Part shown: piece after piece, positions 1 to 64,000 of the stretch
How positions within the stretch are numbered: position 1 is the first letter of the stretch
How the letters are laid out: the number at the start of each line of letters is the position of its first letter
Assembly: GCA_951812955.1 (NCBI GenBank)
Contig: OX638340.1
Span: 2,048,001-2,112,000, forward strand
Direction of reading: 5' to 3'
Origin: an uncultured Gemmatimonadota bacterium
GTDB taxonomy: Bacteria; JAAXHH01
DNA: 64,000 nt
Position numbers and translations under genes: made by a program
Notes under the pieces: generated by a model
The model's input: the letters and a program-made list of their open reading frames with translations, nothing else
Told to the model about the DNA's origin: nothing
Database searches by the model: none

Positions 1-792
1 CTCTGGGACATCGCGGGCAAGGCCGGCGGACGGCCCGTCTACCAACTCCTGGGTGGCGCGCACAGGCTGAAGTTCCGGGCCTATGCTTCCGTCCTGTTTG
101 GAGACACGCCTGCCACGACCCGGACAATCGGGCAGAAGTACGCCGACCAGGGATTCACGGCAGTCAAGTTCGGCTGGGGACCCATGGGCCAGGACGAAAC
201 GCAGGACGTCGCACTGGTGCGGGAGGCGCGCCGGGGCACGGGTGACGAGGTGGACGTACTCATCGACGCGGGGCAGGTCTGGGATTCGGAAACCGCGCTG
301 ATCCGGTCCCGCCAGTTTGCCGAATACCGACCCTTCTGGATCGAAGAGCCGCTGCACCCCGACGACATCGATGGGTATGCCTCACTGACCGCGGAGAGTC
401 CGGTTCCCATCGCCACAGGAGAAGCGGAATCCCGTCTCGAGGACTTTGAACGCCTGGTCACCAGGGGCGGGCTCGACTGGATTCAACCGGATCCGGGCCG
501 CTGCGGCATTACGACCATGGCCGCGGCCGGCCGGACCGCCCACCGGCACGGCCGCAAGGTCGTTAATCACAGTTACAAGAGCGGCATTACCATGGCGGCG
601 TCGCTCCATGCCCTGGCCTCCCTGCCCAACGCGTCCGTCTTCGAATTCTGCATGTCGGATTCGCCGCTGAGACATGAACTGACGCATGAACGTTTTACAA
701 TTGATGAAGACGGTTTCGTGGCGGTGCCGGAAGGACCCGGACTCGGCGTCACGGTGAACGAGGAAACCGTAAACCAGTACCGCGTAGCGTAG
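1..792 (+). CDS. enolase-superfamily (mandelate racemase/muconate lactonizing enzyme family) sugar-acid dehydratase-like protein, 5'-truncated at window edge
   Basis: C-terminal 202 aa with typical MR/MLE C-terminal domain signatures (EEP..D.. metal-ligand region, 'FWIEEPLHPDD', 'ATGE'); ORF open to position 1. Confidence 0.8.
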   Translation, partial: LWDIAGKAGGRPVYQLLGGAHRLKFRAYASVLFGDTPATTRTIGQKYADQGFTAVKFGWGPMGQDETQDVALVREARRGTGDEVDVLIDAGQVWDSETALIRSRQFAEYRPFWIEEPLHPDDIDGYASLTAESPVPIATGEAESRLEDFERLVTRGGLDWIQPDPGRCGITTMAAAGRTAHRHGRKVVNHSYKSGITMAASLHALASLPNASVFEFCMSDSPLRHELTHERFTIDEDGFVAVPEGPGLGVTVNEETVNQYRVA

Positions 793-816
793 TCTTATCT
801 CAAAGGAGTTGCAACG

Positions 817-1218
817 ATGGCCGCCCCCTCACCAGTCATGCATGCCGCACTCAACCGGATAAATATCGACGAGATCAAGGAACAGATAGGACCGCCGCCT
901 GCATCCTGCGCGGTCGTTGCAGCAGACCACGTGACGGCGGCGTTCATCTGGCAGGAATCGGGCACGATCAACGACAACCACTGCCACGATTACGACGAAT
1001 GGTGGCTCGTACTGGAAGGCGAGATCGACTGGGTGATCGAAGGCCGGAATGAACCGGTCCACGCAAAAGCGGGAGATTTCATCTACGTGCCCGCCCTGAC
1101 CTTCCATCACATATTCCCGGTGGGCGGCAAGCCTTCGATCCGACTGGGGGTCGCCCTGACGGGACACGGCCACCTCCACGAGCGGCCGGAGCGCAAGGTA
1201 AAGGTCACGTTGGAGTAG
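817..1218 (+). CDS. cupin-domain protein
   Basis: 133 aa; AAAGGAG RBS 8 nt upstream of ATG; cupin-like His/Glu pattern (HCHDYDEWWLVLEGE...H). Confidence 0.6.
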   Translation: MAAPSPVMHAALNRINIDEIKEQIGPPPASCAVVAADHVTAAFIWQESGTINDNHCHDYDEWWLVLEGEIDWVIEGRNEPVHAKAGDFIYVPALTFHHIFPVGGKPSIRLGVALTGHGHLHERPERKVKVTLE

Positions 1219-1253
1219 TATCACAACGGGTAGCGCCACAACGGAGTGAATGC

Positions 1254-1913
1254 ATGTCTACGAGAAATGAAAACCTCGCATCCATGAAGGAAGGCGGTGT
1301 GGTCGCGGTGCTCAGGGCAAGCAGTCCCGACGCGCTGGTCCACGTCGCCCAGGCTATCGGGAGGGGCGGGGTCGGGGCCGTCGAGATCACCATGACGACG
1401 CCCGGCGCCCTGGGCGTCATCGAAGAATGTGCGAGCAGGCTCGGGGGCGAACTGCTCCTTGGCGCAGGTTCCGTGCTGGACCCGGAGACGGCCCGCGCCG
1501 CCATACTGGCCGGCGCCGAATACATCGTGACACCAACGTTGAACCCGGACGTCATCACCCTCTGCCGCCGGTACGACAAGGTCGTCATCCCGGGCGCGTT
1601 GACGCCGACGGAAATACTGACGGCCTGGGAATGCGGCGCGGACATCGTGAAGGTGTTTCCTGCCACCGTGGTCGGACCTCGGTATTTCAGGGACGTGAAA
1701 GCGCCGCTTCCGCAGGTCGATCTCATGCCGACGGGTGGGGTAAACCTGGATAACGCCGGAGATTTCATCCGGGCCGGGGCCTGCGCCGTCGCCGTGGGCA
1801 GCAACCTGGTCGATAAGGCCGCCGTGGCCGCGGGCGAATGGCATGTGCTCACAGATACGGCCCGGGATTATGTGGATGCGGTCAGAAACGCCCGTCAGGA
1901 TGGTGGTGGATGA
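1254..1913 (+). CDS. eda: 2-dehydro-3-deoxyphosphogluconate (KDPG)/4-hydroxy-2-oxoglutarate aldolase
   Basis: 219 aa; characteristic Eda family sequence (VVAVLR..., GAVEITMTTPGAL, Schiff-base Lys region 'IVKVFPA', 'MPTGGV'). Confidence 0.85.
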   Translation: MSTRNENLASMKEGGVVAVLRASSPDALVHVAQAIGRGGVGAVEITMTTPGALGVIEECASRLGGELLLGAGSVLDPETARAAILAGAEYIVTPTLNPDVITLCRRYDKVVIPGALTPTEILTAWECGADIVKVFPATVVGPRYFRDVKAPLPQVDLMPTGGVNLDNAGDFIRAGACAVAVGSNLVDKAAVAAGEWHVLTDTARDYVDAVRNARQDGGG

Positions 1914-2743
1914 TTCGGAAGGCCGTGGTTCCCGTTGCGGGCCTGGGCACGCGGATGCTGCCCCTCACACGGTCAGTTCCCAAGGAAATGCTGCCCCTGG
2001 GCCGAAAACCGGCGATACACCGCGTGGTCGATGAACTGGCGGCGGCGGGAATCGAACATATCCTGTTCGTGACGTCCAGCCGAAAAACGGCGATCGAAGA
2101 GTACTTCGTGTCCGGCGGTCGGGAGGGTGGCCCGCCCCCGCTCGACTACGCTTTCGCCCGTCAGGATGTCCCGGCCGGAAACGGCGACGCCGTGCGGCTG
2201 GGCAAGGCCTTTGCGGGATCTGAACCCTTCGTCGTGGCCTGGGGCGACGCCGTGATCCGGTCGGCGACGGAAGGCAGCGTCGTGCGGCGCATGATGGAAA
2301 CCCACGCGAGAGCGCACGCCGCGTGCACCATTGCGGTGGAGTATGTACCCGAGGACAAGGTGTCGCGATACGGCATCGTAAAGCCCAGGTACGAATCCGA
2401 CACGGCCTTCCCCATCGACGATATCGTGGAGAAACCGGCGGCGGAAACCGCGCCCAGCCGCTACGCTGTTTCAGCCCGGTACATATGTGGCGCCGGGATC
2501 TTTACCGCGCTGGAGGAGACTCCCAGGGGAAGGAAAGGCGAGTTGTGGCTCGCCGACGCCATCCGCAGCTTGCTCCGTGAGGGCGGTCCGGTCTGGTGTG
2601 TGCCCCTGGACACTGACAGCAGGCGCTACGACATTGGCACACCCCTGACCTACTGGGAAGCCTTTGCCGATTACGCCCTGGAGGACGAGGCGGACGGAAC
2701 CTCCTTTCGTGAACTCCTGCAAGGGCGGTTGAACGATTCATAA
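1910..2743 (+). CDS. galU: UTP--glucose-1-phosphate uridylyltransferase-like sugar-1-phosphate nucleotidyltransferase
   Basis: N-terminus 'KAVVPVAGLGTRMLP...PKEMLPL' matches GalU signature; ATGA start/stop overlap with eda. Confidence 0.8.
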   Translation: MIRKAVVPVAGLGTRMLPLTRSVPKEMLPLGRKPAIHRVVDELAAAGIEHILFVTSSRKTAIEEYFVSGGREGGPPPLDYAFARQDVPAGNGDAVRLGKAFAGSEPFVVAWGDAVIRSATEGSVVRRMMETHARAHAACTIAVEYVPEDKVSRYGIVKPRYESDTAFPIDDIVEKPAAETAPSRYAVSARYICGAGIFTALEETPRGRKGELWLADAIRSLLREGGPVWCVPLDTDSRRYDIGTPLTYWEAFADYALEDEADGTSFRELLQGRLNDS

Positions 2744-2852
2744 CGAGCGAGTGGCAACGCGCATGGAGCATGCGTATCGGGGCACACACCTGCTTGACAA
2801 CACGCATCGGGCGTGCGTTCAGCGTGAATAGCGCGCACGCATTGGAGTCCAA

Positions 2853-3836
2853 TTGAACGGTACCGTAACCGCTTCCGCGCCCGGCCGGGTCGGCATCGTG
2901 GGCAATCCGACCGACATGTACGGCGGCAGCGTGATCTCGTGCTCGACGAAGGAAAGGGCGCGGGTCGATATACAGCCGGCGGACCGCCTGATTCTGGATG
3001 CCGGCGCCGAACAGCGGGTCATCTCGACGCCGGACGACCTGGTCACAAGGGAAGACATCTTCGATATCGCCCGGGTCGCGCTTTCCGGATCCGAATCGAC
3101 GGACCTGCGCGTCAGGATCTCCTGGACGACCGATATTCCTTTCCGTGCCGGACTGTCGGGGTCTACCGCGCTGCTCGTATCCATGGTAGCCGGCCTGCTC
3201 GCCTTCCGCGGCACCCGCCTCAGTCCCTATCACCAGGCGGAACTCGTCCGCAGAATCGAGTACCGGAACCTGACATTCTGCGGGTACCAGGATGCCTACA
3301 TGTGTACCTTCGGCGGGCTGCATTACATGGACTTCAGGGGGAAGGAATTCCACCTGGAATACGGGACCGATCCTTTCGCCACCATGGAACTGATCGAAAT
3401 GTCCGCAGCCCTGCCGGCCGTCGTGATCATCACAGGAGGGCAGCGCGTCTCCGGAGGCGTGCATACGCCCTTGCGGGAACGCTGGCTCGCCGGGGAGACA
3501 GAAGTGGTCGAGGCATACGAGGCCATCGCCGGCCTGGCCCGGGAAGGCAAGAAAGCAGTACTTGAAGACCGGCTCGACAAGCTGGGAAAGCTGATGAACG
3601 AGAACCAGACACTGACGCAGTCGCTCGGCGGATCCAATCTGGAGGACGACAGGTTCATCGAACTGGCCCGGCAGGCAGGCGCGTCCGGCGCCAAGCTCGC
3701 GGGCAGCAGCGGCGCTATCGTCGTGCTTCACGAGTCACCCGGAGATCTAGTAAAAGTAATGATGGACGCCGGTGCAGTGGGCATGCTGGAACCCGCACCG
3801 GGACCGGGGCTCCGTATCGAGCAGGAAGAATCATGA
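2853..3836 (+). CDS. GHMP-family sugar kinase (specificity unknown)
   Basis: TTG start with GGAG upstream; GHMP motif II-like 'PFRAGLSGSTALLVSMVAG'; 327 aa. Confidence 0.7.
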   Translation: MNGTVTASAPGRVGIVGNPTDMYGGSVISCSTKERARVDIQPADRLILDAGAEQRVISTPDDLVTREDIFDIARVALSGSESTDLRVRISWTTDIPFRAGLSGSTALLVSMVAGLLAFRGTRLSPYHQAELVRRIEYRNLTFCGYQDAYMCTFGGLHYMDFRGKEFHLEYGTDPFATMELIEMSAALPAVVIITGGQRVSGGVHTPLRERWLAGETEVVEAYEAIAGLAREGKKAVLEDRLDKLGKLMNENQTLTQSLGGSNLEDDRFIELARQAGASGAKLAGSSGAIVVLHESPGDLVKVMMDAGAVGMLEPAPGPGLRIEQEES

Positions 3837-3899
3837 GCGGGAAGAGCCATGAGCAGGAATGAATTATAGAAGAACTATATTGGTTGTAAGGGAGACGCC

Positions 3900-5192
3900 G
3901 TGAACATCACGCTCGACTACGACAGGTCCGGACTCGAAGTGCGTGTCCCGGACGAGAACCTCGTCGCGGTCCTGAACATGCGGGAGACGCCGCCGCTGGA
4001 TGACCCCGTTGCCGCGACTGGAGATGCGCTTTGCCAGCCCGTGGCCAGCCCACCGCTCGAGGAGATCGTCCGGGGCCGCCGGAACGCCTGCGTGGTTGTC
4101 TCCGACATCACGCGTCCCGTGCCCCACGACATTATCCTGCCGCCGCTGCTGGAGTGCCTGGAACGGTGCGAACTGCCGCCGGAGAATATCACCATCCTGG
4201 TCGCCACCGGGCTGCACGCTCCGATGGACGACGCGCAGCTTCGCGAGACCCTGACCGACGACGTGGTCGAGCGCTATCCCATCGTCAACCACATCGCACG
4301 CAACGGAAATGAACAGGCCGATCTGGGGACCACGAGCACCGGTATCCCCATCCACGTGGACCGCAGATATGTCGAAAGCGACCTCAAGGTGCTGACCGGG
4401 TTGATCGAGCCGCACTTCATGGCCGGGTATTCGGGTGGACGCAAGCTCGTCGCGCCCGGACTCGTGGGCGTCGAAACGATCGAGCACCTCCACGGACCTG
4501 GGATACTGGAACACCCCCGCGCCACGACGGGCGTCCTCGACGGCAACCCGCTTCACGAAGCCTCGCTTGAAATCGCCCGTAAGGCCTGGGTCGATTTCAT
4601 TCTCAACGTCGCCATGGACGAGGACCGCCGTGTCACCGGGGTGTTTGCCGGCGAACTCGACCGTGCGCACCGGTTCGGGGTCGACCACGTGAACGGCATG
4701 GTGGTGGCCACCGTCGAGGAACCGGTGGACATCGTCGTGACCTCAGCTGCAGGCTATCCCCTGGACACGACCTTCTACCAGGCCGTGAAGGGCATGGTCG
4801 GCGTGCTGGACATCCTGAAGGAGGGCGGATCCATCGTCATCGCCGCCGGATGCGCCGACGGGATCGGCAGCGCGGAGTTCGAAGGGTTGCTTCGGAAGAC
4901 GACGGACATCCACGCATTTGTCGAATGGATCCAGCAACCGGGCGTATTCACCATCGACCAGTGGGAGATCGAGGAACTGGTCAAGGCGTTGAAGAAGGGC
5001 CGGGTATATCTTTACACGGATGGATTGAGTGACGAGGACGTGCGCGCATGCCTGGTCGAGCCGGTTCCTTCCGTCGAGGCGGGCATCGCACGCGCCGTGG
5101 ATCGCCACGGCCCCAGCGCAACCATCGCCGTAGTCCCGAGAGGTCCCTACGTCATTCCCCGGGTTGTTCCCGGGCAGGACGCCGCCGGTTAG
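3900..5192 (+). CDS. larA: LarA-family (lactate racemase-like, nickel-pincer nucleotide dependent) 2-hydroxyacid racemase/epimerase homolog
   Basis: 430 aa; DUF2088/LarA N-terminal domain architecture; GTG start after AAGGGAGA RBS. Confidence 0.75.
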   Translation: MNITLDYDRSGLEVRVPDENLVAVLNMRETPPLDDPVAATGDALCQPVASPPLEEIVRGRRNACVVVSDITRPVPHDIILPPLLECLERCELPPENITILVATGLHAPMDDAQLRETLTDDVVERYPIVNHIARNGNEQADLGTTSTGIPIHVDRRYVESDLKVLTGLIEPHFMAGYSGGRKLVAPGLVGVETIEHLHGPGILEHPRATTGVLDGNPLHEASLEIARKAWVDFILNVAMDEDRRVTGVFAGELDRAHRFGVDHVNGMVVATVEEPVDIVVTSAAGYPLDTTFYQAVKGMVGVLDILKEGGSIVIAAGCADGIGSAEFEGLLRKTTDIHAFVEWIQQPGVFTIDQWEIEELVKALKKGRVYLYTDGLSDEDVRACLVEPVPSVEAGIARAVDRHGPSATIAVVPRGPYVIPRVVPGQDAAG

Positions 5193-5217
5193 CGCATGGC
5201 TTAACAACGAGCTTTCC

Positions 5218-5745
5218 ATGACCTCCAACAAGTACGTCCACCATACGCCCTGCATACACCCATCCGCCTTCGTTGCGGAAAGCGCCGATCTGATCGGTGC
5301 GGTCCACATCGGCAAGGACGCAAGCGTCTGGTACCAGGTGGTGATCCGGGCGGATGACGAACCCGTGACCATCGGCGGCGGGACCAACGTACAGGACGGT
5401 AGCGTTCTCCACATCGACACGGGCATGCCCACCGTACTTGGAGAGGGCGTAACCGTGGGGCACCGGGCGATTGTCCACGGCGCGGTAGTGGAAGATCACG
5501 TATTGGTCTCCATGGGCGCCGTGATCCTCAGTGGCGCGCACATCGGCCAGAACAGCATCATCGGCGCCGGCGCACTGGTGCTCGAAAACATGGAAGTGCC
5601 TCCGGGATCCCTTGTCGTGGGCGTTCCCGGACGCGTGGTTCGGTCCGTAACGGACGAGCAGATCGAACGCATTCACCGCACCGCGGAGGGGTATGTAACA
5701 CGTCGTGGAATCTACCTCGAACGGCGCGCTCACGGTACCTCTTGA
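5218..5745 (+). CDS. gamma-class carbonic anhydrase / hexapeptide-repeat (left-handed beta-helix) protein
   Basis: hexapeptide repeats and conserved His ligands (HxxxxH pattern 'HRAIVHGAVVEDH') typical of the YrdA/gamma-CA family. Confidence 0.75.
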   Translation: MTSNKYVHHTPCIHPSAFVAESADLIGAVHIGKDASVWYQVVIRADDEPVTIGGGTNVQDGSVLHIDTGMPTVLGEGVTVGHRAIVHGAVVEDHVLVSMGAVILSGAHIGQNSIIGAGALVLENMEVPPGSLVVGVPGRVVRSVTDEQIERIHRTAEGYVTRRGIYLERRAHGTS

Positions 5746-5794
5746 CCTCGTAATTTTGGGCGCTCCGGCTACCGTGCTTGGCTTCAAAATTCGC

Positions 5795-5823
5795 TTGACT
5801 TTCGCGGTCTCGACCTGTAGTTT
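5795..5823 (+). promoter_or_regulatory. candidate sigma70-type promoter for tRNA-Arg/tadA (TTGACT-17 bp-TAGTTT)
   Basis: TTGACT at 5795-5800, 17-bp spacer, TAGTTT at 5818-5823, ~27 nt upstream of tRNA 5' end. Confidence 0.4.
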
Positions 5824-5849
5824 CCGGTGCTCTGTTATGCAGGTCATGA

Positions 5850-5923
5850 GCGCCTGTAGCTCAATTGGATAGAGCACCTGACTACGGATCAGGAGGTTGG
5901 GGGTTCGACTCCCTCCGGGCGTA
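5850..5923 (+). tRNA. tRNA-Arg (anticodon ACG)
   Basis: cloverleaf with 7-bp acceptor stem, TTCGACT T-loop, anticodon loop CTACGGA. Confidence 0.9.
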
Positions 5924-5944
5924 TATTACGCGGGACGCGGCGCC

Positions 5945-6438
5945 ATGAGAAGCAACGGCGGAGAACACGAGGGATGGCTTCGGCTGGCCCTTGAAGAAGC
6001 CAGGTCGGCCGGCGCTGCCGGCGATGTGCCTGTCGGAGCCGTGATCGTACACGACGGCGTTGTGATCGGACGGGGTCAGAATCGCGTGGAACGTCTGCGT
6101 GATCCCACCGCCCATGCCGAAATGCTCGCGATCCGCGACGCCAGCGCCGCACTGGGTTACGAGCGGCTTGCCGGTGCCGCACTCTACGTTACGCTTGAAC
6201 CCTGCGCCATGTGCGCGGGCGCGATCGTGCTGGCCCGCTTGCAGCGCCTTGTGTACGGTGCCGCCGATCCCAAGACCGGAGCATGTGGTTCACTGCGCGA
6301 TATCGTGCGGGACACCCGGTTGAATCACCAGGTGGAAGTTGCGGGAGGTGTTCTGGCAGAGACCTGTTCAGGCCTGCTGAAGGACTTCTTCAGATCGAAA
6401 CGCAGAACGGGAGATACGGCTGTCGAACCGAGGTTGCC

Positions 6439-6460
<22 letters not shown>
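5945..6460 (+). CDS. tadA: tRNA-specific adenosine-34 deaminase
   Basis: CDA fold zinc motifs 'HAEMLAI' and 'PCAMCAGA'; 3' end overlaps the start of tRNA-Ser by ~20 nt. Confidence 0.85.
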
Positions 6461-6528
<68 letters not shown>

Positions 6529-6673
6529 CTTTCCATCTAAGCCACTCATTTAATTTGACTTATACTTTTGATACATGACAATTGCTCCGGATTCATTTCC
6601 GCAATTGTTCAGCATTTCGAATCCTAACCCTGCTTCATTCTCATCCATCCGCGTCATACCACACACACGTATC

Positions 6674-8644
6674 TCACCGCCCGGTTCGCGCGAAAGCAAC
6701 GAGCGACGCTTCTTCCCCTGAACCCGTTGCGATGACGACGAACTGCCGACCCGACCGGGTACGGTACGTCATCGGGTTCCCGTTTGCAGGATACGTCGTC
6801 CCGCCGCGCCAGATCTCGGCGCCGGTCGTCTTGTCGAAGGCGTACAGGTACGGATCGCCGCCGCCGAGGAATACGACGCCGCCCCGGGTCACCATCGGCC
6901 CGGAGTTCCCGATCGTGCCCATCCGCTCCGGCAGGTCGACACCGCTAAGCAACGGATGCTCGCGGATCTCCTCGCTACCTTCCCCGAACGGCACCCGCCA
7001 CGCAATCTCTCCCGCGTGAAGGTCAATCGCCACCAGGTGCGCGTAGGGTGGTTTGGTGAGCGGGATCGGGCCGAGTGGCCTCTCTGGGGCCTCCGCGGCA
7101 CCTGGGCCGCCGACCTCCCTGTACATGACGAGCGTCGCGCCAAAGGGACAGTTGTTGCTGTATTCCACGTCGACGCGCGGGTCGTCGCCCGTATTCTCGC
7201 AGAGCTGGTTCGTGTCGGCCTCCTCCGAAGTCCGCACGTACAGTATTCCGGTCTCGGGGTCGAAGGCCGCCCCGCCCCAGTTCGCTCCGCCGCTCGCGCC
7301 CGGGCGCTGGAGCGTCCCCCGGAGACTCGGCGGGGTGAATAGAGGACCCATCCGAAACTGCTTCATCTCTGCCACCGCGAGCGCATGGATCTCCGGTGTC
7401 AGGTCGTTCGCGTCGTCGAGCGACACCCCCTGCCTGCCGAATGGCGGCGGTTTGGTCGGGAACGGCTGCGTCGGATACAGCACCTCGCCAGGCACGTCCG
7501 TGGTCGTGTCCACGGCACGCTCCTCGATCGGCCATACCGGCTCACCTGTGACCCGGTCGAGCACGAATGTGAAGCCGTTTTTAGCTACTTGGGCCACCGC
7601 GTCGATTTCGCGGCCGCCCACCGTGATCGTCACCAGGTTCGGCGCCGCGGCCAAGTCGTAGTCCCACACGCCGTGGTGCACGGTCTGGAAGTGCCACCGC
7701 CGTTCGCCTGTGCGTGCGTCGAGACACACGAGGGACTCGGCGAAAAGATTCGCCCCCGGGCGTCGGCCTCCCCAGTAGTCGCTGCTTGGCGTGCTCGTCG
7801 GCGCATAGAGGAGTCCCCGCTCGGCGTCGAGCGACATCAGTCCCCACACGTTGGCGTGACCGCTATAACGCCAGGACTCGTCCTCCCAGGTCTCTGCACC
7901 GAAGTCGTCGCCTGATTGCGGGACAGTGAAGAATACCCAACGACGCTCGCCCGTTCGTACGTCGAAGGCCTGCACGGTTCCGGGCGGGTCAAACTTTCGC
8001 TGCACCCCGTCGGGCACCCGGCTCCCCACGATGACCAGATCTTCGAACACCACCGGAGGCGAGGTCTGGTCAAACTCATATCGGCTCACCTCGCGGCCAT
8101 GTCCCCTGGTCAACAGCACGCTCCCGTTCTCGCCAAAGTCCCTGACCAGTTTTCCGGTCACAGCGTTGATCGAATACAGCCGATCGCGGCTGTTGAGGAA
8201 TACACGGACAGCGCCTTCGTCTTTCCAGATAGCGATGCCCCGGTGCTTGAATCCGGTCGGCCCCGCACCTTCCTGCCCACCCTCGTACGCCCTGGGATCG
8301 AAAGCCCAGAGCACTACGCCAGTTTCGGCGTCAAGCGCAACGACGCGCGTGTACATGGTCGTCAGGTAGAGGACGTCACCCATCATGACGGGCGTTGCCT
8401 GGAAAGGCCCCGGTCGCGTGCCGTATTCCTGGAGGGGCGTCTCGTTTGGCTTCCACTCCCAGACGATCTCCAGATCACCGGCGTTGGCCGCCGTTATTTC
8501 TGCCGCCGCCGAGTACTTGGTGTGCTCCTGGTCGGACCCGACAAAGGGCCACTCGGCCATGACTGTCGGTTCCTGGGCGACCGAATTCCCTGTGTTCGCG
8601 AGGGAAAATGATATCAATAACGCTGTTGCAAGAATTCGTTTCAT
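6674..8644 (-). CDS. PQQ-dependent (quinoprotein) dehydrogenase, secreted (glucose/sugar dehydrogenase-like)
   Basis: 656 aa with N-terminal signal peptide; multiple W-rich beta-propeller repeats characteristic of PQQ quinoproteins. Confidence 0.8.
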   Translation of the reverse strand: MKRILATALLISFSLANTGNSVAQEPTVMAEWPFVGSDQEHTKYSAAAEITAANAGDLEIVWEWKPNETPLQEYGTRPGPFQATPVMMGDVLYLTTMYTRVVALDAETGVVLWAFDPRAYEGGQEGAGPTGFKHRGIAIWKDEGAVRVFLNSRDRLYSINAVTGKLVRDFGENGSVLLTRGHGREVSRYEFDQTSPPVVFEDLVIVGSRVPDGVQRKFDPPGTVQAFDVRTGERRWVFFTVPQSGDDFGAETWEDESWRYSGHANVWGLMSLDAERGLLYAPTSTPSSDYWGGRRPGANLFAESLVCLDARTGERRWHFQTVHHGVWDYDLAAAPNLVTITVGGREIDAVAQVAKNGFTFVLDRVTGEPVWPIEERAVDTTTDVPGEVLYPTQPFPTKPPPFGRQGVSLDDANDLTPEIHALAVAEMKQFRMGPLFTPPSLRGTLQRPGASGGANWGGAAFDPETGILYVRTSEEADTNQLCENTGDDPRVDVEYSNNCPFGATLVMYREVGGPGAAEAPERPLGPIPLTKPPYAHLVAIDLHAGEIAWRVPFGEGSEEIREHPLLSGVDLPERMGTIGNSGPMVTRGGVVFLGGGDPYLYAFDKTTGAEIWRGGTTYPANGNPMTYRTRSGRQFVVIATGSGEEASLVAFARTGR

Positions 8645-9048
8645 TATATCGGCAGTTCTTGAAAACCGCTTTGACTTCAGGAATCGCAGGTACGTATCCC
8701 GACATGGGACGCCAGGTGAAGAACCCGAGCAAGACGCGCGCGGTTCGAGATTTGGTCATGGTATATAGTTATTAAACACAATCAAGATGAATTCGGGGGG
8801 TTTTCTTGCTGTATAGCGCTTTTTAAACAAACGAGGCGATTACAACCCGACTGGTGAATTTCTATTGTTTCTGCAGGTTGGAAATGTTAAGTTACCTGAC
8901 CTGAAACGACGATGAGGTGTCGATGCAATGTGGTAGCAACTGTTTTGGTTTTTAAACTCGTGCGACAGTCAAAAACCCTGTCAACATTGGCCAGGGGAAC
9001 GAATTGTTGTGGGCATATTGGCGGTATTCGAGTATGCGACAATACCTG

Positions 9049-9133
9049 GGAGAGGTGCGAGAGCGGTCGAATCGGCACGCCTGGAGAGCGTGTGTTCACC
9101 ATGTGGACCGTGGGTTCGAATCCCACCCTCTCC
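9049..9133 (+). tRNA. tRNA-Ser (anticodon GGA)
   Basis: same acceptor/T-arm as the 6439 tRNA-Ser; anticodon loop CTGGAGA; long variable arm. Confidence 0.85.
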
Positions 9134-9229
9134 GTTGAAATCCGGGAAACCGGAATTGGAACGAAGGGGGAGTCGGATCTGGCCAGTCCTTGCCGGCCAT
9201 TTGGTACCGTGCCTCGTTCCACGAAATTT

Positions 9230-9302
9230 GGGGCAGTAGCTCAGTTGGGAGAGCGCCAGAATCGCAATCTGGAGGTCGGCGGTTCGATTCCGCTCTGCTC
9301 CA
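9230..9302 (+). tRNA. tRNA-Ala (anticodon CGC)
   Basis: GGGGCAG acceptor with G3:U70 Ala identity pair; anticodon loop ATCGCAA. Confidence 0.85.
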
Positions 9303-9376
9303 CTCGAGACGACGTGGCCGGCGTGATCATCAGACGGCCGTCCATGTCGTCCCGTAATACAGGCTTGGTACGAATA

Positions 9377-9650
9377 CGGTCGTGCTAGACGGGGAGTTAG
9401 CGGTGCCCTGTAACCCGCAATCCGCTACAGCGGGGTCGAATTCCCATCCCAAGGATCGCACTTGCGTCGCCGGTATGCGTTACAGCCGGTATTGAAAGTC
9501 AGGTCCTGCGCAACGTGACAACGCCCAACTCCGTCAGGACCGGAAGGTAGCAGCGGTAAGCGACTGAATCGTGTGCCGCGGGAGCGCCTGGCCGGAGCCG
9601 GCGGTACGGATGCCCCGATACGAGGAGATTCGAGGGTGGGTGCACGACCG
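9377..9650 (+). ncRNA. ffs: signal recognition particle RNA, long (Bacillus-type, Alu-domain-containing) form
   Basis: 5' segment 'CGGTCGTGCTAGACGGGGAGTTAGCGGTGCCCTGTAACCCGCAATCCGC...GAATTCCC' closely matches the B. subtilis scRNA 5' domain; domain IV motif 'GTCAGGACCGGAAGGTAGCAGC' at 9534-9555; 3' 'GCACGACCG' pairs with the 5' end; position just upstream of dnaX is the canonical ffs locus. Confidence 0.8.
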
Positions 9651-9702
9651 CTTAACTGTTTCCTCTTGATTTCGCCTGCCTTTCGTCCCGCTTAACCCAG
9701 GC

Positions 9703-11721
9703 ATGGAGGTTTGGGCATTGGCCTACGAAGTCACGGCCCGAAAGTGGCGTCCCCAGGCATTCGACGGCGTAATCGGCCAGGACCACGTCACCACCACGCT
9801 GAAAAACGCCATACAGGCCGGCCAGATCGCCCATGCTTATCTGTTCGCCGGACCGCGCGGCGTGGGAAAGACGACCACGGCCCGCATCCTGGCCAAGGCC
9901 CTGAACTGCGTCGATGGCCCCACCGTGACGCCCTGCAACGCCTGCACGTTCTGCCATGAGATCTCGGAAGGACGCAGCGTCGACGTGCTGGAAATCGACG
10001 GCGCGTCCAACAACCGGGTCGAGCAGGTTCGCTCGCACCTGCTCGAGAGCGTCAAGTACACGCCCAGCCAGGGCAAGCACAAGATCTACATCATCGATGA
10101 AGTGCACATGCTCACCAAGGAGGCCTTCAACGCGTTGTTGAAGACGCTGGAAGAGCCGCCGGCCCACGTTTACTTCATCTTCGCGACGACCGATCCCCGG
10201 AAAGTGCTCCCCACCGTGCTTTCCCGATGCCAGCGATTCGACTTCCGGCGCATATCGGGGCCCACCATCGTGGAACACCTTGCCATGATCAGCGACAAGA
10301 GCGGGTACGGCGTGCAGCGCGAGGCCCTGGCCCTGATCGCGCGGAGGGTGGACGGCAGCATGCGGGACGCCGAAAGCCTGCTGGACCAGGTCGTCGCCTT
10401 CGGCGGCTCCGGGTTGACCGCCAGCGAGGCGGCGGAGGTCCTGGGCATCGTGGATCAGGACGTCTATTTCGAGTTGCTGGACACCGTGGCGGATCAGGAC
10501 GTCCCGAAGGGGCTGGACCTGGTCGACCGGATCTTCCGCCAGGGCCACGACCTCGAAGAGATCATCCTGGGGATCCTGGAACACCTGCGCAACCTGCTCG
10601 TAGTCAAGGCGGCGCCGGAGGTGGAAGCGCTTATCGGCGATGCCGCGCTGGAGCTCGGCCGCTACAGGGAACAGGTCGAACGATTCGATACGGAAGACCT
10701 GCTCAGGCTATCGCAACTGGCTACGCAAATGGAGGAGGCCGTCAAGCAAAGCGCGCTGCCCAGGGTGCAACTCGAGACGGGTATCGTCCGCATGATACGC
10801 ATGTCGCGATCCGTGCAACTGACGGACGTTATGACTCGGCTGTCCGAAATGGCCCGGCGCGTGGGATCCCAGGAGGATGACGTCGATGCGTCCGAAGTAG
10901 CGCGTCCCGTAGGAACAAGCCCGCCCGCCATATCGCGGGATTCGTCCCCGGAAGATGATCCGCCGGCCTCACGGGACGCTACTGATTCAGCGACTTCGTC
11001 CGGCAAGACGGCCACAGCCCCGTCTTCCCGGTCTGCCGAAACCCCGTCTTCCCGGACTGCGGATCCACCGCGTGACACAGCGCCGGAAACGTCTGTTCAG
11101 GAGGTTCGCGGCCCGGCTGCATCCGCGGGATCATCGACGTCCACCACGACTGCGCCGATACTGGAACTGCGGACGGTCCAAGACCGTTGGTCCGCGGTCG
11201 TGGAAGAGGTCACCAGGCAACGAAGCGTCCTGGGGGGCCAGTTGAAGGAAGCCGAGCTTACGGGTTGGTCGCCGGCAGATCACTCCGGGTCGGGAGGACC
11301 CGCCACGATTACGCTCAGGTTCGGGCCCGGGCAGGACTTTCATAAGCAACGGACGGAAAAACGCGAAAACGCAGCGCTGATACAGTCGGTATGCTCCGAT
11401 ATCCTGGGGGTCCGGGTACGGATCGTATGCGAGATCGACGAAATCGACGCGGCGAAGGATACCGGGTCGGGAACGGATGCCGGCCTGGGAACGGACGAAG
11501 TCGAGCCGGGAACGGACCACATCAAAAACACGGCGGATGACGCCGGACCGGTCATGGACCCGCATTCCGGCATTGATGAAGATCCTTTCGGGGAACAACG
11601 GGAAAACGCGGCGACAGGCAAAACCGTCAGGCAGGCGGCAGATGCCCGCGCTGGCGCCGCGAAAGATCCGGCCGTCATGAAGATCGTCCAGGCTTTCGAC
11701 GGCCAGATTATAACGGACTGA
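9703..11721 (+). CDS. dnaX: DNA polymerase III subunits gamma/tau
   Basis: AAA+ clamp-loader motifs (GPRGVGKTT, Walker B DEVHML, SRC 'SRCQRF'); Ser/Thr/Pro-rich disordered linker in C-terminal half. Confidence 0.9.
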   Translation: MEVWALAYEVTARKWRPQAFDGVIGQDHVTTTLKNAIQAGQIAHAYLFAGPRGVGKTTTARILAKALNCVDGPTVTPCNACTFCHEISEGRSVDVLEIDGASNNRVEQVRSHLLESVKYTPSQGKHKIYIIDEVHMLTKEAFNALLKTLEEPPAHVYFIFATTDPRKVLPTVLSRCQRFDFRRISGPTIVEHLAMISDKSGYGVQREALALIARRVDGSMRDAESLLDQVVAFGGSGLTASEAAEVLGIVDQDVYFELLDTVADQDVPKGLDLVDRIFRQGHDLEEIILGILEHLRNLLVVKAAPEVEALIGDAALELGRYREQVERFDTEDLLRLSQLATQMEEAVKQSALPRVQLETGIVRMIRMSRSVQLTDVMTRLSEMARRVGSQEDDVDASEVARPVGTSPPAISRDSSPEDDPPASRDATDSATSSGKTATAPSSRSAETPSSRTADPPRDTAPETSVQEVRGPAASAGSSTSTTTAPILELRTVQDRWSAVVEEVTRQRSVLGGQLKEAELTGWSPADHSGSGGPATITLRFGPGQDFHKQRTEKRENAALIQSVCSDILGVRVRIVCEIDEIDAAKDTGSGTDAGLGTDEVEPGTDHIKNTADDAGPVMDPHSGIDEDPFGEQRENAATGKTVRQAADARAGAAKDPAVMKIVQAFDGQIITD

Positions 11722-11765
11722 AACCCGTCAGGGGCAACCGGGCGTGTAAAGGAAAGGATGAGGTT

Positions 11766-12083
11766 ATGGCAAAAGGCATGTCGGGCATGATGAAGCGCGT
11801 TCAGAGAATGCAGAAGAAGATGATGCAGCTTCAAGAAGAAATCGCCGGGCGCCGGGTCGAAGGCACGGCCGGCGGCGGCATGGTCACCGCGGTGGTCGAC
11901 GGCAAGCTGAACGTCGTTGAGCTCAGGATCGATCCGGCCGTGGTGGACGCCGATGACGTGGGGATGCTTGAGGATCTCGTACTGGCTGCCGTCAGCCAGG
12001 GTCAGCAGAAGGCGCAGGAAATGATGGATCAGGAGATGGGCCAGATCACCGGCGGACTCAACTTACCCGGCCTGGGTCAGTAA
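11766..12083 (+). CDS. ybaB: nucleoid-associated protein YbaB/EbfC
   Basis: 105 aa, canonical YbaB sequence and dnaX-ybaB-recR synteny. Confidence 0.9.
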   Translation: MAKGMSGMMKRVQRMQKKMMQLQEEIAGRRVEGTAGGGMVTAVVDGKLNVVELRIDPAVVDADDVGMLEDLVLAAVSQGQQKAQEMMDQEMGQITGGLNLPGLGQ

Positions 12084-12139
12084 CGCCCCGTCACGCGGCG
12101 TACCACTGAACCCGGCACAACGCATCAGGAATCGAAAGC

Positions 12140-12742
12140 ATGGCGCGCAAGTACAGTTCCGAGGCCCTGGCCATCCTGGTGGACGAACTGAGCCGCCTGC
12201 CCAACATCGGCAGGGTGACGGCCCAGCGGCTGGCCTTCCATATTCTGAAGGGACCGGCCGAACGCGCCTTCTCGTTGTCCGACGCCATTCGGGCGGTAAA
12301 GGAAAGGGTCCGGTACTGCGACGTGTGCTGGAACATCACCGAGTCCGAGACCTGCGAGATCTGTCACGACGCCCGGCGAAAACCGGAGACCATCTGCGTC
12401 GTGGAAGAACCACGGGACGTAATTACGCTCGAAAGCACCGGTGAGTACCGCGGCCTGTACCACGTGCTCCACGGCGCGCTTTCGCCTCTCGACAACATCA
12501 CCCCGGATGACATACGCGCCCGGGAGCTCATGCAGCGTATGGGCGAATCGGTGGAGGAGGTTATCATCGCGACCAATCCCAATATCGAGGGAGAGGCCAC
12601 CGCGCTCTACCTGAGCCGCCTGATCAAACCGCTGGGCGTACGGGTTACCCGCCTCGCCCGCGGTCTTCCCATGGGAGGCGATCTGGAATACGCCGACGAA
12701 GTGACCCTGGCCCGCGCCCTGGAAGGCCGTACAGAGTTGTAA
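12140..12742 (+). CDS. recR: recombination protein RecR
   Basis: HhH motif, C4 zinc finger (CxxC...CxxC), Toprim domain; conserved synteny. Confidence 0.9.
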   Translation: MARKYSSEALAILVDELSRLPNIGRVTAQRLAFHILKGPAERAFSLSDAIRAVKERVRYCDVCWNITESETCEICHDARRKPETICVVEEPRDVITLESTGEYRGLYHVLHGALSPLDNITPDDIRARELMQRMGESVEEVIIATNPNIEGEATALYLSRLIKPLGVRVTRLARGLPMGGDLEYADEVTLARALEGRTEL

Positions 12743-12793
12743 CACGGAACAGTATCGCGATCGCCGGACCGATCCGCCGATCCTCATACCGCC

Positions 12794-13378
12794 ATGAATC
12801 TGCCAAACAAACTGACCATATTCCGGATCATCCTGAGTCCCATCTTCATGGTCTTCTTCCTGGTGGATACATTGTATACGCGGTATATCGCCCTGGTGAT
12901 CTTCATGATCGCTTCGCTGACGGACCTGTACGACGGCTACCTGGCGCGGAAGACCGGCGTGATCACCAGTTTCGGCAAGTTCATGGACCCCCTGGCGGAC
13001 AAGATCCTCACGTCCACCGCCCTGATCTGCTTCGCGTCCCTCGGATACATCTACACCTGGATGGTCCTGGTCATCATCGGGAGAGACTTCATCGTGACCG
13101 GCCTGCGATGCATCGCGGCGTACCGGGGGCAGCTCATCCTGCCGACCCAGGTCGCCAAGTGGAAGACCGCTTCGCAGATGGTGGTCATCGTGATCATCCT
13201 GCTCTACATCAACGTCCAGACGACCATGGTCGCCTTCGGACAGTGGAACGGGGAGTTCGACGATATCGCCTGGTGGGTCCTCAACGGCATGGTTTTCGTC
13301 TCCATGTCGCTCACGGTCAGTTCCGGCCTCGATTACGTCGTCAAGAACCGGTCGATCTTCACCAGTCTGCTGAGGTAG
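12794..13378 (+). CDS. pgsA: CDP-diacylglycerol--glycerol-3-phosphate 3-phosphatidyltransferase
   Basis: CDP-alcohol phosphatidyltransferase motif 'DLYDGYLAR...G...DPLADK'; multi-TM. Confidence 0.85.
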   Translation: MNLPNKLTIFRIILSPIFMVFFLVDTLYTRYIALVIFMIASLTDLYDGYLARKTGVITSFGKFMDPLADKILTSTALICFASLGYIYTWMVLVIIGRDFIVTGLRCIAAYRGQLILPTQVAKWKTASQMVVIVIILLYINVQTTMVAFGQWNGEFDDIAWWVLNGMVFVSMSLTVSSGLDYVVKNRSIFTSLLR

Positions 13379-13380
13379 GA

Positions 13381-13836
13381 ATGGGCGCATTGATCATCCT
13401 GCTGTCGACCGGATGTTACGCCGGCTACACGCCGCGCGCGCCCGGCACGGCGGGGAGCGTGCTGGGAGTCGGACTGGTCTGGATACTTGCCGGACCGCTC
13501 GGGCTGACCCTCCCGTACTACCTGCTGGCCACCGCGGTCCTGTTCGTCCTCGGCGTCTGGGTATCGAGCCACGCGGAACCCCGGTTCGGCCACGACGGGC
13601 CCGAGATCGTAATCGACGAAATCGTGGGCGTCCTGATCGTCTTCGCCGGCATGCCGATCGATCTTTGGACGGTGGTTGCGGGCTTCGTCCTGTTTCGTGT
13701 CCTGGACATATGGAAACCATTCCCCTGCGACCGGATGCAGCGCCTCCCCGCCGGGCTTGGGGTCATGATGGACGACGCCGTGGCCGCGGTCTACGCCCAT
13801 CTCCTGTTATTGCTCATTGGATGGCTCGTTATATGA
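13381..13836 (+). CDS. pgpA: phosphatidylglycerophosphatase A
   Basis: 151 aa membrane protein, PgpA-like; starts 3 nt after pgsA stop. Confidence 0.75.
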   Translation: MGALIILLSTGCYAGYTPRAPGTAGSVLGVGLVWILAGPLGLTLPYYLLATAVLFVLGVWVSSHAEPRFGHDGPEIVIDEIVGVLIVFAGMPIDLWTVVAGFVLFRVLDIWKPFPCDRMQRLPAGLGVMMDDAVAAVYAHLLLLLIGWLVI

Positions 13837-15101
13837 AATCCGCCGCGATCATCACGATCGGCGACGAACTGCTCTACGGTTCCGTGGTCGACACCAACGC
13901 CGCCTACATCGGCCAGCGCCTGACGGAAACCGGTATCGAACCGGTCTTTTCCATAACCGTGGGCGACGAGGGTTCCCGCATCGGCGGGGCCCTGGAAGTC
14001 GCGTGCCGGCAGGCGGACGCCGTGCTCGTAACGGGCGGCCTGGGGCCGACCCACGACGATGTGACCAAGACCGTAATCGCCGAAGCAATCGGTCAGGACC
14101 TGGTGTTTCATCCCGATATACTCGAAACCGTGGAAAGCATGTTCACCCGGCGGGGCATGGCCATGCCGGAATCGAACCGCATCCAGGCCTACATGCCAAG
14201 GCACGCCGAGGTGCTCGACAATCCCGTCGGCACGGCACCCGGCTTTCTTGCGCACCATCACGGGACCGCTGTCTTCGTCATGCCGGGCGTTCCCCGCGAG
14301 ATGAAGCAGATGCTGAACGAACAGGTGCTGCCGCGGTTGAGGGACAAAGGCGCTGGCAGGGTCATCCTGCACCGGTGGATCCGAACGACCGGAATCGGCG
14401 AATCGAGCCTTACCCAGATCATCGGCGATGTCATCGATGAGGCCAAGGACGTAAAGATAGCTTCCCTGCCCCAGGAGACCGGCGTCAACTTCCGTCTCAC
14501 GGCCGAGGGCCGCACCGGGGACGAAGCCAGGCGGCGTATCGAAGCCGTCGAAACCCGGATGGTCTCCCGGGCCGGCGAACACATATACGGCGTGGACGAC
14601 GATACGCTCGAGGAAGTGGTTGGACGTCTGTTGAAGGACGCGGGCGCAACGGTGGCGGTCGCCGAGTCCTGCACCGGCGGCCTCGTGGCATCCCGCATGA
14701 CCGACGTGCCGGGCAGTTCCGATTACCTGAAGGAAGGGGTCGTATCCTATAGCAACGCCGCGAAAATGGCGCGCCTCGAGGTGCCCGTCGGGACGATCGA
14801 CCGGTACGGCGCGGTCAGCGCGGAAACGGCGGCCGCCATGGCCACGGGTATCCGGCAGACCAGCGGCGCCACTTACGGCCTGTCCACGACCGGCGTAGCA
14901 GGACCCGGCGGCGGAACCCCCGAGAAGCCTGTGGGACTGGTCTACCTGGGACTCGCTACTGCGGACGGCGTGGAGACGCGTAAACTCTTGCTGGGTCCGG
15001 ACCGGCATGTCAACAAGACGCGAGCCGCCCTGGCCGCCCTGAATCTGCTGCGGCAGGCGCTGACCCGCGCAGCCAGTACAAATCAGCTTCCGGGGAACTG
15101 A
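13833..15101 (+). CDS. cinA: CinA family competence/damage-inducible protein (N-terminal MoCF-binding-like domain plus C-terminal PncC NMN deamidase domain)
   Basis: 422 aa; ATGA overlap with pgpA; both CinA domains recognisable. Confidence 0.85.
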   Translation: MKSAAIITIGDELLYGSVVDTNAAYIGQRLTETGIEPVFSITVGDEGSRIGGALEVACRQADAVLVTGGLGPTHDDVTKTVIAEAIGQDLVFHPDILETVESMFTRRGMAMPESNRIQAYMPRHAEVLDNPVGTAPGFLAHHHGTAVFVMPGVPREMKQMLNEQVLPRLRDKGAGRVILHRWIRTTGIGESSLTQIIGDVIDEAKDVKIASLPQETGVNFRLTAEGRTGDEARRRIEAVETRMVSRAGEHIYGVDDDTLEEVVGRLLKDAGATVAVAESCTGGLVASRMTDVPGSSDYLKEGVVSYSNAAKMARLEVPVGTIDRYGAVSAETAAAMATGIRQTSGATYGLSTTGVAGPGGGTPEKPVGLVYLGLATADGVETRKLLLGPDRHVNKTRAALAALNLLRQALTRAASTNQLPGN

Positions 15102-15131
15102 ATGCCCGGCCGCACTGTAGAAAGGCTACCG

Positions 15132-15686
15132 ATGCGCACGTTCATCGCCGTGGAAGTTCCGGCTGCAATCAGGGACCGTATCGCGGAACTTGAAAATCGA
15201 CTGAAAGGGACGGAGACCGATATCAAGTGGGTCGAACCGGGGAATATCCACATTACGCTGAAGTTCCTGGGCAACATCGAGACGGACCAGTCGGCGGTGA
15301 TCCGGAATGGACTGTGTTCGGCGCTGGATGCCATCGACTCATTCGACTTGAAGCTGGGGCGCGTAGGCGCATTCCCGGATTTGAACCGCCCCCGCGTCTT
15401 CTGGGTTTCCGTCGATGAAGGCCGGGAGGAACTGACCGCCATGCAGCAGTGCATCGAAAGCGAATTGCACGCCTGCGGCTTCGTTCGGGAGGAAAGACCC
15501 TTTTCGCCGCACCTGACCATCGGAAGGGTTCGGTCGCCAAAGGGTCTGGCCAAACTCACCGAAAGGGTCCAGGCGACGACCTTCGAGACCGAACCGTTTC
15601 CGGTGACTCGAGTGGCAGTCGTGAAGAGCGACCTGAAACCGGACGGACCGATCTACACGGTCATCGATCACGTAGAGCTGGGATGA
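15132..15686 (+). CDS. thpR: RNA 2',3'-cyclic phosphodiesterase (2'-5' RNA ligase LigT/ThpR family)
   Basis: two H-x-T-x motifs ('HITLKFLG', 'HLTIGRV'); alternative upstream ATG at 15102. Confidence 0.8.
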   Translation: MRTFIAVEVPAAIRDRIAELENRLKGTETDIKWVEPGNIHITLKFLGNIETDQSAVIRNGLCSALDAIDSFDLKLGRVGAFPDLNRPRVFWVSVDEGREELTAMQQCIESELHACGFVREERPFSPHLTIGRVRSPKGLAKLTERVQATTFETEPFPVTRVAVVKSDLKPDGPIYTVIDHVELG

Positions 15687-16348
15687 ATATGCCGACCGTT
15701 ACGGACATCAGCGCCAGAGGCAGCGGCAGACGCCGGGAACGCAAGGTCACGATCGACGGCGAACGCACCTTGACGATCACGGAAGAAACCTTCCTCCGGT
15801 TTGGACTTTTCGACGGGCTGGCAATGGACCCGGAACGGCTGCAGGAAATGGAACTGGCCGACGGCGTCGCCCGCGCCATGACGGAAGCCCACCGGCTCAT
15901 CGACCATCGTATGCGGACCCGCCGCGAACTGACGGTTAAACTCAGATCCCGCGGCCGGCCGGAGGACGTCATCGAGGAGGTTATGGACCGGCTCGAGAAC
16001 GTGGGACTCATCGACGATGGACGTTTCGCCCGGCTGTGGATCGACGAACGGCTTCGGAAAAGGCCGGTCGGACTATCCCTGCTGCGCCGCGAGTTACGTC
16101 AGAAGGGGATCGACGCCGAGATCGTCGAAGCCGCCCTGGAGGAAAGTGCATCCGGCGAAGGGGAAACCAGCCGGGCCTACGAGGCACTGCGTCGACAGGC
16201 CCATCGCTATGCCCGGCTGGACCGCGACGCGGCCCACCGCCGCATGGTCGCATTCCTGGGAAGGCGGGGGTTCGGGCAGGCCGTGATCTACAGCGTCGTC
16301 CACCGCGTACTGGACGAGATAGACGAAATAGAGGAATCCGAAAATTGA
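15683..16348 (+). CDS. recX: RecX family regulatory protein
   Basis: helical repeat protein with RecX-like sequence; located where recA-recX normally follows cinA, but no recA is present. Confidence 0.7.
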   Translation: MNMPTVTDISARGSGRRRERKVTIDGERTLTITEETFLRFGLFDGLAMDPERLQEMELADGVARAMTEAHRLIDHRMRTRRELTVKLRSRGRPEDVIEEVMDRLENVGLIDDGRFARLWIDERLRKRPVGLSLLRRELRQKGIDAEIVEAALEESASGEGETSRAYEALRRQAHRYARLDRDAAHRRMVAFLGRRGFGQAVIYSVVHRVLDEIDEIEESEN

Positions 16349-18975
16349 CCGGAACCGAACTGCGCAAATCGTTTACGGGTTTTTTCGCCGACCGTGACCA
16401 CACCGTCGTCCCGAGCGCCAGCGTGGTACCCTGGGACGATCCTACCCTGCTGTTCACCAACGCAGGGATGAACCAGTTCAAGGACGTATTCCTGGGACAG
16501 AGCACCCGCGACTACGTGCGCGCGGTGGATTTCCAGAAATGCATCCGGGCCGGCGGCAAGCACAACGACCTCGAGGACGTGGGCAGGTCGCCCATCCACC
16601 AGACCTTCTTCGAGATGCTCGGCAACTGGTCCTTCGGAGACTACTACAAGGAAGAGGCCATCGTCTGGGCCTGGGAACTGCTGACCGAAGAATGGAAATT
16701 GTCCCCCGACCTGCTCTGGGCGACCGTGTTCCGGGAGGACGTCGAATCCGAGCAGCTCTGGAAGCGGCACACCGGCGTGGCGGCCGACCGGATCCTGAGA
16801 TTCGACGAGAAAGACAACTTCTGGGAGATGGGCGAGACCGGTCCGTGCGGGCCCAACTCCGAAATCCACTATGACCGGGGACCGGAACGCTGTGATTTGA
16901 AAGGCGATCCGGACCACATCTGCGAGGTTAACGGGGACTGCAAGCGGTTCGTGGAGATCTGGAACCTGGTCTTCATACAGTATGACCGGGGAACCGACGG
17001 CGTGCTGACGCCTCTGCCTGCCCGGCACGTTGACACTGGAATGGGATTCGAGCGCATGCTCAGCATATTCCAGGACGTGGATACGAATTACGAGACCGAC
17101 GTGTTCCAGCCGCTGATGGACCACATCGGCGCATTGTCGGAACGGCCCCGCATGGAAGAGGATACGGCCATGGCCTACCGCGTGGTCGCGGATCACATCC
17201 GCGCCCTTACTTTCGCCATTGCCGACGGCGTCCTGCCCTCCAACGATGGCCGGGGCTACGTGCTGCGCCGGATTCTGCGCCGTGCGTCGCGGTATGGCCG
17301 CACGCTGGGTCTTTCCAGACCCTTCCTGTATCGACTTGTGCCTACGCTGACGGAACAGATGGGCGAGGCGTACCCGGAACTCCCGGCCGCTCGTGAAAAA
17401 GTGGAGACGGTGGTCCAGTCCGAGGAAGTGGCCTTCGGCCGCACACTGGACCACGGAATCGAACTCTTCGAGGACATGGCGGAGCGGGCGGATGCCGAAG
17501 GACGCAGTGAGGTCCGGGGCGACGAGGCCTTCAAACTGTACGATACCTACGGCTTTCCCCTGGACCTGACGCAGTTGATGGCCGACGAAAAGGACCTGAC
17601 CGTGGACCTGGCCGGTTTCGAGACGGAAATGGCGCAGCAGCGGGCAAGGTCGAGGACATCTGGAACGACTTTCAGTGGCGAATCAATAGTAGGTGGCGGT
17701 CTTGCGGCCGAACGCCCTACGGAATTCGTCGGAGATGAGATGCTCTCCGTCGACAAGACCAGGGTGGAGGCGTGTGAGAACGGTTCCGTCGTCCTGACCA
17801 GCACCCCGTTCTACGGCGAATCGGGCGGACAGGTGGGCGACACAGGCTGGCTGGAGACGAAGGCGGGAGATCGGATCGCCGTGCGGGACACCACGCGGGT
17901 CGGCGACACAATCATCCACCACTGCGATCCTGACAGCGCCGCCCGTCTCGAACCCGGCATGGTCGTCGCCGCGCAAGTCGATGACGCGCGCAGGCAGGCC
18001 ATCATGCGTAACCACACGGCCACCCACTTGCTGCACGCCGTGCTGCGGGAGACCCTGGGCGCCCACGTGGAACAGCGAGGCTCCGTGGTCGCGCCCGACC
18101 GTCTTAGATTCGACTTCGCCCATTTCAAACCGGTAGACCCCGACGAACTGAACGCCATCGAACGCAGGGTCAACGAGTTGATCTGGGAAAACATCGGCGT
18201 CGAACCGTTCGAAACCGACCTGGAAGACGCCAGAAGCCAGGGCGCCATGGCGCTTTTCACGGAGAAGTACGAAGACAGGGTACGCGTGGTGCGCATCGGA
18301 GACGCGAGCCTTGAACTGTGCGGCGGCACGCACCTCGACGCCACGGGAGAGATCGGGTTGTTCCGGCTGGTCCGTGAATCGGGCATCTCTGCCGGCGTGC
18401 GGCGGGTGGAGGCCCTGACCGGCGCCGGCGCCTACGAAACCGTAAAGCGAGACGAAGGACTCGTCGCGGGAGCCGCGGAGGCCCTCAAGAGCGAGCCGGA
18501 GGACCTGTTGAAAAGAGCCGGCGACCTGAATGCGCGGGTCCGCGAACTGGAACGTCACATCAGGGAAATGGGCCGTTCCGCGGCACAGAACTGGGCCGAT
18601 GGCCTGGTCGACGGGGCCGTTGACGCGGACGGCGTCTCCGTGGCCGCCGGTCGCGTGGAATGCCCGGACATCGACACCCTCCGCGCCATGGGAGACACGT
18701 TGCGCGCGCGCCTTTCCGACGCCGCGGTGGGCGTACTCTTCGCGAGCTTCGAGGACCGGCCCGTCTGCATCGTCGTGGTGACAGATGGTGCGATCTCCGG
18801 ACACGGCCTGCACGCGGGCAGACTGGCGCGGGACGTGGCCGCCTTCATCGGCGGCGGTGGCGGCGGGAAAGCGCACATGGCGCAGGCCGGCGGAAAAGAC
18901 GCGTCCCGGATCGACGAAGCCGTCACCCGTGCCGCCGGGGTCGTTGAGAACCACCTGCGGACCGCCGGGCAATGA
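16345..18975 (+). CDS. alaS: alanine--tRNA ligase
   Basis: 876 aa; class II aaRS motifs, editing domain (HxxxH...CGGTH), C-terminal DHHA1; probable TTG start overlapping recX stop (TTGA). Confidence 0.9.
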   Translation: MTGTELRKSFTGFFADRDHTVVPSASVVPWDDPTLLFTNAGMNQFKDVFLGQSTRDYVRAVDFQKCIRAGGKHNDLEDVGRSPIHQTFFEMLGNWSFGDYYKEEAIVWAWELLTEEWKLSPDLLWATVFREDVESEQLWKRHTGVAADRILRFDEKDNFWEMGETGPCGPNSEIHYDRGPERCDLKGDPDHICEVNGDCKRFVEIWNLVFIQYDRGTDGVLTPLPARHVDTGMGFERMLSIFQDVDTNYETDVFQPLMDHIGALSERPRMEEDTAMAYRVVADHIRALTFAIADGVLPSNDGRGYVLRRILRRASRYGRTLGLSRPFLYRLVPTLTEQMGEAYPELPAAREKVETVVQSEEVAFGRTLDHGIELFEDMAERADAEGRSEVRGDEAFKLYDTYGFPLDLTQLMADEKDLTVDLAGFETEMAQQRARSRTSGTTFSGESIVGGGLAAERPTEFVGDEMLSVDKTRVEACENGSVVLTSTPFYGESGGQVGDTGWLETKAGDRIAVRDTTRVGDTIIHHCDPDSAARLEPGMVVAAQVDDARRQAIMRNHTATHLLHAVLRETLGAHVEQRGSVVAPDRLRFDFAHFKPVDPDELNAIERRVNELIWENIGVEPFETDLEDARSQGAMALFTEKYEDRVRVVRIGDASLELCGGTHLDATGEIGLFRLVRESGISAGVRRVEALTGAGAYETVKRDEGLVAGAAEALKSEPEDLLKRAGDLNARVRELERHIREMGRSAAQNWADGLVDGAVDADGVSVAAGRVECPDIDTLRAMGDTLRARLSDAAVGVLFASFEDRPVCIVVVTDGAISGHGLHAGRLARDVAAFIGGGGGGKAHMAQAGGKDASRIDEAVTRAAGVVENHLRTAGQ

Positions 18976-18988
18976 TCGGCTCGAATAC

Positions 18989-19873
18989 ATGCGCATTCTC
19001 ATAACCGGCGCCCGTGGACAACTGGGTACGGACCTGCAGCGTTCACTGACGGATCACGAGTTGATACCGTGCACACGCGACGAGCTCGACGTCACGGAGA
19101 AACACCGTGTGTACGCCCTGCTGAAGGACCACCGGCCCGATGCGGTGATTAACGCCGCGGCGTACCACCGGGTCGACGAGTGCGAGTCCCATCCCGACAA
19201 GACATTTACCGTCAATGCCTTCGGTCCCTGGCACCTGGCCATGGCATGCCGCATGTACGCGGCGAAACTGGTGCACATCAGCACGAATTTCGTGTTCGAC
19301 GGCACGGCGGACAGGCCGTACCGGGAAGATGACCTGCCCCTGCCGCTGAACGTATACGGCACGGCCAAGCTGTCCGGCGAGCATTTGGTACGGTCGACCT
19401 GGGACCGTCATTTCATCATCCGGACCACCGGCCTGTTCGGACATTCCGGCGGTGGTGGCAAAGGGTACAATTTCGTCGAGGCCATGATCCGGGCGGGGAT
19501 GGAAAGACGGGAAGTGGTCGTGGTTAGCGACCAGGTGATGTCGCCCACGGCGACGGCGGACCTGGCCAGGACACTCGGGGAACTCGTCACAACCGATACC
19601 TACGGCACCTACCACGTCACCAGTGGCGGCGCGTGCTCCTACTTCGACTTCGCGCGGACCATCTTCCAGAAAACAGGAATAGAAACTGCAGTGAAACCCA
19701 CGTCCACCGAATCGTACGGCGCGCCGGCCGCCCGTCCCCTGTATACCGTACTGGACAACGGCCGGATCCGGTCCCTGGGCATCGCGGAGATGCCCCCGTG
19801 GGAAGACGCCCTGGACGACTACCTGGCGCGACGGGCCGGTCATGGCGAAGAAGCGATCGGCAGGATCCCATGA
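18989..19873 (+). CDS. RmlD-like NAD(P)-dependent sugar nucleotide 4-reductase (dTDP-4-dehydrorhamnose reductase family)
   Basis: N-terminal 'ILITGARGQLG' Rossmann motif, YxxxK catalytic pair ('YGTAKLSGE'); RmlD-family length and sequence. Confidence 0.8.
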   Translation: MRILITGARGQLGTDLQRSLTDHELIPCTRDELDVTEKHRVYALLKDHRPDAVINAAAYHRVDECESHPDKTFTVNAFGPWHLAMACRMYAAKLVHISTNFVFDGTADRPYREDDLPLPLNVYGTAKLSGEHLVRSTWDRHFIIRTTGLFGHSGGGGKGYNFVEAMIRAGMERREVVVVSDQVMSPTATADLARTLGELVTTDTYGTYHVTSGGACSYFDFARTIFQKTGIETAVKPTSTESYGAPAARPLYTVLDNGRIRSLGIAEMPPWEDALDDYLARRAGHGEEAIGRIP

Positions 19874-20856
19874 TCATCACCCAGACCCCCCTGCGCATCA
19901 GCTTCGCAGGCGGGCTGACGGATTTCTCCGATTTCTACGAGCGGGAAGACGGCCTGGTCGTCAGCGCGGCCATCGACAAATACATCTTCGTCATCATCAA
20001 TGAACGATTCGACGACCGGATTTACATCAACTATTCGAAAAGGGAGGCCGTCGATCATCCCGACGAGATCGAGCACGACCTGATCCGGGAGGCCCTGCGG
20101 CTTACCGGCGTGAGCCGGGGCGTGGAAATCACGACGCTGACGGACATTCCCGCCGAAGGATCTGGCCTGGGGTCCTCGAGCAGTATTACCGTGGGCCTAT
20201 TGAACGCCCTGTATACCTATTGCGGCAATCCGCAGCCCACGGAGAAACTGGCGCGGGACGCCTGCGAGATTGAAATCGACCGGTGCGCACAGCCAATCGG
20301 GAAGCAGGACCAGTACATCGCGGCCTACGGCGGGCTGCGCGGTTTCACTTTCCGGCCCGTCGGCGTGGAGGTGGAACACCTCGGCCTCGCCAACGGACAT
20401 GCGGAATGGTTGAGTGACAGTCTGATGCTGTTCTACACCAACAAGACGCGCAAGGCGGAAACCATCCTGCGCGAGCAGAAAGCGAATATGTCCGACAAAT
20501 TCACCCTCGTTAAAGAAATCAAATCCGTGGCGCAAGGTGTGCGTGCAGCCCTGACGGCCGGCCGGATCGACGGCATGGGCGAGCTGCTGGACCGGGGCTG
20601 GAAGTGGAAGTACAGGATGTCCGGCCTGGTGAGCAACGCCGAGATCGACTCCATGTACCGACGGGCCAAGGACGCCGGCGCCACCGGGGGCAAGGTATGC
20701 GGTGCGGGAGGCGGTGGTTTCCTGCTCCTGTTTTGTCCCGCATCCACCCGTTCCAGGGTCCGCGAAGCGCTGTCCGACTACAGGGAACTGCCCTTCAACC
20801 TGGAGCGGGACGGCACCAAGGTGATCTTCAATATGCGGAGGCAGGTATCAAAGTGA
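19870..20856 (+). CDS. hddA: GHMP kinase, D-glycero-alpha-D-manno-heptose 7-phosphate kinase-like
   Basis: 'MIITQTPLRISFAGGLTD' N-terminus and 'PAEGSGLGSSSS' motif typical of HddA; adjacent SIS isomerase gmhA. Confidence 0.75.
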   Translation: MIITQTPLRISFAGGLTDFSDFYEREDGLVVSAAIDKYIFVIINERFDDRIYINYSKREAVDHPDEIEHDLIREALRLTGVSRGVEITTLTDIPAEGSGLGSSSSITVGLLNALYTYCGNPQPTEKLARDACEIEIDRCAQPIGKQDQYIAAYGGLRGFTFRPVGVEVEHLGLANGHAEWLSDSLMLFYTNKTRKAETILREQKANMSDKFTLVKEIKSVAQGVRAALTAGRIDGMGELLDRGWKWKYRMSGLVSNAEIDSMYRRAKDAGATGGKVCGAGGGGFLLLFCPASTRSRVREALSDYRELPFNLERDGTKVIFNMRRQVSK

Positions 20857-20890
20857 TCCGCGAGAACCACGACTGGACACGGGAGGTCCG

Positions 20891-21457
20891 ATGATCCGCG
20901 AATACCTCGACTGGACACGGGAGGTCCTGGACCGGATCGATCCCGGCGAAGTGCAGGAACTCATCGATCTCCTGATGGACGCGCGGAAGAAAGGGCGAGG
21001 CATCTTCGTCATAGGGAACGGCGGCAGCGCGGCCACGGCCTCGCATTTCGCCGTGGACCTGGGCAAGGGCACGCTGCGCGGCACGGAAGATCAACCCCGA
21101 TTCCGGGTCAACAGCCTTACCGACAACCTCCCCTACGTCACCGCATGGGCAAACGACTTCGACTACGACCTGGTCTTCGAACAGCAACTTCGCAACCTGG
21201 GCGCCCCCGGCGATGTGGTCATCGGCATCAGCGCGTCGGGGAACAGTCCCAACGTGGTCCGCGCCCTGGAATTCGCCCGTACCGCCGGGATGGTTTCGGT
21301 CGCGATGACGGGGTTCTCAGGCGGCACGCTCATGGAAATCGCAGATCATTCTGTCCATGTCCCCGTAGACGACTACGGCATGGCGGAGAACATGCACATG
21401 CTCATCGTCCACATCATCGTCACGCAGACCACGTCCCGCGTAGCGAACGGCGAATGA
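20891..21457 (+). CDS. gmhA: SIS-domain sedoheptulose-7-phosphate isomerase
   Basis: 'IFVIGNGGSAATASHFAVDL' SIS motif; 188 aa. Confidence 0.8.
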   Translation: MIREYLDWTREVLDRIDPGEVQELIDLLMDARKKGRGIFVIGNGGSAATASHFAVDLGKGTLRGTEDQPRFRVNSLTDNLPYVTAWANDFDYDLVFEQQLRNLGAPGDVVIGISASGNSPNVVRALEFARTAGMVSVAMTGFSGGTLMEIADHSVHVPVDDYGMAENMHMLIVHIIVTQTTSRVANGE

Positions 21458-22329
21458 CCCTACATTCCTTTGCCAAGATCAATCTCAGTATACACCTGCT
21501 CGGGAAGCGGCCCGACGGCTACCACGAGATCGTCACGCTGATGGAGACCGTAAACCTGGCCGATGACCTGGAAATAACCGGGCAGGAGGCAGGAACGACA
21601 GTCACGTGCTCCGACCCGTCCGTGCCGACGGACGGGCGTAACCTGGCGCACAGGGCGGCCGTTCTCGTGCGGGACCGTTACGGACTCGGCGACCGGGGTG
21701 TGCGCATCCATATCGAGAAGCGCATCCCGGTGACGGCGGGACTCGCCGGCGGGAGCGGCAACGCGGCCGCGACGCTGCACGGACTCAACGCGCTCTGGTC
21801 GCTGGGATTGCGGAAGGAAGACCTGATGGGCCTCGCCGGGGAGCTGGGATCCGATGTGCCCTTCTGTCTCTACGGCGGCGTGGCGGTAGCGACCGGCCGG
21901 GGAGAAAGGGTCGCCTGGTTGGATGCGGCCGGATCACGCAGCTATGTCCTGGTCTGCCCGCCCCTCGCGGTCACCAGCGGATGGGCCTACAGCAGGTGGA
22001 AAATGGAATTGACAAAAGACGGGTCCTGTATTAACTTAATCTCTTCTGTCATGCAGGCGGGGGACACAGGTAGACTGGCGTCCTGCCTGCATAACGACCT
22101 GGAACCGGCGGTCCGGGCGGCCTATCCCGAAATCGACAGGGCGAAGGGCCTGCTGGCGGACGCCGGAATGGAAGGCGTGCTGATGTCCGGCAGCGGTCCG
22201 GCGGTCTTCGGACTGGCGCCCGACCGGACGGCGGCGGAACGGATAGCAAGCGATCTGCGGGGACGGGTCGAACCGTCCTGGCGGGTCTTCGCGGTTTCCT
22301 CGTCTCCCCGCCGAAATGCCGCGGTTTAA
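21454..22329 (+). CDS. ispE: 4-(cytidine 5'-diphospho)-2-C-methyl-D-erythritol kinase
   Basis: 'KINLSIHLLGKRPDGYHEI' N-terminus and GHMP motif 'PVTAGLAGGSGNAAA'; ATGA overlap with gmhA; ispE-prs synteny. Confidence 0.85.
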   Translation: MTLHSFAKINLSIHLLGKRPDGYHEIVTLMETVNLADDLEITGQEAGTTVTCSDPSVPTDGRNLAHRAAVLVRDRYGLGDRGVRIHIEKRIPVTAGLAGGSGNAAATLHGLNALWSLGLRKEDLMGLAGELGSDVPFCLYGGVAVATGRGERVAWLDAAGSRSYVLVCPPLAVTSGWAYSRWKMELTKDGSCINLISSVMQAGDTGRLASCLHNDLEPAVRAAYPEIDRAKGLLADAGMEGVLMSGSGPAVFGLAPDRTAAERIASDLRGRVEPSWRVFAVSSSPRRNAAV

Positions 22330-22355
22330 ACGAGGATCCGGAAGGAGGACGGAGC

Positions 22356-23309
22356 ATGGCGGTCGGTTTGAAGATTCTGAGTGGGAATTCAAACGCACCG
22401 CTTGCTAACGACATCTGTGATTATCTCGGCGTATCCCTGGGCAAAGCCGCCGTTTCGCGTTTCAGCGACGAGGAGATCCGGATACACATCAATGAGGACA
22501 TCCGCGGGACGGACGTGTTCGTGGTCCAATCGACCAATTCTCCGGCGGAGAACCTCCTCGAGTTGCTGCTGCTGCTCGACGCGGCGAAACGGGCTTCGGC
22601 CCGCAGGGCTACCGCGGTGATCCCCTATTACGGCTATGCCCGGCAGGACCGCAAGGCGGGGCCCCGGGTACCCATTTCCGCCAAGGTCGTCGCAAACCTG
22701 ATCGCAGCGGCCGGGGCGGACCGCGTGCTGACGATGGACCTGCACGCGCCTCAGATCCAGGGATTCTTCGACATCCCCCTGGATCATCTGTACTCCGCGC
22801 CCGTGTTTACGGGCCGGCTCAGGGAACTGGGGACTTCGGATGAACTCGTAATCGCGTCACCGGACGCGGGAGGCATGGCCATGGCCCGGTCCTACGGCAG
22901 GCGGCTGAACTGCCCCCTGGCCCTGGTGGACAAGCGGCGGCCGAGACCCAACGTGTCCGAGGTCGTCAACGTGATCGGCGAAGTGGAAGGGAAAAACGTA
23001 ATCATCCGCGACGACATGATCGACACCGGGGGAAGCCTGACCGGAGCGGCCGAGGCCTTGAAGAAGAATGGCGCTGAAACGATATACGCGGCGTGCACCC
23101 ACGCGTTGCTCTCCGGAAACGCCGTGCAGAAGGTGGAGGATTCCGTACTGGACAGCCTGATCGTCTCAGACTCGATTCGACTGAGCAAGGACAAGCAGAG
23201 CGGCAAGCTGGAACAACTGTCCGTCGCGTCCCTGTTCGGCGAGGCAATCAAGCGCATACACGAAGAAAAATCCGTCAGTTCGCTCTTCGAATCGTCGGAT
23301 CAGACCTGA
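22356..23309 (+). CDS. prs: ribose-phosphate pyrophosphokinase
   Basis: PRPP-binding motif 'VIIRDDMIDTGGSL', 'YYGYARQDRK'. Confidence 0.9.
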   Translation: MAVGLKILSGNSNAPLANDICDYLGVSLGKAAVSRFSDEEIRIHINEDIRGTDVFVVQSTNSPAENLLELLLLLDAAKRASARRATAVIPYYGYARQDRKAGPRVPISAKVVANLIAAAGADRVLTMDLHAPQIQGFFDIPLDHLYSAPVFTGRLRELGTSDELVIASPDAGGMAMARSYGRRLNCPLALVDKRRPRPNVSEVVNVIGEVEGKNVIIRDDMIDTGGSLTGAAEALKKNGAETIYAACTHALLSGNAVQKVEDSVLDSLIVSDSIRLSKDKQSGKLEQLSVASLFGEAIKRIHEEKSVSSLFESSDQT

Positions 23310-23397
23310 GGCAGGTCATCCGTCCGGTGCCGCTGGTACGGGATAAACCACCGGCAACGGACTGCAACGGAACACCGGTATCACACAGGAGAAGGAA

Positions 23398-24063
23398 ATG
23401 AACCAGGTATCGCTAAAGGCCCGTCAACGCACGGTCACCGGTAAGCAGGTCACCAAGGTGCTTCGGCGGGACGGTGGTCTGCCCGCCGTGGTTTACGGCA
23501 GCGGGGAGTCCCCGACTTCGCTGACCATCGACTACCACGAATTCGAGGGATTTCTCAGGAAGACCAGGGGTGAAAGCGTCGTCATCAACCTGGAAATCGA
23601 AGGCATGGACGACAAAAAGGCCCTGTTGCGGGATATACAGCGGGACTATCTGAGAAACCAGCTGCTCCACGCCGATTTCCAGCAGATCAGGATGAGCGAC
23701 CAGATCACCACGGAGGTCTCGCTCGTGATGATGGGCGAACCTGTCGGCGTTACGAGAGACGGCGGGGTGCTGGACCAGTCTCTGCGGGTGATTGAGATCA
23801 GCTGTGTCGCTTCCGAGATTCCCGAACATCTGGAAGTGGACATAGGCAACCTGGGCATGGGCGAGACGATCCATGTCAGCGATCTTACCTTCGAGAACGT
23901 AGAAATCGTGACCGATGGAGAGGTCGCCGTGGTGTCCGTGCTTACGCCGATGGCCGAGGAGCCGGAAGAAGAAGAAGCCGACCTGGAGCAGGAAGAACCG
24001 GAAATCATTGGCCGGGCCCAGGAAGACGACGAGGACGAGGACGAAGACGGGGACGAAGCATAA
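23398..24063 (+). CDS. rplY: 50S ribosomal protein L25/general stress protein Ctc
   Basis: canonical L25 N-domain plus acidic C-terminal tail; prs-ctc-pth synteny. Confidence 0.85.
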   Translation: MNQVSLKARQRTVTGKQVTKVLRRDGGLPAVVYGSGESPTSLTIDYHEFEGFLRKTRGESVVINLEIEGMDDKKALLRDIQRDYLRNQLLHADFQQIRMSDQITTEVSLVMMGEPVGVTRDGGVLDQSLRVIEISCVASEIPEHLEVDIGNLGMGETIHVSDLTFENVEIVTDGEVAVVSVLTPMAEEPEEEEADLEQEEPEIIGRAQEDDEDEDEDGDEA

Positions 24064-24123
24064 GGCAGCCCGGTTATGTGTCAGCATGGCGATTCCGGAT
24101 CCTTGCGGCCTGATGGTCCGTCC

Positions 24124-24699
24124 ATGCATGCCTTCATCGGCCTTGGCAATCCGGGCGTCCGGTACGCGGGCACACGCCATAACGCCGGGTTCGACGTGAT
24201 CGACACCTGGCTTCGGCGTCTCGACCTTGAACTCGCTCCGGTAAGCGATCGGTTTCACGGTACCGTCGCGACGATCGCCGGACTTCCCGTGGCGCTGGTC
24301 AAGCCACTGACTTTCATGAACCGCAGCGGGCACGCGGTCCGGGAAGCGGTGGGACATTACGAACTCGGCGTCGATCGCATCGTGGTCGTCTGCGACGACG
24401 TAAACCTGCCTTTCGGCACGCTGCGTCTCAGGGCGAAGGGCAGTCATGGCGGCCACCGGGGCCTGGAATCCATCGTCGAAGCGCTCGGAACGGAAGCTTT
24501 CAACCGTCAGCGCATCGGGATCGACGTTCCCCGGGATGCCGATACGCTCATCGACTACGTGCTGGAGGCGTTTTCCGAAGAAGAAGCAACCGATCTGCCC
24601 ATCGTCCTCGACCGGGCATGCGACCAGCTCGAGCTGTTCGTCCGTAACGGCTGGGGCGAGGCCGCGAGCAGGTATAACGGTCCTTCGTTCGAGGACTGA
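24124..24699 (+). CDS. pth: peptidyl-tRNA hydrolase
   Basis: 'IGLGNPG..Y..TRHNAGF' N-terminal signature. Confidence 0.85.
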   Translation: MHAFIGLGNPGVRYAGTRHNAGFDVIDTWLRRLDLELAPVSDRFHGTVATIAGLPVALVKPLTFMNRSGHAVREAVGHYELGVDRIVVVCDDVNLPFGTLRLRAKGSHGGHRGLESIVEALGTEAFNRQRIGIDVPRDADTLIDYVLEAFSEEEATDLPIVLDRACDQLELFVRNGWGEAASRYNGPSFED

Positions 24700-24739
24700 A
24701 GGCAATCCGGACAAGCCAACCCGCATACAACCAAGGAGA

Positions 24740-25129
24740 ATGCACGTGCGGTCCTATGAAACAGTAGTGATTATCGATTCCAAGCTTGAAGAAGCGCCGC
24801 TCGATGAGGAGATCACCACCATCGAGGGCCTTATTTCGTCAAACCAGGGGGAAGTCGTCCACACGGAACGCTGGGGAAACCGGAAACTCAGTTACGAGAT
24901 CAACGATACCCACCAGGGTTTCTACACGTTGATCCGTTACGACGGCGAACCGGAGCTGGTAGACGTGCTGGACCGGTCGTTCAAGTTGAATAATCGCGTA
25001 CTCCGACACATGACGAAACGGGTCAGGAAACATCCAGCCCATGTATACGAAAAGGTGGAACAGATCGAAAAAGCGGAACAGGCCGAAAAGGCGGAACAGG
25101 CCGAAAAGGACAAGGGAGCGGAGTCATGA
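24740..25129 (+). CDS. rpsF: 30S ribosomal protein S6
   Basis: 'YETVVIID' S6 N-terminus; AAGGAGA RBS; C-terminal AEQAEK repeats. Confidence 0.85.
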
Positions 25130-25359
25130 ATAAAAACAAGATAACCAGGGCGAGAAAGCAGAAGCGCATTCCGGGCCGTATCAAGAACATCGATTACAAG
25201 GACCCGAAGCAACTCCGGCGCTTCGTCACCGAACGAGGCAAAATCGTGCCCAGTCGGATTTCCGGCGCCAGCGCGTTGTGCCAACGCCGCCTGGCCAAGG
25301 CCGTCAAGCGGGCGCGGCACATCGGCCTGCTCCCCTTCATCGAAGAGACCTACAAGTAG
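25126..25359 (+). CDS. rpsR: 30S ribosomal protein S18
   Basis: 77 aa, '[26 protein letters not shown]' signature. Confidence 0.9.
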
Positions 25360-25373
25360 CGGAGGAGTCGGAC

Positions 25374-25817
25374 GTGAAGCTCATATTGACCGAGTCTGTG
25401 CATAACCTGGGAAACATCGGTGAAATCGTCGACGTTTCCAATGGGTACGGCAGAAACTTCCTGATGCTGACGAAGAAGGCCATCCCGGCAACTCCCGGAA
25501 ACATGAAGATGCTCCAGGGCAAATTGAAGCAGCAGTTGGCCCTGGAAGCCAAGACCATCGAACAGACTTCCGAACTCGCCAAGATCCTGGAAGAGGTCTC
25601 TCTCACCGCCGTCGTGCAGGTCGGTGAAGAGGATCGTATGTTCGGTTCCGTCACCCAGCAGCACATCGCCGATCTGCTGAAGGAAAAAGGATACGAAATC
25701 GACCGGCGCAAGATCCGTATCGACGAGCCCATCAAGGTGCTGGGCATATATACCATACCCATTATGCTGCACGCCAGGGTAGAGGCCAACGTGAAGCTCT
25801 GGGTGGTCAAGGAGTAG
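25374..25817 (+). CDS. rplI: 50S ribosomal protein L9
   Basis: 'KLILTESVHNLGNIGEIVDVSNGYGRNFL' L9 N-domain; GTG start after GGAGGAG. Confidence 0.85.
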   Translation: MKLILTESVHNLGNIGEIVDVSNGYGRNFLMLTKKAIPATPGNMKMLQGKLKQQLALEAKTIEQTSELAKILEEVSLTAVVQVGEEDRMFGSVTQQHIADLLKEKGYEIDRRKIRIDEPIKVLGIYTIPIMLHARVEANVKLWVVKE

Positions 25818-25895
25818 GGCTCCTGCAGCGTTAAATTGGCCTTGACTTGGAGCGCCCGTTTTCATATATTGGCCGTTCGTGAAGGCGGAGGAGAA

Positions 25896-26186
25896 ATGGC
25901 GAGAAGATCGCAGTCAGAGCCCGGTTCAACCCGGTCGTCCGGACGGCGTCGCGCCACGGGTCCCCAGAAGTATGTTCCACCGTTCCGGGGTTCCCATTAT
26001 CGTCTCCTCGCCGTGGTTCTCGGCGTCATACTACTGGGTTTCGTCGTGTTGGCCTACGAATCGATCACCCTGGCGCCTTTGCTGATGGTTTCCGGTTATT
26101 GTGTGGGCATACCCATAATCCTGATCTGGAGGGGTAGATTTCCTTGGGCGGGTTCGGCCAACGACCGGGGATCGCGTCGACCGTAG
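25896..26186 (+). CDS. hypothetical small membrane protein (weak call)
   Basis: ORF with two predicted TM helices between rplI and tRNA-Val; no recognisable family. Confidence 0.3.
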   Translation: MARRSQSEPGSTRSSGRRRATGPQKYVPPFRGSHYRLLAVVLGVILLGFVVLAYESITLAPLLMVSGYCVGIPIILIWRGRFPWAGSANDRGSRRP

Positions 26187-26201
26187 CGTGAATACACGTA
26201 C

Positions 26202-26276
26202 GGGCGATTAGCTCAGTTGGTTCAGAGCGCATGCCTTACAAGCATGAGGTCACTGGTTCGAATCCAGTATCGCCCA
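26202..26276 (+). tRNA. tRNA-Val (anticodon TAC)
   Basis: GGGCGAT acceptor, anticodon loop CTTACAA, GGTTCGAATCC T-loop. Confidence 0.85.
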
Positions 26277-26288
26277 TGCAGCAAATTC

Positions 26289-26363
26289 GGGGGCGTAGTT
26301 CAATCTGGTTAGAGCACTGCCCTGTCACGGCAGAAGTTGCGGGTTCGAGTCCCGTCGTCCCCG
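26289..26363 (+). tRNA. tRNA-Asp (anticodon GTC)
   Basis: anticodon loop CTGTCAC; TTCGAGT T-loop; discriminator G. Confidence 0.85.
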
Positions 26364-26421
26364 TTTATCTCGATCGATAGCCCGTCGAACATGCATGGTT
26401 CCGGCGGGCTATCTTGATTAT

Positions 26422-26505
26422 GCCGGAGTGGTGGAATTGGTAGACGCGAGGGACTCAAAATCCCTTGACCGCAAGGTCGTGTCGGTTCGAGTCCGACCTC
26501 CGGCA
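26422..26505 (+). tRNA. tRNA-Leu (anticodon CAA), long variable arm
   Basis: GCCGGAG acceptor, anticodon loop CTCAAAA, long extra arm. Confidence 0.85.
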
Positions 26506-26596
26506 TCCCGATCCGTCGCCGGACGGGTCCTACCGGGCACGGTAGCATCCCGAATGCGGCACGACCGCCGGTTACCACGCGGATTCCGCTTTTCAG

Positions 26597-26656
26597 CAGG
26601 CCCGGCACGCCCGACAGGCCCGGCAGGCCCGGCACGCCCGGTAGGCCCGGCACGCC
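26597..26656. repeat. short GC-rich tandem repeat (GGCCCGGCAcGCCCG-like units) between tRNA-Leu and M20 peptidase gene
   Basis: 4-5 imperfect copies of a ~10-14 bp unit read directly in sequence. Confidence 0.6.
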
Positions 26657-26702
26657 TTCAGCGCCATTGCATTGTCCCTCAACAAGAAAGCAGGTTGAAG
26701 CG

Positions 26703-27818
26703 ATGTTTGATCCGGTCCAGGTCACCAGGGAACTGATCGCATTCAATTCGATCAGCGCCAACAGCAACGCGGCCGTTTCCGATTACCTGCAGGAGCAACT
26801 TGCCCGGGCGGGTTTCACGATCGAGCGCATCACCTACCAGGACGCCGGCGGCGTGGAGAAGGTCAATCTCGTCGGCCGCAAGGGCGAGGGGAAGGGCGGG
26901 CTGGCGTTGCTGGGCCATTCCGACACCGTCCCGGTGGACGGCTGGGAATCGGATCCCTTCGCGGCGGAGATCAGGGACAACCGGATATACGGCCGCGGGA
27001 GCTGCGACATGAAAGGCGCGCTGGCCACCATGCTAGCGGCTGGGGCGTCCTTCGAGCCGTCGGACCTTTCCGCACCGGTATATCTCGTGTTCACGGCCGA
27101 CGAGGAAGTCGGATGCTGGGGCGCGGCAGAAGTCAGCGAACGGTCCGAACTCCTGTCGGATAACGGCCTTCGCTACGGGATCATCTGCGAACCCACGCGC
27201 ATGGAAGTGGTGCGCGCGCACAAGGGCGCCATTTTCATCCGGGGGGAGACCAAAGGCCGGGCGGCCCACAGCAGCACCGGCAGAGGCGTCAACGCCCATC
27301 TCGCCATGATCCCATTTCTTTCGGAGATGAAGGCCATCCACGACGAGTTGCGATTGGATCCCGTCCACCTGAACGACGAATTCGATCCGCCCTTCTCCGA
27401 CTGGAACATCGGGATCAACGACGGCGGGATCGCCCTGAACATGACGGCGCCCGGCAGCGTATGTACGGTCTACTACCGGCCCATGCCCGGACAGGACCAG
27501 GAAGCCATCCTGGACCGCACGCGGCGGGCGGCCGAGGAAAACGGCGTGGAACTGACGATCCAGAAGATCGGGGATCCCTTCAGTACGTCCGAGGACTCGG
27601 AACTGGTCCGGACGGCCCTGCGGATCACGGATACGGATCGGGCCCATACGGTACCCTACGGCACCGATGGCCTGGTCTTCGGCAGGAAGATGGAGCTGAT
27701 CCTGCTGGGGCCGGGGGACATCAGCCAGGCTCATACGGTGGACGAGTGGATGGACCTGGACCAGTTCGACCTGGCCATCGACGCGTACAAGGCCATGATC
27801 CGCGCGTTCTGCGTGTGA
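26703..27818 (+). CDS. M20-family metallo-deacylase (ArgE/DapE/acetylornithine deacetylase-like)
   Basis: M20 metal-binding motifs ('LGHSDTVP', 'GRGSCDMKG', 'ADEEVG'); alternative TTG start at 26667. Confidence 0.75.
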   Translation: MFDPVQVTRELIAFNSISANSNAAVSDYLQEQLARAGFTIERITYQDAGGVEKVNLVGRKGEGKGGLALLGHSDTVPVDGWESDPFAAEIRDNRIYGRGSCDMKGALATMLAAGASFEPSDLSAPVYLVFTADEEVGCWGAAEVSERSELLSDNGLRYGIICEPTRMEVVRAHKGAIFIRGETKGRAAHSSTGRGVNAHLAMIPFLSEMKAIHDELRLDPVHLNDEFDPPFSDWNIGINDGGIALNMTAPGSVCTVYYRPMPGQDQEAILDRTRRAAEENGVELTIQKIGDPFSTSEDSELVRTALRITDTDRAHTVPYGTDGLVFGRKMELILLGPGDISQAHTVDEWMDLDQFDLAIDAYKAMIRAFCV

Positions 27819-27859
27819 TGGACTTTGACCGATAATTGCGATATGGTTGATATGGCATC

Positions 27860-28123
27860 ATGAAGACGACGCTCAACATCCAGGACGAATTGCTGGCGCG
27901 TGCCAAGCGACACGCGCAGCGGACCGGACGGCCGCTACGCGCCGTGGTAGAAGAGGGTCTGCGCGAAGAGGGTCTGCGCAAGGTGCTCTCAACCGAATCC
28001 CCCCATGATCGCTATATTCTGCCCGACCACAGCGTGGGCGAAGCCGGGGGAAGAGACCCCCTGGAGGCGTACTCCTGGCAGGACCTCCGGGAAGTGATCT
28101 ACGGAGAGCCTCACCTCCCGTGA
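27860..28123 (+). CDS. VapB-type (Rv0623-like) type II antitoxin, orphan
   Basis: 'MKTTLNIQDELLARAKRHAQRTGRPLRAVVEEGLR' matches the VapB antitoxin N-domain; no PIN toxin adjacent; internal 15-bp tandem duplication (EEGLREEGLR). Confidence 0.55.
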   Translation: MKTTLNIQDELLARAKRHAQRTGRPLRAVVEEGLREEGLRKVLSTESPHDRYILPDHSVGEAGGRDPLEAYSWQDLREVIYGEPHLP

Positions 28124-28150
28124 TTGCTGCGACGCAAGGAGGACACTGAA

Positions 28151-29224
28151 TTGCAGATCGGCCTCGTCGGCCTGCCCGGTTCCGGGAAAACCACGTTGTT
28201 CAACGCGCTGGTGCGAGCCAACGCCGAAACCGGGGCGTTCACGGGCAAAAACAAGGCCAACCGGGGGACGATAAAGGTTCCGGATCAACGGGTTACCCGA
28301 CTTTCGAGCCTCTTCAACCCCCTCAAGACCACCTTCGCCACCGTGGAATACCTCGATATCGGCGGTATAACCGCGGGATCCGGAAAACAAGAGGAGCAGC
28401 AGGGCGACGGAGGATTGAACGACCTGCGCAACATGGACGTGCTGGTGCATGTCCTCCGCGGGTTTCCCGACCTCTCCAATACGCCCGTTACCCCCCGCGA
28501 GGATTTCGAAACGGTGGAGCTCGAACTCGCCATCGCCGATCTCGAGATCATCGAGCGCCGGCTGGGGCGCCTATCCAAGGAAGCCCGGTCCACCAAGAGA
28601 CCGGAACTGGTGCGTGAATGGCAACTGCTTGAACAGTGCAAGGAGGAAATCGAGGGCGGCGGAGTCATCCGGAACCTCGAATTCGTTCCGGAAGATGAAA
28701 AAAGGCTGAGGGGCTATCGTTTTCTGTCCCAGAAACCCGTTCTGCTGGTGCTGAATATCCCCGAGGATAACCTGGGCCGGGAGGTGCAGGACGTGGAAGC
28801 ACTTCGCGATTACACCGACTGCAAGGACGTACTGGTCCTCTCCGCCAGGGTCGAAATGGAGATCGCCCAGCTCGACGAAGAGGATGCCGGCGCCTTCCTG
28901 GAAGACCTGGGCATTGGCGAATCCGCCCTGGACCGAATGATTATCGCCTCGTACGGGCTGCTGAACCTGATCTCCTTTTTCACGGTGGGCGAAGACGAGG
29001 TAAAGGCCTGGACCGTCACGAGAGGCGTCACGGCGCCCAAAGCGGCCGGGGCGATCCACTCCGACCTTGAACGGGGGTTCATCCGGGCCGAGACGCTGGA
29101 ATGTCAGACGCTGATCGATCTCGGCGGATTGCAGGCCGCGAAAGAGCAAGGTGCGCTGCGCGTGGAAGGCAAGCAATATGTCGTCCAGGACGGCGATGTG
29201 ATTAACGTGAGATTCAGTGTTTGA
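28151..29224 (+). CDS. ychF: ribosome-binding ATPase YchF (Obg-family GTPase)
   Basis: 'IGLVGLPGSGKTTLFNAL' P-loop, TGS C-terminal domain; TTG start 8 nt after AAGGAGG. Confidence 0.85.
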   Translation: MQIGLVGLPGSGKTTLFNALVRANAETGAFTGKNKANRGTIKVPDQRVTRLSSLFNPLKTTFATVEYLDIGGITAGSGKQEEQQGDGGLNDLRNMDVLVHVLRGFPDLSNTPVTPREDFETVELELAIADLEIIERRLGRLSKEARSTKRPELVREWQLLEQCKEEIEGGGVIRNLEFVPEDEKRLRGYRFLSQKPVLLVLNIPEDNLGREVQDVEALRDYTDCKDVLVLSARVEMEIAQLDEEDAGAFLEDLGIGESALDRMIIASYGLLNLISFFTVGEDEVKAWTVTRGVTAPKAAGAIHSDLERGFIRAETLECQTLIDLGGLQAAKEQGALRVEGKQYVVQDGDVINVRFSV

Positions 29225-29349
29225 TCGCGCCGGAATCATGCGTTGAAGATTTCGCTTGTCAACCAGTAAGCCAGGTCGATATCATAGAATACCCGTTCTG
29301 CCCGTGACTACCGGGACTAATTCCATCACCTGAAAATGGATCGAGGATA

Positions 29350-29925
29350 ATGAAAATCCGAACCCGCTTCGTGATCGCGCTGATCCTGGCCGGGGCCCTG
29401 TCGTGGGCTTCGCAGGCCGGCGCCCAGGTCGGTACCAGCGCCAGTTTCAATCCGGAGCCGCTCACCCTCGTAGATTTCAAGAAGGCATTCAACGGCGATA
29501 CGGGCAAGGTTCGCCTCGTCCTGATGTTCTCTCCTACGTGAGGCCACTGCATAAGCGGCGCCGGGGTGGCGCAGCAGGACATACTGAAACGGTATTCTTC
29601 CGACGACCTCCGGGTCTACGTGGTTTGGCAGCGCATACTTGCTGGAGATTCGGTTAATACGGCGCGGATGGCGGCGCGTCAGGTGTTCAGCGACAAACGG
29701 GTCAGCCAGATGTGGGACCCCGCCCACGCGCTGGGGTTATGGTATAAGCAGTCGGGTGACCTGGAGCACAAGGATCCCATGGTATGGGACGCTTACTTCC
29801 TCTACGGCGCGGATTCCGAATGGAAGGACGCGCCTACCGGGCTGATCGACGCCGGTACCACGGTGTGGAACCTGAGAGAACAGCTTTTGAAATCGGTTGG
29901 ATCTACGATGGAGTCCGGAGACTGA
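29350..29925 (+). CDS. secreted thioredoxin-fold protein with in-frame TGA in a T-U-G-H-C redox motif (candidate selenoprotein; alternatively a pseudogene)
   Basis: ORFs 29350..29541 and 29566..29925 are in the same frame, separated only by TGA at 29539-29541. The stop sits where the first Cys of a CGHC (PDI-like CxxC) motif is expected, directly after a beta-strand 'RLVLMFSPT'. There is an N-terminal signal peptide. A GC hairpin lies at 29558-29572. Confidence 0.5.
29558..29572 (+). promoter_or_regulatory. candidate bacterial SECIS-like hairpin (GCGCC-GGGGT-GGCGC) 17 nt downstream of the in-frame UGA
   Basis: perfect 5-bp GC stem with 5-nt G/U-containing apical loop at the spacing expected for a bSECIS. 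Confidence 0.35.
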
Positions 29926-31365
29926 TCATCCTTCCAGGCTGAGGAGGAAGGGTTCCTCGAATGCCTGGACCAGCCATTGCATGAAGCGGGCGCCGTCCGC
30001 GCCGTCTATGAGCCGGTGATCATAAGAGATCATCAACGGCAGCATGAGGCGGGGCTGAAACGCGCCGTCGATGTAAACCTGTTCCATGCGGCTGCGGGCG
30101 AGGCCGAGGATGGCCACGTCCGGCGCATTCACGATCGGTGCGAAGAAGGTTCCGCCGAACCCACCCAGGTTCGAGATCGTGAAAGTACTTCCCTGCATGT
30201 CGTCCGGCGAAAGCTTCCTGTCCCGCGCCCGGCCGGCGATCTCCGCCAACTCGATGGACAGCTCGATCATGTTCTTCCGGTCGACGTCCCGAATTACCGG
30301 CACGACCAGGCCGCGGTCCGTATCCACCGCCACACCCACGTGGTAGTATTTCTTGTAGACGATTTCGTGGCTTGCCATGTCGACGCTGGCGTTGAACCGT
30401 GGGAACCGCTTTAGCGCCGCGGCCACGATCTTCAGGGCGATTGCCGTCATGGTCAGTTTGCCGCCTGCGGCTTCGGCCGCGGGGCCGAACTGTTTGCGCA
30501 GGGCTTCCATATCGGTGACATCGGCCTTGTCCCCGTAGGTGACGTGGGGGATATTCGTCCACGCGGCGGACAGGTGCTCCGCGGCGGCCCGGCGCAGGTT
30601 GCTCATCGGCTCGGTTTCTACCGGGCCCCATTTGGAGAAGTCCGGCAGAGGCGCCGAAGGAGCGGGACCGGAAGTCGCCCCCCGGCCGGCGCTCAATTGC
30701 CTGGAATGTGATTTGACGTCTTCGACGGATATCCGGCCGGCGGGACCGGTCCCCGGTACCTGGCCGACGTCGAGCCCGATCTCCCGGGCAAAGCGGCGAA
30801 CGGAAGGCGCCGCTGGTACAGGCGCGCCTGAAGAGACGGCCGGAGCGGGCGGTATTGTCGGCGATGTCGGTGTCGGCGGCGTCGGTTCCTCCGCGGGACC
30901 AGTTTTCGCGGCAGGTGGTGCGCCGGTCTCCGGTGGTGCCTGTGTGGATGAATCCGCCTCTCCGCCGGCGTCCGCCTTGCCATCTCCTACAGTAGAGGAA
31001 GGCTCACCGGCAACTGTCTCCGAGGCCTTGGCAGCGGGCGCATCGGCAACCGTCTCCGGGGCCTCGGCAACAGGAGCTTCGGCCTCCGCCTGTCCGTCCG
31101 TTTCCGTTCCGGCGGCGGTCTCACTCCCCGCATCTTCGTACATGAGCACCGGAGCGCCCACGTCGGCCGTTGCGCCGTTCTCCACGAGGATTTCCGTGAC
31201 CACGCCGCTGAATCCCGACGGAACCTCGAGGTTGGCCTTGTCGGTCTCGATCTCCAGGACGGGCTGGTTTTCTTCGACTTTATCCCCGACCTCGACCAGG
31301 ATGCCGACTACGGTCCCGGCGTCTATGTTCTCGCCGAGGGCTGGAAGATTGAAAGGCATCGCCAT
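29926..31365 (-). CDS. aceF: dihydrolipoamide acetyltransferase, E2 component of the pyruvate dehydrogenase complex
   Basis: single lipoyl domain ('IETDKANLEV'), Ala/Pro-rich linkers, E3-binding domain, C-terminal catalytic 'DHRLIDGA' motif; immediately downstream of aceE. Confidence 0.85.
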   Translation of the reverse strand: MAMPFNLPALGENIDAGTVVGILVEVGDKVEENQPVLEIETDKANLEVPSGFSGVVTEILVENGATADVGAPVLMYEDAGSETAAGTETDGQAEAEAPVAEAPETVADAPAAKASETVAGEPSSTVGDGKADAGGEADSSTQAPPETGAPPAAKTGPAEEPTPPTPTSPTIPPAPAVSSGAPVPAAPSVRRFAREIGLDVGQVPGTGPAGRISVEDVKSHSRQLSAGRGATSGPAPSAPLPDFSKWGPVETEPMSNLRRAAAEHLSAAWTNIPHVTYGDKADVTDMEALRKQFGPAAEAAGGKLTMTAIALKIVAAALKRFPRFNASVDMASHEIVYKKYYHVGVAVDTDRGLVVPVIRDVDRKNMIELSIELAEIAGRARDRKLSPDDMQGSTFTISNLGGFGGTFFAPIVNAPDVAILGLARSRMEQVYIDGAFQPRLMLPLMISYDHRLIDGADGARFMQWLVQAFEEPFLLSLEG

Positions 31366-31384
31366 GGGTCTTGCTTCTCCGAAA

Positions 31385-34057
31385 TTACAGCATGAGCGGA
31401 TTCGGCTTGTCTGCGTCGATCTCCAGGTCGGCCATTGCCTGTTTCAACTTTGACGCAGGCAACTTTCCGTCACGCATCAGTCCATAGAGCGCCGATAGCG
31501 TGATATAACGGGCGTCCACCTCGAAGAAATCGCGCAGGGCTCCGCGGCTGTCGCTGCGACCGAAACCGTCGGCTCCGAGCGTGATCAAATGGCCCGGGAA
31601 CCAGGCGGACACGGTGTCCGGAAGCGCCTTCACGTAGTCGCAGGCCGCCACGTAGGGACCCGGGACATCGGCCACGCAGGAGGTCACGTAGGGTACGCGC
31701 GGCGTTTCCTCGGGATGCATGATATTCCATCGTTCCACGTCCACCGCTTCGTTGTGCAGGGCTTTGTAACTGGTGATGCTCCACACGTCCGCGGCCACGC
31801 CGTACTGTTCTTCCAGGATTCGGCCGGCCTTCAATACCTCGTTCAGTATAGCACCGCTGCCAAAGAGCTGGACGCGCAGTTCGCCGTCCTGCTTCTCAGA
31901 TTTGCGGAACAGGTACATCCCCTTCAGGATGCCCTCCCGGGTGGCTTCGGGGTCACCGGGCATGGGCGGCATGGCGTAGTTCTCGTTGTGCACGGTCAGG
32001 TAGTAGAACACGTCATCCTGCTCTTCGTACATGCGCCGGATACCTTCTTCGATAATCACCGCCAGCTCGTACCCATAGGCCGGATCGTAGGCCAGCAGGT
32101 TCGGCACCGGGTAGGCCAGCAGGTGGCTGTTTCCGTCCTGGTGCTGGAGCCCCTCGCCCGCCAGCGTGGTGCGGCCCGACGTTGCGCCGACGAGGAAACC
32201 CTTGCAGCGCATGTCGCCCGCGGACCAGACCAGGTCGCCGACGCGCTGCAGCCCGAACATGGAATAGTAGATGAAGAAGGGGATGGTGTTGATGTCGTAG
32301 GTGGCGTAGGCCGTTCCGGCGGCGATGAAGGATGACATGGCGCCAGCTTCCGAGATGCCCTCTTCCAGCAACTGGCCGTCCTTCGACTCGCGGTAGTACA
32401 GGAGCGTTTCGCTGTCCACCGGGTCGTAGAGCTGTCCCACCGGGGAGTAGATGCCGGACTGCCGGAACAGGGCCTCCATGCCGAAGGTCCTCGCCTCGTC
32501 GGGCACGATGGGTACGATGAGGTTCCCGATCTCCTTGTCCCGCATCAGGTCCGACAGGATATTGACGAAGGCCATGGTCGTCGACACCTGCCGGTCGGTC
32601 CCCTCGTAGTACTTGCTGTACTTGTCCTGTTTCGGTACGCGCAGCGGCGTGAAGGTCGTTCTCCGTGACGGTACGTATCCGCCGAGTTCCCTGCGCCGTT
32701 CGTGCAGGTATCGAATCTCCTCGCTGTCCTCGGACGGCTTGTAGAAGGGCACTTCGGCCACGTCTTCGTCGGAAATCGGGATCCGGAATCGGTCCCGGAA
32801 GGCCAGCAGGTCGCTGTCTTCCATCTTCTTGATCTGGTGCGTGGCATTGGCTCCCTGCCCGCTGTCTCCCATTCCGTATCCCTTGATCGTCTTCATCAGG
32901 ATGACCGTCGGCGCGCCTTCGGTTTCCACGGCCGCCTTGTAGGCATGGTAGACTTTGAGCGGATCGTGGCCCCCCCGCCGCAGGTGCTGCAGCTGGGAAT
33001 CGGAGAGATGCTCCACCATCTTCTTGAGATCGGGATGGACGCCGAAGAACTTGTTCCGGATATACTCGCCCGATGCCATGCTGTACTTCTGGTACTGGCC
33101 GTCCACCGTCTCGTGCATGCGGTTCACGAGGAGTCCGTCGCCGTCCTTCTCCAGGAGGGGATCCCAGTCGCTGCCCCAGATGCACTTGATCACGTTCCAT
33201 CCCGCGCCGCGGAAGATGGCTTCCAGTTCCTGGATGATCTTGTGGTTGCCCCGTACCGGACCGTCGAGCCGCTGCAGGTTGCAGTTGATGACGAAGACCA
33301 GGTTGTCGAGCTGTTCCAGGACCGGCACGGTGATAGCGCCGAGGGACTCGGGTTCGTCCATCTCTCCGTCGCCCATCATGACCCAGACCTTGGAATCGCT
33401 CGGTTTCTTGATCCCCCGGTTCTCCAGGTATTTCATGAAACGGGCCTGGTAGATGCCGGTGATGGCGCCGAGGCCCATGGATACCGTGGGGAATTCCCAG
33501 AAGTCCGGCATCAGCCATGGATGGGGATAAGAAGACAGGCCGGGCGGGTTCACCTCGTGGCGGAAGTTCTTGAGCTGATCTTCGGAGATGCGTCCTTCCA
33601 GGTAGGCTCGCGCGTAGATACCCGGCGCGGCGTGGCCCTGGACGAAAAGCAGGTCGCCCTCGTGGCTCCCGTTACGGTTGCGGAAGAAGTGGTTGAATCC
33701 CACCTCGTAGAGCGTCGCGGAAGACGCGAAGGTGGAGATGTGGCCGCCGATGGAACCATCGGCCCGGTTGGCCCGGACCACCATGGCCAGCGCGTTCCAG
33801 CGCACGATGTTCTTGATGCGCCGTTCCAGATCGCGGTCGCCGGGATAGGGGTCCTGCAGTTCTACGGGGATTGAGTTTACATAGGGCGTATTGGCTGAGA
33901 AAGGAAGGCGCACACCCGATTCGGCGGCGCGGGACTCCAGCGCCGCGAGAATGCGGCGAGTCCGCTCCGGGTCGCCCTGCTTAATGACGTACTCGATCGA
34001 TTCGAGCCACTCGTGGAGTTCCAGCGATGCTACATCGGGTTCCACGTCCGTTGTCAT
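31385..34057 (-). CDS. aceE: pyruvate dehydrogenase E1 component, homodimeric type
   Basis: ~890 aa with AceE-type N-terminus and ThDP-binding 'GDGEMDEPES' motif. Confidence 0.9.
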   Translation of the reverse strand: MTTDVEPDVASLELHEWLESIEYVIKQGDPERTRRILAALESRAAESGVRLPFSANTPYVNSIPVELQDPYPGDRDLERRIKNIVRWNALAMVVRANRADGSIGGHISTFASSATLYEVGFNHFFRNRNGSHEGDLLFVQGHAAPGIYARAYLEGRISEDQLKNFRHEVNPPGLSSYPHPWLMPDFWEFPTVSMGLGAITGIYQARFMKYLENRGIKKPSDSKVWVMMGDGEMDEPESLGAITVPVLEQLDNLVFVINCNLQRLDGPVRGNHKIIQELEAIFRGAGWNVIKCIWGSDWDPLLEKDGDGLLVNRMHETVDGQYQKYSMASGEYIRNKFFGVHPDLKKMVEHLSDSQLQHLRRGGHDPLKVYHAYKAAVETEGAPTVILMKTIKGYGMGDSGQGANATHQIKKMEDSDLLAFRDRFRIPISDEDVAEVPFYKPSEDSEEIRYLHERRRELGGYVPSRRTTFTPLRVPKQDKYSKYYEGTDRQVSTTMAFVNILSDLMRDKEIGNLIVPIVPDEARTFGMEALFRQSGIYSPVGQLYDPVDSETLLYYRESKDGQLLEEGISEAGAMSSFIAAGTAYATYDINTIPFFIYYSMFGLQRVGDLVWSAGDMRCKGFLVGATSGRTTLAGEGLQHQDGNSHLLAYPVPNLLAYDPAYGYELAVIIEEGIRRMYEEQDDVFYYLTVHNENYAMPPMPGDPEATREGILKGMYLFRKSEKQDGELRVQLFGSGAILNEVLKAGRILEEQYGVAADVWSITSYKALHNEAVDVERWNIMHPEETPRVPYVTSCVADVPGPYVAACDYVKALPDTVSAWFPGHLITLGADGFGRSDSRGALRDFFEVDARYITLSALYGLMRDGKLPASKLKQAMADLEIDADKPNPLML

Positions 34058-34170
34058 CAAATTTCCCCTGGGTGCATCACGATCGGGCTTTCGCCCTTTA
34101 TCCATTCGAAAACATCGACACAAAATAGGGGCGTGGCAGGCCTTCTGTCAATCATTATATTGTTTGGGAG

Positions 34171-34310
34171 CGCGTCCCGGACCCCTTGCGGAAAGGCGTC
34201 CCGGACCCCTTCCCGGAAACGCGTCCGGGATGCCCCTGGCGCAGTGCCCGGAGTACCCTTGGCGCGGTGCCCGGAGTATGCTTCGGCGCAGTGCCCGGGA
34301 TTCCACCTGG
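34171..34310. repeat. six degenerate ~23-bp GC-rich direct repeats in the aceE / dapA-like divergent intergenic region
   Basis: units cgcgtcccggaccccttgcggaaag / gcgtcccggaccccttcccggaaa / cgcgtccgggatgcccctgg / cgcagtgcccggagtacccttgg / cgcggtgcccggagtatgcttcgg / cgcagtgcccgggattccacctgg. Confidence 0.7.
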
Positions 34311-34360
34311 AGAAGTGCGCAGGCAGTCCTCGAAGAGCGATGAAAACCTGGGAGGTTGGC

Positions 34361-35260
34361 ATGAGAAGCGACGGCTGGCACGGCATATTCACCATACCGC
34401 AGACGTCCTTTACAGAAGATGGCGCGCTGGACGAGGAGGGGCTGCGGAGGCAGATCGATTTCTGCGTGGAAGTGGGCGCCCACGGCGTCGTCTATCCCGT
34501 CATGGTGAGCGAGTTCTGGCTGCTGTCGGACGACGAGCGCAAACGGGTCGTAGACGTGGCCGTGGAACAGGTGGACGGCCGCATCCCCATGATCGCGGGT
34601 GTGGCGGGGGTGAGTACCGAAGTCGCCGTGACGTTCAGTTGCCACGCGCGCGAGGCCGGCGCCGACGGCGCGATCGCCCTGCCGCCCTACGTGCTCAAGC
34701 CCGGCCTGGACGGCCTGGTCGACTACTACCGGCAGGTCTCGAAGGCCGTGGGGAACCCAGTTTTCATCCAGAACTTCGATCCGCCCCTCGGATCCAGCCT
34801 TTCACCGGCATTCATCCGGGAGTTGCTGCTCGACATCCCGCACGTCAAGTACATCAAGGAAGAGATGATGCCCGCCGGTCATTCGGTGACGGCGCTGCTG
34901 GAGACCTGCGGGGACGAACTGCACGGCGTCTTCACCGGCTTCGGGGGACGCTGGTTCATCGACGAACTGAACCGCGGCGCGAGCGGCACCATGCCGGCCT
35001 GCGAGTTCACCGACGTGCTGGTCCGGCTCTACGAACGCTACCGGTCGGGCGACGTGGAAGGCGCAAGGGAGATCCATAACAGGCTCCTGCCCCTCATCAA
35101 CATCGAGAGCCTGCACGGCGTCATATTCTGCAAGGAGATCCTGAAGCGCCGCGGCCTGATCGCGTCGACGTACACGCGGGCCCCGGGGAAGCTGGACCGC
35201 CACGACCTCGCCGAAATCGACCGCCTCATCCGGGACGTGGGAGAACTGTTCCACGCCTAG
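34361..35260 (+). CDS. DapA/NAL-family class I aldolase (4-hydroxy-tetrahydrodipicolinate synthase / N-acetylneuraminate lyase family)
   Basis: DHDPS-family fold motifs ('GVVYPVMVSEFWLLSDDERKRV', 'AGVAG', Schiff-base Lys region); GGAGG 5 nt upstream of ATG. Confidence 0.75.
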   Translation: MRSDGWHGIFTIPQTSFTEDGALDEEGLRRQIDFCVEVGAHGVVYPVMVSEFWLLSDDERKRVVDVAVEQVDGRIPMIAGVAGVSTEVAVTFSCHAREAGADGAIALPPYVLKPGLDGLVDYYRQVSKAVGNPVFIQNFDPPLGSSLSPAFIRELLLDIPHVKYIKEEMMPAGHSVTALLETCGDELHGVFTGFGGRWFIDELNRGASGTMPACEFTDVLVRLYERYRSGDVEGAREIHNRLLPLINIESLHGVIFCKEILKRRGLIASTYTRAPGKLDRHDLAEIDRLIRDVGELFHA

Positions 35261-35375
35261 CGCGGGCGCAGGGAACGGCCATCGCGGGTTCCGACTCGCG
35301 CTTCGCGACCGACTCGCGTCCTGCGCCCCTTACGTCCACTCGTGCAGGGCATGTCCGCACGCAACGGCTTTTCAG

Positions 35376-37361
35376 CTACGCCCATTCGTGCAGGGCGTGT
35401 CCCTGGCCGGGAAACCAGATCCAGTCCACGACAAAACCCAGAAACACCCCCACGCTGTACCCCACGAGCACGCCCCAGGCAAAGGGCTGGGCCCGGCGGT
35501 AGATGGTCACCCCGCCGATCCGCATCAGCAGCATCTTGATCAGCCAGGCCAGGAACAGCGAGAACATGAGCAGGCGGGTCACGTCGGCGAAGGCCACGGT
35601 GAAGCCCACAGGTGCCAGGGGCCAGCCGGGAAACCGGTAGGTCAGGGTCGTCATGACCAGCATGATGACGCCGCCGAGAGCCATGAACAGGAACTCGGGC
35701 GGCTGTAGCTGGTCGGCGTTGCGGATCCACCGCACGATATCGTCGAAGTAGATCTCGTTGATGCCGCCGAAGGCGTCGCGCGTACCGAAGTTGTACGCGC
35801 CGATGGTCGTATTCCCGATGTAGATTGTGTACAGGACGGACGTCAGCATGCTGACAATGAAGGTGACGGTCATGAGGCCGAGAAGCCCCCGCTTGTCCAG
35901 TCGCAGGTCGGACAGTACCTTGTCGGACTGGGCGATGGTGCCGATCCCCATGCCCCGCCAGTTCCGGGCGTAGACGGATCCTAGGCCCAGGGTGGTCAGG
36001 CTCTGGGGATCGATGTTTCCCGAGCCGACGGTCAGTATGGTGAAATGGTGGGCGTTGACCGGAAGGTCCATGAAGGCCAGGCCTGTCTGTGCGATGATCC
36101 GTGCCGTGCCCAGGTACAGGATGAATAAGAACAACAGGTACACGGGCAGCATCTGCCAGGAAAGGCCCGATCCCACGAGCCAGGCCACCAGGTAGACCAG
36201 GCTGCCCGAGAATCCAAGCACGGCCACGCGATAGGACATCAACTCCGTGGCCGGACGCTCGCCGCCACGCAGGGCCTGCCGAAATACATCGGCGATCTGA
36301 GCGCGGGCAGTCCACAGGTGCCAGAATACGAATACGATGAATCCGCCGAAGAACTGGGCCTTGACCACAGCATTCACCCCCACCGGGCTGCCGGAATACT
36401 GGAGCCCGACGCGGTCCAGCAGGCCGCCTTCCAGCACGCCGCACAGGGCGAAGAACCAGAGGCTGAACGTGATCTCCAGCGGCGCCAGGAAAGCGAAGCA
36501 CAGGGCGTAGATGTTGACGCTGACCCTGATGGGATCGATGCCCTCCGCCAGGGTCATCGAACTCTGATAGAGCACGCCAATAGGTATGGGCGAAATGCCG
36601 CCCCAGAACGCGGCGATGTTCCAGATCATCAGGGCCAGGGCGGCGCCGAAGCCCACCTGGAACATGCGGTCGTACACGAAGCCGGGAAAGGTCCGTTCGG
36701 TCCGTTCGTCGTGCCGGATCAGGTCGACGGCCATCTGTACGAGGGGAAAGGAAAGCCGCTCGTGGGCCACCCAGGTCCTCCGCATGATGGTGGACATGCA
36801 TGCGCCCATGAAGAACAGCACGACGAAGAGGGTCAGCCACCAGAAGAGGGGCGGGAGCCAGGGCCCCCAGATGACGTTGCCGGCTCCTTCCGGGATTCCT
36901 TCGTAGAACCACACCAGCGTGTTGCCCTGGCCGCTGACCAGCAGCCAGTCCGGCAGATATTCGAAGAAGGTGGCCTCCCACTGGTTCTCAGGCCGCGCAA
37001 AATAATACGGCGTGGCGATGACCCCCATGAGATAAGCGACCAGGACCTTGCCCGGCACGAGGGAGGAAACGAACATCATCACGAAGACCAGGGCCAGCTC
37101 GCTTCCGCTCAGCACCCAGGCCGGTCTCCATGTTCTCAGCGCCGGGTTGACGATGAGCAGGAGGAAGAAGAAGGGGATCAGGACCGCGATGGGCAGGTGG
37201 GACATCGTCATGCGGGAGGACTGCACGAGGAAGGAGCCGAAGGGGACCCAGATGTTGATCAGGACAGCGAGGGCCAGACCCAGGACTACGGCGCGGCGGG
37301 ATATGCCGGCTGATCGCGATATACCGGGTCGCGGGATACCAATGCGCGGTTTGGTTGCCAT
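35376..37361 (-). CDS. uncharacterised polytopic integral membrane protein (~14 predicted TM helices)
   Basis: 661 aa, highly hydrophobic, Trp-rich helices, no recognisable catalytic motif; divergently oriented from the 1542-aa permease fusion. Confidence 0.6.
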   Translation of the reverse strand: MATKPRIGIPRPGISRSAGISRRAVVLGLALAVLINIWVPFGSFLVQSSRMTMSHLPIAVLIPFFFLLLIVNPALRTWRPAWVLSGSELALVFVMMFVSSLVPGKVLVAYLMGVIATPYYFARPENQWEATFFEYLPDWLLVSGQGNTLVWFYEGIPEGAGNVIWGPWLPPLFWWLTLFVVLFFMGACMSTIMRRTWVAHERLSFPLVQMAVDLIRHDERTERTFPGFVYDRMFQVGFGAALALMIWNIAAFWGGISPIPIGVLYQSSMTLAEGIDPIRVSVNIYALCFAFLAPLEITFSLWFFALCGVLEGGLLDRVGLQYSGSPVGVNAVVKAQFFGGFIVFVFWHLWTARAQIADVFRQALRGGERPATELMSYRVAVLGFSGSLVYLVAWLVGSGLSWQMLPVYLLFLFILYLGTARIIAQTGLAFMDLPVNAHHFTILTVGSGNIDPQSLTTLGLGSVYARNWRGMGIGTIAQSDKVLSDLRLDKRGLLGLMTVTFIVSMLTSVLYTIYIGNTTIGAYNFGTRDAFGGINEIYFDDIVRWIRNADQLQPPEFLFMALGGVIMLVMTTLTYRFPGWPLAPVGFTVAFADVTRLLMFSLFLAWLIKMLLMRIGGVTIYRRAQPFAWGVLVGYSVGVFLGFVVDWIWFPGQGHALHEWA

Positions 37362-37711
37362 GGTCTGGTACGCCGAAAGGACAAAGGAAACCGGTTTTTA
37401 GCGGTGAAAGGATTCCGGGTCTGTACGCTGAATTCAATATATCCGGTTCCCAACAGGCGGCACAACCCTAGATTTGGAACGCAAAGCCAAGGTCATGGTT
37501 TTTGCTTGAACCGGTGCTTCAACCTTTTTATATTGCTTTGTTCAAGAATGCAACGGCTCACTACGCTCGGGATGTATGCGTCTGATCGGGCCTCGCGGCA
37601 GTTCCGGGCCTTCCCATGTTAATCAGCGATGTCAAACGCGAAAGCGGCGAAATGCGCGGCTGCGAGGGTGCGGAACCGCCGGTTGCCGGATACCGACAGG
37701 GGTAGCAAGTC

Positions 37712-40700
37712 ATGTGGTCAAAGATAAAAACAGGGATCGGCATCACCATAGCACTGCTGATGTTGTCCTCGGTCACCATATTCCATCCCAAGGATATTAC
37801 CGAGAACATCCTGATGAAGCTGATCTCCCTGCCCGAACCCCAGGAGATTCAGCCCTTCCTTGGCCACGACCGTCCCCTCGAGGAGGCCCTGCGGGCGGTC
37901 AGCGCAGATTCGATCTCAAACACGGTAAAAACCCTCTCTTCCTATACTTCCCGCGTCGTGGGCTACGCCGGCGCCGATTCAGCCTACGAGTACCTGAAGG
38001 CCGAGTTTGAAGAGATCGGACTGGAGGACATCCGCACGGAGACGTTCCCGGTCACGGTGCCTATGGACAAGGGCTCGAAACTGACGGTGCTGGAGACAGG
38101 CGAGGTAATCCCGCTTCATGCCCTCTGGCCGAATCTCGTGCGCACGCCGACCACCCCCAGGGACGGCCTGACCGGCCCGATCGTCTACGGCGGCAAGGGG
38201 GAATTCGGCGAATTCAACGGGTACGACATCCAGGGCAGCGTCGTACTCATGGATTTCGACTCGCAGGACCGGTTCATCAACGCCCGGATGCTGGGCGCCA
38301 GCGCCATCGTATTCTTCGACAACGGACGGGTGACGCGGAGCGAAGCAGAACTCAAATTCATGGGGCTTCCGCTGAACGTACCCCGCTACTGGGTAGACAA
38401 GGCGCACGTACCCGGCCTGCTGGAACTTGCCGAATCCGGAACGAACCAGGTGAATGTCCAGGCCCGTATGGAATGGGAGGTCGTGGAAGGAAAGAACATC
38501 TTCGGCTGGATTCCCGGCCTTGACGAGGAAATGCCAAACGCCCGGGACGAGACCCGCACAAAATGGAAGGACTACACGATCGTCATCGAGTCCTACTATG
38601 ACGCCATGTCGGTGGTCCCGGGTCTGGCGCCCGGTGCGGAAAGCGCCACCGGCGTCGCCGCGCTGCTTGAGGTCGCCAGGGCGATGAAGCGGTACAGTCC
38701 CAAGTATTCGGTGGTCATCCTGGCCACGTCCGCTCATTTCATGGGACTGGAAGGGACGCACAACTGGTTGTACCGGCACGGCAGGGCGAGCAGTTACTTC
38801 ATGTCGAGAATCCCCGAGGAAGACAAGATCGATTTCGACATTTTCTTCGGGATCGATCTCTCAAGCCACGATTCCCGCATCGGAAGTTTCGCCTTCGGCA
38901 CCTTCGACAACGCGGCCTGGGCGACCAACCACTACATCAAGAACATCTTCGCGCCTTATTCGAGGAAATTCGCGGGCTACATCCAGGAGGCCTTCGGGGC
39001 CGGGGCGGACTCGGCCAGGTACGTCAACGCCATCGTGCCGCCGCAGCGAACCTGGAAGGACTTCATGCCCGTCAAGCTGGGGCTGGACAGCGAGGCCGTC
39101 ACGTACTTCGGCAAGAAGGGCATGTCCTTCGTCACACCGAACGGGACCCGTGGCCTGGTGGACACGCCCCAGGACCGATTCGAGTCGGTCAACATCGACA
39201 ATATCACCGAGCAGGCGCGTTCCCTCGCGGTCATGCTCGCCCGGGCCTCCACCGACGGCGAACTCTTCGAGGAGACCAAGCTCAAGATCCAGGACACGGC
39301 CCATGACATGGCGGGCACCGTTTATGAATTCGACCGGGACGTCAATTTCTTCGTCCCCAAGAAACCCATCCCCGGCGCGCTGGTCACCTACTTCAAGAGC
39401 CTGACCAATACGGGCGTGCGGGGCATCCTGATCAACAAGGCCGATTCCCTGGGCCGTTTCAACTTCCGTCCGCTGAAACAGCAGAAGGGTCCGATCAAGC
39501 TTCGGTCGTACGCCCTTGACGACGAGGGCGAGATCATCTACGCGCCGGACCTGGGCCAGGAAGGCGACAAGACCTTCCCCCTGAACGCGGCGAGCGGCGC
39601 AAACGAGAACACCACCCTCCAGATCGTTTTCCGCGCCAAGGCCCTCGACGTGTACGAGATCATCGACTCCCGTTACCTGACCGCGCTGGACCAGTTGACC
39701 GTCCTGGCGCAGAACGACGCCGAGCCCCAGTGGTACGGCCACAGTTACATTGAAAAGCAGAGCGGCTCGGAGGGTCGGACCGTGCCCGCGGCCGTCGTCT
39801 TCGCCAAGCCGGGCCAACACGTCAAGCTGCTCATGAGCACAAGCCTCTTCGGCGTCAAGTACCTGTTGACCAACGCGCCTGATTCCTTCCTGAAGGACCC
39901 CGTCGAGCCGGGCGAAGTGACTCTGGAACTCCTGGAACAGGCCCAGGGACAGGGCTACCCGATCGACCAGGGGCTGATCGTAAATCCGTCCTACCAGGGC
40001 ACGCGGGACATGTGGGTCGTGGACGACGTCCGGCTCAAGCAACTCGCGCGCTTCGGCGTGGAGAACCAGCGCATCGAGCAATTGCACGAACAGGCGCGCG
40101 TCACCCTCCTCGAGGCGGAGGAGCACCTCGCGAACAGGGAGTACGACGCCTTCATCTCCAAGTCGCGTGAGGCCTGGGGCCTCGAGGCGCGGGGCTACCC
40201 GGAGGTCAAGTCCACGGCGGACGACACGGTCAAGGGCGTGATCTTCTATTTCATCCTGCTCATCCCCTTTTCCTTCTTCATGGAACGTCTGGTCTTCGGT
40301 TTTCCGACGATCAACAAGCGGATCTTCGGTTTCTCCGTCTTCTTCATTGCGGTTTTTCTCGTGCTGCAGCTGGTACATCCCGCCTTCAAGCTCAGCACGT
40401 CGCCCTACGTCATCTTCCTGGCCTTCGTCATCTTCGCGCTGGGGACGACCGTGCTCATCATCGTCCTGTCGAAGTTCAACCAGGAAGTACAGAAGATCAA
40501 GCGCGCGCAGACCGGCATGCACGAGGCCGACATCGGCCGGTTGAGCGCCACGGCCGTAGCCCTGTCGCTGGGCGTTTCCAATCTGCGCAAGCGAAAGGTC
40601 CGCACGGCCCTCACGGCGGCCACCATCACGCTGCTCACTTTTACCGTGCTGTCCTTCACGTCCATCACGACGTCGCTGAGATACTACAAGCTGGAACGGT

Positions 40701-42340
40701 ACAACGAACCGACCTATGAAGGGACGCTGGTCCGGGACCGTAACTGGAAAGGGCTGCAGCCCTCCGTATACGATTATCTGAAGAGCACTTTCCAAGACAA
40801 GGCCACGCTGATACCCCGCGCCTGGTACATGTCCCAGGTCAAGGGTGAGAAGGGCTTCTTCGCCTTCTCGTCGCCCAGTTCGTCCCGCGAAAGCTACGTG
40901 AACAGCATCCTGGGACTGACGCCGGACGAGCCAAGGGCGACCGGGCTCGATGATTACCTCCTTGGGGGAAGATGGTTCCTGCCCGGCGAACGGGACGCCG
41001 TCATACTGCCCGACGACGTTGCAAGAGTGGTGGGCATCGCGCCGGAAGACGCTGGTTCCGCCTTCGTCGACATGTTCGGCATGCGGCTGCAGGTCGTCGG
41101 CGTGATCGATTCCCGCCGGTTCAACCAGCTCAAGGACCTGGACGACGAAAAGCTCACGCCCGTCGACCTGGTCCAGGAGAAAGGCAAGATCGCGCAGCGC
41201 ATCGGCGAGGACCCCCGCCTGCAGGCCGAATCCCCGCCTGAAGCCTTCATACACCTCGAATCCAATAACGTCATGATCCTGCCGTACGAGACGGTCATGG
41301 ACCTCGATGGAAAGACCTATTCGGTCGCCATCACCGACTTCCTGGACGAGAGCGGGCAGCCGAACCCCGATTTCGATCGCGATATCGAGGACTTCCTCTC
41401 GCGGGTCGCCATGACCATGTTCGTCGGCAAGGACGGTACCGTAAACGTATACAGTTCCATCGGTTCCACCTCCATCGGCGGCATCGGCAACTTCCTCATC
41501 CCCATCCTCGTCGCCGCCATGATCGTGCTGAACACCATGATGGGCGCGGTCCACGAACGCTTCCGGGAGATCGGCGTCTACAGCTCGGTCGGACTGGCGC
41601 CGAGCCATATCGCGGCGCTGTTCCTGGCGGAGTCCTCCGTCTTTGCCACGGTCGGCGCCGTACTGGGCTACCTGGGGGGACAGACCATCACCCTCGTACT
41701 GTCGAATTACGACATCCTCGCCGGTCTTTCGCTGAACTATTCCTCCCTGTCGGCCGTCTGGTCGGTCGTCGTGGTCATGGCCACGGTGTTCCTGTCGACG
41801 GCCTACCCGGCCAAGAGGGCGGCGGACATGGCCGTGCCTGACGTGGGCCGGGAATGGAAATTCCCCGAGCCCGATGGAGACGACTGGAGCTTCGATTTCC
41901 CCTTCACCATCGGAAGCGTCGAGGTACTGGGCATGTACGCCTATCTCACGCGGGTCTTCGAATCCTACGAGGAGGGTTCCCTGGGCGCGTTCGTCACGGA
42001 GAACGTCCGGTTGACCGCCGTGGAAGGCCCATCGGACCAACCCATGTACCACATCTCGATGATGACCTGGCTCGCGCCCTACGACCTGGGTATCAGCCAG
42101 AAGGTTTCTCTCAGTGCCGCGCCGGCGGAAAATGAAAAAGATCTCTACGCCGTGTGGGTGGACATCCACCGCGAGAGCGGCGACGTGGCGTCCTGGCAGC
42201 GCATTAACCGGCGCTTCCTGAGCGTGCTGCGCAAACGCTTCCTGGTCTGGCGCACCCTTTCCCAGGATCTCAAGAACGAATACGCGGCGACTGGGAGGGA
42301 AGCGACCAAAAAGACGCAAGAAGCGGAACTGCCCGTATGA
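37712..42340 (+). CDS. giant fusion protein: N-terminal signal-anchor plus degenerate M28-peptidase-like domain, central unknown domain and 3 TM helices, C-terminal MacB/FtsX-type permease module
   Basis: 1542 aa. The M28-like region ('AESATGVAALLEVARAMKR...VVILATSAHFMGLEGTHNW') has the canonical Asp/Glu-Glu metal ligands substituted. FtsX TM1 is at 'VRTALTAATITLLTFTVLSF', followed by a large extracytoplasmic domain. The FtsX C-terminal 3-TM bundle is at 'GNFLIPILVAAMIVLNTMMGAVHERFREIGVYSSVGLAP...AVWSVVVVMATVFLSTAYPAKRAA'. Confidence 0.8.
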   Translation: MWSKIKTGIGITIALLMLSSVTIFHPKDITENILMKLISLPEPQEIQPFLGHDRPLEEALRAVSADSISNTVKTLSSYTSRVVGYAGADSAYEYLKAEFEEIGLEDIRTETFPVTVPMDKGSKLTVLETGEVIPLHALWPNLVRTPTTPRDGLTGPIVYGGKGEFGEFNGYDIQGSVVLMDFDSQDRFINARMLGASAIVFFDNGRVTRSEAELKFMGLPLNVPRYWVDKAHVPGLLELAESGTNQVNVQARMEWEVVEGKNIFGWIPGLDEEMPNARDETRTKWKDYTIVIESYYDAMSVVPGLAPGAESATGVAALLEVARAMKRYSPKYSVVILATSAHFMGLEGTHNWLYRHGRASSYFMSRIPEEDKIDFDIFFGIDLSSHDSRIGSFAFGTFDNAAWATNHYIKNIFAPYSRKFAGYIQEAFGAGADSARYVNAIVPPQRTWKDFMPVKLGLDSEAVTYFGKKGMSFVTPNGTRGLVDTPQDRFESVNIDNITEQARSLAVMLARASTDGELFEETKLKIQDTAHDMAGTVYEFDRDVNFFVPKKPIPGALVTYFKSLTNTGVRGILINKADSLGRFNFRPLKQQKGPIKLRSYALDDEGEIIYAPDLGQEGDKTFPLNAASGANENTTLQIVFRAKALDVYEIIDSRYLTALDQLTVLAQNDAEPQWYGHSYIEKQSGSEGRTVPAAVVFAKPGQHVKLLMSTSLFGVKYLLTNAPDSFLKDPVEPGEVTLELLEQAQGQGYPIDQGLIVNPSYQGTRDMWVVDDVRLKQLARFGVENQRIEQLHEQARVTLLEAEEHLANREYDAFISKSREAWGLEARGYPEVKSTADDTVKGVIFYFILLIPFSFFMERLVFGFPTINKRIFGFSVFFIAVFLVLQLVHPAFKLSTSPYVIFLAFVIFALGTTVLIIVLSKFNQEVQKIKRAQTGMHEADIGRLSATAVALSLGVSNLRKRKVRTALTAATITLLTFTVLSFTSITTSLRYYKLERYNEPTYEGTLVRDRNWKGLQPSVYDYLKSTFQDKATLIPRAWYMSQVKGEKGFFAFSSPSSSRESYVNSILGLTPDEPRATGLDDYLLGGRWFLPGERDAVILPDDVARVVGIAPEDAGSAFVDMFGMRLQVVGVIDSRRFNQLKDLDDEKLTPVDLVQEKGKIAQRIGEDPRLQAESPPEAFIHLESNNVMILPYETVMDLDGKTYSVAITDFLDESGQPNPDFDRDIEDFLSRVAMTMFVGKDGTVNVYSSIGSTSIGGIGNFLIPILVAAMIVLNTMMGAVHERFREIGVYSSVGLAPSHIAALFLAESSVFATVGAVLGYLGGQTITLVLSNYDILAGLSLNYSSLSAVWSVVVVMATVFLSTAYPAKRAADMAVPDVGREWKFPEPDGDDWSFDFPFTIGSVEVLGMYAYLTRVFESYEEGSLGAFVTENVRLTAVEGPSDQPMYHISMMTWLAPYDLGISQKVSLSAAPAENEKDLYAVWVDIHRESGDVASWQRINRRFLSVLRKRFLVWRTLSQDLKNEYAATGREATKKTQEAELPV

Positions 42341-43245
42341 AGTTCGCCTTCTGCAACGAGATGTTCCGGGACGTGCCCCTCCGGCAGATCTTCCGCACCG
42401 CCGCGGAAATCGGCTACGACGGCGTGGAGATCGCCCCGTTTACGGTGGCCTCTTCGGTGAACCAGGTCGGTCCGGACACACGGAAGGCGATCCGCGACGA
42501 CGCAGCGGAATTCGGACTGGAGATCACGGGACTCCACTGGCTCCTGCTCAGTCCGGAAGGCCTTTATCTGAACCACCCCGACGACGGCATCCGGTACTGC
42601 ACCCGGCTGTATCTCTGCGACCTGATCAAATTCTGCGGTGACATTGGGGGCCGGGTCATGGTGGCCGGGTCACCGAAGCAGCGCGACGTGCTGCCGGACC
42701 AGACCTACGAGGCGACCTGGGAACGGACCCGTCAGGCATACCTGGAATGCCTGCCCGCGGCGGAGGAACACGGGGTGACCATCTGCCTCGAGCCCCTGGA
42801 CAGCGCCCAGACCAATTTCATCAACACCCCAGCCGAAGCCGCCCGGATGGTCCGGGAGATCGATCATCCGAATTTCCGCATGATCATCGACGTGCGGGCG
42901 ACCCTGTGCCAGGGTCTGGACGCAGCCGCGGCCATTCACGAGCATAAGGACGATATGGCCTACGTCCACTTCAACGACGCCAGCGGCAACGGCCCGGGTT
43001 TCGGAGAAACCGATTTCACGCCCATTCTGCAGGCGCTTCGAGACACCGGATACGAAGGGTACGGTTCGGTGGAGGTGTTCGACTATTCCTACGGAGCGGA
43101 GCACATCGCCAGGAAGAGCCTCGAGACGTTGAAGACGGCCTGGGCGGCAACGGACGCTGCGGAAGAGGGGGCGGCGACGGACGCGGCGGGTGAGCGCGCG
43201 ACCGGGCCGGATCAGGACGCGGCGGAAGAGGGGGCGGCCCGTTGA
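42337..43245 (+). CDS. sugar phosphate isomerase/epimerase (xylose isomerase-like TIM barrel) with acidic Ala/Glu-rich C-terminal tail
   Basis: AP-endonuclease-2/xylose isomerase-like TIM barrel motifs ('GYDGVEI', 'ICLEPL', 'HFND'); ATGA overlap with upstream giant gene. Confidence 0.7.
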   Translation: MKFAFCNEMFRDVPLRQIFRTAAEIGYDGVEIAPFTVASSVNQVGPDTRKAIRDDAAEFGLEITGLHWLLLSPEGLYLNHPDDGIRYCTRLYLCDLIKFCGDIGGRVMVAGSPKQRDVLPDQTYEATWERTRQAYLECLPAAEEHGVTICLEPLDSAQTNFINTPAEAARMVREIDHPNFRMIIDVRATLCQGLDAAAAIHEHKDDMAYVHFNDASGNGPGFGETDFTPILQALRDTGYEGYGSVEVFDYSYGAEHIARKSLETLKTAWAATDAAEEGAATDAAGERATGPDQDAAEEGAAR

Positions 43246-43775
43246 AACAACAGGTCCTCGATAAGGACGGTATCGACCGGGCAGTGTCCCGTATCGCCCG
43301 CCAGATCCTGGAACGCAACAAGGGCGCGTCCGGCATCGTCATCGTCGGCATCCAGCGGCGTGGAGACTGGATCGCGCGGCGGCTGGCCGGCGCCATATGC
43401 GAGGCGGAAGACACGGCCGTTCCGGTCGGCGTACTGGACATCAACCTGTACCGGGACGACCTCCAGGTCCGCGCGGACTACCCCGTCGTCCGCACCACGG
43501 ACATCCCTTTCGACATCGAAGGGCGCACTGTCATCCTGGTCGACGATGTCCTCTACACCGGCCGAACCATCCGGGCAGCGCTGGACGAATTGAAGGATTT
43601 CGGCAGGGCACGGCGCATCGAGCTCGCCGTTCTAATCGAACGGGAGGGCAGGGAACTTCCCATCCAGGCGGATTACGTGGGTGAGCATATCGAAGTCGGC
43701 GCCGGCAGGACCGTGGTGGTGCACGTCCATGAGCTGGACCGGGACGACAACGTCGCGGTGGAGGAGGCGGTGTGA
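43242..43775 (+). CDS. pyrR: bifunctional pyrimidine operon regulator/uracil phosphoribosyltransferase
   Basis: PRT motif 'VILVDDVLYTGRT'; pyrR-pyrB-pyrC order. Confidence 0.85.
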   Translation: MKQQVLDKDGIDRAVSRIARQILERNKGASGIVIVGIQRRGDWIARRLAGAICEAEDTAVPVGVLDINLYRDDLQVRADYPVVRTTDIPFDIEGRTVILVDDVLYTGRTIRAALDELKDFGRARRIELAVLIEREGRELPIQADYVGEHIEVGAGRTVVVHVHELDRDDNVAVEEAV

Positions 43776-44731
43776 TGAGTGAAGATCATCTATACGCGCT
43801 GCGCCACCGGCACCTGATCGGCCTCGAGGACTACTCCCATGCTGAAATCCGCCTTATCCTGGATACGGCGGACTCCTTCAAGGAAGTGATCCGGCGGCCC
43901 ATACGCAAGGTACCCGCCCTGCGGGGGAAGAACGTCGTCAACCTCTTCTTCGAATCGAGCACCCGCACGCGGCTGTCCTTCGAACTGGCCGAGAAGCAGC
44001 TCTCTGCGGACACACTGAATTTCGCTTCCACCGGCAGCAGCGTTTCCAAGGGAGAATCCCTGGGCGACACGGCGCGGAACATAGAGGCCATGCAGGTGGA
44101 CTGCGTGGTGGTGCGTCATGCCGCGGCGGGCGCACCCCTTTTCCTTTCGCAGTGCCTGTCGAACGCGGTCGTCATCAACGCGGGCGACGGCGCCCACGAA
44201 CATCCCACACAGGGCCTGCTGGACCTCTTGACCATGCGGGACGCGCTGGGCGGACTGGAAGGCCTGAAGGTCGTGCTCGTCGGCGACATCGCCCACAGCC
44301 GGGTGGCGCGATCCAACATATGGGGACTCCGGAAAATGGGCGCCCGCGTCGTCGTCTGCGGTCCGCCCACGCTGATCCCCGTCGACATCGAAGATATGGG
44401 CGTGGAGGTATGCTACCGGGTCGAGGACGCCCTCCGCGACGCCGACGTGGTCTACGCCCTGCGGATACAGCTTGAAAGACAGCACGAAGCCTTCTTCCCT
44501 TCGCTCCGCGAATACACACGGTTGTTCGGCATCGACCCCGAACGGCTGGAACTCGCGAAGCCCGGCGCCGTCGTCATGCATCCCGGACCCATCAACCGCG
44601 GCGTGGAACTCGACAGCCGGGTGGCGGACAGCGGCAGGTCGGTCATCCTGGACCAGGTGACCAATGGGGTCGCCGTTCGCATGGCGGTCCTCTATCTCCT
44701 CAACGGCGGAGGCGAGCGCGATGCGGCCTGA
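43772..44731 (+). CDS. pyrB: aspartate carbamoyltransferase catalytic subunit
   Basis: 'FFESSTRTR' and 'HPTQ' carbamoyltransferase motifs. Confidence 0.9.
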   Translation: MMSEDHLYALRHRHLIGLEDYSHAEIRLILDTADSFKEVIRRPIRKVPALRGKNVVNLFFESSTRTRLSFELAEKQLSADTLNFASTGSSVSKGESLGDTARNIEAMQVDCVVVRHAAAGAPLFLSQCLSNAVVINAGDGAHEHPTQGLLDLLTMRDALGGLEGLKVVLVGDIAHSRVARSNIWGLRKMGARVVVCGPPTLIPVDIEDMGVEVCYRVEDALRDADVVYALRIQLERQHEAFFPSLREYTRLFGIDPERLELAKPGAVVMHPGPINRGVELDSRVADSGRSVILDQVTNGVAVRMAVLYLLNGGGERDAA

Positions 44732-46046
44732 CGGACCGGATACATCCGGAAGCGCGGGGATCACGGAGATCCGCAACGGACGCATCATCGATCCCGCTTC
44801 CGGCCGTGACGAACAGGGCGATCTCTGGATCCGCGAGGGAAGGATCGTCGATCGGCCCGCGGACGGCGATGCAAAGGGCGCCACCGTCATTGACGCTACC
44901 GGCCAACTCGTCCTGCCCGGTCTGGTCGATATGCACGTCCACCTCTGCGAACCCGGATACGAATACAGGGAAACCCTTGAAAGCGGGGCGCTCGCGGCCG
45001 TCGCGGGCGGCATCACCGGCGTGGCGTGTATGCCGGATACCGATCCGGTCGTCGACGACGCGCCCGCCGTGAGATTCGTTCGAGCCCGGGCAGCCGGAGC
45101 GGCGGCGAAGGTTTATCCTATTGCCGCGCTCACGGCCGGAAGAGCGGGAGAACGCCTGACCGAAATAGGCGAACTGGCCGAGGCTGGCGCCGTGGCGCTG
45201 TCCGAAGCGGACCGGTCCATCCGGAATCCAGCCATCCTGCGGCGCGCCTTCGAATACGGCCGGATGTTCGACCTGCCCATCATCGTGCACTGCGAAGACC
45301 CGTCGCTCTCCGCCGGCGGCGTCATGCACGAAGGAAGCCACGCAACCCGGCTGGGCCTGAAGGGCATACCCTCCATCGCGGAAGAAACCGTCGTGGCAAG
45401 GGACCTCATGCTGGCGGAGTGGACGGGCGGGCGGATCCACATCACCCAGGCCAGTACGGCCGTGACGGCCGGTCTCATAAGAGCGGCTAAGCAGCGGGGC
45501 GTCAACGTGACCGCCGATGTCAGTCCTCACCACCTGGCGCTGACCGATGAAGCGCTGTCCACGTTCGATACCCATCTGAAAACCAACCCGCCCCTCAGGA
45601 GCAAGGCGGACGTCGACGCGCTCCGGGAGGGCCTGGCGGACGGGACCATCGACGCCATCGCATCGGATCACACGCCGCGGTCCGTGGACGAAAAGAACAC
45701 GGAGTTCCAGGAAGCGCTGTCAGGCGCCACGGGTCTTGAAACCATGCTGGCCGTCGTGTTTACCGAGATGGTCGGACCCGGCCTGCTGACCCTGAACGAC
45801 GCGGTGAGGGTCATGTCCACGTCCCCCGCGGGAATACTGGGGATTGAAGGCGGCAGCCTGTCTTCCGGCGCTCCGGCCGACCTCACCCTCTTCGACCCGG
45901 ATGGAACCTGGACCGTGGACCCCGCGTCCTTTAAATCAAGATCCGCCAATACGCCTTTCGCTGGCCGCGAACTGAAAGGAAGCGTAACGGTAACCATCGT
46001 CGGCGGCCAGGTAAGATACCGGCGCGATGGTCCCGAATCATCTTGA
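44721..46046 (+). CDS. pyrC: dihydroorotase (pyrC, amidohydrolase type)
   Basis: 'GLVDMHVHL' metal-binding motif, 'ASDHTP' motif; 11-nt overlap with pyrB. Confidence 0.85.
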   Translation: MRPDGPDTSGSAGITEIRNGRIIDPASGRDEQGDLWIREGRIVDRPADGDAKGATVIDATGQLVLPGLVDMHVHLCEPGYEYRETLESGALAAVAGGITGVACMPDTDPVVDDAPAVRFVRARAAGAAAKVYPIAALTAGRAGERLTEIGELAEAGAVALSEADRSIRNPAILRRAFEYGRMFDLPIIVHCEDPSLSAGGVMHEGSHATRLGLKGIPSIAEETVVARDLMLAEWTGGRIHITQASTAVTAGLIRAAKQRGVNVTADVSPHHLALTDEALSTFDTHLKTNPPLRSKADVDALREGLADGTIDAIASDHTPRSVDEKNTEFQEALSGATGLETMLAVVFTEMVGPGLLTLNDAVRVMSTSPAGILGIEGGSLSSGAPADLTLFDPDGTWTVDPASFKSRSANTPFAGRELKGSVTVTIVGGQVRYRRDGPESS

Positions 46047-46177
46047 CTGTGAGGCGTCAATTACGTAGATTTAAACGTCTGTGTTATTTTGATTTCACCG
46101 GAATCGCTCATTAAAATGCGTACCCATGGCAGGCCTCGAAGATGCGCAGTCGACGTACCTGTCGAAAGGAGTCTCTA

Positions 46178-47377
46178 ATGTTATTCAGGAAAGTTGGCAT
46201 CTGCGTTTTGTTTGCCCTCGGGTTCGCCATGCTGGTACCCGTCGCGGCCGACGCGCAGAAAATCGAACTACGTTCCGCGAAAATCTACATCCGCGAAACA
46301 CCGCCCCAGTGGGACAAGGCCATGGAACTGCTCGAGACCGCATTGGAAAAGGATCCGGGCAACAACGACGCCCACTATCTCCTCGGGCTAATTCATTACT
46401 ACCAGGGAAATTTCGACCTGATGTTCCATAATTGGAAAGCGGTTACCTTTGACGATCTGGACAGGCAAGACAAAAGCCGGTACAGGGATACCCTGACCTC
46501 GATGATCCGCAGGAACTACGAGACGGCCACGCGAAACTATGAACAAGGTGTATTCGCGGAAGCGGCCGTTTACTACAGTCGTTCCGTCGACGCGACCTCG
46601 ATGCTGCAGGACATGTTGCGATCAACAGGCAAGAATGATGATGCAAAGACCGCCGACGAGCTGGATCCCGCCAAGCAACAGGGCTACCTGTACTGGGGTT
46701 ACGCCGCCCTGGCCGCGGAAGATTATGAAGATGCCGGGATGGCGCTGGAGACACTTCTCGAATCGGACCCGAACAAGTTCGAAGCCTGGGACGGCCTGGT
46801 CAACGTGTACTTCAACACACAAAACTGGGACAAGGTGATCACGGCCTCCGACAAGGTCATCGGTTTGTCTGAAGAAGTGGATCTCAACGCCTTCCTCATC
46901 ATGCGCAACGCCTATTTCGCACAAGCCGACACGGCCGGTGTGATCTCGTCGTACGAGCGGGCGATCGCAGCGTTTCCGGAAGAAAAGTCGCTGTACCGGG
47001 ACGTCAGTTCGATCCATGTCACCCGGAGCAACCTGGGTATGGCGATCGAAGTGCTGGAAAGGGGACACGCCGCCCTTCCCGAGGACATCGATTTGCTGAG
47101 TTACCTGGGAACCCACTATTACAACAAGGCGTTGTCCGATCGGGATGCCGGAAACAGTGAAGCCGCCCTGTCGGCGTTTCAGGGTTCGGTGGACAGCATG
47201 AACAAACTATTGGTGCTGCAGCCGAATAACATCGAAGCCTACGATGTACTCGGCGATGCCTATATCGGACTGGCCAGCATCGAAACCGACGAGGCCAAGA
47301 AAATGGAGTTGTTTACCAAGGGAGAAGCATACCAGAAGAAGAAACTGGAACTGATCACTTCGGGAGACGGCATGTAG
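46178..47377 (+). CDS. secreted TPR-repeat protein
   Basis: signal peptide 'MLFRKVGICVLFALGFAMLVPVAADA', multiple TPR-like helical repeats; AAAGGAG RBS. Confidence 0.7.
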   Translation: MLFRKVGICVLFALGFAMLVPVAADAQKIELRSAKIYIRETPPQWDKAMELLETALEKDPGNNDAHYLLGLIHYYQGNFDLMFHNWKAVTFDDLDRQDKSRYRDTLTSMIRRNYETATRNYEQGVFAEAAVYYSRSVDATSMLQDMLRSTGKNDDAKTADELDPAKQQGYLYWGYAALAAEDYEDAGMALETLLESDPNKFEAWDGLVNVYFNTQNWDKVITASDKVIGLSEEVDLNAFLIMRNAYFAQADTAGVISSYERAIAAFPEEKSLYRDVSSIHVTRSNLGMAIEVLERGHAALPEDIDLLSYLGTHYYNKALSDRDAGNSEAALSAFQGSVDSMNKLLVLQPNNIEAYDVLGDAYIGLASIETDEAKKMELFTKGEAYQKKKLELITSGDGM

Positions 47378-47694
47378 ATCCCGGGGATGGTCCCCGGCGG
47401 TCGAACAAGCGGCAAAAGCAACTGGTTCTGGAGAGGATTCCGGGGGTTCCCGGAATCCTCTTTTGATTCGACCAATTTGATTGACACCCCTATGGCTACC
47501 TCCTATACTACCGTTGCCTTTGTCCCATGTCCTTCAGTCGAACAGTCCGATCGATCCTGGACAGGACGACGTGTTTCAGGCTCATGAGACGGTTCCTGGA
47601 CACGGGATCGCACGTTTGCATACCGGTATCCGCGTACCGCGATCCACATTTCCGGACCTTCATGCCATTCGCCTTGCCAATATGGGCGCCGACC

Positions 47695-48192
47695 ATGCGA
47701 TTTGATTTTCCAATATATAAGCCGTGCCATGTTGCGGCGATCGTTCTCTGCCTTGTGTTCGGCATGTTTGCCGGGGGCTGCGGTCTATTTACATCGGCGA
47801 GAAACGTACCCGCCGCGACGCCGGAGGCTCAACCCGAAGTGTCGGAGACCGATGATGTAACACCGGGACCGGAAACCGGGCTGTCCGGTGATCCGGCCGA
47901 ACCGGCCGCCGAGACCTCGACGGCCACTCCTGTTGCGGAACCCACCGAGGGATACAGGGTCCAGCTCTATTCGTTTACGAACCGCGAGGCGGCCGAAGCC
48001 GCGTTAGAGCGGGTGAAGCGAACGCTGGAGGAGTGGTCTTACGGTGTTTACCTGCAAGAAGAAACCGGAAGCTTCAAGGTCCGCGTGGGTGACTTCGTAG
48101 AGAAGGCAGATGCCGACTTATTGCGAGACTGGTTCAGAGACAAGGGCTTTGTCGATGCCTGGACAGCCAGTACGCTGGTTCGTGCGCCCTGA
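47695..48192 (+). CDS. SPOR-domain lipoprotein
   Basis: lipobox 'FAGGCG'; Pro/Glu/Thr-rich linker; C-terminal SPOR domain 'GYRVQLYSFTNREAAEAALERVK...FKVRVGDFVEKADADLL'. Confidence 0.6.
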   Translation: MRFDFPIYKPCHVAAIVLCLVFGMFAGGCGLFTSARNVPAATPEAQPEVSETDDVTPGPETGLSGDPAEPAAETSTATPVAEPTEGYRVQLYSFTNREAAEAALERVKRTLEEWSYGVYLQEETGSFKVRVGDFVEKADADLLRDWFRDKGFVDAWTASTLVRAP

Positions 48193-48263
48193 CGAATAGA
48201 CCCGAACAACATACGTTCCGGATTTCAAAGGGAATACCTCCGCTCCGAAGGGAACACCTCCAT

Positions 48264-49448
48264 ATGTCCGCGCGTCATGATTCCTATGCCCCCCTGGATC
48301 CAGGCCGGCGTGTCCTCATGGGACCCGGTCCGAGCGACATGCATCCGAGGGTCTACCAGGCCATGGGCGCTCCGCTTACGGGACACCTGGACCCCTATTT
48401 CATCGGGGTCATGGACGATATCAAGGCGTTGCTTCGTTACGCATTCCAGACCCGGAACGACATGACGCTCGCGATCTCCGCCACCGGTTCGGCCGGCATG
48501 GAGACCTGTATCTGCAATCTCGTCGAGCCGGGAGACGAAGTGCTCATCTGCGTGGGCGGCGTCTTCGGAGACCGCATGGCCCAGATGGTCGAGCGCCACG
48601 GAGGCCGGCTGATTCGACTCGAAAGCGAACCCGGTCAGCCGTTTACGCCGGAACAGCTAAGGAACGCGCTGACAGGCTGCCAGCCTAAACTCGTGGGCCT
48701 GGTACACGCGGAAACGTCCACGGGCGTGTTGCAGCCCCTCGAGGAGATCATCGCCGTCATCCACGAGCACGACGCCCTCGTCCTGGTCGACACCGTGGCG
48801 TCCCTGGGCGGAACGCCGGTCAAGGTCGACGAATGGGGCATCGACGTCTGCTATACCGGCAGCCAGAAATGCCTGAGCGCCCCGCCGGGTCTGGCGCCCC
48901 TTACGTTCAATGACCGCGCGCTGGAGGCGATTGCCTCGCGCAAGACACCAGTAGACAGCTGGTACCTGGACCTCTCCTTGATCAACGCATACTGGGACGG
49001 CGACCGGGTCTATCACCATACCGCGCCCGTGAGCCTGTTCTACGCGTTGCGGGAAGCCCTCGTCCTCATCCACGAGGAGGGTCTGGAGGACGGCCACCTC
49101 CGGCATGTGCTGAATTACGAGGCGTTCCGGGCCGGGATCGACGCCATGGGCCTCGCGTTCTTCGTCGATCCGCCCCACCGCGCCCCGACCATCAACCCCG
49201 TCCTGGCCCCGGAGGGTATCGACGAAGCAGGGGTTCGGCGCCGCTTGCTCGAGGAATACGGACTCGAACTCGGTGGCGGCCTCGGCGCGTTGAAGGGCAA
49301 GGCCTGGCGGGTGGGGCTCATGGGACAGTCCTCCCAGCGGGACCATGTCATGTTATGCCTGGGCGCCCTCGAACAGGCCCTGCTGACGGAAGGCCACGAA
49401 GCAGCGGGCAGCGGTGTGGCTGCGGCGAGCGCTGTTTACGCCGGGTAG
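48264..49448 (+). CDS. class V aminotransferase (alanine/serine--glyoxylate or serine--pyruvate aminotransferase family)
   Basis: PLP-lysine region 'YTGSQKCLSAPPGLAP', AGXT-like sequence over 394 aa. Confidence 0.8.
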   Translation: MSARHDSYAPLDPGRRVLMGPGPSDMHPRVYQAMGAPLTGHLDPYFIGVMDDIKALLRYAFQTRNDMTLAISATGSAGMETCICNLVEPGDEVLICVGGVFGDRMAQMVERHGGRLIRLESEPGQPFTPEQLRNALTGCQPKLVGLVHAETSTGVLQPLEEIIAVIHEHDALVLVDTVASLGGTPVKVDEWGIDVCYTGSQKCLSAPPGLAPLTFNDRALEAIASRKTPVDSWYLDLSLINAYWDGDRVYHHTAPVSLFYALREALVLIHEEGLEDGHLRHVLNYEAFRAGIDAMGLAFFVDPPHRAPTINPVLAPEGIDEAGVRRRLLEEYGLELGGGLGALKGKAWRVGLMGQSSQRDHVMLCLGALEQALLTEGHEAAGSGVAAASAVYAG

Positions 49449-49511
49449 ACTTAGATTGACCGTTTGACCATTCATCATTACCTGACATCCTGGTAGCTGC
49501 CGGAGGAGCAA

Positions 49512-49835
49512 ATGTATTTCGTAGAAGAAGAAAACTTGTCCACAAAATCGATCGCCCCGGGCGTAAGTATCGCCGTAGCGGGAGGCGACAAGGCCCAGAT
49601 GTCCTTCGTCACGCTCTCGCCTGGATCGCAGGTACCCTTGCACGATCATCCCCACGAACAGTTGGGTGTCGTGCTGGAAGGTGAATTCGTCATGGTCATC
49701 GGCGAAGAAAGCCGGACCATCAGACCGGGCGACAAATACGTGATTCCCGGCGGGGTCCGGCATGGCGTGACCGAGGTCATGGTCAAGTCCGTCGCCCTGG
49801 ACATATTCAGTCCACCCCGGGAGGATTACGCCTAA
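49512..49835 (+). CDS. small cupin-domain protein
   Basis: 107 aa, 'PLHDHPHEQLGVVLEGEF...GGVRHG' cupin 2 motifs. Confidence 0.65.
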   Translation: MYFVEEENLSTKSIAPGVSIAVAGGDKAQMSFVTLSPGSQVPLHDHPHEQLGVVLEGEFVMVIGEESRTIRPGDKYVIPGGVRHGVTEVMVKSVALDIFSPPREDYA

Positions 49836-49853
49836 GCGAACATTGCCATTGTC

Positions 49854-49933
49854 CGCGTCGCCCGGTCCGTTCGCGTTACCTGGTCCGATCGCGTCGCCCG
49901 GTTCGTTCGCGTTACCCGGTCCGATCGCGTCGC
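49854..49933. repeat. 36-bp tandem repeat, 2.2 copies, immediately upstream of the creatininase-family gene
   Basis: cgcgtcgcccggtccgttcgcgttacctggtccgat / cgcgtcgcccggttcgttcgcgttacccggtccgat / cgcgtcgc. Confidence 0.8.
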
Positions 49934-49957
49934 AGGCCAACCAGTCAGGAGTCTTCC

Positions 49958-50707
49958 ATGTCCGATGCACTACCCCACGACCGGCCCGTACAGCTATGGA
50001 AAATGACCCGCAGGCAGTTCCGCGAGGGAATACACGACGGCAACCTCAGGGGAGCGATAATCCCCACGGGCAGCACCGAACAGCATAACGAACACCTGGA
50101 GATGTCCCACGACACCGCCAGCGCCGTACACGTGTCCGAGCGTGCGGCGCAGATGCTCTACCCGGAGGTCGTGGTCACCACGCCGCTGGCCATCGGCGTG
50201 TCTGAGCACTGGATGGACCACAAGGGCACGCTGACGACACGGCCCGAGATCTTCACGGAACTCCTCTACGACGTGGCCGACAGCATGAAAAGAGGTGGGA
50301 TCAACCATATCCTGGCGGTCAACGGACACGCCGGGAACGCCGGTCCCGTCATAAACGTGCTGGAGGATATCAAATCCCGCCTAGGGATCAATTTCGCATT
50401 CTGCAGCTATTGGGAAGCCTACACGCCGGAAATCGTCGAGAAGTACATGGAATCGAAGAATTGTCCCGGCCACGCCAGCGAGTTCGAGACGTCCTTCGCC
50501 TACTCGGCTTTCCCCCGGCACGTCCACTGGGAAGGCGTCGATTACGATTCGGCCAGGCTGTCCATCTCCCAGGCCGACCGGGCCGCACAGGATCGCGAGT
50601 TCCACCACGAAGCCAAACTCGCCGACGCCGTGAAGGGACAGGGCATGATCGACGCGGCGGTCGACTGGGTCGCGGCCAGGATGAATGCGATGATCGAGGG
50701 CGCCTGA
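49958..50707 (+). CDS. creatininase-family amidohydrolase (creatinine amidohydrolase/ArfB/MftE family)
   Basis: 'IIPTGSTEQHNEHLEM' and 'VNGHAGN' metal-binding motifs; AGGAG RBS. Confidence 0.8.
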   Translation: MSDALPHDRPVQLWKMTRRQFREGIHDGNLRGAIIPTGSTEQHNEHLEMSHDTASAVHVSERAAQMLYPEVVVTTPLAIGVSEHWMDHKGTLTTRPEIFTELLYDVADSMKRGGINHILAVNGHAGNAGPVINVLEDIKSRLGINFAFCSYWEAYTPEIVEKYMESKNCPGHASEFETSFAYSAFPRHVHWEGVDYDSARLSISQADRAAQDREFHHEAKLADAVKGQGMIDAAVDWVAARMNAMIEGA

Positions 50708-50710
50708 CCC

Positions 50711-51472
50711 GTGTCTGACGAAACCCAACCCATCATCGCGTTTGAGAATGTAAGCAAGTGGTTCGGGACTTTCCAGGTCCTGCGGGACATCGATCTGCGC
50801 ATCGGCGACGGTGAGTGCATCGTCATCTGCGGCCCGTCCGGCTCGGGGAAGTCCACGCTGATACGCTGCATGAACCGCCTTGAAACACATGACCGGGGCG
50901 TGGTCCGCGTAGAAGGCGTTGAGCTGGGACCGGGCGAGCGGCTTCCCCGCGAACTGCGCGGCAAAATCGGCATGGTCTTCCAGAGTTTCAACCTTTTCCC
51001 GCACATGACGGTCCTGCGCAACCTGTCGCTCGCCCCCATGCGCAACCTGGGGATGGATAAAGAAAGGGCGGAACAAACCGCCCTGGCCTATCTCGAGCGC
51101 GTGCACATCGGCGAACAGGCCGAGAAGTACCCCGACCAGCTCTCCGGCGGCCAGCAGCAGCGAGTGGCGATCGCCCGCGCGCTTTGCATGAAGCCCGATA
51201 TCCTGCTCTTCGACGAACCCACGTCCTCCCTCGACCCGGAAATGATCCGCGAGGTCCTGGACGTGATCTACGAACTCACCGACGACGGCATCACCATGGT
51301 CTGCGTGACCCACGAAATGGGTTTCGCCCGCAAGGTATCCGACCGGGTCATCTTCATGGACCACGGCGAAATCGTCGAGAGCGCCGCGCCGGACGAGTTC
51401 TTCGACGCGCCCCGGGAAGAAAGAACCCGGGCCTTCCTCAACCAGATCCTCCATTACGAGGCTTCGGCGTGA
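50711..51472 (+). CDS. polar amino acid ABC transporter ATP-binding protein
   Basis: Walker A 'GPSGSGKST', signature '[15 protein letters not shown]', Walker B 'ILLFDEPTS'. Confidence 0.9.
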
Positions 51473-52266
51473 TCAGCCCATTAAGCGGGCCATGGGTCAA
51501 GCGTGTCCTGTCGAACTGGATACAGCCGGCGGCCATGGCCGGCATCCTCGTCTTCGCGGTCATGCGAGGCGCGGAGAACATCAACTACCGGTGGCAATGG
51601 TACCGCGTGGACGACTTTCTGTTCACGTCCGAGCAGGGCGCCTGGTCCGCCGGCCCCCTGGTACAAGGCCTGTTCGTCACCCTCGAAATATCGGTCCTGA
51701 GCCTTTTCCTGACCCTTGTCATCGGACTCGCGGCCGCGCTCCTGCGCCTGTCGTCTTCGGTGATCGGACGCGGTCTCGCCCGCGGGTACCTGGAGCTTAT
51801 CCGCAACACCCCCTTGCTGATCCAGCTTTATGTGATGTATTTCGTCCTCGGACCCATTCTCGGGTGGGGACAGATCACCACGGCGATCGCTTGTCTCGCC
51901 GCGTTCCAGGGCGCATACACTTCCGAGATCTTCCGGGCCGGCCTGCGCGCTATCCCCCGGGGGCAGATCGAAGCGGGTGACAGCCTGGGACTGTCGCGCA
52001 TCGACAACTACCGGTACGTCATCCTGCCGCAGGTGCTCCGCCACATGCTGCCGCCGCTTACCAACGAGGCGGTCTCCCTCGTGAAGAACTCCTCGATCGT
52101 CAGCGTCATCGCCATCTTCGATCTAACCACGCAGGGCCGCAACCTCATCGCGGATACTTTTCTGACTTTCGAGATCTGGCTGACCGTGGCCGCGATCTAC
52201 CTGGTCGTGACCCTGGCGCTTTCGACCGCGGCGGCCATGGCCGAACGGCGAAGGGCGGGCGCCTGA
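51469..52266 (+). CDS. amino acid ABC transporter permease (His/Gln/Glu family)
   Basis: EAA-like loop and HisM/HisQ-type TM topology; GTGA overlap with ATPase gene. Confidence 0.8.
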
Positions 52267-53165
52267 TGTCGACGACCGGTCACATAGTGAGCCGATTCAG
52301 GCCCACCCGGCTCGACGGGATCCTGCTGGCCGTGCTGATTGTGGTGGCCGCCTGGCTGTGGTACCGCTCGGCCATCGGCGTGGCGTACCGTTGGGACTGG
52401 GCCCAAGCGCTGTCGACCGTCTTCGCCTCAGGCGAGTCCGGCGACACGCCCTTCTTTCTGACGGGGATCTACGCGACCCTGCGCCTCAGCGCCTGGGGGG
52501 CGGTGCTCGCCACCATTATGGGGGTATTGATCGGCGTGGGGAGATACTCGGGGGTACGCGCCCTGCGCGTGTTCTGCGGGACCTATATCCAGATCCTCCG
52601 GAACATCCCGCCGCTGGTGTTTATCTTCATCTTCTACTTCTTCATCAGCAGCCAGTTGATGCCCCTGCTGGGCCTGGACGCCCTGTTCAACCGGCCCGCC
52701 GAGGATGCGTCGGGATGGCAGCGCTTCCTCTTCGGTCCCCCGGCGCTCTGGGAGAACCTGATCTCCGGCGTGCTGTGCATCTCCTTCATCAGCGCCGCAT
52801 ACATAGCGGAAGTCGTCCGCGCCGGTCTCGCCGCCATACCCCGGGGTCAGTGGGAAGCCGGGGAAAGCCTGGGTATTCCGTTACTGGACCGCTACCGGTT
52901 CGTCATCTTTCCCCAGGCGCTGGCGCGCATCGCGCCGCCGCTCACGGGCCAGTACATCTCCCTGGTGAAGGACTCTTCCATCGTCTCGCTGATCTCCGTC
53001 CAGGAACTGACCTTCGTCGGATCGGAGATTGCCAATTCGAGCGGGCTGCTCTTCGAGGTCTGGCTGTTGGTGGCCTTCGTGTATTTCCTGCTCTGCCTGT
53101 CCCTGTCCATCCTGCTCAGGCAGGTGGAACGGCGCATGACCCGGCACTTCCACCAGTTTGCCTAG
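52266..53165 (+). CDS. amino acid ABC transporter permease, second subunit
   Basis: paralogous to preceding permease ('AIPRGQ-EAGESLG', 'SLVKDSSIVS'). Confidence 0.8.
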   Translation: MSTTGHIVSRFRPTRLDGILLAVLIVVAAWLWYRSAIGVAYRWDWAQALSTVFASGESGDTPFFLTGIYATLRLSAWGAVLATIMGVLIGVGRYSGVRALRVFCGTYIQILRNIPPLVFIFIFYFFISSQLMPLLGLDALFNRPAEDASGWQRFLFGPPALWENLISGVLCISFISAAYIAEVVRAGLAAIPRGQWEAGESLGIPLLDRYRFVIFPQALARIAPPLTGQYISLVKDSSIVSLISVQELTFVGSEIANSSGLLFEVWLLVAFVYFLLCLSLSILLRQVERRMTRHFHQFA

Positions 53166-53172
53166 GACTGGC

Positions 53173-54630
53173 CTAGCGGCGGCGGTTTTCCGCGTCGATC
53201 CCGCCGCGCAACGGATCGAAGACCTTTTTCACGGTCTCGAACTGATCCTCGACCGCAGAGGGCCTGCCCAGCAACCGGTCGCTGACCATGCGCGCCGCCA
53301 CCGTGGCGTAGGCGTTGCCCCGGCCCGTGAAACCGGCAACGATGTGGACGCCCGGCGTTTCCGTCTCGCCCACAAATGGGCTGCTGTCGTAGGAGAAGCC
53401 CATGACGCCGCCCCAGCGGTGGGAGCGCCCGAGCGCGGCAAGGTGGGGGAAGGTGCTGTTGAATGACCGGTCGTTCGATCGTTGTACCGCCCGGGTGGGT
53501 CTTTCTTTGTAACCCCTGTAAGTCCGGATCTGCCGGCCCCTGCGCCTCAGGAAATGAAATCCCCGTTCGGCGCGGATATGGTGATTGCGCCCACCGCCGA
53601 AGAGCAGCCGGCCGCCTTCGCCTGGTCCGTCGTGCAACTGGCGCCAGAATTCCCACCCGTCGTTGGCGTAGAAGACGCCATTGAACAGCCGTTCTGAAAC
53701 GGGTTCCGTCGTGAAGACCTGTCCGCGTTGAGGAATGATGCGCCGTTCGTACCGGGCATCGAGCTGGGGCGTGTACGCGTTCATCCCCAGCAGCACGTGC
53801 TGCGTCCTGATCCTTCCGCCCGGTGTCTGGACCACGAGGCCGCCGGGTGATGAAACGCCCGAGCCGGCCCTTGAAACCGACGAGACGCCGCGTCCACCCG
53901 CGTCTCCGCGTCCACCCGCGTCTCCACGTCCATTCCCGTCCGCTCCGCGCCGCGCGATTGAGGTGACGGGCGTGTTTTCAAAGAACAGGACGCCCAGTCC
54001 GCTAGCGGCGCTGGCGAGGCCGCGCACGTACTTGACCGGGTGGAGTTCGCCGTCGAACTTGTTCCACAGGGCGCCGGCGAGCTGGGGGCTGCGCTTGATG
54101 CCGTATAGTCTGTCCTCGTCCAGGTACTCCACGTCGAAACCATCTTCCTGGAGAAGGTTGTATGATCGGACGATCCGTTCCAGGGGATCCGCGTGAGAAC
54201 CGCGGTCCGGCCGCTTCATCGCCATCACGTAGCTGCCGTGCCGGTAGTAGTCGCACTGTATTTTGTACTTCTCCATGAGACCGGCCATCAGATCATGATT
54301 CTCGAGGGCGATCCGCCACGCCTCCCCGGCCATCCTCCTGCCGTCCGCTCCGTACAGATCCGTCAATTCTTCCACGGCCTCGACGTAGTACTCATGGGTA
54401 CCGGCCAGCATGAACCCCCCGTTACGGCCCGTGGCGCCCGAGGCGACCTCGCGCCGTTCGAGCACGGCCACGCGCGCTCCGCCCTCGGCCAGGAACAGGG
54501 CGCCGGTCACCCCCGTCACGCCGCCGCCGATCACCACGACGTCCACATCGAGTTCGCCCGACAGGGGCCCCGAAGGTGTGTAAGGCATGTCCAGCCAGTA
54601 GGAGTCACGGATCATGGAGAGGTTCACCAA
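53173..54630 (-). CDS. FAD-dependent oxidoreductase (DAO family; D-amino acid/sarcosine oxidase-like) with internal Gly/Arg/Asp repeat insertion
   Basis: N-terminal 'DVVVIGGGVTGVTGALFLAEGG' dinucleotide motif; C-terminal DAO-like 'GFTGRGNAYA'; 15-bp tandem DNA repeat encoding GRGDAGGRGDAGGRG at ~53878-53930. Confidence 0.7.
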   Translation of the reverse strand: MVNLSMIRDSYWLDMPYTPSGPLSGELDVDVVVIGGGVTGVTGALFLAEGGARVAVLERREVASGATGRNGGFMLAGTHEYYVEAVEELTDLYGADGRRMAGEAWRIALENHDLMAGLMEKYKIQCDYYRHGSYVMAMKRPDRGSHADPLERIVRSYNLLQEDGFDVEYLDEDRLYGIKRSPQLAGALWNKFDGELHPVKYVRGLASAASGLGVLFFENTPVTSIARRGADGNGRGDAGGRGDAGGRGVSSVSRAGSGVSSPGGLVVQTPGGRIRTQHVLLGMNAYTPQLDARYERRIIPQRGQVFTTEPVSERLFNGVFYANDGWEFWRQLHDGPGEGGRLLFGGGRNHHIRAERGFHFLRRRGRQIRTYRGYKERPTRAVQRSNDRSFNSTFPHLAALGRSHRWGGVMGFSYDSSPFVGETETPGVHIVAGFTGRGNAYATVAARMVSDRLLGRPSAVEDQFETVKKVFDPLRGGIDAENRRR

Positions 54631-55012
54631 TCTTGGATATTGCTTTCAAAAAAGGCCATAGTGGACTTAATCTGTTGGTTTTTTACGAGATTTCTGACTG
54701 ATTTCCGACTGTTATAGGATAAGGTGTAGTATTCTCCTGCGTCAAGGGCACGACATCGAATGGACCGTCCATGTGGCGTCGGATTGTTTATAGTTGTCAT
54801 AATCTATTGTAAACCACAAAAGTATTCCACTAAGTTTAAGTAAATACCCGGTTTTATCAATGCCAAGGAAGTTAAGAGAACTCAGACATGTCAAAGAGTT
54901 TGCAGGACGTTCAACAACCATGGTTTTAACAGCGAGGTTGTTTGGGGTCAGGTGCGATGAGCGTACTTGATTTTCCCGGCGGAATAGATGGCCGCGATGA
55001 GGAGTAAATCCG
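54631..55012. other. AT-rich (~40% GC) divergent intergenic island in a ~65% GC background
   Basis: composition read directly; lies between divergent starts of the FAD oxidoreductase and the repeat-protein gene. Confidence 0.6.
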
Positions 55013-55309
55013 TTGGTTCGTAGACCATGGATGGACGTGACAATCAAGGCCGCGCTGATTGGCGCCGCAGTTCTGGTATATCTGGACCTGAAGGCCGAGA
55101 TCAGATCCGTACGGGTCGACCTGGGAACCAGGATCGACAGGTTGGAAACCAGGATGGGAACCAGGATCGGCAGGTTGGAAACCAGGATGGACAGGTTGGA
55201 AACCAAGGTGGACGGGTTGGAAACCAAAATCGACGAAGTACGGGGACATTTCAGGTTCGAAATGACCGAGCCAAACGAAAATCCGCCTCCCACGGACGTG
55301 AATCAATAG
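55013..55309 (+). CDS. small membrane-anchored coiled-coil protein built from 11-residue repeats (GTRIDRLETRM)
   Basis: N-terminal TM helix 'VTIKAALIGAAVLVYL'; 33-bp DNA tandem repeats 55120-55240 encoding (x-R-[IL]-[DG]-R-L-E-T-[RK]-[MV]-[GD]) units. Confidence 0.45.
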   Translation: MVRRPWMDVTIKAALIGAAVLVYLDLKAEIRSVRVDLGTRIDRLETRMGTRIGRLETRMDRLETKVDGLETKIDEVRGHFRFEMTEPNENPPPTDVNQ

Positions 55310-55361
55310 CCTTCCTCAACCGGAGAAACCGGGGAATCGCAACAGGCTCGTCGACCCCGTC

Positions 55362-56279
55362 TCACACCTCCAGGACGGCGGCCAGGGTCTCCCCTTCATG
55401 CACGCGGTTGTAAGTCCGCAGGACCAGCACGTGACCGGACTGCGTGCACACGATTTCGTCCCGCCGGTCGCCCAGCAAGTCGGTGACCACGCCGAAAACG
55501 TCTCCCGGCGCGACGCGGTCCATCAGTTCCACCCAGGGCTCGAAGAACCCTGAGAACGGCGACGGATAGTTTAATTGGATATGGCCGGCCCCTTCCCGGT
55601 CGTCTTCCACCGTATGAATGATCCTCGATGGCGGCTGGTCCCGCTCGATCATGCCCAGCACGCCCATGACGTTAAGGCAACCTTCGTAGTACTGTTCAAC
55701 CCCCTCGGGATCGCAGTCCCCGGCACCCAACCATTCCGAGTAGATCGCAGGTATGCGGGCGTCGCGTGCTATGGACAGCGTGCGGCCGTCGTGGCCCGCG
55801 TACGTACCCCAGACGATCGGCATGTTGAAGGCCCGGGCCATCTCGCGCTGGGTCTCAAGGACCCCGGCATCGGGATGCAGCATGTACCCCACCGTCGGAT
55901 AGAACCTCGATATGAGCCCACCGCTGTGCAGATCAATCAGGTAGTCGGCCTCGCGGATCATTGCGCTTACCGCGTGGGCCACGCGCTCGGTGATGGTGCC
56001 GTCCTCCCGGCCCGGGCACGTGCGGGCCAGATCCAGGCCGTCCTCGGCGGTTCGCTGCCCGCGCCAGTACGCCGCCTCGTTGACGACGGGCACCAGGGTG
56101 ATGCTTCCCCGTAGATCATCGGGGTCCAGGGCATCTTTCAGGCGCCGGATGGTCCACATGGATTCGAATTCGTCGCCGTGGACGCCTCCGAGTATGAGCA
56201 GTTTCGGTCCGAGCGCCTTTCCTTTGATTGTGATGGACTTCAGCGTGACGGGGCCTGACATCTCGACGGGGCCTGACAT
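55362..56279 (-). CDS. succinylglutamate desuccinylase/aspartoacylase (AstE/AspA) family zinc deacylase
   Basis: 'ILGGVHGDEFE' and 'DLHSG' zinc-binding motifs; N-terminus carries an 18-bp tandem duplication (MSGPVEMSGPV). Confidence 0.75.
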   Translation of the reverse strand: MSGPVEMSGPVTLKSITIKGKALGPKLLILGGVHGDEFESMWTIRRLKDALDPDDLRGSITLVPVVNEAAYWRGQRTAEDGLDLARTCPGREDGTITERVAHAVSAMIREADYLIDLHSGGLISRFYPTVGYMLHPDAGVLETQREMARAFNMPIVWGTYAGHDGRTLSIARDARIPAIYSEWLGAGDCDPEGVEQYYEGCLNVMGVLGMIERDQPPSRIIHTVEDDREGAGHIQLNYPSPFSGFFEPWVELMDRVAPGDVFGVVTDLLGDRRDEIVCTQSGHVLVLRTYNRVHEGETLAAVLEV

Positions 56280-56487
56280 GATGTTCTCCTTGATTTATAT
56301 TCCCGGATATCCGGATTTAGTATCTACAGCATCTTCCCAGAATAGTTCTGTTTCAAAAACGGAGAAGGTCCGAACACAACGACTTGCGCATCGGGTGGAA
56401 ACTCGCCCGTAGCTGCGCGGAGGAATATACCGGCTCGGGCGGGACGGATCAAGCGATGCACGCCGGCCGTACCAAACTGGAGAGGCC

Positions 56488-59220
56488 ATGATCTCGATCC
56501 CCCTCGAGTTCTCCCATGATACCACGCGGAACCCGAAGTGCTGGCCCGTGACCCGCGGCGTCCCCATACTCGAAGGCGCGCTCCTCGCTACGGATGGACT
56601 GCACGTCGTGCATCCCGGCGGCGTCCGGCTTCCCGCCCAGTTCCGGGTACTCGGCCGATGGCCGGACGGATCGGTGAAGTGGGTGCTCGTGGATTTCCAG
56701 GCGGATGCCGACCCATCGGGCAGGGTGGTATATACCCTGACCGATGAAGCGGCCGGGTGTACGGGCGACCTTCCAGCGCCGCCACCCACCAATACCGTGC
56801 GGATCACAGAAACAGACCAGGACCTCCACGTGGTTACGGGTGCGCTGAGTTTCAAGATAAGCCGCCACCAATACGGACTTTTCCATTCCGTGTCGTTCGC
56901 CCACGCCCCGGATGAAACGCCCAACCGGGCGAACCCGATCCCCGGCCAAGGTGGCGACGCCTGGGTACGGATCAGCGAAGGCGCCTCCGACGGGAGTCTG
57001 AAACGCCGGCTGTACGGTCCGGGCGGCCACTGCCGGGCATCCCTGGCCGGTGACTCCTACGAGGTGACGGTCGAGGAACATGGCCCAATGCGCGCCGTCA
57101 TCCGGATGGAGAGCGCCCTGGAAGCCGACATCCCCATGCACCATTACGCCGGGTACAGGCCGGTGCGTTGTATAACCCGGATTCACGCCTATGCAGGCCA
57201 CGCCTTGGTCCGGATTCTGCAGACCCACGTCTTTACCTGCAATCCACGGGAAGTGGAAATCGAAGACCTGGCCCTGAATGTTCCCGCCCCCTGCGCCGGA
57301 ACCGGTCTTGGCTACGCTTTCGGACTGTATGGGGTCGAGGCGGGAACGCTCGATTCGGATGAACTGCTGAAAATCGCCCAGAAGAAAGATGACTTGGTGC
57401 AGGTATCCCGCGGTCGACCAGGATGTGAAACCACGATCGCGGAGGGCGAAACCTGCGAAGGCTGGGCGACGCTCGGAGACGGGATATCTGGAGTAGGCGT
57501 CGCCTGCCGGAACATGGCGGAGGAGCATCCGCGGGCCATCGAAGCCACCGGTGACGGCCGTGTTACCCTGTACGCGCGCCACGACCCGGATGGCGCCCGC
57601 CTGTCCCTGGCACGTTACTCCGAAGAGGTCTCATGGCACGAAGGAGAAGGGGTATATGCCGACGGTACGGGCATAGCGAAGACCTCCGAGTTCTTCGTAC
57701 AATACTTCGAGGAAGATCGACGGGACAAGGGGGAGAATACGCAGCGGGACGAGGCGATTGAAATACTCCGATGCGCCCTGTCGCAACCCCACGTATCGGT
57801 TCCACCGGCGTGGATGGCCCGATGCGAGGCCGCGGGTGGATTCGCGGTCCCAAGTTTCCCGGAAGCTGGCGACCGGGTTGACCAAGGGAACCCGACAGAG
57901 GGTGACCAGTCAGGCCCTGAAGCGTGTAATCAAGCGGACTCTAAACCGGGCGGTAGAGTGGCCCTGAAAGTGGGCGACCAGGCGGATCCGAGAGCGGAGC
58001 GGAAACGGGGAGGAGCGGCCGATCCTGAGATCCTGCCAGCCGCGGACCGCATGCTGACGGGCTTTGCCGACTGGCTCGCACGAAACGTCCAGCTTGGACG
58101 CTGGTACGGGTACCTGGACTACGGGGACGTGCGCGCTACCTGGGATGAAGAGGAAGATGAGTGGATGGACCGGGGCCGCTGGGGCTGGTGCAACAGCGAG
58201 TGGGACCCCCGCCACGCGATCTGGATACAGTACCTGCGCACCGGCGACCCGCACTACTTCAGCCTGGGCGAAGCCATGACCCGCCACTCCATGGACGTAG
58301 ACACGTGCCACTGGCATCCCTTCAGGCCCTACATGGTTGGTGGCGGCTACCGCCATGGGGTTGGCCACTTCAGCGACGAGCCCTGCGCTTCCCATACCTT
58401 CATCGACAACTGGATGGACCACTACCATCTGACCGGAGATGGCAGGACCCTGGAAGTCCTTCGCGAAGCGGGCGGGTTCTTCCTGCGGTACAGGTGGACC
58501 GAGGAGCCATCCTTCAGTTTCAGCTTGCGGTCCATTGCTAATGTATTGCGCGGACTGCTTTACGTATATGACGCCACCGGCGAGGAACGCTTCCTGCGGC
58601 GGGCGGAGGAAGTGTATACCATTATCGCAAGAGGACAGAATAATGACGGGAGCTGGCACAAGCGCTTCCAGATCGCGACCCCAGACCGGCTTCCGCAACG
58701 GCTTCCCTACGGCATGGCGACGGAAGGCACTACGCTGGCGGTCGAAATGGGTACGGCCGCGCCCTTCACAGACGACGAGTACAGGGGACTTGGCGGCCCC
58801 TTCACCCGGTTGATCCGCGACCTTCCGTACGAGGAGCAGAAGGGGTACCAGACCCACTACCTGATGGTCGGACTGGAACTGATGCACCGGATAACCGGCC
58901 GCGCTGATGTCGCCGAGACCTATGTGCGGGGAGTGGACTGGTTCTGCGGCTTTCCCGAAACCTTCGCGACCGACCGGCCATTGAAGGAACATTACGGCGG
59001 CATCCTCTGCCGTCACCTGGGCTACGCCTATCGCCTGACGGGGGACAGCAGCTACCTGGAAACCGGCATGAAGATCCTGGAATTGCTTATCAATGCGCAG
59101 GACTGGAGCGACGATCCCCGGAAGCGCGGATCCGTGGGCATGAGTCCCATGCACCTTAGCTTGTTGTTCTTCGGGGTGCCGAGTTTTCTTACCGAACTAC
59201 GTGGAATAGACCATTGTTGA
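56488..59220 (+). CDS. large hypothetical cytoplasmic protein (910 aa), probable N-terminal beta-rich domain plus C-terminal alpha/alpha-toroid-like domain
   Basis: GGAGAGG RBS; no signal peptide; 'QNNDGSW' motif reminiscent of QxxDGxW toroid repeats; no confident family assignment. Confidence 0.65.
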   Translation: MISIPLEFSHDTTRNPKCWPVTRGVPILEGALLATDGLHVVHPGGVRLPAQFRVLGRWPDGSVKWVLVDFQADADPSGRVVYTLTDEAAGCTGDLPAPPPTNTVRITETDQDLHVVTGALSFKISRHQYGLFHSVSFAHAPDETPNRANPIPGQGGDAWVRISEGASDGSLKRRLYGPGGHCRASLAGDSYEVTVEEHGPMRAVIRMESALEADIPMHHYAGYRPVRCITRIHAYAGHALVRILQTHVFTCNPREVEIEDLALNVPAPCAGTGLGYAFGLYGVEAGTLDSDELLKIAQKKDDLVQVSRGRPGCETTIAEGETCEGWATLGDGISGVGVACRNMAEEHPRAIEATGDGRVTLYARHDPDGARLSLARYSEEVSWHEGEGVYADGTGIAKTSEFFVQYFEEDRRDKGENTQRDEAIEILRCALSQPHVSVPPAWMARCEAAGGFAVPSFPEAGDRVDQGNPTEGDQSGPEACNQADSKPGGRVALKVGDQADPRAERKRGGAADPEILPAADRMLTGFADWLARNVQLGRWYGYLDYGDVRATWDEEEDEWMDRGRWGWCNSEWDPRHAIWIQYLRTGDPHYFSLGEAMTRHSMDVDTCHWHPFRPYMVGGGYRHGVGHFSDEPCASHTFIDNWMDHYHLTGDGRTLEVLREAGGFFLRYRWTEEPSFSFSLRSIANVLRGLLYVYDATGEERFLRRAEEVYTIIARGQNNDGSWHKRFQIATPDRLPQRLPYGMATEGTTLAVEMGTAAPFTDDEYRGLGGPFTRLIRDLPYEEQKGYQTHYLMVGLELMHRITGRADVAETYVRGVDWFCGFPETFATDRPLKEHYGGILCRHLGYAYRLTGDSSYLETGMKILELLINAQDWSDDPRKRGSVGMSPMHLSLLFFGVPSFLTELRGIDHC

Positions 59221-59293
59221 TTCCCGGCCTATTGGTTACCTTGAAAACAACTCCCCTTCGTTCGTCGGTAAAGCGAATCGACGATTCCACATC

Positions 59294-61768
59294 TTGATTC
59301 GTCCACGGAGGCGCCACGTGTACGTCCATCTGCTCCTGACGATCGCCGCACTATCGCTGAGCCTCCCCGGCCATTCCCAAGCCCAGGTCGTCCTTCCGGA
59401 ATCGGGCGCAGCCGTTGAGAACCTCTCCGCCCTCGACACGGGCAAATCACTCTATCAACAGGCACGCTTCGACGCAGCCCTTGAACGCCTTCGGCAGGCG
59501 GTGCGCGAGGACGGGAGATCTGCTCACGCCCGTTATTGGCTCGGTATGGCCTGGTTTGCCCTTGGAAACATTGACGAAGCATTGAAAGCGTTCAGACGGG
59601 CCGTCCAATTGGACAAGAATTGGGCGCCTGGCCACGTCGGTATGGGTATGGTTTACATGAGCCTGGCCAACAGGCGCCTGGATGCTCGTAGAGCCTTTCG
59701 AAAGGCCGTCGAGGCGGATCCTGAAAACACGGACGTTCAGTACAACCTGGGCATGACCTACATGGACCAGGAACGCACAGGCCAGTTGATTGGCAGTGAC
59801 CGTGACGGCAGGAAGTATTTCCTGCAAGCCGTAGCACTGGATCCTTCCCACCCGGACGCTTACTTCCAACTAGGCCGATGTTATGACAGTCCTGAGGTAC
59901 CGGAGAGTGACAAGGCGATCTCTGCTTACATCAGACAATACCGTGTCAATCCCAATCACAGCGAGGCGTTGCTGCGCTTTGCCAACGCAAGCCATCGCTC
60001 CGAACGATACGATCTGGGCGCCGAGGAACTCAGAGCACTCGTCCGGGACTTGGGAGATGACACGCCGGACAGGATCCACGCCATGCTTTCCCAGTTCGAG
60101 GTGCTGGCACTCGGATCAGACCAGCAGTACGATCGACTTCAGAAGGCGCTGGAGTCCTACATCTCACAGTTGGACGCCGATGAACAGGAAGTGTACAGGG
60201 ATTTGACTCATGTCGCCCCGCCGGACGAACTGAAAGCCTGGGAAGCCGCATCCGGACCGGAACGCGACGCGTTCTGGCAGGCCTTCTGGAACGAGCGGGA
60301 CGCCAACCCGGCCACGATCGAAAACGAACGGTTGGTGGAGCACTACAGACGTGTAATGCACGCCCGGATCCATTTTTCGGAGAAGCGATACCCCTACGAC
60401 CGCCGTGGTGAGATTTACGTGAGATACGGTCCGCCGGATGACCGGCGTCGTTTCGTGGTCAGGGCGAACGAGGACCCGTATAAGTCATTCCAGTCTTCCG
60501 ATGACCCGGCGGTGGACGCAATCCGGGAACAGAACCTTCAATTCGGCTACCAGTTGCAGGTCAATCGTGGCGAAGTGTCGAAAATCCTGGATAGCGATAA
60601 GGCAAAACGACTTGGATTCGGGACGGAGACAATGGCTGATGAGCTATCTGCTAAGTCGTTGGATCAGATTTTAGCAGAAATGGCAGTAAAACAGAGAAGA
60701 GAGATGGGATCCTTGTTTATTGCAGAGAGCTGGGTGTACGTACCACATAGACTGGAACTGTTCTTCGTCGACCAGATGGGTGGCGGCCGATACGACTATC
60801 CCTTGGAAACCCTGACCATTGATGAAAGCAGCGGTTTGACAACACTTCCCGGTATGGCGAGTAGCCAGGATATGAACCACCCCCGTCGCCTAGCTTCTGC
60901 ACTTATCGCAAGCAGTCCCACAGACTACCGACACGACTTTGGCGGAGATCCTCTCGAATACGCTTTCGACGCCGTCTCCTTCCGCGGGGACGGCGGCGTT
61001 ACGGAGGTGGATCTCTCCTACAGTATTCCCGTCTGGCAGTTCGGCGACATCACCGACGACAAGGGCGACCGGACCTGGCTGGACAACCAGGTTACCCTTC
61101 GTGACTCGATCCACACGCCTGCCTTCTCCCGCAAGTTCCGGTTTGGACCCGTTGCCCGGCCCGAACGGCAACTGGGGAGCCAGGTGTTTCAGGGAGCCGC
61201 GTTCACGCTGGCAGCGAATCTGGTTATGCCTGCCGGTACTTTCGCGGTTGCTGTGGAAATGCGGGACGAAGCCACGCAGCGAATTGGCGTTTACAAAAAA
61301 CCGGTATCCATCTCAGACTACCGCGGCAGCGGCCTGCTCATCAGCGATCTCAAGCTATCGACGGGAATCACGCCTGCAACGACGGCGGGGCCCTTCGTGC
61401 GCAAGGGACTGAATGTCGTGCCCAATCCCGGACGGCTTTACGCTCGGGGGCAGTTAGTTTACGTGTATTACGAGGTGTACAACCTGGATATGGACGAGGG
61501 CGGCCGCACTTCCTACGAGACGCTCTACGAAATCACGCCGCTGGGCATGCCCGCACTGAGGAATCGCCGGGCCAGAAGGCCGGACGACATCCAGACGGTG
61601 ATGTCGTTCTTCGAGGGCGAGGGGAGTTCATCGGAAGAGGCTGAATACACAGCCCTGGACACCACGGATCTCGAGGCCGGGGAGTATGTATTGACGGTGA
61701 CGCTGACGGACCGCGGCGCGGACAGGTCCGTCACCAGGTCGGTCAACTTTATGGTGGTAGTGCAGTAG
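59294..61768 (+). CDS. secreted TPR-repeat plus GWxTD-domain protein
   Basis: signal peptide 'VYVHLLLTIAALSLSLPGHSQA'; TPR repeats ('ARYWLGMAWFALGNIDEALKAFRRAVQLD'); GWxTD-family core 'RGEIYVRYGPPD'. Confidence 0.75.
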   Translation: MIRPRRRHVYVHLLLTIAALSLSLPGHSQAQVVLPESGAAVENLSALDTGKSLYQQARFDAALERLRQAVREDGRSAHARYWLGMAWFALGNIDEALKAFRRAVQLDKNWAPGHVGMGMVYMSLANRRLDARRAFRKAVEADPENTDVQYNLGMTYMDQERTGQLIGSDRDGRKYFLQAVALDPSHPDAYFQLGRCYDSPEVPESDKAISAYIRQYRVNPNHSEALLRFANASHRSERYDLGAEELRALVRDLGDDTPDRIHAMLSQFEVLALGSDQQYDRLQKALESYISQLDADEQEVYRDLTHVAPPDELKAWEAASGPERDAFWQAFWNERDANPATIENERLVEHYRRVMHARIHFSEKRYPYDRRGEIYVRYGPPDDRRRFVVRANEDPYKSFQSSDDPAVDAIREQNLQFGYQLQVNRGEVSKILDSDKAKRLGFGTETMADELSAKSLDQILAEMAVKQRREMGSLFIAESWVYVPHRLELFFVDQMGGGRYDYPLETLTIDESSGLTTLPGMASSQDMNHPRRLASALIASSPTDYRHDFGGDPLEYAFDAVSFRGDGGVTEVDLSYSIPVWQFGDITDDKGDRTWLDNQVTLRDSIHTPAFSRKFRFGPVARPERQLGSQVFQGAAFTLAANLVMPAGTFAVAVEMRDEATQRIGVYKKPVSISDYRGSGLLISDLKLSTGITPATTAGPFVRKGLNVVPNPGRLYARGQLVYVYYEVYNLDMDEGGRTSYETLYEITPLGMPALRNRRARRPDDIQTVMSFFEGEGSSSEEAEYTALDTTDLEAGEYVLTVTLTDRGADRSVTRSVNFMVVVQ

Positions 61769-61925
61769 AGAAGTGAGTTTTCCGATATGCTGCGGGAAGC
61801 GTACCTTTACAATGAATCGCACTGGATTAGCGGGAAGCGACCCCATCAGCGAATCGTGAAGGATCAGCGAATCGCCTGAATAAAGTAAGGCGCGTCAGAA
61901 TATGGGCAACGGCCCGCCGTTCCCG

Positions 61926-64000
61926 CTAGTCCTGCATTTCGACGGACTTCCCGTCACCCGCTGCCAACTCAAGCGTCGAATCGAACACCGCCTCGCCCGA
62001 ATCTCCCAGTCGCAGCCGCGATAGCGCAAGCGCGCCGTGCAGGACGCTCAACTCGGCCTGCAGTCCTTCCCCGACACGCGACACAACGCACACGCCCCAC
62101 GCGAATCCGGTCGACCAGAAGTATCTGCCCGACCGGGCGGTCAAGGTCATGGTCTTCGTGACCGCCGAGTAGTTAAAACCGGTCAACGCAAGGTGGGCGG
62201 CCCAGGCGGCCATGGCCCGGGCGTAGTGATGGCCGCACTCGGCCTCGTCGAAGGGGTTCCTCCTCCGTCCGTCGTACCGATCGCGGATGTCCTGGATGCA
62301 CGAAATGCCCTCGTCCGCCATGCCCTCGTAGATCATGCCGATGGCGGCGGTGTATTCAAAACCGGTCATGACTTCGGTGAAGTACGAGAAGGGATTTTCG
62401 GGCCGGTCCTTCGGGTAGGACGCCATGAGCAGGGCCGATTCGTCGCCGAGGACGTAGGAGCGCATAACGTTCGTGTGCGCGTGGAAGTCCTCGAGCCGGT
62501 TGTACTTCAGGATGCTCTGCAGCGAACTACGGACTTTGCCGGAATCCGCGAGGTATCCCAGGCCACAGACATGGGCCATGTACTGGCCGACGAGCTGGTC
62601 CACCAGGCAGCCGGAACCGAGTTGGTAATCCGGATTTCCCAGATCCTTCGGCCCCATCCCCACCGTCAGGCCTTCCGCTACATCCTCCGCCCGCTCGGGC
62701 GCACGGATCTCGTGTTCGTAGTACTCCCCGTTGAAGAGGTTCGCGTCGGTCCAGGTGCGGCCGCGCTCGTATAGGTCCCGGCATTCCCGCGCGAAGTCGC
62801 CGTCCTCCAGATAGCGGGCCATTTCCTCCGCGGCCCGGAGGGCGCCCAGGTACCAGAACTCCATCTGGGGATTCGGACCGAAGTATTCGACGTCCATGGT
62901 ATTGTGCTGGCAGCCTTCCATCACGCCGTCGCAGTCGGCGTCCCACCCGCCGGGTATCCAGCAGAACGCCAGCGCCTTCTTGACCCCCGGCCATAGCGCT
63001 CGAAGCTGCTCGTCGTCACCCGACAGCTGCCAGTCCCGGTACATCTTCATTACGCAACCCATCTGGCCGTCGGCCGCCGCGCGATTGAAGTTGCGGGCCC
63101 GGGCCAGCGGCAGCCAGACGCGGAAGCTCATCAGGCCGTTCTCGTCGGTGGCGTGGGCAAATTCCACCTCGCGCATGGTCTGCGTCAGGTCGCCGAAGAG
63201 GAAGGCCGTGGACTGCTCGTAGTTCCATACGTGGGTGCAGGAACCCAGGCAGCACCCCGCCTCGTCGTGGCATCCCTCCCAGCCGTAGAAGCGGCCATCG
63301 GGCGTGCGGAAGCAGGTCTGGCTCCGCAGCGTGCTCAGGTTGAACAATGCCGCCTCCTTGACCACCTCCGGCAGGTCCGATCCGCAGAACGCCTCGACGA
63401 ACCGGAGCGTATTCACTTCCAGGCTTTCCAGATCGGGCACGACTTGCTCCACCACGTCCCAGGCGTCCTCGAACCGCGTCGTATAGTAGTTCCCGATCCG
63501 GTCTCCCGTGTCACAGCAGTCGTCGCCGCCCGCGCAGCAGTCACTGTTGTCGTCGCAACAGTCGTCGCTGCTGTCGTCCCCGTCCTCGCAACAGCCCTCA
63601 TCGCTCTCGCAATCGTCCGGACCGCCGTCACAACAGGCGTTTTCTTCGGTGGTCTCCGTATCACCGCCGACTGGCAGGTCTTCCTTCGTCGCCGGTGTCC
63701 ACGTGTACCGGTTGGGGAAATGCCAGGCCAGAACGAAGGTCACGCTTGCCGTTTTTTCCGGCGGCAGGTCGACCCGGGTCGCCAGGGAGGCGATGGGGCG
63801 GTTGTTGTTGCCGGCGTCCCGGTCCGAGAGCATGCCGTCCGCGCTGAAATCGTCCCAGAAGTCGAGTAGCGGGGTACCCCAGCGGTCGTCGCGCCAGGCA
63901 GTCCGGTAGCTGACCGTCTCCGCCGTGGTCGCCAGCGCCATCGTGCCCCACTGCGCGGCCTGACGGTCCACGCCCTTCGATGACATGAAGAGTCCGCGGT
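61926..64000 (-). CDS. glycoside hydrolase family 116 (GBA2-type beta-glucosidase/glucosylceramidase-like), N-terminus beyond window end; contains Cys/Asp-rich insertion
   Basis: C-terminal catalytic domain aligns to GBA2/DUF608 ('DCDGVMEGCQHNTMDVEYFGPNPQMEFWYLGALRAAEEMARYL', 'LFNGEYYEHE'); ORF open at window edge; 'CCDGGPDDCESDEGCCEDGDDSSDDCCDDNSDCCAGGDDCCDTGD' insertion. Confidence 0.75.
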   Translation of the reverse strand, partial: RGLFMSSKGVDRQAAQWGTMALATTAETVSYRTAWRDDRWGTPLLDFWDDFSADGMLSDRDAGNNNRPIASLATRVDLPPEKTASVTFVLAWHFPNRYTWTPATKEDLPVGGDTETTEENACCDGGPDDCESDEGCCEDGDDSSDDCCDDNSDCCAGGDDCCDTGDRIGNYYTTRFEDAWDVVEQVVPDLESLEVNTLRFVEAFCGSDLPEVVKEAALFNLSTLRSQTCFRTPDGRFYGWEGCHDEAGCCLGSCTHVWNYEQSTAFLFGDLTQTMREVEFAHATDENGLMSFRVWLPLARARNFNRAAADGQMGCVMKMYRDWQLSGDDEQLRALWPGVKKALAFCWIPGGWDADCDGVMEGCQHNTMDVEYFGPNPQMEFWYLGALRAAEEMARYLEDGDFARECRDLYERGRTWTDANLFNGEYYEHEIRAPERAEDVAEGLTVGMGPKDLGNPDYQLGSGCLVDQLVGQYMAHVCGLGYLADSGKVRSSLQSILKYNRLEDFHAHTNVMRSYVLGDESALLMASYPKDRPENPFSYFTEVMTGFEYTAAIGMIYEGMADEGISCIQDIRDRYDGRRRNPFDEAECGHHYARAMAAWAAHLALTGFNYSAVTKTMTLTARSGRYFWSTGFAWGVCVVSRVGEGLQAELSVLHGALALSRLRLGDSGEAVFDSTLELAAGDGKSVEMQD

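Follow-up and report, generated by a model that had tools for sequence, protein, structure and literature searches.

A giant M28-like/FtsX membrane protein associated with predicted OPT-fold permeases in uncultured Latescibacterota and Gemmatimonadota

A 1542-residue membrane protein that joins a remodelled aminopeptidase-like head to a MacB/FtsX-type base is genetically associated with a previously unrecognised family of permeases of the oligopeptide-transporter (OPT/Yellow-Stripe-like) fold, of which it is tentatively read as the accessory partner. The pair forms a widespread module in uncultured Latescibacterota and Gemmatimonadota, on which no literature exists, and whose conserved core includes no ABC ATPase. 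It was analysed in a window of 64,000 nucleotides from an uncultured Gemmatimonadota bacterium (assembly GCA_951812955.1, contig OX638340.1, positions 2,048,001 to 2,112,000). A preliminary description, made from the sequence alone, had reported here a fusion of an M28-like domain and an FtsX-type permease without a cognate ATPase, paired divergently with a polytopic protein, and this observation is confirmed. Its interpretation, an undescribed envelope machine such as a mechanotransmission or sorting device using an FtsX fold without ATP hydrolysis, or a tethered pseudo-peptidase receptor, is only partly supported.

Domain Architecture of the Giant Protein

Table 1 lists the features of the locus. 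Pfam profiles detect a PA domain (residues 154-206, sub-threshold), Peptidase_M28 (287-442, E 9e-9) and FtsX (1263-1372, E 1e-14), whereas all NCBIfam matches are far below their cut-offs. Hydropathy analysis gives eight transmembrane (TM) segments (5-23; 839-857, 867-885 and 892-910; 967-985; 1255-1273, 1300-1318 and 1346-1364), which fits the N-in topology described previously. The AF2 model of residues 516-1542 (pLDDT 84) matches MacB, LolC/E, HrtB, FtsX and YtrF, and also the isolated MacB periplasmic domain. The FtsX unit is complete. Conservation is even along the whole length, with the cytoplasmic and membrane faces of the FtsX unit as the most conserved parts of the protein and the coupling-helix motif as the most conserved block.

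TABLE 1. Features of the locus encoding the giant protein and its divergent partner (positions in the window; residues of the giant protein)
Position	Strand	Feature	Basis
35376..37361	-	DUF6785+DUF6784 polytopic permease, 661 aa, OPT/Yellow-Stripe-like fold; conserved partner of the giant protein	
37362..37711		Divergent intergenic region with promoter-like elements conserved within the clade: + strand TTGAAC-17-TATATT at 37506-37534; - strand candidate TTGTGC-18-TATATT at 37465..37436	Promoter scan; hexamers invariant in an alignment with four relatives; minus-strand site read by eye from that alignment
37712..42340	+	Giant 8-TM fusion protein, 1542 aa	
37724..37780	+	N-terminal signal anchor (TM0, residues 5-23)	Hydropathy; K4 and K6 lie before the helix
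37841..39256	+	Periplasmic PA-domain/M28-like head (residues ~44-515) with remodelled metal site: Y295, D297, E310, H342, F343, D382, D484	Pfam; PDB profile hits; residue conservation
39302..39868	+	Beta-rich (beta-sandwich) domain, residues 531-719	
39986..40225	+	Long helical stalk, residues ~759-838, running into the membrane	AF2 helices 244-265, 271-292 and 296-346 in model numbering
40226..40501	+	Extra block of three TM helices, residues ~839-930	Hydropathy; AF2 model
40538..41830	+	Complete MacB/FtsX (type VII ABC) permease unit: N-terminal amphipathic helix, TM1, Porter/Sabre extracytoplasmic domain (40661-41479), TM2, coupling-helix motif HERFREIGVYSSVGLAP, TM3 and TM4	
41834..42337	+	Cytoplasmic C-terminal domain (residues 1375-1542; start approximate): beta-alpha-beta4 followed by two helices; no Walker A motif; a family hallmark	
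42337..43245	+	Xylose-isomerase-like TIM-barrel gene overlapping the stop codon of the fusion (ATGA), predicted to be co-transcribed in this clade only	Pfam AP_endonuc_2 E 3e-41; NCBIfam IolO-like match below the cut-off; present after the fusion gene only in the window clade

The protein is not a chimeric assembly or a gene-calling artefact, a reading for which no support was found and which can be regarded as refuted. Collinear full-length homologues of 1500-1600 aa, at 40-99% identity, occur in at least 582 species genomes, including chromosome-level MAGs, and the GC content is flat across the gene (0.60-0.63 across 40.0-41.0 kb).

The M28-Like Head

Profile searches of the head against the PDB return the aminopeptidase 2ek8 (E 3e-15), YwaD, AAP, nicalin and the transferrin receptor. 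The motifs around each ligand position can still be aligned, but none of the canonical ligands H97, D117, E152 and H256, nor the catalytic E151, is retained, and only D179 persists (as D382). The preliminary description was right that the canonical metal and catalytic residues are replaced, but its details require correction. The position of the Glu-Glu pair is occupied by H342-F343, and the "single Glu" noted there (E347) is not the aligned residue. The GAESATG motif does align with G-A-D-D-x-x-S-G, with E310 at the position of the bridging Asp.

The site is not simply degenerate. An alternative set (Y/F295, D297, E310, H342, D382, D484) is conserved in 121 close homologues and 93 distant ones (H342 in 84/94, D484 in 72/94, D382 in 83/94), so that it represents a repurposed site and not decay. 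The conserved Glu/His/Asp pocket could still be catalytic. Depositors name relatives "M28 family peptidase" or "FtsX-like permease family protein," but an ordinary secreted M28 aminopeptidase fused to an ordinary ABC efflux permease is very unlikely and already contradicted, since none of 94 diverse members has the canonical set and no ATPase, membrane-fusion protein or outer-membrane factor is conserved in the neighborhood.

Alternatively, the giant protein might be a non-catalytic receptor or assembly factor that stabilizes, inserts or regulates the OPT-fold proteins and has no role in substrate handling. This is suggested by the hits to nicalin and the transferrin receptor, which are M28-derived non-enzymes in membrane complexes, and by the loss of the canonical catalytic residues. 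However, the former active-site positions are not relaxed but hold the new set across the family, which points to a working ligand or metal site, and a full Porter/Sabre domain and a conserved coupling motif would be needless in a passive chaperone. This explanation is considered unlikely.

The Divergent Partner and Its Genetic Linkage

The 661-aa protein had been described as having no recognisable family, but it matches DUF6785 (E 4e-104) and DUF6784 (E 7e-17) and has the OPT/Yellow-Stripe transporter fold, which shifts the likely role of the pair from an envelope sorting device towards transport. The relation to OPT rests on fold alone, as neither the Pfam OPT model nor a PDB sequence profile gives a hit.

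The association between the two genes is conserved. In 68 loci with at least 5 kb on both flanks, a DUF6785 gene or a gene of its distant sister family (here called DS) lies within 200 nt in 40, within 2.5 kb in 63 and within 10 kb in 66. DS proteins are 660-690 aa long, have 12 or more TM segments, and match DUF6785 by hhalign at 94% probability over 599 columns. When clades are defined at 65% identity of the giant protein, 17 of 18 have a partner within 2.5 kb, and in 16 of 18 it is on the same strand within 200 nt. No other neighbor is conserved. In the window clade the pairing is looser than elsewhere: the genes are divergent, IS elements separate them in one locus (L004), and the partner appears as two ORFs in two others (L013 and L015). 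Further support comes from one lineage in which FtsX unit, tail, linker and a complete DUF6785/DUF6784 lie in one ORF, in two independent assemblies that differ by substitutions (proteins P0406, and P0443 of locus L091). The linkage and the fusion support the earlier proposal of the divergent polytopic protein as the partner.

The association is asymmetric. DUF6785 occurs without the giant protein in Armatimonadota and Phycisphaerales, whereas the giant protein almost never occurs without a DUF6785 or DS gene, as would be expected of an accessory subunit. Two to three paralogous sets are found per genome, each with its own partner, which is typical of uptake systems. Catabolic neighbors are scattered among the loci (hutH/hutU, amidohydrolases, PhyH and GFO_IDH_MocA), and genome context has suggested that many prokaryotic OPT homologues take up peptides (PMC3061005).

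Absence of an ABC ATPase from the Conserved Core

As previously described, no cognate ATPase is encoded nearby. The only ABC ATPase in the window, at 50711, is followed by a BPD_transp_1 permease and belongs to a type I importer. Among the 68 loci, none lies within 2.5 kb in 66. This absence is not universal, however, because in 3 of 18 clades a LolD/FtsE-type ATPase with a minimal FtsX is co-operonic with the giant protein. An ATPase acting in trans therefore cannot be excluded for the organism of the window. Contigs of equal size suggest more such cases (protein P0179 with P0018, and P0229 with P0118), although this does not prove that two proteins share a contig.

These operons underlie a rival explanation, which is possible but doubtful. 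In this view the giant protein is a genuine type VII ABC mechanotransmission machine whose ATPase is encoded elsewhere. A LolD/FtsE-like ATPase, possibly with the 214-233 aa minimal FtsX as a heterodimer partner, would power movements of the Porter/stalk that switch the M28-like head, as a covalent analogue of FtsEX-EnvC or YbbAP-TesA, and the OPT-fold partner would take up the released product. All characterised MacB/FtsX-fold proteins need an ATPase, and the complete unit carries a highly conserved coupling-helix motif. Operons of the form fusion-DS-(x)-small FtsX-ABC occur in loci L001/2, L019, L075 and L082, which span 40-56% identity to the query, and the linkage may therefore be ancestral; in L082 the genes are separated by only 4 to 18 nt or overlap. 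The ATPase scores best against LolD, MacB, YbbA and FtsE models, and the small FtsX/ATPase pair is very common (at least 7953 homologues) and could be present in trans in the genome of the window. By contrast, the pair is absent within 5 kb in 14 of 18 clades, and elsewhere it stands alone next to an S41 protease, like a housekeeping FtsEX-type pair. The small FtsX resembles that of the fusion only generically (32% identity over 111 residues), and the family-specific cytoplasmic tail is inferred to start where an ATPase domain would dock.

A further possibility, considered unlikely, is that the FtsX-fold base is driven by the proton-motive force. The elevator movements of the OPT-fold partner or partners would then replace ATP hydrolysis as the motor for extracytoplasmic work by the head, for example in an envelope process rather than nutrient uptake. 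The ATPase is absent from the conserved core while one or two OPT-fold proteins are nearly always present, sometimes flanking the gene on both sides; the covalent fusion and the strong conservation of the cytoplasmic and membrane faces of the FtsX unit also agree with this reading. However, there is no precedent for it, DUF6785 also occurs on its own or with unrelated partners, which fits an autonomous transporter, and the multiplicity of paralogues fits uptake better than a housekeeping machine.

A Possible Role in Substrate Capture

The explanation preferred here, although held only tentatively, is that the giant protein and the DUF6785 protein are two subunits of one inner-membrane module. 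The DUF6785 protein would be an elevator-type secondary transporter, presumably proton-coupled, that takes up a peptide or an amino-acid-derived compound such as a metal chelate. The giant protein would be its accessory subunit, acting in substrate capture or gating. Its head descends from an enzyme that grips free peptide N-termini, has lost the dizinc catalytic centre but keeps the conserved Glu/His/Asp pocket, and would bind, or conceivably process by different chemistry, the substrate above the membrane. The MacB/FtsX-type base, with its Porter/Sabre domain and stalk, would position the head and relay conformational changes between head, membrane and cytoplasmic tail, handing the substrate to the transporter. 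An ABC ATPase is not part of the conserved core, and the conserved tail is inferred to begin exactly where the minor coupling helix of MacB contacts its ATPase domain. The domain anatomy, the folds, the remodelled site, the gene linkage and the natural fusion are shown by the analysis, whereas the direction of transport, the class of substrate, the capture and hand-over role and the independence from ATP are inferred.

Comparison with Known Systems

The type VII ABC transporters (MacB, LolCDE, FtsEX, HrtBA, YbbAP, YtrEF and BceAB) share the four-TM FtsX fold, with an N-terminal amphipathic helix, a Porter(/Sabre) extracytoplasmic domain between TM1 and TM2, and the ER..EIG coupling-helix motif between TM2 and TM3 (PMC5985334). 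The giant protein differs in that no ATPase is fused or conserved in the neighborhood, and in its four extra TM helices, its N-terminal ectodomain of ~800 residues and its family-specific cytoplasmic alpha/beta tail. Its conserved partner is a secondary-transporter-fold protein, and not an ATPase, an adaptor or an outer-membrane duct. FtsEX-EnvC/PcsB/RipC and YbbAP-TesA follow the same concept, in which a MacB-type base is coupled through helical elements to a hydrolase-like extracytoplasmic module (PMC7668044; PMC12646458). Here the module is joined covalently, belongs to the M28 family and lacks canonical catalytic residues, no ATPase is part of the conserved set, and no peptidoglycan-related context appears.

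Orphan FtsX permeases are not unprecedented. The ADOP family of duplicated (orphan) permeases, represented in NCBIfam by TIGR03434 (a weak hit here), comprises FtsX-fold permeases whose genes lack an adjacent ABC ATPase gene. ADOP proteins are tandem duplications of the FtsX unit, without an M28 head, a tail or an OPT-fold partner, and their function is also unknown.

The PA-domain M28 aminopeptidases (Aneurinibacillus aminopeptidase 2EK8, B. subtilis YwaD, Vibrio/Aeromonas AAP 1AMP) share the M28 fold with an inserted PA domain. The substitutions H97 to Y/F, D117 to E, E151 to H, E152 to F and H256 to D remove the canonical co-catalytic zinc site and the general base from the giant protein. 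Nicalin, nicastrin and the transferrin receptor are likewise membrane-anchored M28/PA ectodomains without peptidase residues that act as subunits of membrane complexes, but they are eukaryotic single-pass proteins whose former active sites are degenerate, whereas here a new residue set is conserved.

The DUF6785 partner shows no detectable sequence similarity to Pfam OPT or to the sequence of the Yellow Stripe-like transporter HvYS1 (PDB 7wsr), with an identity of 11%, and no OPT member is known to work with an accessory protein of this kind. A functional analogy only may be drawn with the TRAP/TTT transporters, secondary transporters that depend on a substrate-binding protein, in which an elevator-type transporter is fed by an extracytoplasmic binding module; the folds are unrelated, and the binding protein in those systems is soluble.

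Locus organization and domain architecture

The window holds an ATG-initiated ORF encoding the giant protein and a divergent ORF encoding its DUF6785/DUF6784 partner (see the table of features below, in which L-numbers denote the individual loci that were examined). In the giant protein, Pfam finds a sub-threshold PA domain (residues 154-206), Peptidase_M28 (287-442, E 9e-9) and FtsX (1263-1372, E 1e-14). Hydropathy gives eight TM segments, grouped 1 + 3 + 1 + 3, which with an N-in start places the first ~810 residues and the FtsX loop outside the cytoplasmic membrane and the last ~165 residues inside, as the preliminary description had proposed. The observation made in that description holds, whereas its interpretation is supported only in part. 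GC content is flat across the gene. NCBIfam gave only matches far below threshold for the giant protein and none for the partner, and Pfam searches at E<=10 with the central domain, the extracytoplasmic domain and the tail taken separately returned nothing meaningful. Rfam finds no RNA element in or near the locus; the RNA genes present elsewhere in the window are ordinary housekeeping content.

An AF2 model of residues 516-1542 (pLDDT 84, pTM 0.71) shows, in order, a beta-rich domain (531-719), long helices that run into the membrane (759-861), two further TM helices, the FtsX unit, and a beta-alpha-beta4 domain followed by two helices. The FtsX unit consists of an amphipathic helix, TM1, a 270-residue alpha/beta extracytoplasmic domain, TM2, a short coupling helix, TM3 and TM4. 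Two defining features of type VII ABC (MacB/FtsX) transporters are present, namely the FtsX-type four-TM permease fold with its coupling-helix motif and a Porter-containing extracytoplasmic domain between TM1 and TM2.

The intergenic region between the two genes contains back-to-back promoter-like elements, whose hexamers are invariant among clade relatives down to 87% protein identity. The site on the + strand would leave a 5' leader of about 170 nt, and the site on the - strand is a candidate. Locus L011 carries repeat-rich insertions in this spacer. Downstream, a xylose-isomerase-like TIM-barrel gene, closest to IolO but below the cut-off, overlaps the stop codon of the giant gene by 4 nt (ATGA). 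This arrangement is confined to the window's clade, although a homologue lies upstream of the module in L001.

Coordinates of the features in the window and in the related loci
Sequence	Coordinates	Strand	Feature
Window	9380-9647		Bacterial large SRP RNA (housekeeping RNA genes, including seven tRNA genes, at 5850-9647 and 26202-26505)
Window	35376..37361	-	DUF6785/DUF6784 partner, 661 aa
Window	37362-37711		Divergent intergenic region
Window	37506-37534	+	Promoter-like element TTGAAC-17-TATATT
Window	37465..37436	-	Candidate promoter-like element TTGTGC-18-TATATT
Window	37712..42340	+	Giant protein, 1542 aa
Window	42337-43245		Xylose-isomerase-like TIM-barrel gene
Window	50711		ABC ATPase next to a BPD_transp_1 permease
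L001	14686-16701		DS family protein
L006	15832-17883		DS family protein
L034	5845-7911		DS family protein
L001	16752-19583		Downstream operon extension
L019	7999-11110		Downstream operon extension
L075	16402-19688		Downstream operon extension
L082	16426-17837		Downstream operon extension (minimal FtsX and ATPase only)
L089	7313-11622		Stand-alone minimal-FtsX/ATPase pair next to an S41 protease
L090	8165-11531		Stand-alone minimal-FtsX/ATPase pair next to an S41 protease
L004	5208-9353		Partner gene separated from the giant gene by transposase and other genes
L005	2025-3494		PhyH-family gene
L081	8767-9672		PhyH-family gene
L083	8082-8975		PhyH-family gene
L091	6398-7648		PhyH-family gene
L091 (ENA ERZ26167216 ctg492578)	8591-15043		M28 head, in-frame stop and fusion ORF
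L091	10001-15043		Fusion ORF (protein P0443), FtsX unit and tail with DUF6785/DUF6784, 1680 aa
L087 (Armatimonadota)	12208-16185		1325-aa neighbour of DUF6785

Family distribution and conservation

A protein search returned at least 633 collinear homologues of about 1500-1600 aa at 40-94% identity, from Latescibacterota, Gemmatimonadota, Zixibacteria and Planctomycetota MAGs, and a scan of one genome per species found at least 582 genomes with a relative. These include chromosome-level MAGs at 93-98% identity to the window, among them the 98%-identical chromosome OY762445.1, and many genomes with two or three paralogues, so that the gene is not an artefact. Near-identical loci (93-99% identity; L007, L012 and others) are labelled Gemmatimonadetes in some records and Candidatus Latescibacterota in others, meaning that the phylum assignment of this lineage is inconsistent; several of these records may derive from sponge metagenomes.

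Conservation is even along the whole protein, and peaks at the TM2-coupling helix-TM3 block and at the segment just after TM4. The C-terminal tail alone finds 1388 representatives in a library clustered at 50% identity (938 at E<=1e-10), and almost always lies at the extreme C-terminus of proteins 1450-3050 aa long. Longer variants keep the same domain order. By contrast, the apparent "short" architectures (about 600 aa, FtsX plus tail only) are truncated gene calls; one of these proteins, P0436, clusters with a 1654-aa member.

The M28-like site

The head belongs to the M28 fold and sequence family and carries a PA insert, as its profile also hits 2ek8 at E 3e-15, although the PA match itself is weak. 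Alignments to AAP (1AMP), 2EK8 and YwaD map the ligand positions as follows.

Residues of the giant protein aligned with the active site of AAP
AAP residue	Role	Residue in the giant protein
H97	Zinc ligand	Y295 (Y, F or H in the family)
D99	Conserved in the H-x-D motif	D297
D117	Bridging zinc ligand	E310
E151	Catalytic base	H342
E152	Zinc ligand	F343
D179	Zinc ligand	D382 (by the G-x-D-L-S motif only)
H256	Zinc ligand	D484 ("vDTPxD" against "YHTPxD")

Neither the co-catalytic His-Asp-Glu-Asp-His ligand set nor the general base Glu is retained. Among 121 close homologues D297, H342 and D484 are invariant, and E310 and D382 nearly so. Among 93 more distant full-length representatives plus the query (94 sequences) the dominant pattern is Y-D-E-H-F-D-D, His is present at position 342 in 84, and none has the canonical set. 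The dizinc aminopeptidase centre is therefore lost, and has been replaced by an ancestral, selected Glu/His/Asp constellation, which is not the relaxed pattern expected in a dead pseudo-enzyme.

The partner protein and its predicted fold

The partner matches both Pfam models above their gathering scores, with 349 bits for DUF6785 (cut-off 25) and 62 bits for DUF6784 (cut-off 26.4). Its assignment to the OPT superfamily rests on the OPT/Yellow-Stripe fold alone, as no link is detectable at the sequence level: Pfam OPT (PF03169) gives no hit for any of 30 members even at E<=10, the family profile finds nothing among PDB sequences, and there is no detectable similarity to the YS1 sequence. The only hints of proton-coupled uptake of peptides or metal chelates, which is inferred, are conserved charged residues, namely E200 (invariant in the ERL-FPL motif), E87, R352 and K608. 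Prokaryotic OPT homologues are widespread, about 640-665 aa long, had not been characterized biochemically as of 2011, and often sit in peptide-related contexts (PMC3061005).

Conserved gene linkage

ORFs were called in 87 loci and searched with iterated profiles. Two partner families recur next to the giant gene. One is DUF6785, and the other is an unannotated family, here called DS, of 660-690 aa proteins with 12 or more TM segments, no meaningful Pfam hit at E<=10 and no NCBIfam hit. DS is a distant relative of DUF6785 (hhalign probability 94%, E 1.4e-7, extending over 599 columns), and the two share an E-R-L-x-F-P motif (ERLPFP). DS proteins are encoded at the three loci tabulated and at 60 others but are absent from the window; they lie within 2.5 kb of the giant gene, usually just downstream, in 14 of 18 clades, and the family deserves a model of its own. 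No other gene family is conserved around the giant gene.

Linkage of the giant gene to DUF6785 or DS genes and to ABC ATPases
Measure	Result
Loci with at least 5 kb on both flanks	68
Partner within 200 nt	40 of 68
Partner within 2.5 kb	63 of 68
Partner within 10 kb	66 of 68
ABC ATPase within 2.5 kb	2 of 68
Clades (at 65% identity) with a partner within 2.5 kb	17 of 18
Clades with a same-strand partner within 200 nt	16 of 18

The window's clade is the exception in arrangement, since the two genes are divergent and separated by 351 nt. Within this clade the partner gene is loosening its tie to the giant gene. Two transposase genes and two other genes (DUF488 and DuOB) lie between them in L004, only a 285-aa fragment remains in L008, 9 kb away, and the partner is split into two ORFs in L013 (476+222 aa) and L015 (287+379 aa). 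This could reflect decay or assembly error. Close relatives of the window's organism, however, carry a second paralogue in the tight order DUF6785-giant-amidohydrolase-DS (L065, L071 and L079).

Natural fusion of the two proteins

In one cluster of tail-bearing proteins the sequence continues from the tail, through a linker of about 50 residues, into a complete DUF6785/DUF6784 domain within one ORF that also holds the FtsX unit. This "Rosetta stone" appears in two independent assemblies that differ by substitutions, as protein P0406 on a JGI contig and as P0443 on a 259 kb ENA contig (locus L091). The DUF6785 profile scores it at E 5e-119, and the precomputed Pfam annotation agrees. In L091 the M28 head lies upstream in the same frame but is separated from the rest by a single in-frame stop inside a conserved helix, which is either a sequencing error in a 9x contig or a nonsense mutation, and so qualifies this evidence. 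The join is topologically sensible, since the tail is cytoplasmic and the arginine/lysine-rich N-terminus of DUF6785 should, by the positive-inside rule, be cytoplasmic too.

ABC ATPases near the giant gene

No cognate ABC ATPase is fused to the giant protein or encoded with it in the window. The protein contains no NBD, its tail has no Walker A motif, and the only ABC ATPase in the 64 kb window lies 8.4 kb away next to a BPD_transp_1 permease, so it belongs to a type I importer. No type VII ATPase lies within 5 kb in 15 of 18 clades. The ATPases near the fusion in the L081/L083 clade were considered and rejected as type VII partners, as that in L083 is an importer ATPase (TOBE domain, next to BPD_transp_1) and that in L081 an atypical 676-aa ABC protein.

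In the remaining 3 of 18 clades (L001/2, L019, L075 and L082, 40-56% identical to the query) the operon continues beyond DS. It adds a minimal FtsX of 214-233 aa (214-228 aa in the tabulated extensions), with four TM helices, a loop of about 40 residues and no Porter domain, and an ATPase that scores best against LolD, MacB, YbbA and FtsE models. The extension also holds a gene of about 290-350 aa with no family and a PqqD-like gene, except in L082, where only the minimal FtsX and the ATPase are present, packed tightly against DS in genes that overlap or lie 4-18 nt apart. The small FtsX is not a specific paralogue of the fusion's FtsX unit, as the two share only a generic 32% identity over TM2-4. 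Its family is huge, with at least 7953 homologues, and in the two neighbourhoods retrieved from other genomes (L089 and L090) it forms a stand-alone pair with the ATPase beside an S41 (Ctp-type) PDZ protease, resembling a housekeeping FtsEX-like module. The ATPase is therefore not part of the conserved core, but energization in trans cannot be excluded, and this alternative, although doubtful, is only slightly less favored than the reading proposed below.

Functional interpretation

The most economical reading, held tentatively, is a composite uptake module. In this view the OPT-fold proteins are the translocators, and the giant protein is an accessory subunit whose M28/PA-derived head captures, or processes by non-canonical chemistry, a peptide-like or chelate-like substrate, while its MacB-type base relays or gates delivery to the translocator. 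Domain architecture, the altered M28 site, gene linkage and the natural fusion were established from the sequences and models, whereas uptake and its coupling to protons, the class of substrate, its capture and delivery, and independence from ATP are inferred.

Three observations support this reading. First, the dependence is asymmetric, since DUF6785 exists without the giant protein but the giant protein almost never occurs without DUF6785 or DS. In the Armatimonadota locus L087, DUF6785 is followed by a 1325-aa protein with no family hit that is unrelated to the giant protein, and DUF6785 transporters may pair with different large accessory proteins in other phyla. Second, genomes carry multiple paralogous sets. 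Third, catabolic genes are scattered nearby, including hutH/hutU, amidohydrolases, PhyH and GFO_IDH_MocA. A PhyH-family Fe/2-oxoglutarate dioxygenase recurs near the giant gene in four of the 18 clades plus L091 (L005, L073, L080, L081, L083 and L091), and GFO_IDH_MocA oxidoreductases (three clades) and amidohydrolases also recur, which may hint at the chemistry of the substrate. Against this reading stand the lack of experimental evidence and of an identified substrate, an OPT assignment based on fold alone, and the dependence of every known FtsX-fold protein on ATP. Little weight is left for a PMF-driven mechanotransmission model, for a nicalin-like assembly-factor model, and for the trivial readings that are already refuted.

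There is nevertheless a real, if small, chance that the module represents a categorically new, ATP-independent coupling of the two folds. It would then be a MacB/FtsX-fold mechanotransmission device that has dispensed with ATP and is mechanically coupled, and in one lineage covalently fused, to an elevator-type OPT-fold proton symporter. Either the proton-motive force would drive extracytoplasmic work by the remodelled M28 head, or the head and Porter domain would gate substrate delivery to the symporter. Either way this would be a new class of composite transporter, spread across Latescibacterota, Gemmatimonadota and related uncultured phyla.

Relation to known systems

If the two proteins work together, this is a new way of building a transporter. 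It also gives a first functional handle on Pfam DUF6785 and DUF6784, on the unnamed DS family of about 670-aa permeases, on prokaryotic OPT-fold proteins, and on an M28-derived domain with a new, fixed Glu/His/Asp site. The organisms are abundant, uncultured bacteria, apparently of sponges and sediments, whose nutrient acquisition is known only from genome inference. In the literature searched, no paper mentions DUF6785, DUF6784, or an M28-FtsX fusion in these phyla, and depositors call the protein "M28 family peptidase," "FtsX-like permease" or "hypothetical."

Every characterized FtsX/MacB-fold protein is the membrane half of an ATP-driven machine. Here, a large family keeps that fold intact, but its one constant companion is a secondary-transporter-fold protein and not an ATPase. 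All the component folds are known, and what is new is their combination: a type VII permease fold without a conserved ATPase, tied genetically and once covalently to OPT-fold proteins, together with a remodelled, conserved M28 site and a family-specific cytoplasmic tail.

Follow-up and report, generated by a model that had tools for sequence, protein, structure and literature searches.

A distant PL26 homolog and a TPR-GWxTD protein encoded side by side in an uncultured Gemmatimonadota bacterium

Gene organization at the locus

The window (the whole stretch of DNA that was analyzed, 64,000 nucleotides of an uncultured Gemmatimonadota bacterium) contains two large open reading frames that lie on the same strand and are flanked on either side by genes of the opposite strand. 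The features of the locus, with the domain models that define them, are as follows.

55362-56279, - strand: AstE/AspA-family deacylase gene, divergent (PF24827, E = 4.6e-25)
56488-59220, + strand: gene 1, ORF with an ATG start, 910-aa PcRGLX-like (PL26-like) three-domain protein
56545-56703, + strand: N-terminal RIFT-barrel, gene 1 residues 20-72 (PF19501 PcRGLX_1st, 31.5 bits, cut-off 22.1)
56800-57717, + strand: central beta-sandwich, gene 1 residues ~105-410 (PF21345 PcRGLX_2nd, 40.8 bits, cut-off 23.5)
57622-57690, + strand: motif EEVSWHEGEGVYADGTGIAKTSE, gene 1 residues 379-401, with W383-H384-E385 at the place of PL26 Y437-E438-D439
57850-58032, + strand: clade-specific low-complexity insertion, gene 1 residues ~455-515 (~60 aa), predicted to be disordered
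58033-59202, + strand: C-terminal (alpha/alpha) toroid, gene 1 residues ~516-905 (PF21346, 89.2 bits, cut-off 23.8)
59294-61768, + strand: gene 2, ORF of 824 aa from a TTG, predicted exported protein with TPR, GWxTD, and beta-sandwich regions (domain matches)
59294-59383, + strand: putative signal peptide, gene 2 residues 1-30, probable cleavage SQA|Q (from sequence)
59426-60073, + strand: TPR array, gene 2 residues ~45-260 (TPR_16, E = 5.3e-24)
60191-60481, + strand: divergent GWxTD domain, gene 2 residues 300-396 (TIGR04514)
60956-61759, + strand: C-terminal beta-sandwich region, gene 2 residues ~555-822 (AF2 strands, pLDDT 60-90)
61926-63998, - strand: GH116-like glycosidase gene, convergent and cut by the window end (PF04685, E = 3.9e-37; PF12215, E = 2.6e-17)

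The two co-directional ORFs of 910 and 824 aa, as well as the neighboring GH116 gene, had been reported in a preliminary description of this DNA, and all three are borne out, the ORFs by the ORF listing and by GC3 values (0.73 for gene 1 and 0.68 for gene 2) of the coding type for a 62% GC genome, and the GH116 gene by its two Pfam matches. Other genes of the neighborhood encode DAO, ABC transporter, and creatininase proteins. No additional copy of either gene family was found within the window.

With the TTG start, the gap between genes 1 and 2 is 73 nt (59221-59293). However, a GTG at 59318 has a GGAGG Shine-Dalgarno sequence 6 nt ahead of it, and P0121, the public gene call, is 816 aa long; consequently, gene 2 probably starts at GTG 59318, which would make the product 816 aa and the intergenic gap 97 nt. 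A promoter/terminator scan of 55300-62200 yielded sites no more numerous than in shuffled sequence, and no convincing terminator was seen between the two genes. Given the close spacing, the shared strand, and the lack of a convincing terminator, co-transcription in the source genome is possible; the scan itself is uninformative on this point.

Gene 1 and its relationship to PL26 and GH127

Remote homology searches and structure prediction, which the preliminary description had recommended, were run for both proteins, leading to PL26 for gene 1 and to TPR superhelices and GWxTD for gene 2. Sequence-profile searches, alignment of profiles with each other, and fold comparison all show gene 1 to be a clear but distant homolog of PcRGLX, the Penicillium chrysogenum exo-rhamnogalacturonan lyase of CAZy family PL26 (PDB 5xq3/5xqg/5xqj/5xqo; Kunishige et al. 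2018 FEBS Lett 592:1378, as cited in PMC13501991). The activity of PcRGLX-type enzymes (EC 4.2.2.24) is to release unsaturated GalA-Rha from rhamnogalacturonan I by beta-elimination. The two proteins have the same PF19501, PF21345, and PF21346 layout, with every model above its cut-off in gene 1, and they are nearly equal in length (910 aa for gene 1 and 906 aa for PcRGLX). It had been stated that neither protein at this locus has an assigned function, a statement that has to be tempered for gene 1, since all three of these curated PcRGLX-like families are matched. A search of PDB 5xq3 with the single sequence gives E = 3.9e-18 (phmmer), and the family profile gives E = 1.2e-40, each of the three domains being matched and the N-terminal one pairing with PcRGLX residues 22-127. 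When the gene 1 family is aligned with the PL26 alignment by hhalign, the probability is 99.9 over 348 aligned columns with 24% identity.

The AF2 model of gene 1, which was built from a 14-sequence alignment, is moderate in quality (pLDDT 58, pTM 0.52) and is poor exactly at the conserved motifs (residues 535-573 and 599-637). In this model the central domain is all-beta, the toroid consists of helical hairpins, and residues ~455-515 have no secondary structure (pLDDT <50); these residues are also an unaligned insert in hhalign, and distant homologs of gene 1 are ~840-870 aa in length. With this model the best Foldseek match is 5xqo (E = 4.4e-18, full length), and the top ten matches are all PcRGLX chains (E ~1e-16 to 1e-18), the next fold following at 1e-7. 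Other toroid-level matches (GH76, GH127, epimerases, and GH47) are weak. Heparinase II/III, LanC, and terpene cyclase folds, which had also been suggested for this protein, are absent from its Pfam, PDB sequence, and fold matches.

The motifs that gene 1 and PcRGLX have in common include WYGF/YLDYGD, W-x-NSE, LRTG, EA-TRH-x-x-VD-x-x-H, and RH-x-V-x-H. By column conservation, the toroid motifs of gene 1 that are common to PL26 are YGD (residues 545-547), NSE (569-571), TRH (598-600), D605, H608, RH (622-623), and H627, and the gene 1 family shows in addition full or almost full conservation of C568, C607, C820, C841, and several His residues. A QxxDGSW-type motif noted earlier is present as QNNDGSW at residues 717-723 (nt 58636-58656). 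Gene 1 has no N-terminal hydrophobic region, no 19-residue window with a mean Kyte-Doolittle value >1.4, and no transmembrane segment, and its homologs begin at the same position; thus the product is predicted to be cytoplasmic. Hydropathy, PF21346, and the PL26 fold match are all in keeping with the previous view of a protein without a signal peptide that ends in an alpha/alpha toroid.

A key difference from PL26 lies in a loop of the central beta-sandwich. Where they align, the 5xqo substrate complex was seen to differ from the wild-type PcRGLX chains by Y437F only (EITYEDWEPG in the wild type, EITFEDWEPG in the complex), and Tyr437, followed by Glu and Asp, is invariant among 18 PL26 relatives. 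Both the use of a Tyr-to-Phe protein for the substrate complex and this invariance suggest that Tyr437 is catalytically essential in PL26. In gene 1 both HMMER and hhalign pair this residue with W383, a position occupied by Trp in all 184 members of the family. The gene 1 family, which is ~50% identical across MAGs of Gemmatimonadota, Latescibacterota, and Poribacteria, is therefore a distinct, uncharacterized PL26-like subfamily.

There are further differences from PcRGLX. C568 and C607 of gene 1 pair with an Asp and a Tyr of PcRGLX, respectively; the ~60-aa clade-specific insert is found in gene 1; and PcRGLX is secreted (source names of bacterial PL26 relatives include 'Tat pathway signal sequence domain protein'), whereas gene 1 lacks an export signal. 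Consequently, despite the shared architecture, near-equal length, and highly significant profile and fold matches, it is very unlikely that gene 1 is simply a bacterial PL26 exo-rhamnogalacturonan lyase acting on pectin RG-I oligosaccharides: the invariant Tyr is replaced in every family member, identity is just ~24% over the alignable core, and no pectin or RG-I utilization genes were seen near gene 1 homologs in 80 loci. In addition, the isolate names of the MAGs that carry these homologs suggest marine sponge or coral sources.

A second alternative starts from the conserved cysteines. The GH127 enzyme HypBA1 has a Zn(Cys3Glu) site and a Cys as its catalytic nucleophile, and gene 1 could be, instead of a lyase, a GH127-like cysteine glycosidase or another hydrolase/epimerase that works through the Cys and His residues invariant in its family. 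The missing lyase Tyr fits such a changed chemistry, and C568 and C607 are among the (near-)invariant residues of the family that PcRGLX does not have. Moreover, PF07944, the GH127 catalytic domain, matches gene 1 residues 786-862 (31.3 bits, cut-off 24.9) and is precomputed for nearly all gene 1 homologs; PDB 5mqo, named by its depositors 'non-reducing end beta-L-arabinofuranosidase', matches with E = 0.004; and one source labels the homolog P0092 'glycoside hydrolase family 127 protein'. However, the PF07944 match spans 79 of 376 profile positions (124-202), and because gene 1 ends 48 residues after it, ~170 remaining profile positions have no collinear counterpart. The likeness to the GH127/DUF1680 beta-L-arabinofuranosidases consists of an (alpha/alpha) toroid and a short but significant match that spans two or three helical hairpins (gene 1 residues 786-879), with about one-fifth of the catalytic domain matched. 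In its N-terminal domains and general architecture gene 1 resembles PcRGLX, whose match is stronger by many orders of magnitude. Invariant cysteines are present in gene 1 (C568, C607, C820, and C841), all four outside any GH127-alignable region. On the extent of the profile match and the architecture, gene 1 is quite unlikely to be a GH127-like glycosidase or another hydrolase/epimerase of this kind, and homology alone is no basis for transferring either 'exo-rhamnogalacturonan lyase' or 'GH127' to this gene.

Gene 2, a member of the TPR-GWxTD family

As had been described, gene 2 begins with a predicted signal peptide, seen as a hydrophobic stretch (residues 9-27) before the probable SQA|Q cleavage site, and continues with an N-terminal TPR array. 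Besides TPR_16, eleven further TPR models are above their cut-offs, and the AF2 model of the array has pLDDT 80-93 (~90 over most of residues 45-260), with Foldseek matches that are TPR superhelices. Partial, sub-threshold matches of the array to the TPR scaffold lipoproteins (PilF/PilW, Tgl, YbgF, and LapB-type), together with the predicted export and the superhelical fold, liken gene 2 to this group; however, all scores stay below the equivalog cut-offs, the signal peptide is not followed by a lipobox Cys, and the C-terminal module of GWxTD domain and beta-sandwich has no counterpart in these periplasmic/outer-membrane proteins.

The assignment of gene 2 as a GWxTD protein holds at the level of the family and not of the eponymous motif. 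TIGR04514 is exceeded (57 bits, cut-off 28), whereas PF20094 falls below its gathering threshold (17.2 bits, threshold 26.9). The reported core RGEIYVRYGPPD is present at residues 371-382, within RYPYDRRGEIYVRYGPPD (residues 365-382, nt 60386-60439), which occupies the expected site of the eponymous motif; however, gene 2 has no GW.TD string or relaxed match to it, and has instead RYPYD at residues 365-369. (The consensus of the wider GWxTD family is PWDRRGEVYIRYGEPD, which contains PWDRRG.) With the GWxTD proteins gene 2 has in common the core NERL-EHYRRV ... DRRGE-Y-RYG-PD, export, and the TPR, GWxTD, and C-terminal beta layout.

A search with residues 271-824 gives matches in 5,419 representative clusters (E <= 1e-3), and in almost every case the matched part is the C-terminal end of the protein; the beta-sandwich is conserved jointly with the GWxTD domain. 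Among 48 sampled relatives, all pass TIGR04514, 40 have TPR repeats, and 19 match PF20094 at E <= 0.001; the paralogs of gene 2 likewise exceed the TIGR04514 cut-off. The AF2 model is poor in the GWxTD region, and Foldseek with the whole model returns TPR proteins only, with no match for the C-terminal module. In the literature library searched, no paper was found to use the term GWxTD. With thousands of clusters and several paralogs per genome, this family is very large, and it is entirely uncharacterized.

Linkage and context across 80 loci

The preliminary description had proposed that the two proteins, next to a GH116 glycosidase, have a shared glycan- or lipid-related role. Linkage was surveyed in 80 loci with gene 1 homologs, including 16 informative loci of the closest clade and 63 more distant loci. 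A GWxTD gene lies directly downstream in 8 of the 80, all of them in the closest clade (L003, L004, L005, L007, L013, L015, L017, and L018). The other 8 informative loci of this clade show it missing, decayed, or displaced: L008 has a mere remnant; in L002 and L016 the gene lies 5.7-7.1 kb further away, beyond ABC or two-component genes; and no GWxTD gene is present within 10 kb in L006, in L009-L011, or in L001, which at 83% identity is the closest relative. In the 3.94-Mb genome of L009, a family member (P0233) is located ~180 kb away from the gene 1 homolog. Among the 63 more distant loci (Latescibacterota, Poribacteria, and other Gemmatimonadota), none has the adjacency.

A GH116 homolog adjoins in 12 loci, and since these are confined to the closest clade, a conserved link between gene 1 and GH116 was rejected. 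The AstE/AspA gene is also a conserved upstream neighbor in this clade (17 loci by tblastn, immediately upstream in 15), and the upstream AstE/DAO/ABC block as a whole is as syntenic as the GWxTD pairing, which argues that the adjacency of genes 1 and 2 reflects clade-wide synteny rather than selection for the pair.

These results bear directly on whether genes 1 and 2 form a functional pair, possibly with GH116, in which an envelope TPR-GWxTD protein and a cytoplasmic toroid enzyme would act on the same glycan or lipid. The shared strand, the 73-97 nt gap, and the adjacency kept in 8 closest-clade loci, with GH116 adjoining in 12, speak for such a pair. However, the arrangement is lost, decayed, or interrupted in half of the informative closest-clade loci and absent from every distant one, the upstream AstE/DAO/ABC block is equally syntenic, the L009 family member lies far from the gene 1 homolog, and GWxTD paralogs occupy unrelated contexts. 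The pairing is therefore disfavored as unlikely. Essentially, what was found (a gene 1 that matches a characterized, crystallized PL26 enzyme, and a GWxTD linkage that is not conserved) is the outcome for which the preliminary description had said that its proposal should be abandoned.

Probably, then, genes 1 and 2 are functionally independent, chance neighbors in a slot that varies and is specific to one lineage, a marine Gemmatimonadota-like clade, with gene 1 encoding an enzyme of a PL26 sister family and gene 2 an exported protein that may be an envelope scaffold. The homologies, the change from Tyr to Trp, and the absence of a conserved linkage are direct results of the comparisons, whereas the substrate class, the catalytic competence of gene 1, and the scaffold role of gene 2 are inferred. 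Gene 1 would be a cytoplasmic enzyme of RIFT barrel, beta-sandwich, and (alpha/alpha) toroid, belonging to a highly conserved sister family that retains most of the polar toroid residues common to PL26, with an invariant Trp for Tyr and invariant Cys and His residues of its own. In the cytoplasm it may, as a lyase or as a hydrolase, trim an imported acidic, possibly sulfated oligosaccharide, so that its substrate, and possibly its chemistry, would be unlike those of PcRGLX. Gene 2, with its layout of signal peptide, TPR, GWxTD, and beta-sandwich, is a predicted exported member of a very large family and may serve as a scaffold in the envelope that binds partner proteins through the TPR array. 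On this reading the two should not be annotated or studied as one system; both belong to families that are already catalogued and are ordinary members of them, although the PL26-like enzyme is a modestly interesting variant.

The adjacency of the two genes survives in about half of the closest clade, which is a counterpoint to their independence.

The neighbors of the more distant gene 1 homologs are of a different kind. A co-directional GFO/IDH/MocA oxidoreductase gene is present in 10 loci (gaps of 12-187 nt) and a co-directional sulfatase gene in 8 (gaps of -56 to 140 nt); heparinase II/III-like, UxuA, LarA-like, BNR, and MFS_2 sugar-transporter genes are also found nearby. Some of these associations may reflect the base rate, since sulfatases are very abundant in these genomes and oxidoreductases probably are too (PMC7081726). 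A tentative proposal, on the doubtful side of even, is that the gene 1 family diverged from PL26 to become a new family of carbohydrate-active enzymes, in which Trp has replaced the catalytic Tyr and an invariant Cys/His cluster has been acquired, and that its mechanism is no longer that of PL26 (it could depend on a metal or on Cys, or involve the adjacent GFO/IDH/MocA protein) in the cytoplasmic processing of sulfated or acidic host or algal oligosaccharides in marine, often host-associated bacteria. Should the family prove to be enzymatically active with a Trp where the lyase has Tyr, it would represent a specificity or mechanism that is new among the beta-sandwich-plus-toroid enzymes and would add a cytoplasmic step of glycan breakdown for abundant uncultured marine symbiont phyla.

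The contexts of the gene 2 paralogs, of which there are at least three per genome, are again different. In L083-L085 the order is a gene for a Big_2 protein, a MacB/FtsX permease gene, and a TPR-GWxTD gene; in L081 and L087 a gene without a Pfam match precedes a TPR-GWxTD gene beside GT9 and lipid A acyltransferase genes; and in L086 a histidine kinase and two response regulator genes are followed by a tandem TPR-GWxTD pair. Both paralogs and displaced orthologs often lie directly downstream of MacB/FtsX-type ABC transporter genes or adjoin LPS genes, contexts that point to a role of gene 2 in the envelope or export, not in glycan catabolism. The recurrent placement after MacB/FtsX ABC genes offers a cheap lead on the envelopes of Gemmatimonadota and Acidobacteriota.

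The two genes and their products

The ORF listing bore out the two large forward-strand ORFs of the preliminary description, and both carry the GC3 excess that is typical of this genome's real genes (G+C of the window, ~62%). The glycosidase gene claimed as their neighbour is indeed GH116-like.

Genes of the region (window coordinates)
56488-59220, + strand: gene of the 910-aa protein, ORF with ATG start
59294-61768, + strand: gene of the 824-aa protein, ORF with TTG start
61926-63998: GH116-like gene, convergent, downstream of the 824-aa gene, truncated by the window end

With the TTG start at 59294, the gap between the two ORFs is 73 nt. However, a GTG at 59318 has a GGAGG box 6 nt on its 5' side, and the protein identical to the 824-aa product has a public gene call of 816 aa; the true start of the second gene is therefore probably 59318, making the gap 97 nt. 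The motifs that had been quoted are both present in the proteins: QNNDGSW at residues 717-723 of the 910-aa protein and RGEIYVRYGPPD at residues 371-382 of the 824-aa protein. The compartments proposed for the two products also hold, since the 910-aa protein has no N-terminal hydrophobic segment and the 824-aa protein begins with one that has the form of a signal peptide.

Relation of the 910-aa protein to the PL26 lyases

The 910-aa protein is no orphan. It had been described as having no assigned function, but three Pfam families built on PcRGLX, the PL26 exo-rhamnogalacturonan lyase of Penicillium chrysogenum, match it above their curated cut-offs. PL26 is a family of exo-acting lyases that release unsaturated GalA-Rha from RG-I (PMC13501991, PMC8787155).

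Pfam matches of the 910-aa protein
PF19501: RIFT barrel, N-terminal
PF21345: beta-sandwich, central
PF21346: alpha/alpha toroid, C-terminal

Four independent comparisons point to kinship with PL26. Among PDB sequences, PcRGLX (5xq3, 906 aa) is the sole strong match (E = 3.9e-18), and a profile built from 14 family members finds it at E = 1.2e-40 with alignments in all three domains. The AF2 model of the 910-aa protein has the expected topology, although its quality is only moderate (pLDDT 58); when it was searched against the PDB with Foldseek, the best ten matches were full-length alignments to PcRGLX chains (E ~1e-16 to 1e-18); the first other fold appeared at 1e-7. The C-terminal alpha/alpha toroid proposed earlier is thus upheld by both PF21346 and the Foldseek matches. 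Finally, profile-profile comparison of the family with true PL26 relatives, whose source names are 'exo-rhamnogalacturonan lyase family', 'YetA-like' and 'Tat pathway signal sequence domain protein', aligns 348 columns at 24% identity with a probability of 99.9. The 910-aa protein is a putative enzyme that works most like PL26-type enzymes and is descended from them.

In the parts of the chains that the family profile aligns, wild-type PcRGLX differs from the substrate complex 5xqo at a single position, EITYEDWEPG versus EITFEDWEPG, which corresponds to Y437F (chain numbering). From these sequences we infer that Tyr437 is probably catalytically essential. Eighteen PL26 relatives all keep this Tyr and the Glu that follows it. 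In the alignments by HMMER and by hhalign alike, Y437-E438-D439 falls opposite W383-H384-E385 of the 910-aa protein, and the position of W383 holds Trp in all 184 non-identical family members compared.

Most polar motifs of the toroid (YGD, NSE, TRH, VD..H, RH) are common to PL26 and the 910-aa family. In contrast, C568, C607, C820 and C841 are invariant or nearly so only in the latter; PcRGLX has Asp opposite C568 and Tyr opposite C607. PcRGLX and its bacterial relatives also have an export signal, whereas the 910-aa protein does not. A further difference is an insert of ~60 residues (455-515; window 57850-58032) that separates the beta-sandwich from the toroid. It is charged, of low complexity, predicted to be disordered and specific to the window's clade; the homologues in other phyla, of ~845 aa, lack it.

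Two assignments to known enzymes were considered and rejected. Identity as a plain PL26 lyase fails on three of the features tested: the invariant Tyr is replaced by Trp, the protein is cytoplasmic, and the gene has no pectin context. Membership in GH127 rests on a match of residues 786-862 that covers 79 of the 376 positions of the profile, with 48 residues left before the protein ends; this match is therefore a hairpin-level toroid similarity. The 910-aa protein should be treated as a member of a separate, uncharacterised PL26-like family that is neither a PL26 nor a GH127 enzyme.

Gene neighbourhoods of the 910-aa family

With one genome scanned for each species, 142 relatives were confirmed, and 80 of their loci were kept. 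A protein identical to the 910-aa product is encoded on a 3.81-Mb contig. The near relatives are labelled Gemmatimonadetes; the source MAGs are labelled Gemmatimonadota, Latescibacterota, Poribacteria, Handelsmanbacteria and Zixibacteria, with cross-phylum identity of 47-54%. Several of the isolate names resemble what we take to be sponge or coral holobiont bins. The family has paralogues, because some MAGs hold two copies on separate contigs (L022 and L028 in one Poribacteria MAG; L058 and L074 in one Gemmatimonadaceae MAG).

ORFs were called in all 80 loci, clustered and tabulated. Several synteny groups are seen and none of the neighbours is universal in these loci, the commonest cluster occurring in 31. 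A GFO/IDH/MocA oxidoreductase gene lies 3' on the same strand in 10 loci (gap 12-187 nt), most of which have a LarA-like gene upstream, with aldehyde dehydrogenase and heparinase II/III-like genes nearby. In 8 loci the 3' gene encodes a sulfatase (gap -56 to 140 nt). The Poribacteria homologue is the last of a series of genes on one strand, the others being of BNR, UxuA, hydantoinase B and PQQ-propeller type; another group of Latescibacterota loci has DUF6785, MFS_2 sugar transporter and sulfatase genes facing the homologue in convergent orientation. These contexts fit the processing of acidic or sulfated sugars in the cytoplasm; because sulfatases are very abundant in genomes of this sort (PMC7081726), they are suggestive only.

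A gene for a 660-aa DUF6785 + DUF6784 protein is also found in the window (35376-37361, - strand). In 10 other loci, mostly of Latescibacterota, with L021 and L061 as well, a gene of the same family lies directly 3' of the 910-aa homologue in convergent orientation (gaps -4 to 48 nt); in the nine Latescibacterota loci MFS_2 sugar transporter and/or sulfatase genes come next.

Linkage to the GWxTD gene was assessed in the 80 loci by tblastn with residues 271-824 of the 824-aa protein, which exclude the TPR array, after which ORF order was read. Among loci of the closest clade, whose identity is 68% or more, 16 have usable downstream sequence, and a GWxTD gene lies directly 3' in 8 of these (L003, L004, L005, L007, L013, L015, L017, L018). 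It is displaced by 5.7-7.1 kb in L002, by ABC transporter genes, and in L016, by two-component and ABC transporter genes. In L008 it is reduced to a C-terminal remnant, and tblastn detects none within 10 kb in L001, L006 and L009-L011. The closest relative, L001 (83% identity), is thus among the loci that lack it; in L006 the GH116 gene directly follows the 910-aa homologue, and in the L009 genome (3.94 Mb) a GWxTD member, P0233, lies ~180 kb away. In the remaining 63 loci adjacency is never seen (0/63), and just 2 have weak matches (28-36% identity, opposite strand, ~8 kb off).

A selected pairing of the two genes would account for the adjacent loci, but the upstream block of AstE, DAO and ABC-transporter genes is as syntenic within the clade as the GWxTD gene, and the GH116 gene behaves in the same way. 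The adjacency therefore reflects a gene order that the clade shares around one variable slot rather than a selected pairing. The shared glycan- or lipid-related role suggested for the two proteins does not survive this comparison: the pair is no system.

In L008 the remnant (12835-15329) is flanked by the 910-aa homologue and GH116. It matches the tblastn query at 79% identity over positions 352-552 of the fragment, equivalent to residues 622-822 of the complete protein; the local ORFs are just 283 and 171 aa, and it looks like decay of the GWxTD gene in the variable slot.

The 824-aa protein, its paralogues and other genes of the window

The hydrophobic N-terminus and the matches to Pfam and NCBIfam agree with the earlier view of the 824-aa protein as exported, with a TPR array and a GWxTD domain.

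Features of the 824-aa protein (residues)
N-terminus: signal peptide, ending SQA|Q
~45-260: TPR array, confident
300-396: GWxTD domain (TIGR04514)
Following the GWxTD domain, up to the beta-sandwich-like domains: linker, poorly modelled
~555-822: two beta-sandwich-like domains (AF2 model)

The protein passes TIGR04514 (57 versus 28 bits) but misses PF20094 (17 versus 27 bits), and RYPYD sits at the expected place of the GWxTD motif. Searched against 1.84 billion representatives, its non-TPR part alone matches 5,419 representative clusters at E <= 1e-3, of which 1,737 also reach E <= 1e-10; with few exceptions the matches are C-terminal, in proteins of 550-1,250 aa. Sampled relatives all pass TIGR04514 (48/48), and 40/48 have TPR repeats. 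The TPR + GWxTD + beta-sandwich architecture is thus standard and very widespread, and the 824-aa protein is a divergent yet ordinary member of the family. No mention of the GWxTD domain was found in the literature searched. As a working model, the protein would be a scaffold in the envelope, with the TPR array as the part that recruits partners.

TPR-GWxTD paralogues have conserved contexts of their own elsewhere in the same genomes.

Contexts of TPR-GWxTD paralogues
L083-L085: Big_2 protein, MacB/FtsX permease, TPR-GWxTD; convergent with M29 peptidase and GH106 genes
L081, L087: gene without Pfam match, TPR-GWxTD; beside GT9, lipid A acyltransferase and PfkB genes
L086: two TPR-GWxTD genes in tandem, 3' of genes for a histidine kinase and two response regulators

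The MacB/FtsX and LPS gene neighbours hint at an envelope or export role. TPR-GWxTD genes repeatedly lie just 3' of MacB/FtsX-type ABC transporter genes on the same strand (L083 5503-10433; L084 2545-10451; L085 3510-8442; L002 15000-20786; L016 16486-22229). The permease directly upstream in L083, L085 and L002 is a duplicated MacB_PCD/FtsX protein of ~790-840 aa; an ABC ATPase gene intervenes in L016 and a second TPR gene in L084. (Such permeases may be numerous in these genomes, so the association may partly be a base rate.)

Upstream of the paralogue in the LPS context, and in the same orientation, lies a gene for a 642-783-aa protein (L081 5647-7998, gap 2 nt; L087 3934-5862, gap 138 nt). 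The product has no Pfam match on record in either locus, a direct scan of the L081 protein gave no Pfam or NCBIfam match, and it may be an uncharacterised partner of the paralogue. Tandem TPR proteins occur at L086 3462-8433, where both are GWxTD members (P0146, 74% identical; P0171, 60% identical), and at L084 4989-10451, where P0212, a GWxTD member, is paired with a TPR protein; this suggests local duplication of the family.

Elsewhere in the window, a 1,542-aa ORF (37712-42340, + strand) joins Peptidase_M28 (residues 287-442) to an FtsX-like permease domain (residues 1263-1372), an unusual fusion. A 194-aa ORF (12794-13378, + strand) has odd codon-position G+C compared with its neighbours (GC1 0.46, GC2 0.36, GC3 0.89). 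Seven tRNA genes, including a Val-Asp-Leu cluster, lie at 5850-5923, 6439-6526, 9049-9134, 9230-9303 and 26202-26508, and a large bacterial SRP RNA (9380-9647, + strand, 160 bits) is found just 5' of dnaX (9703-11721).
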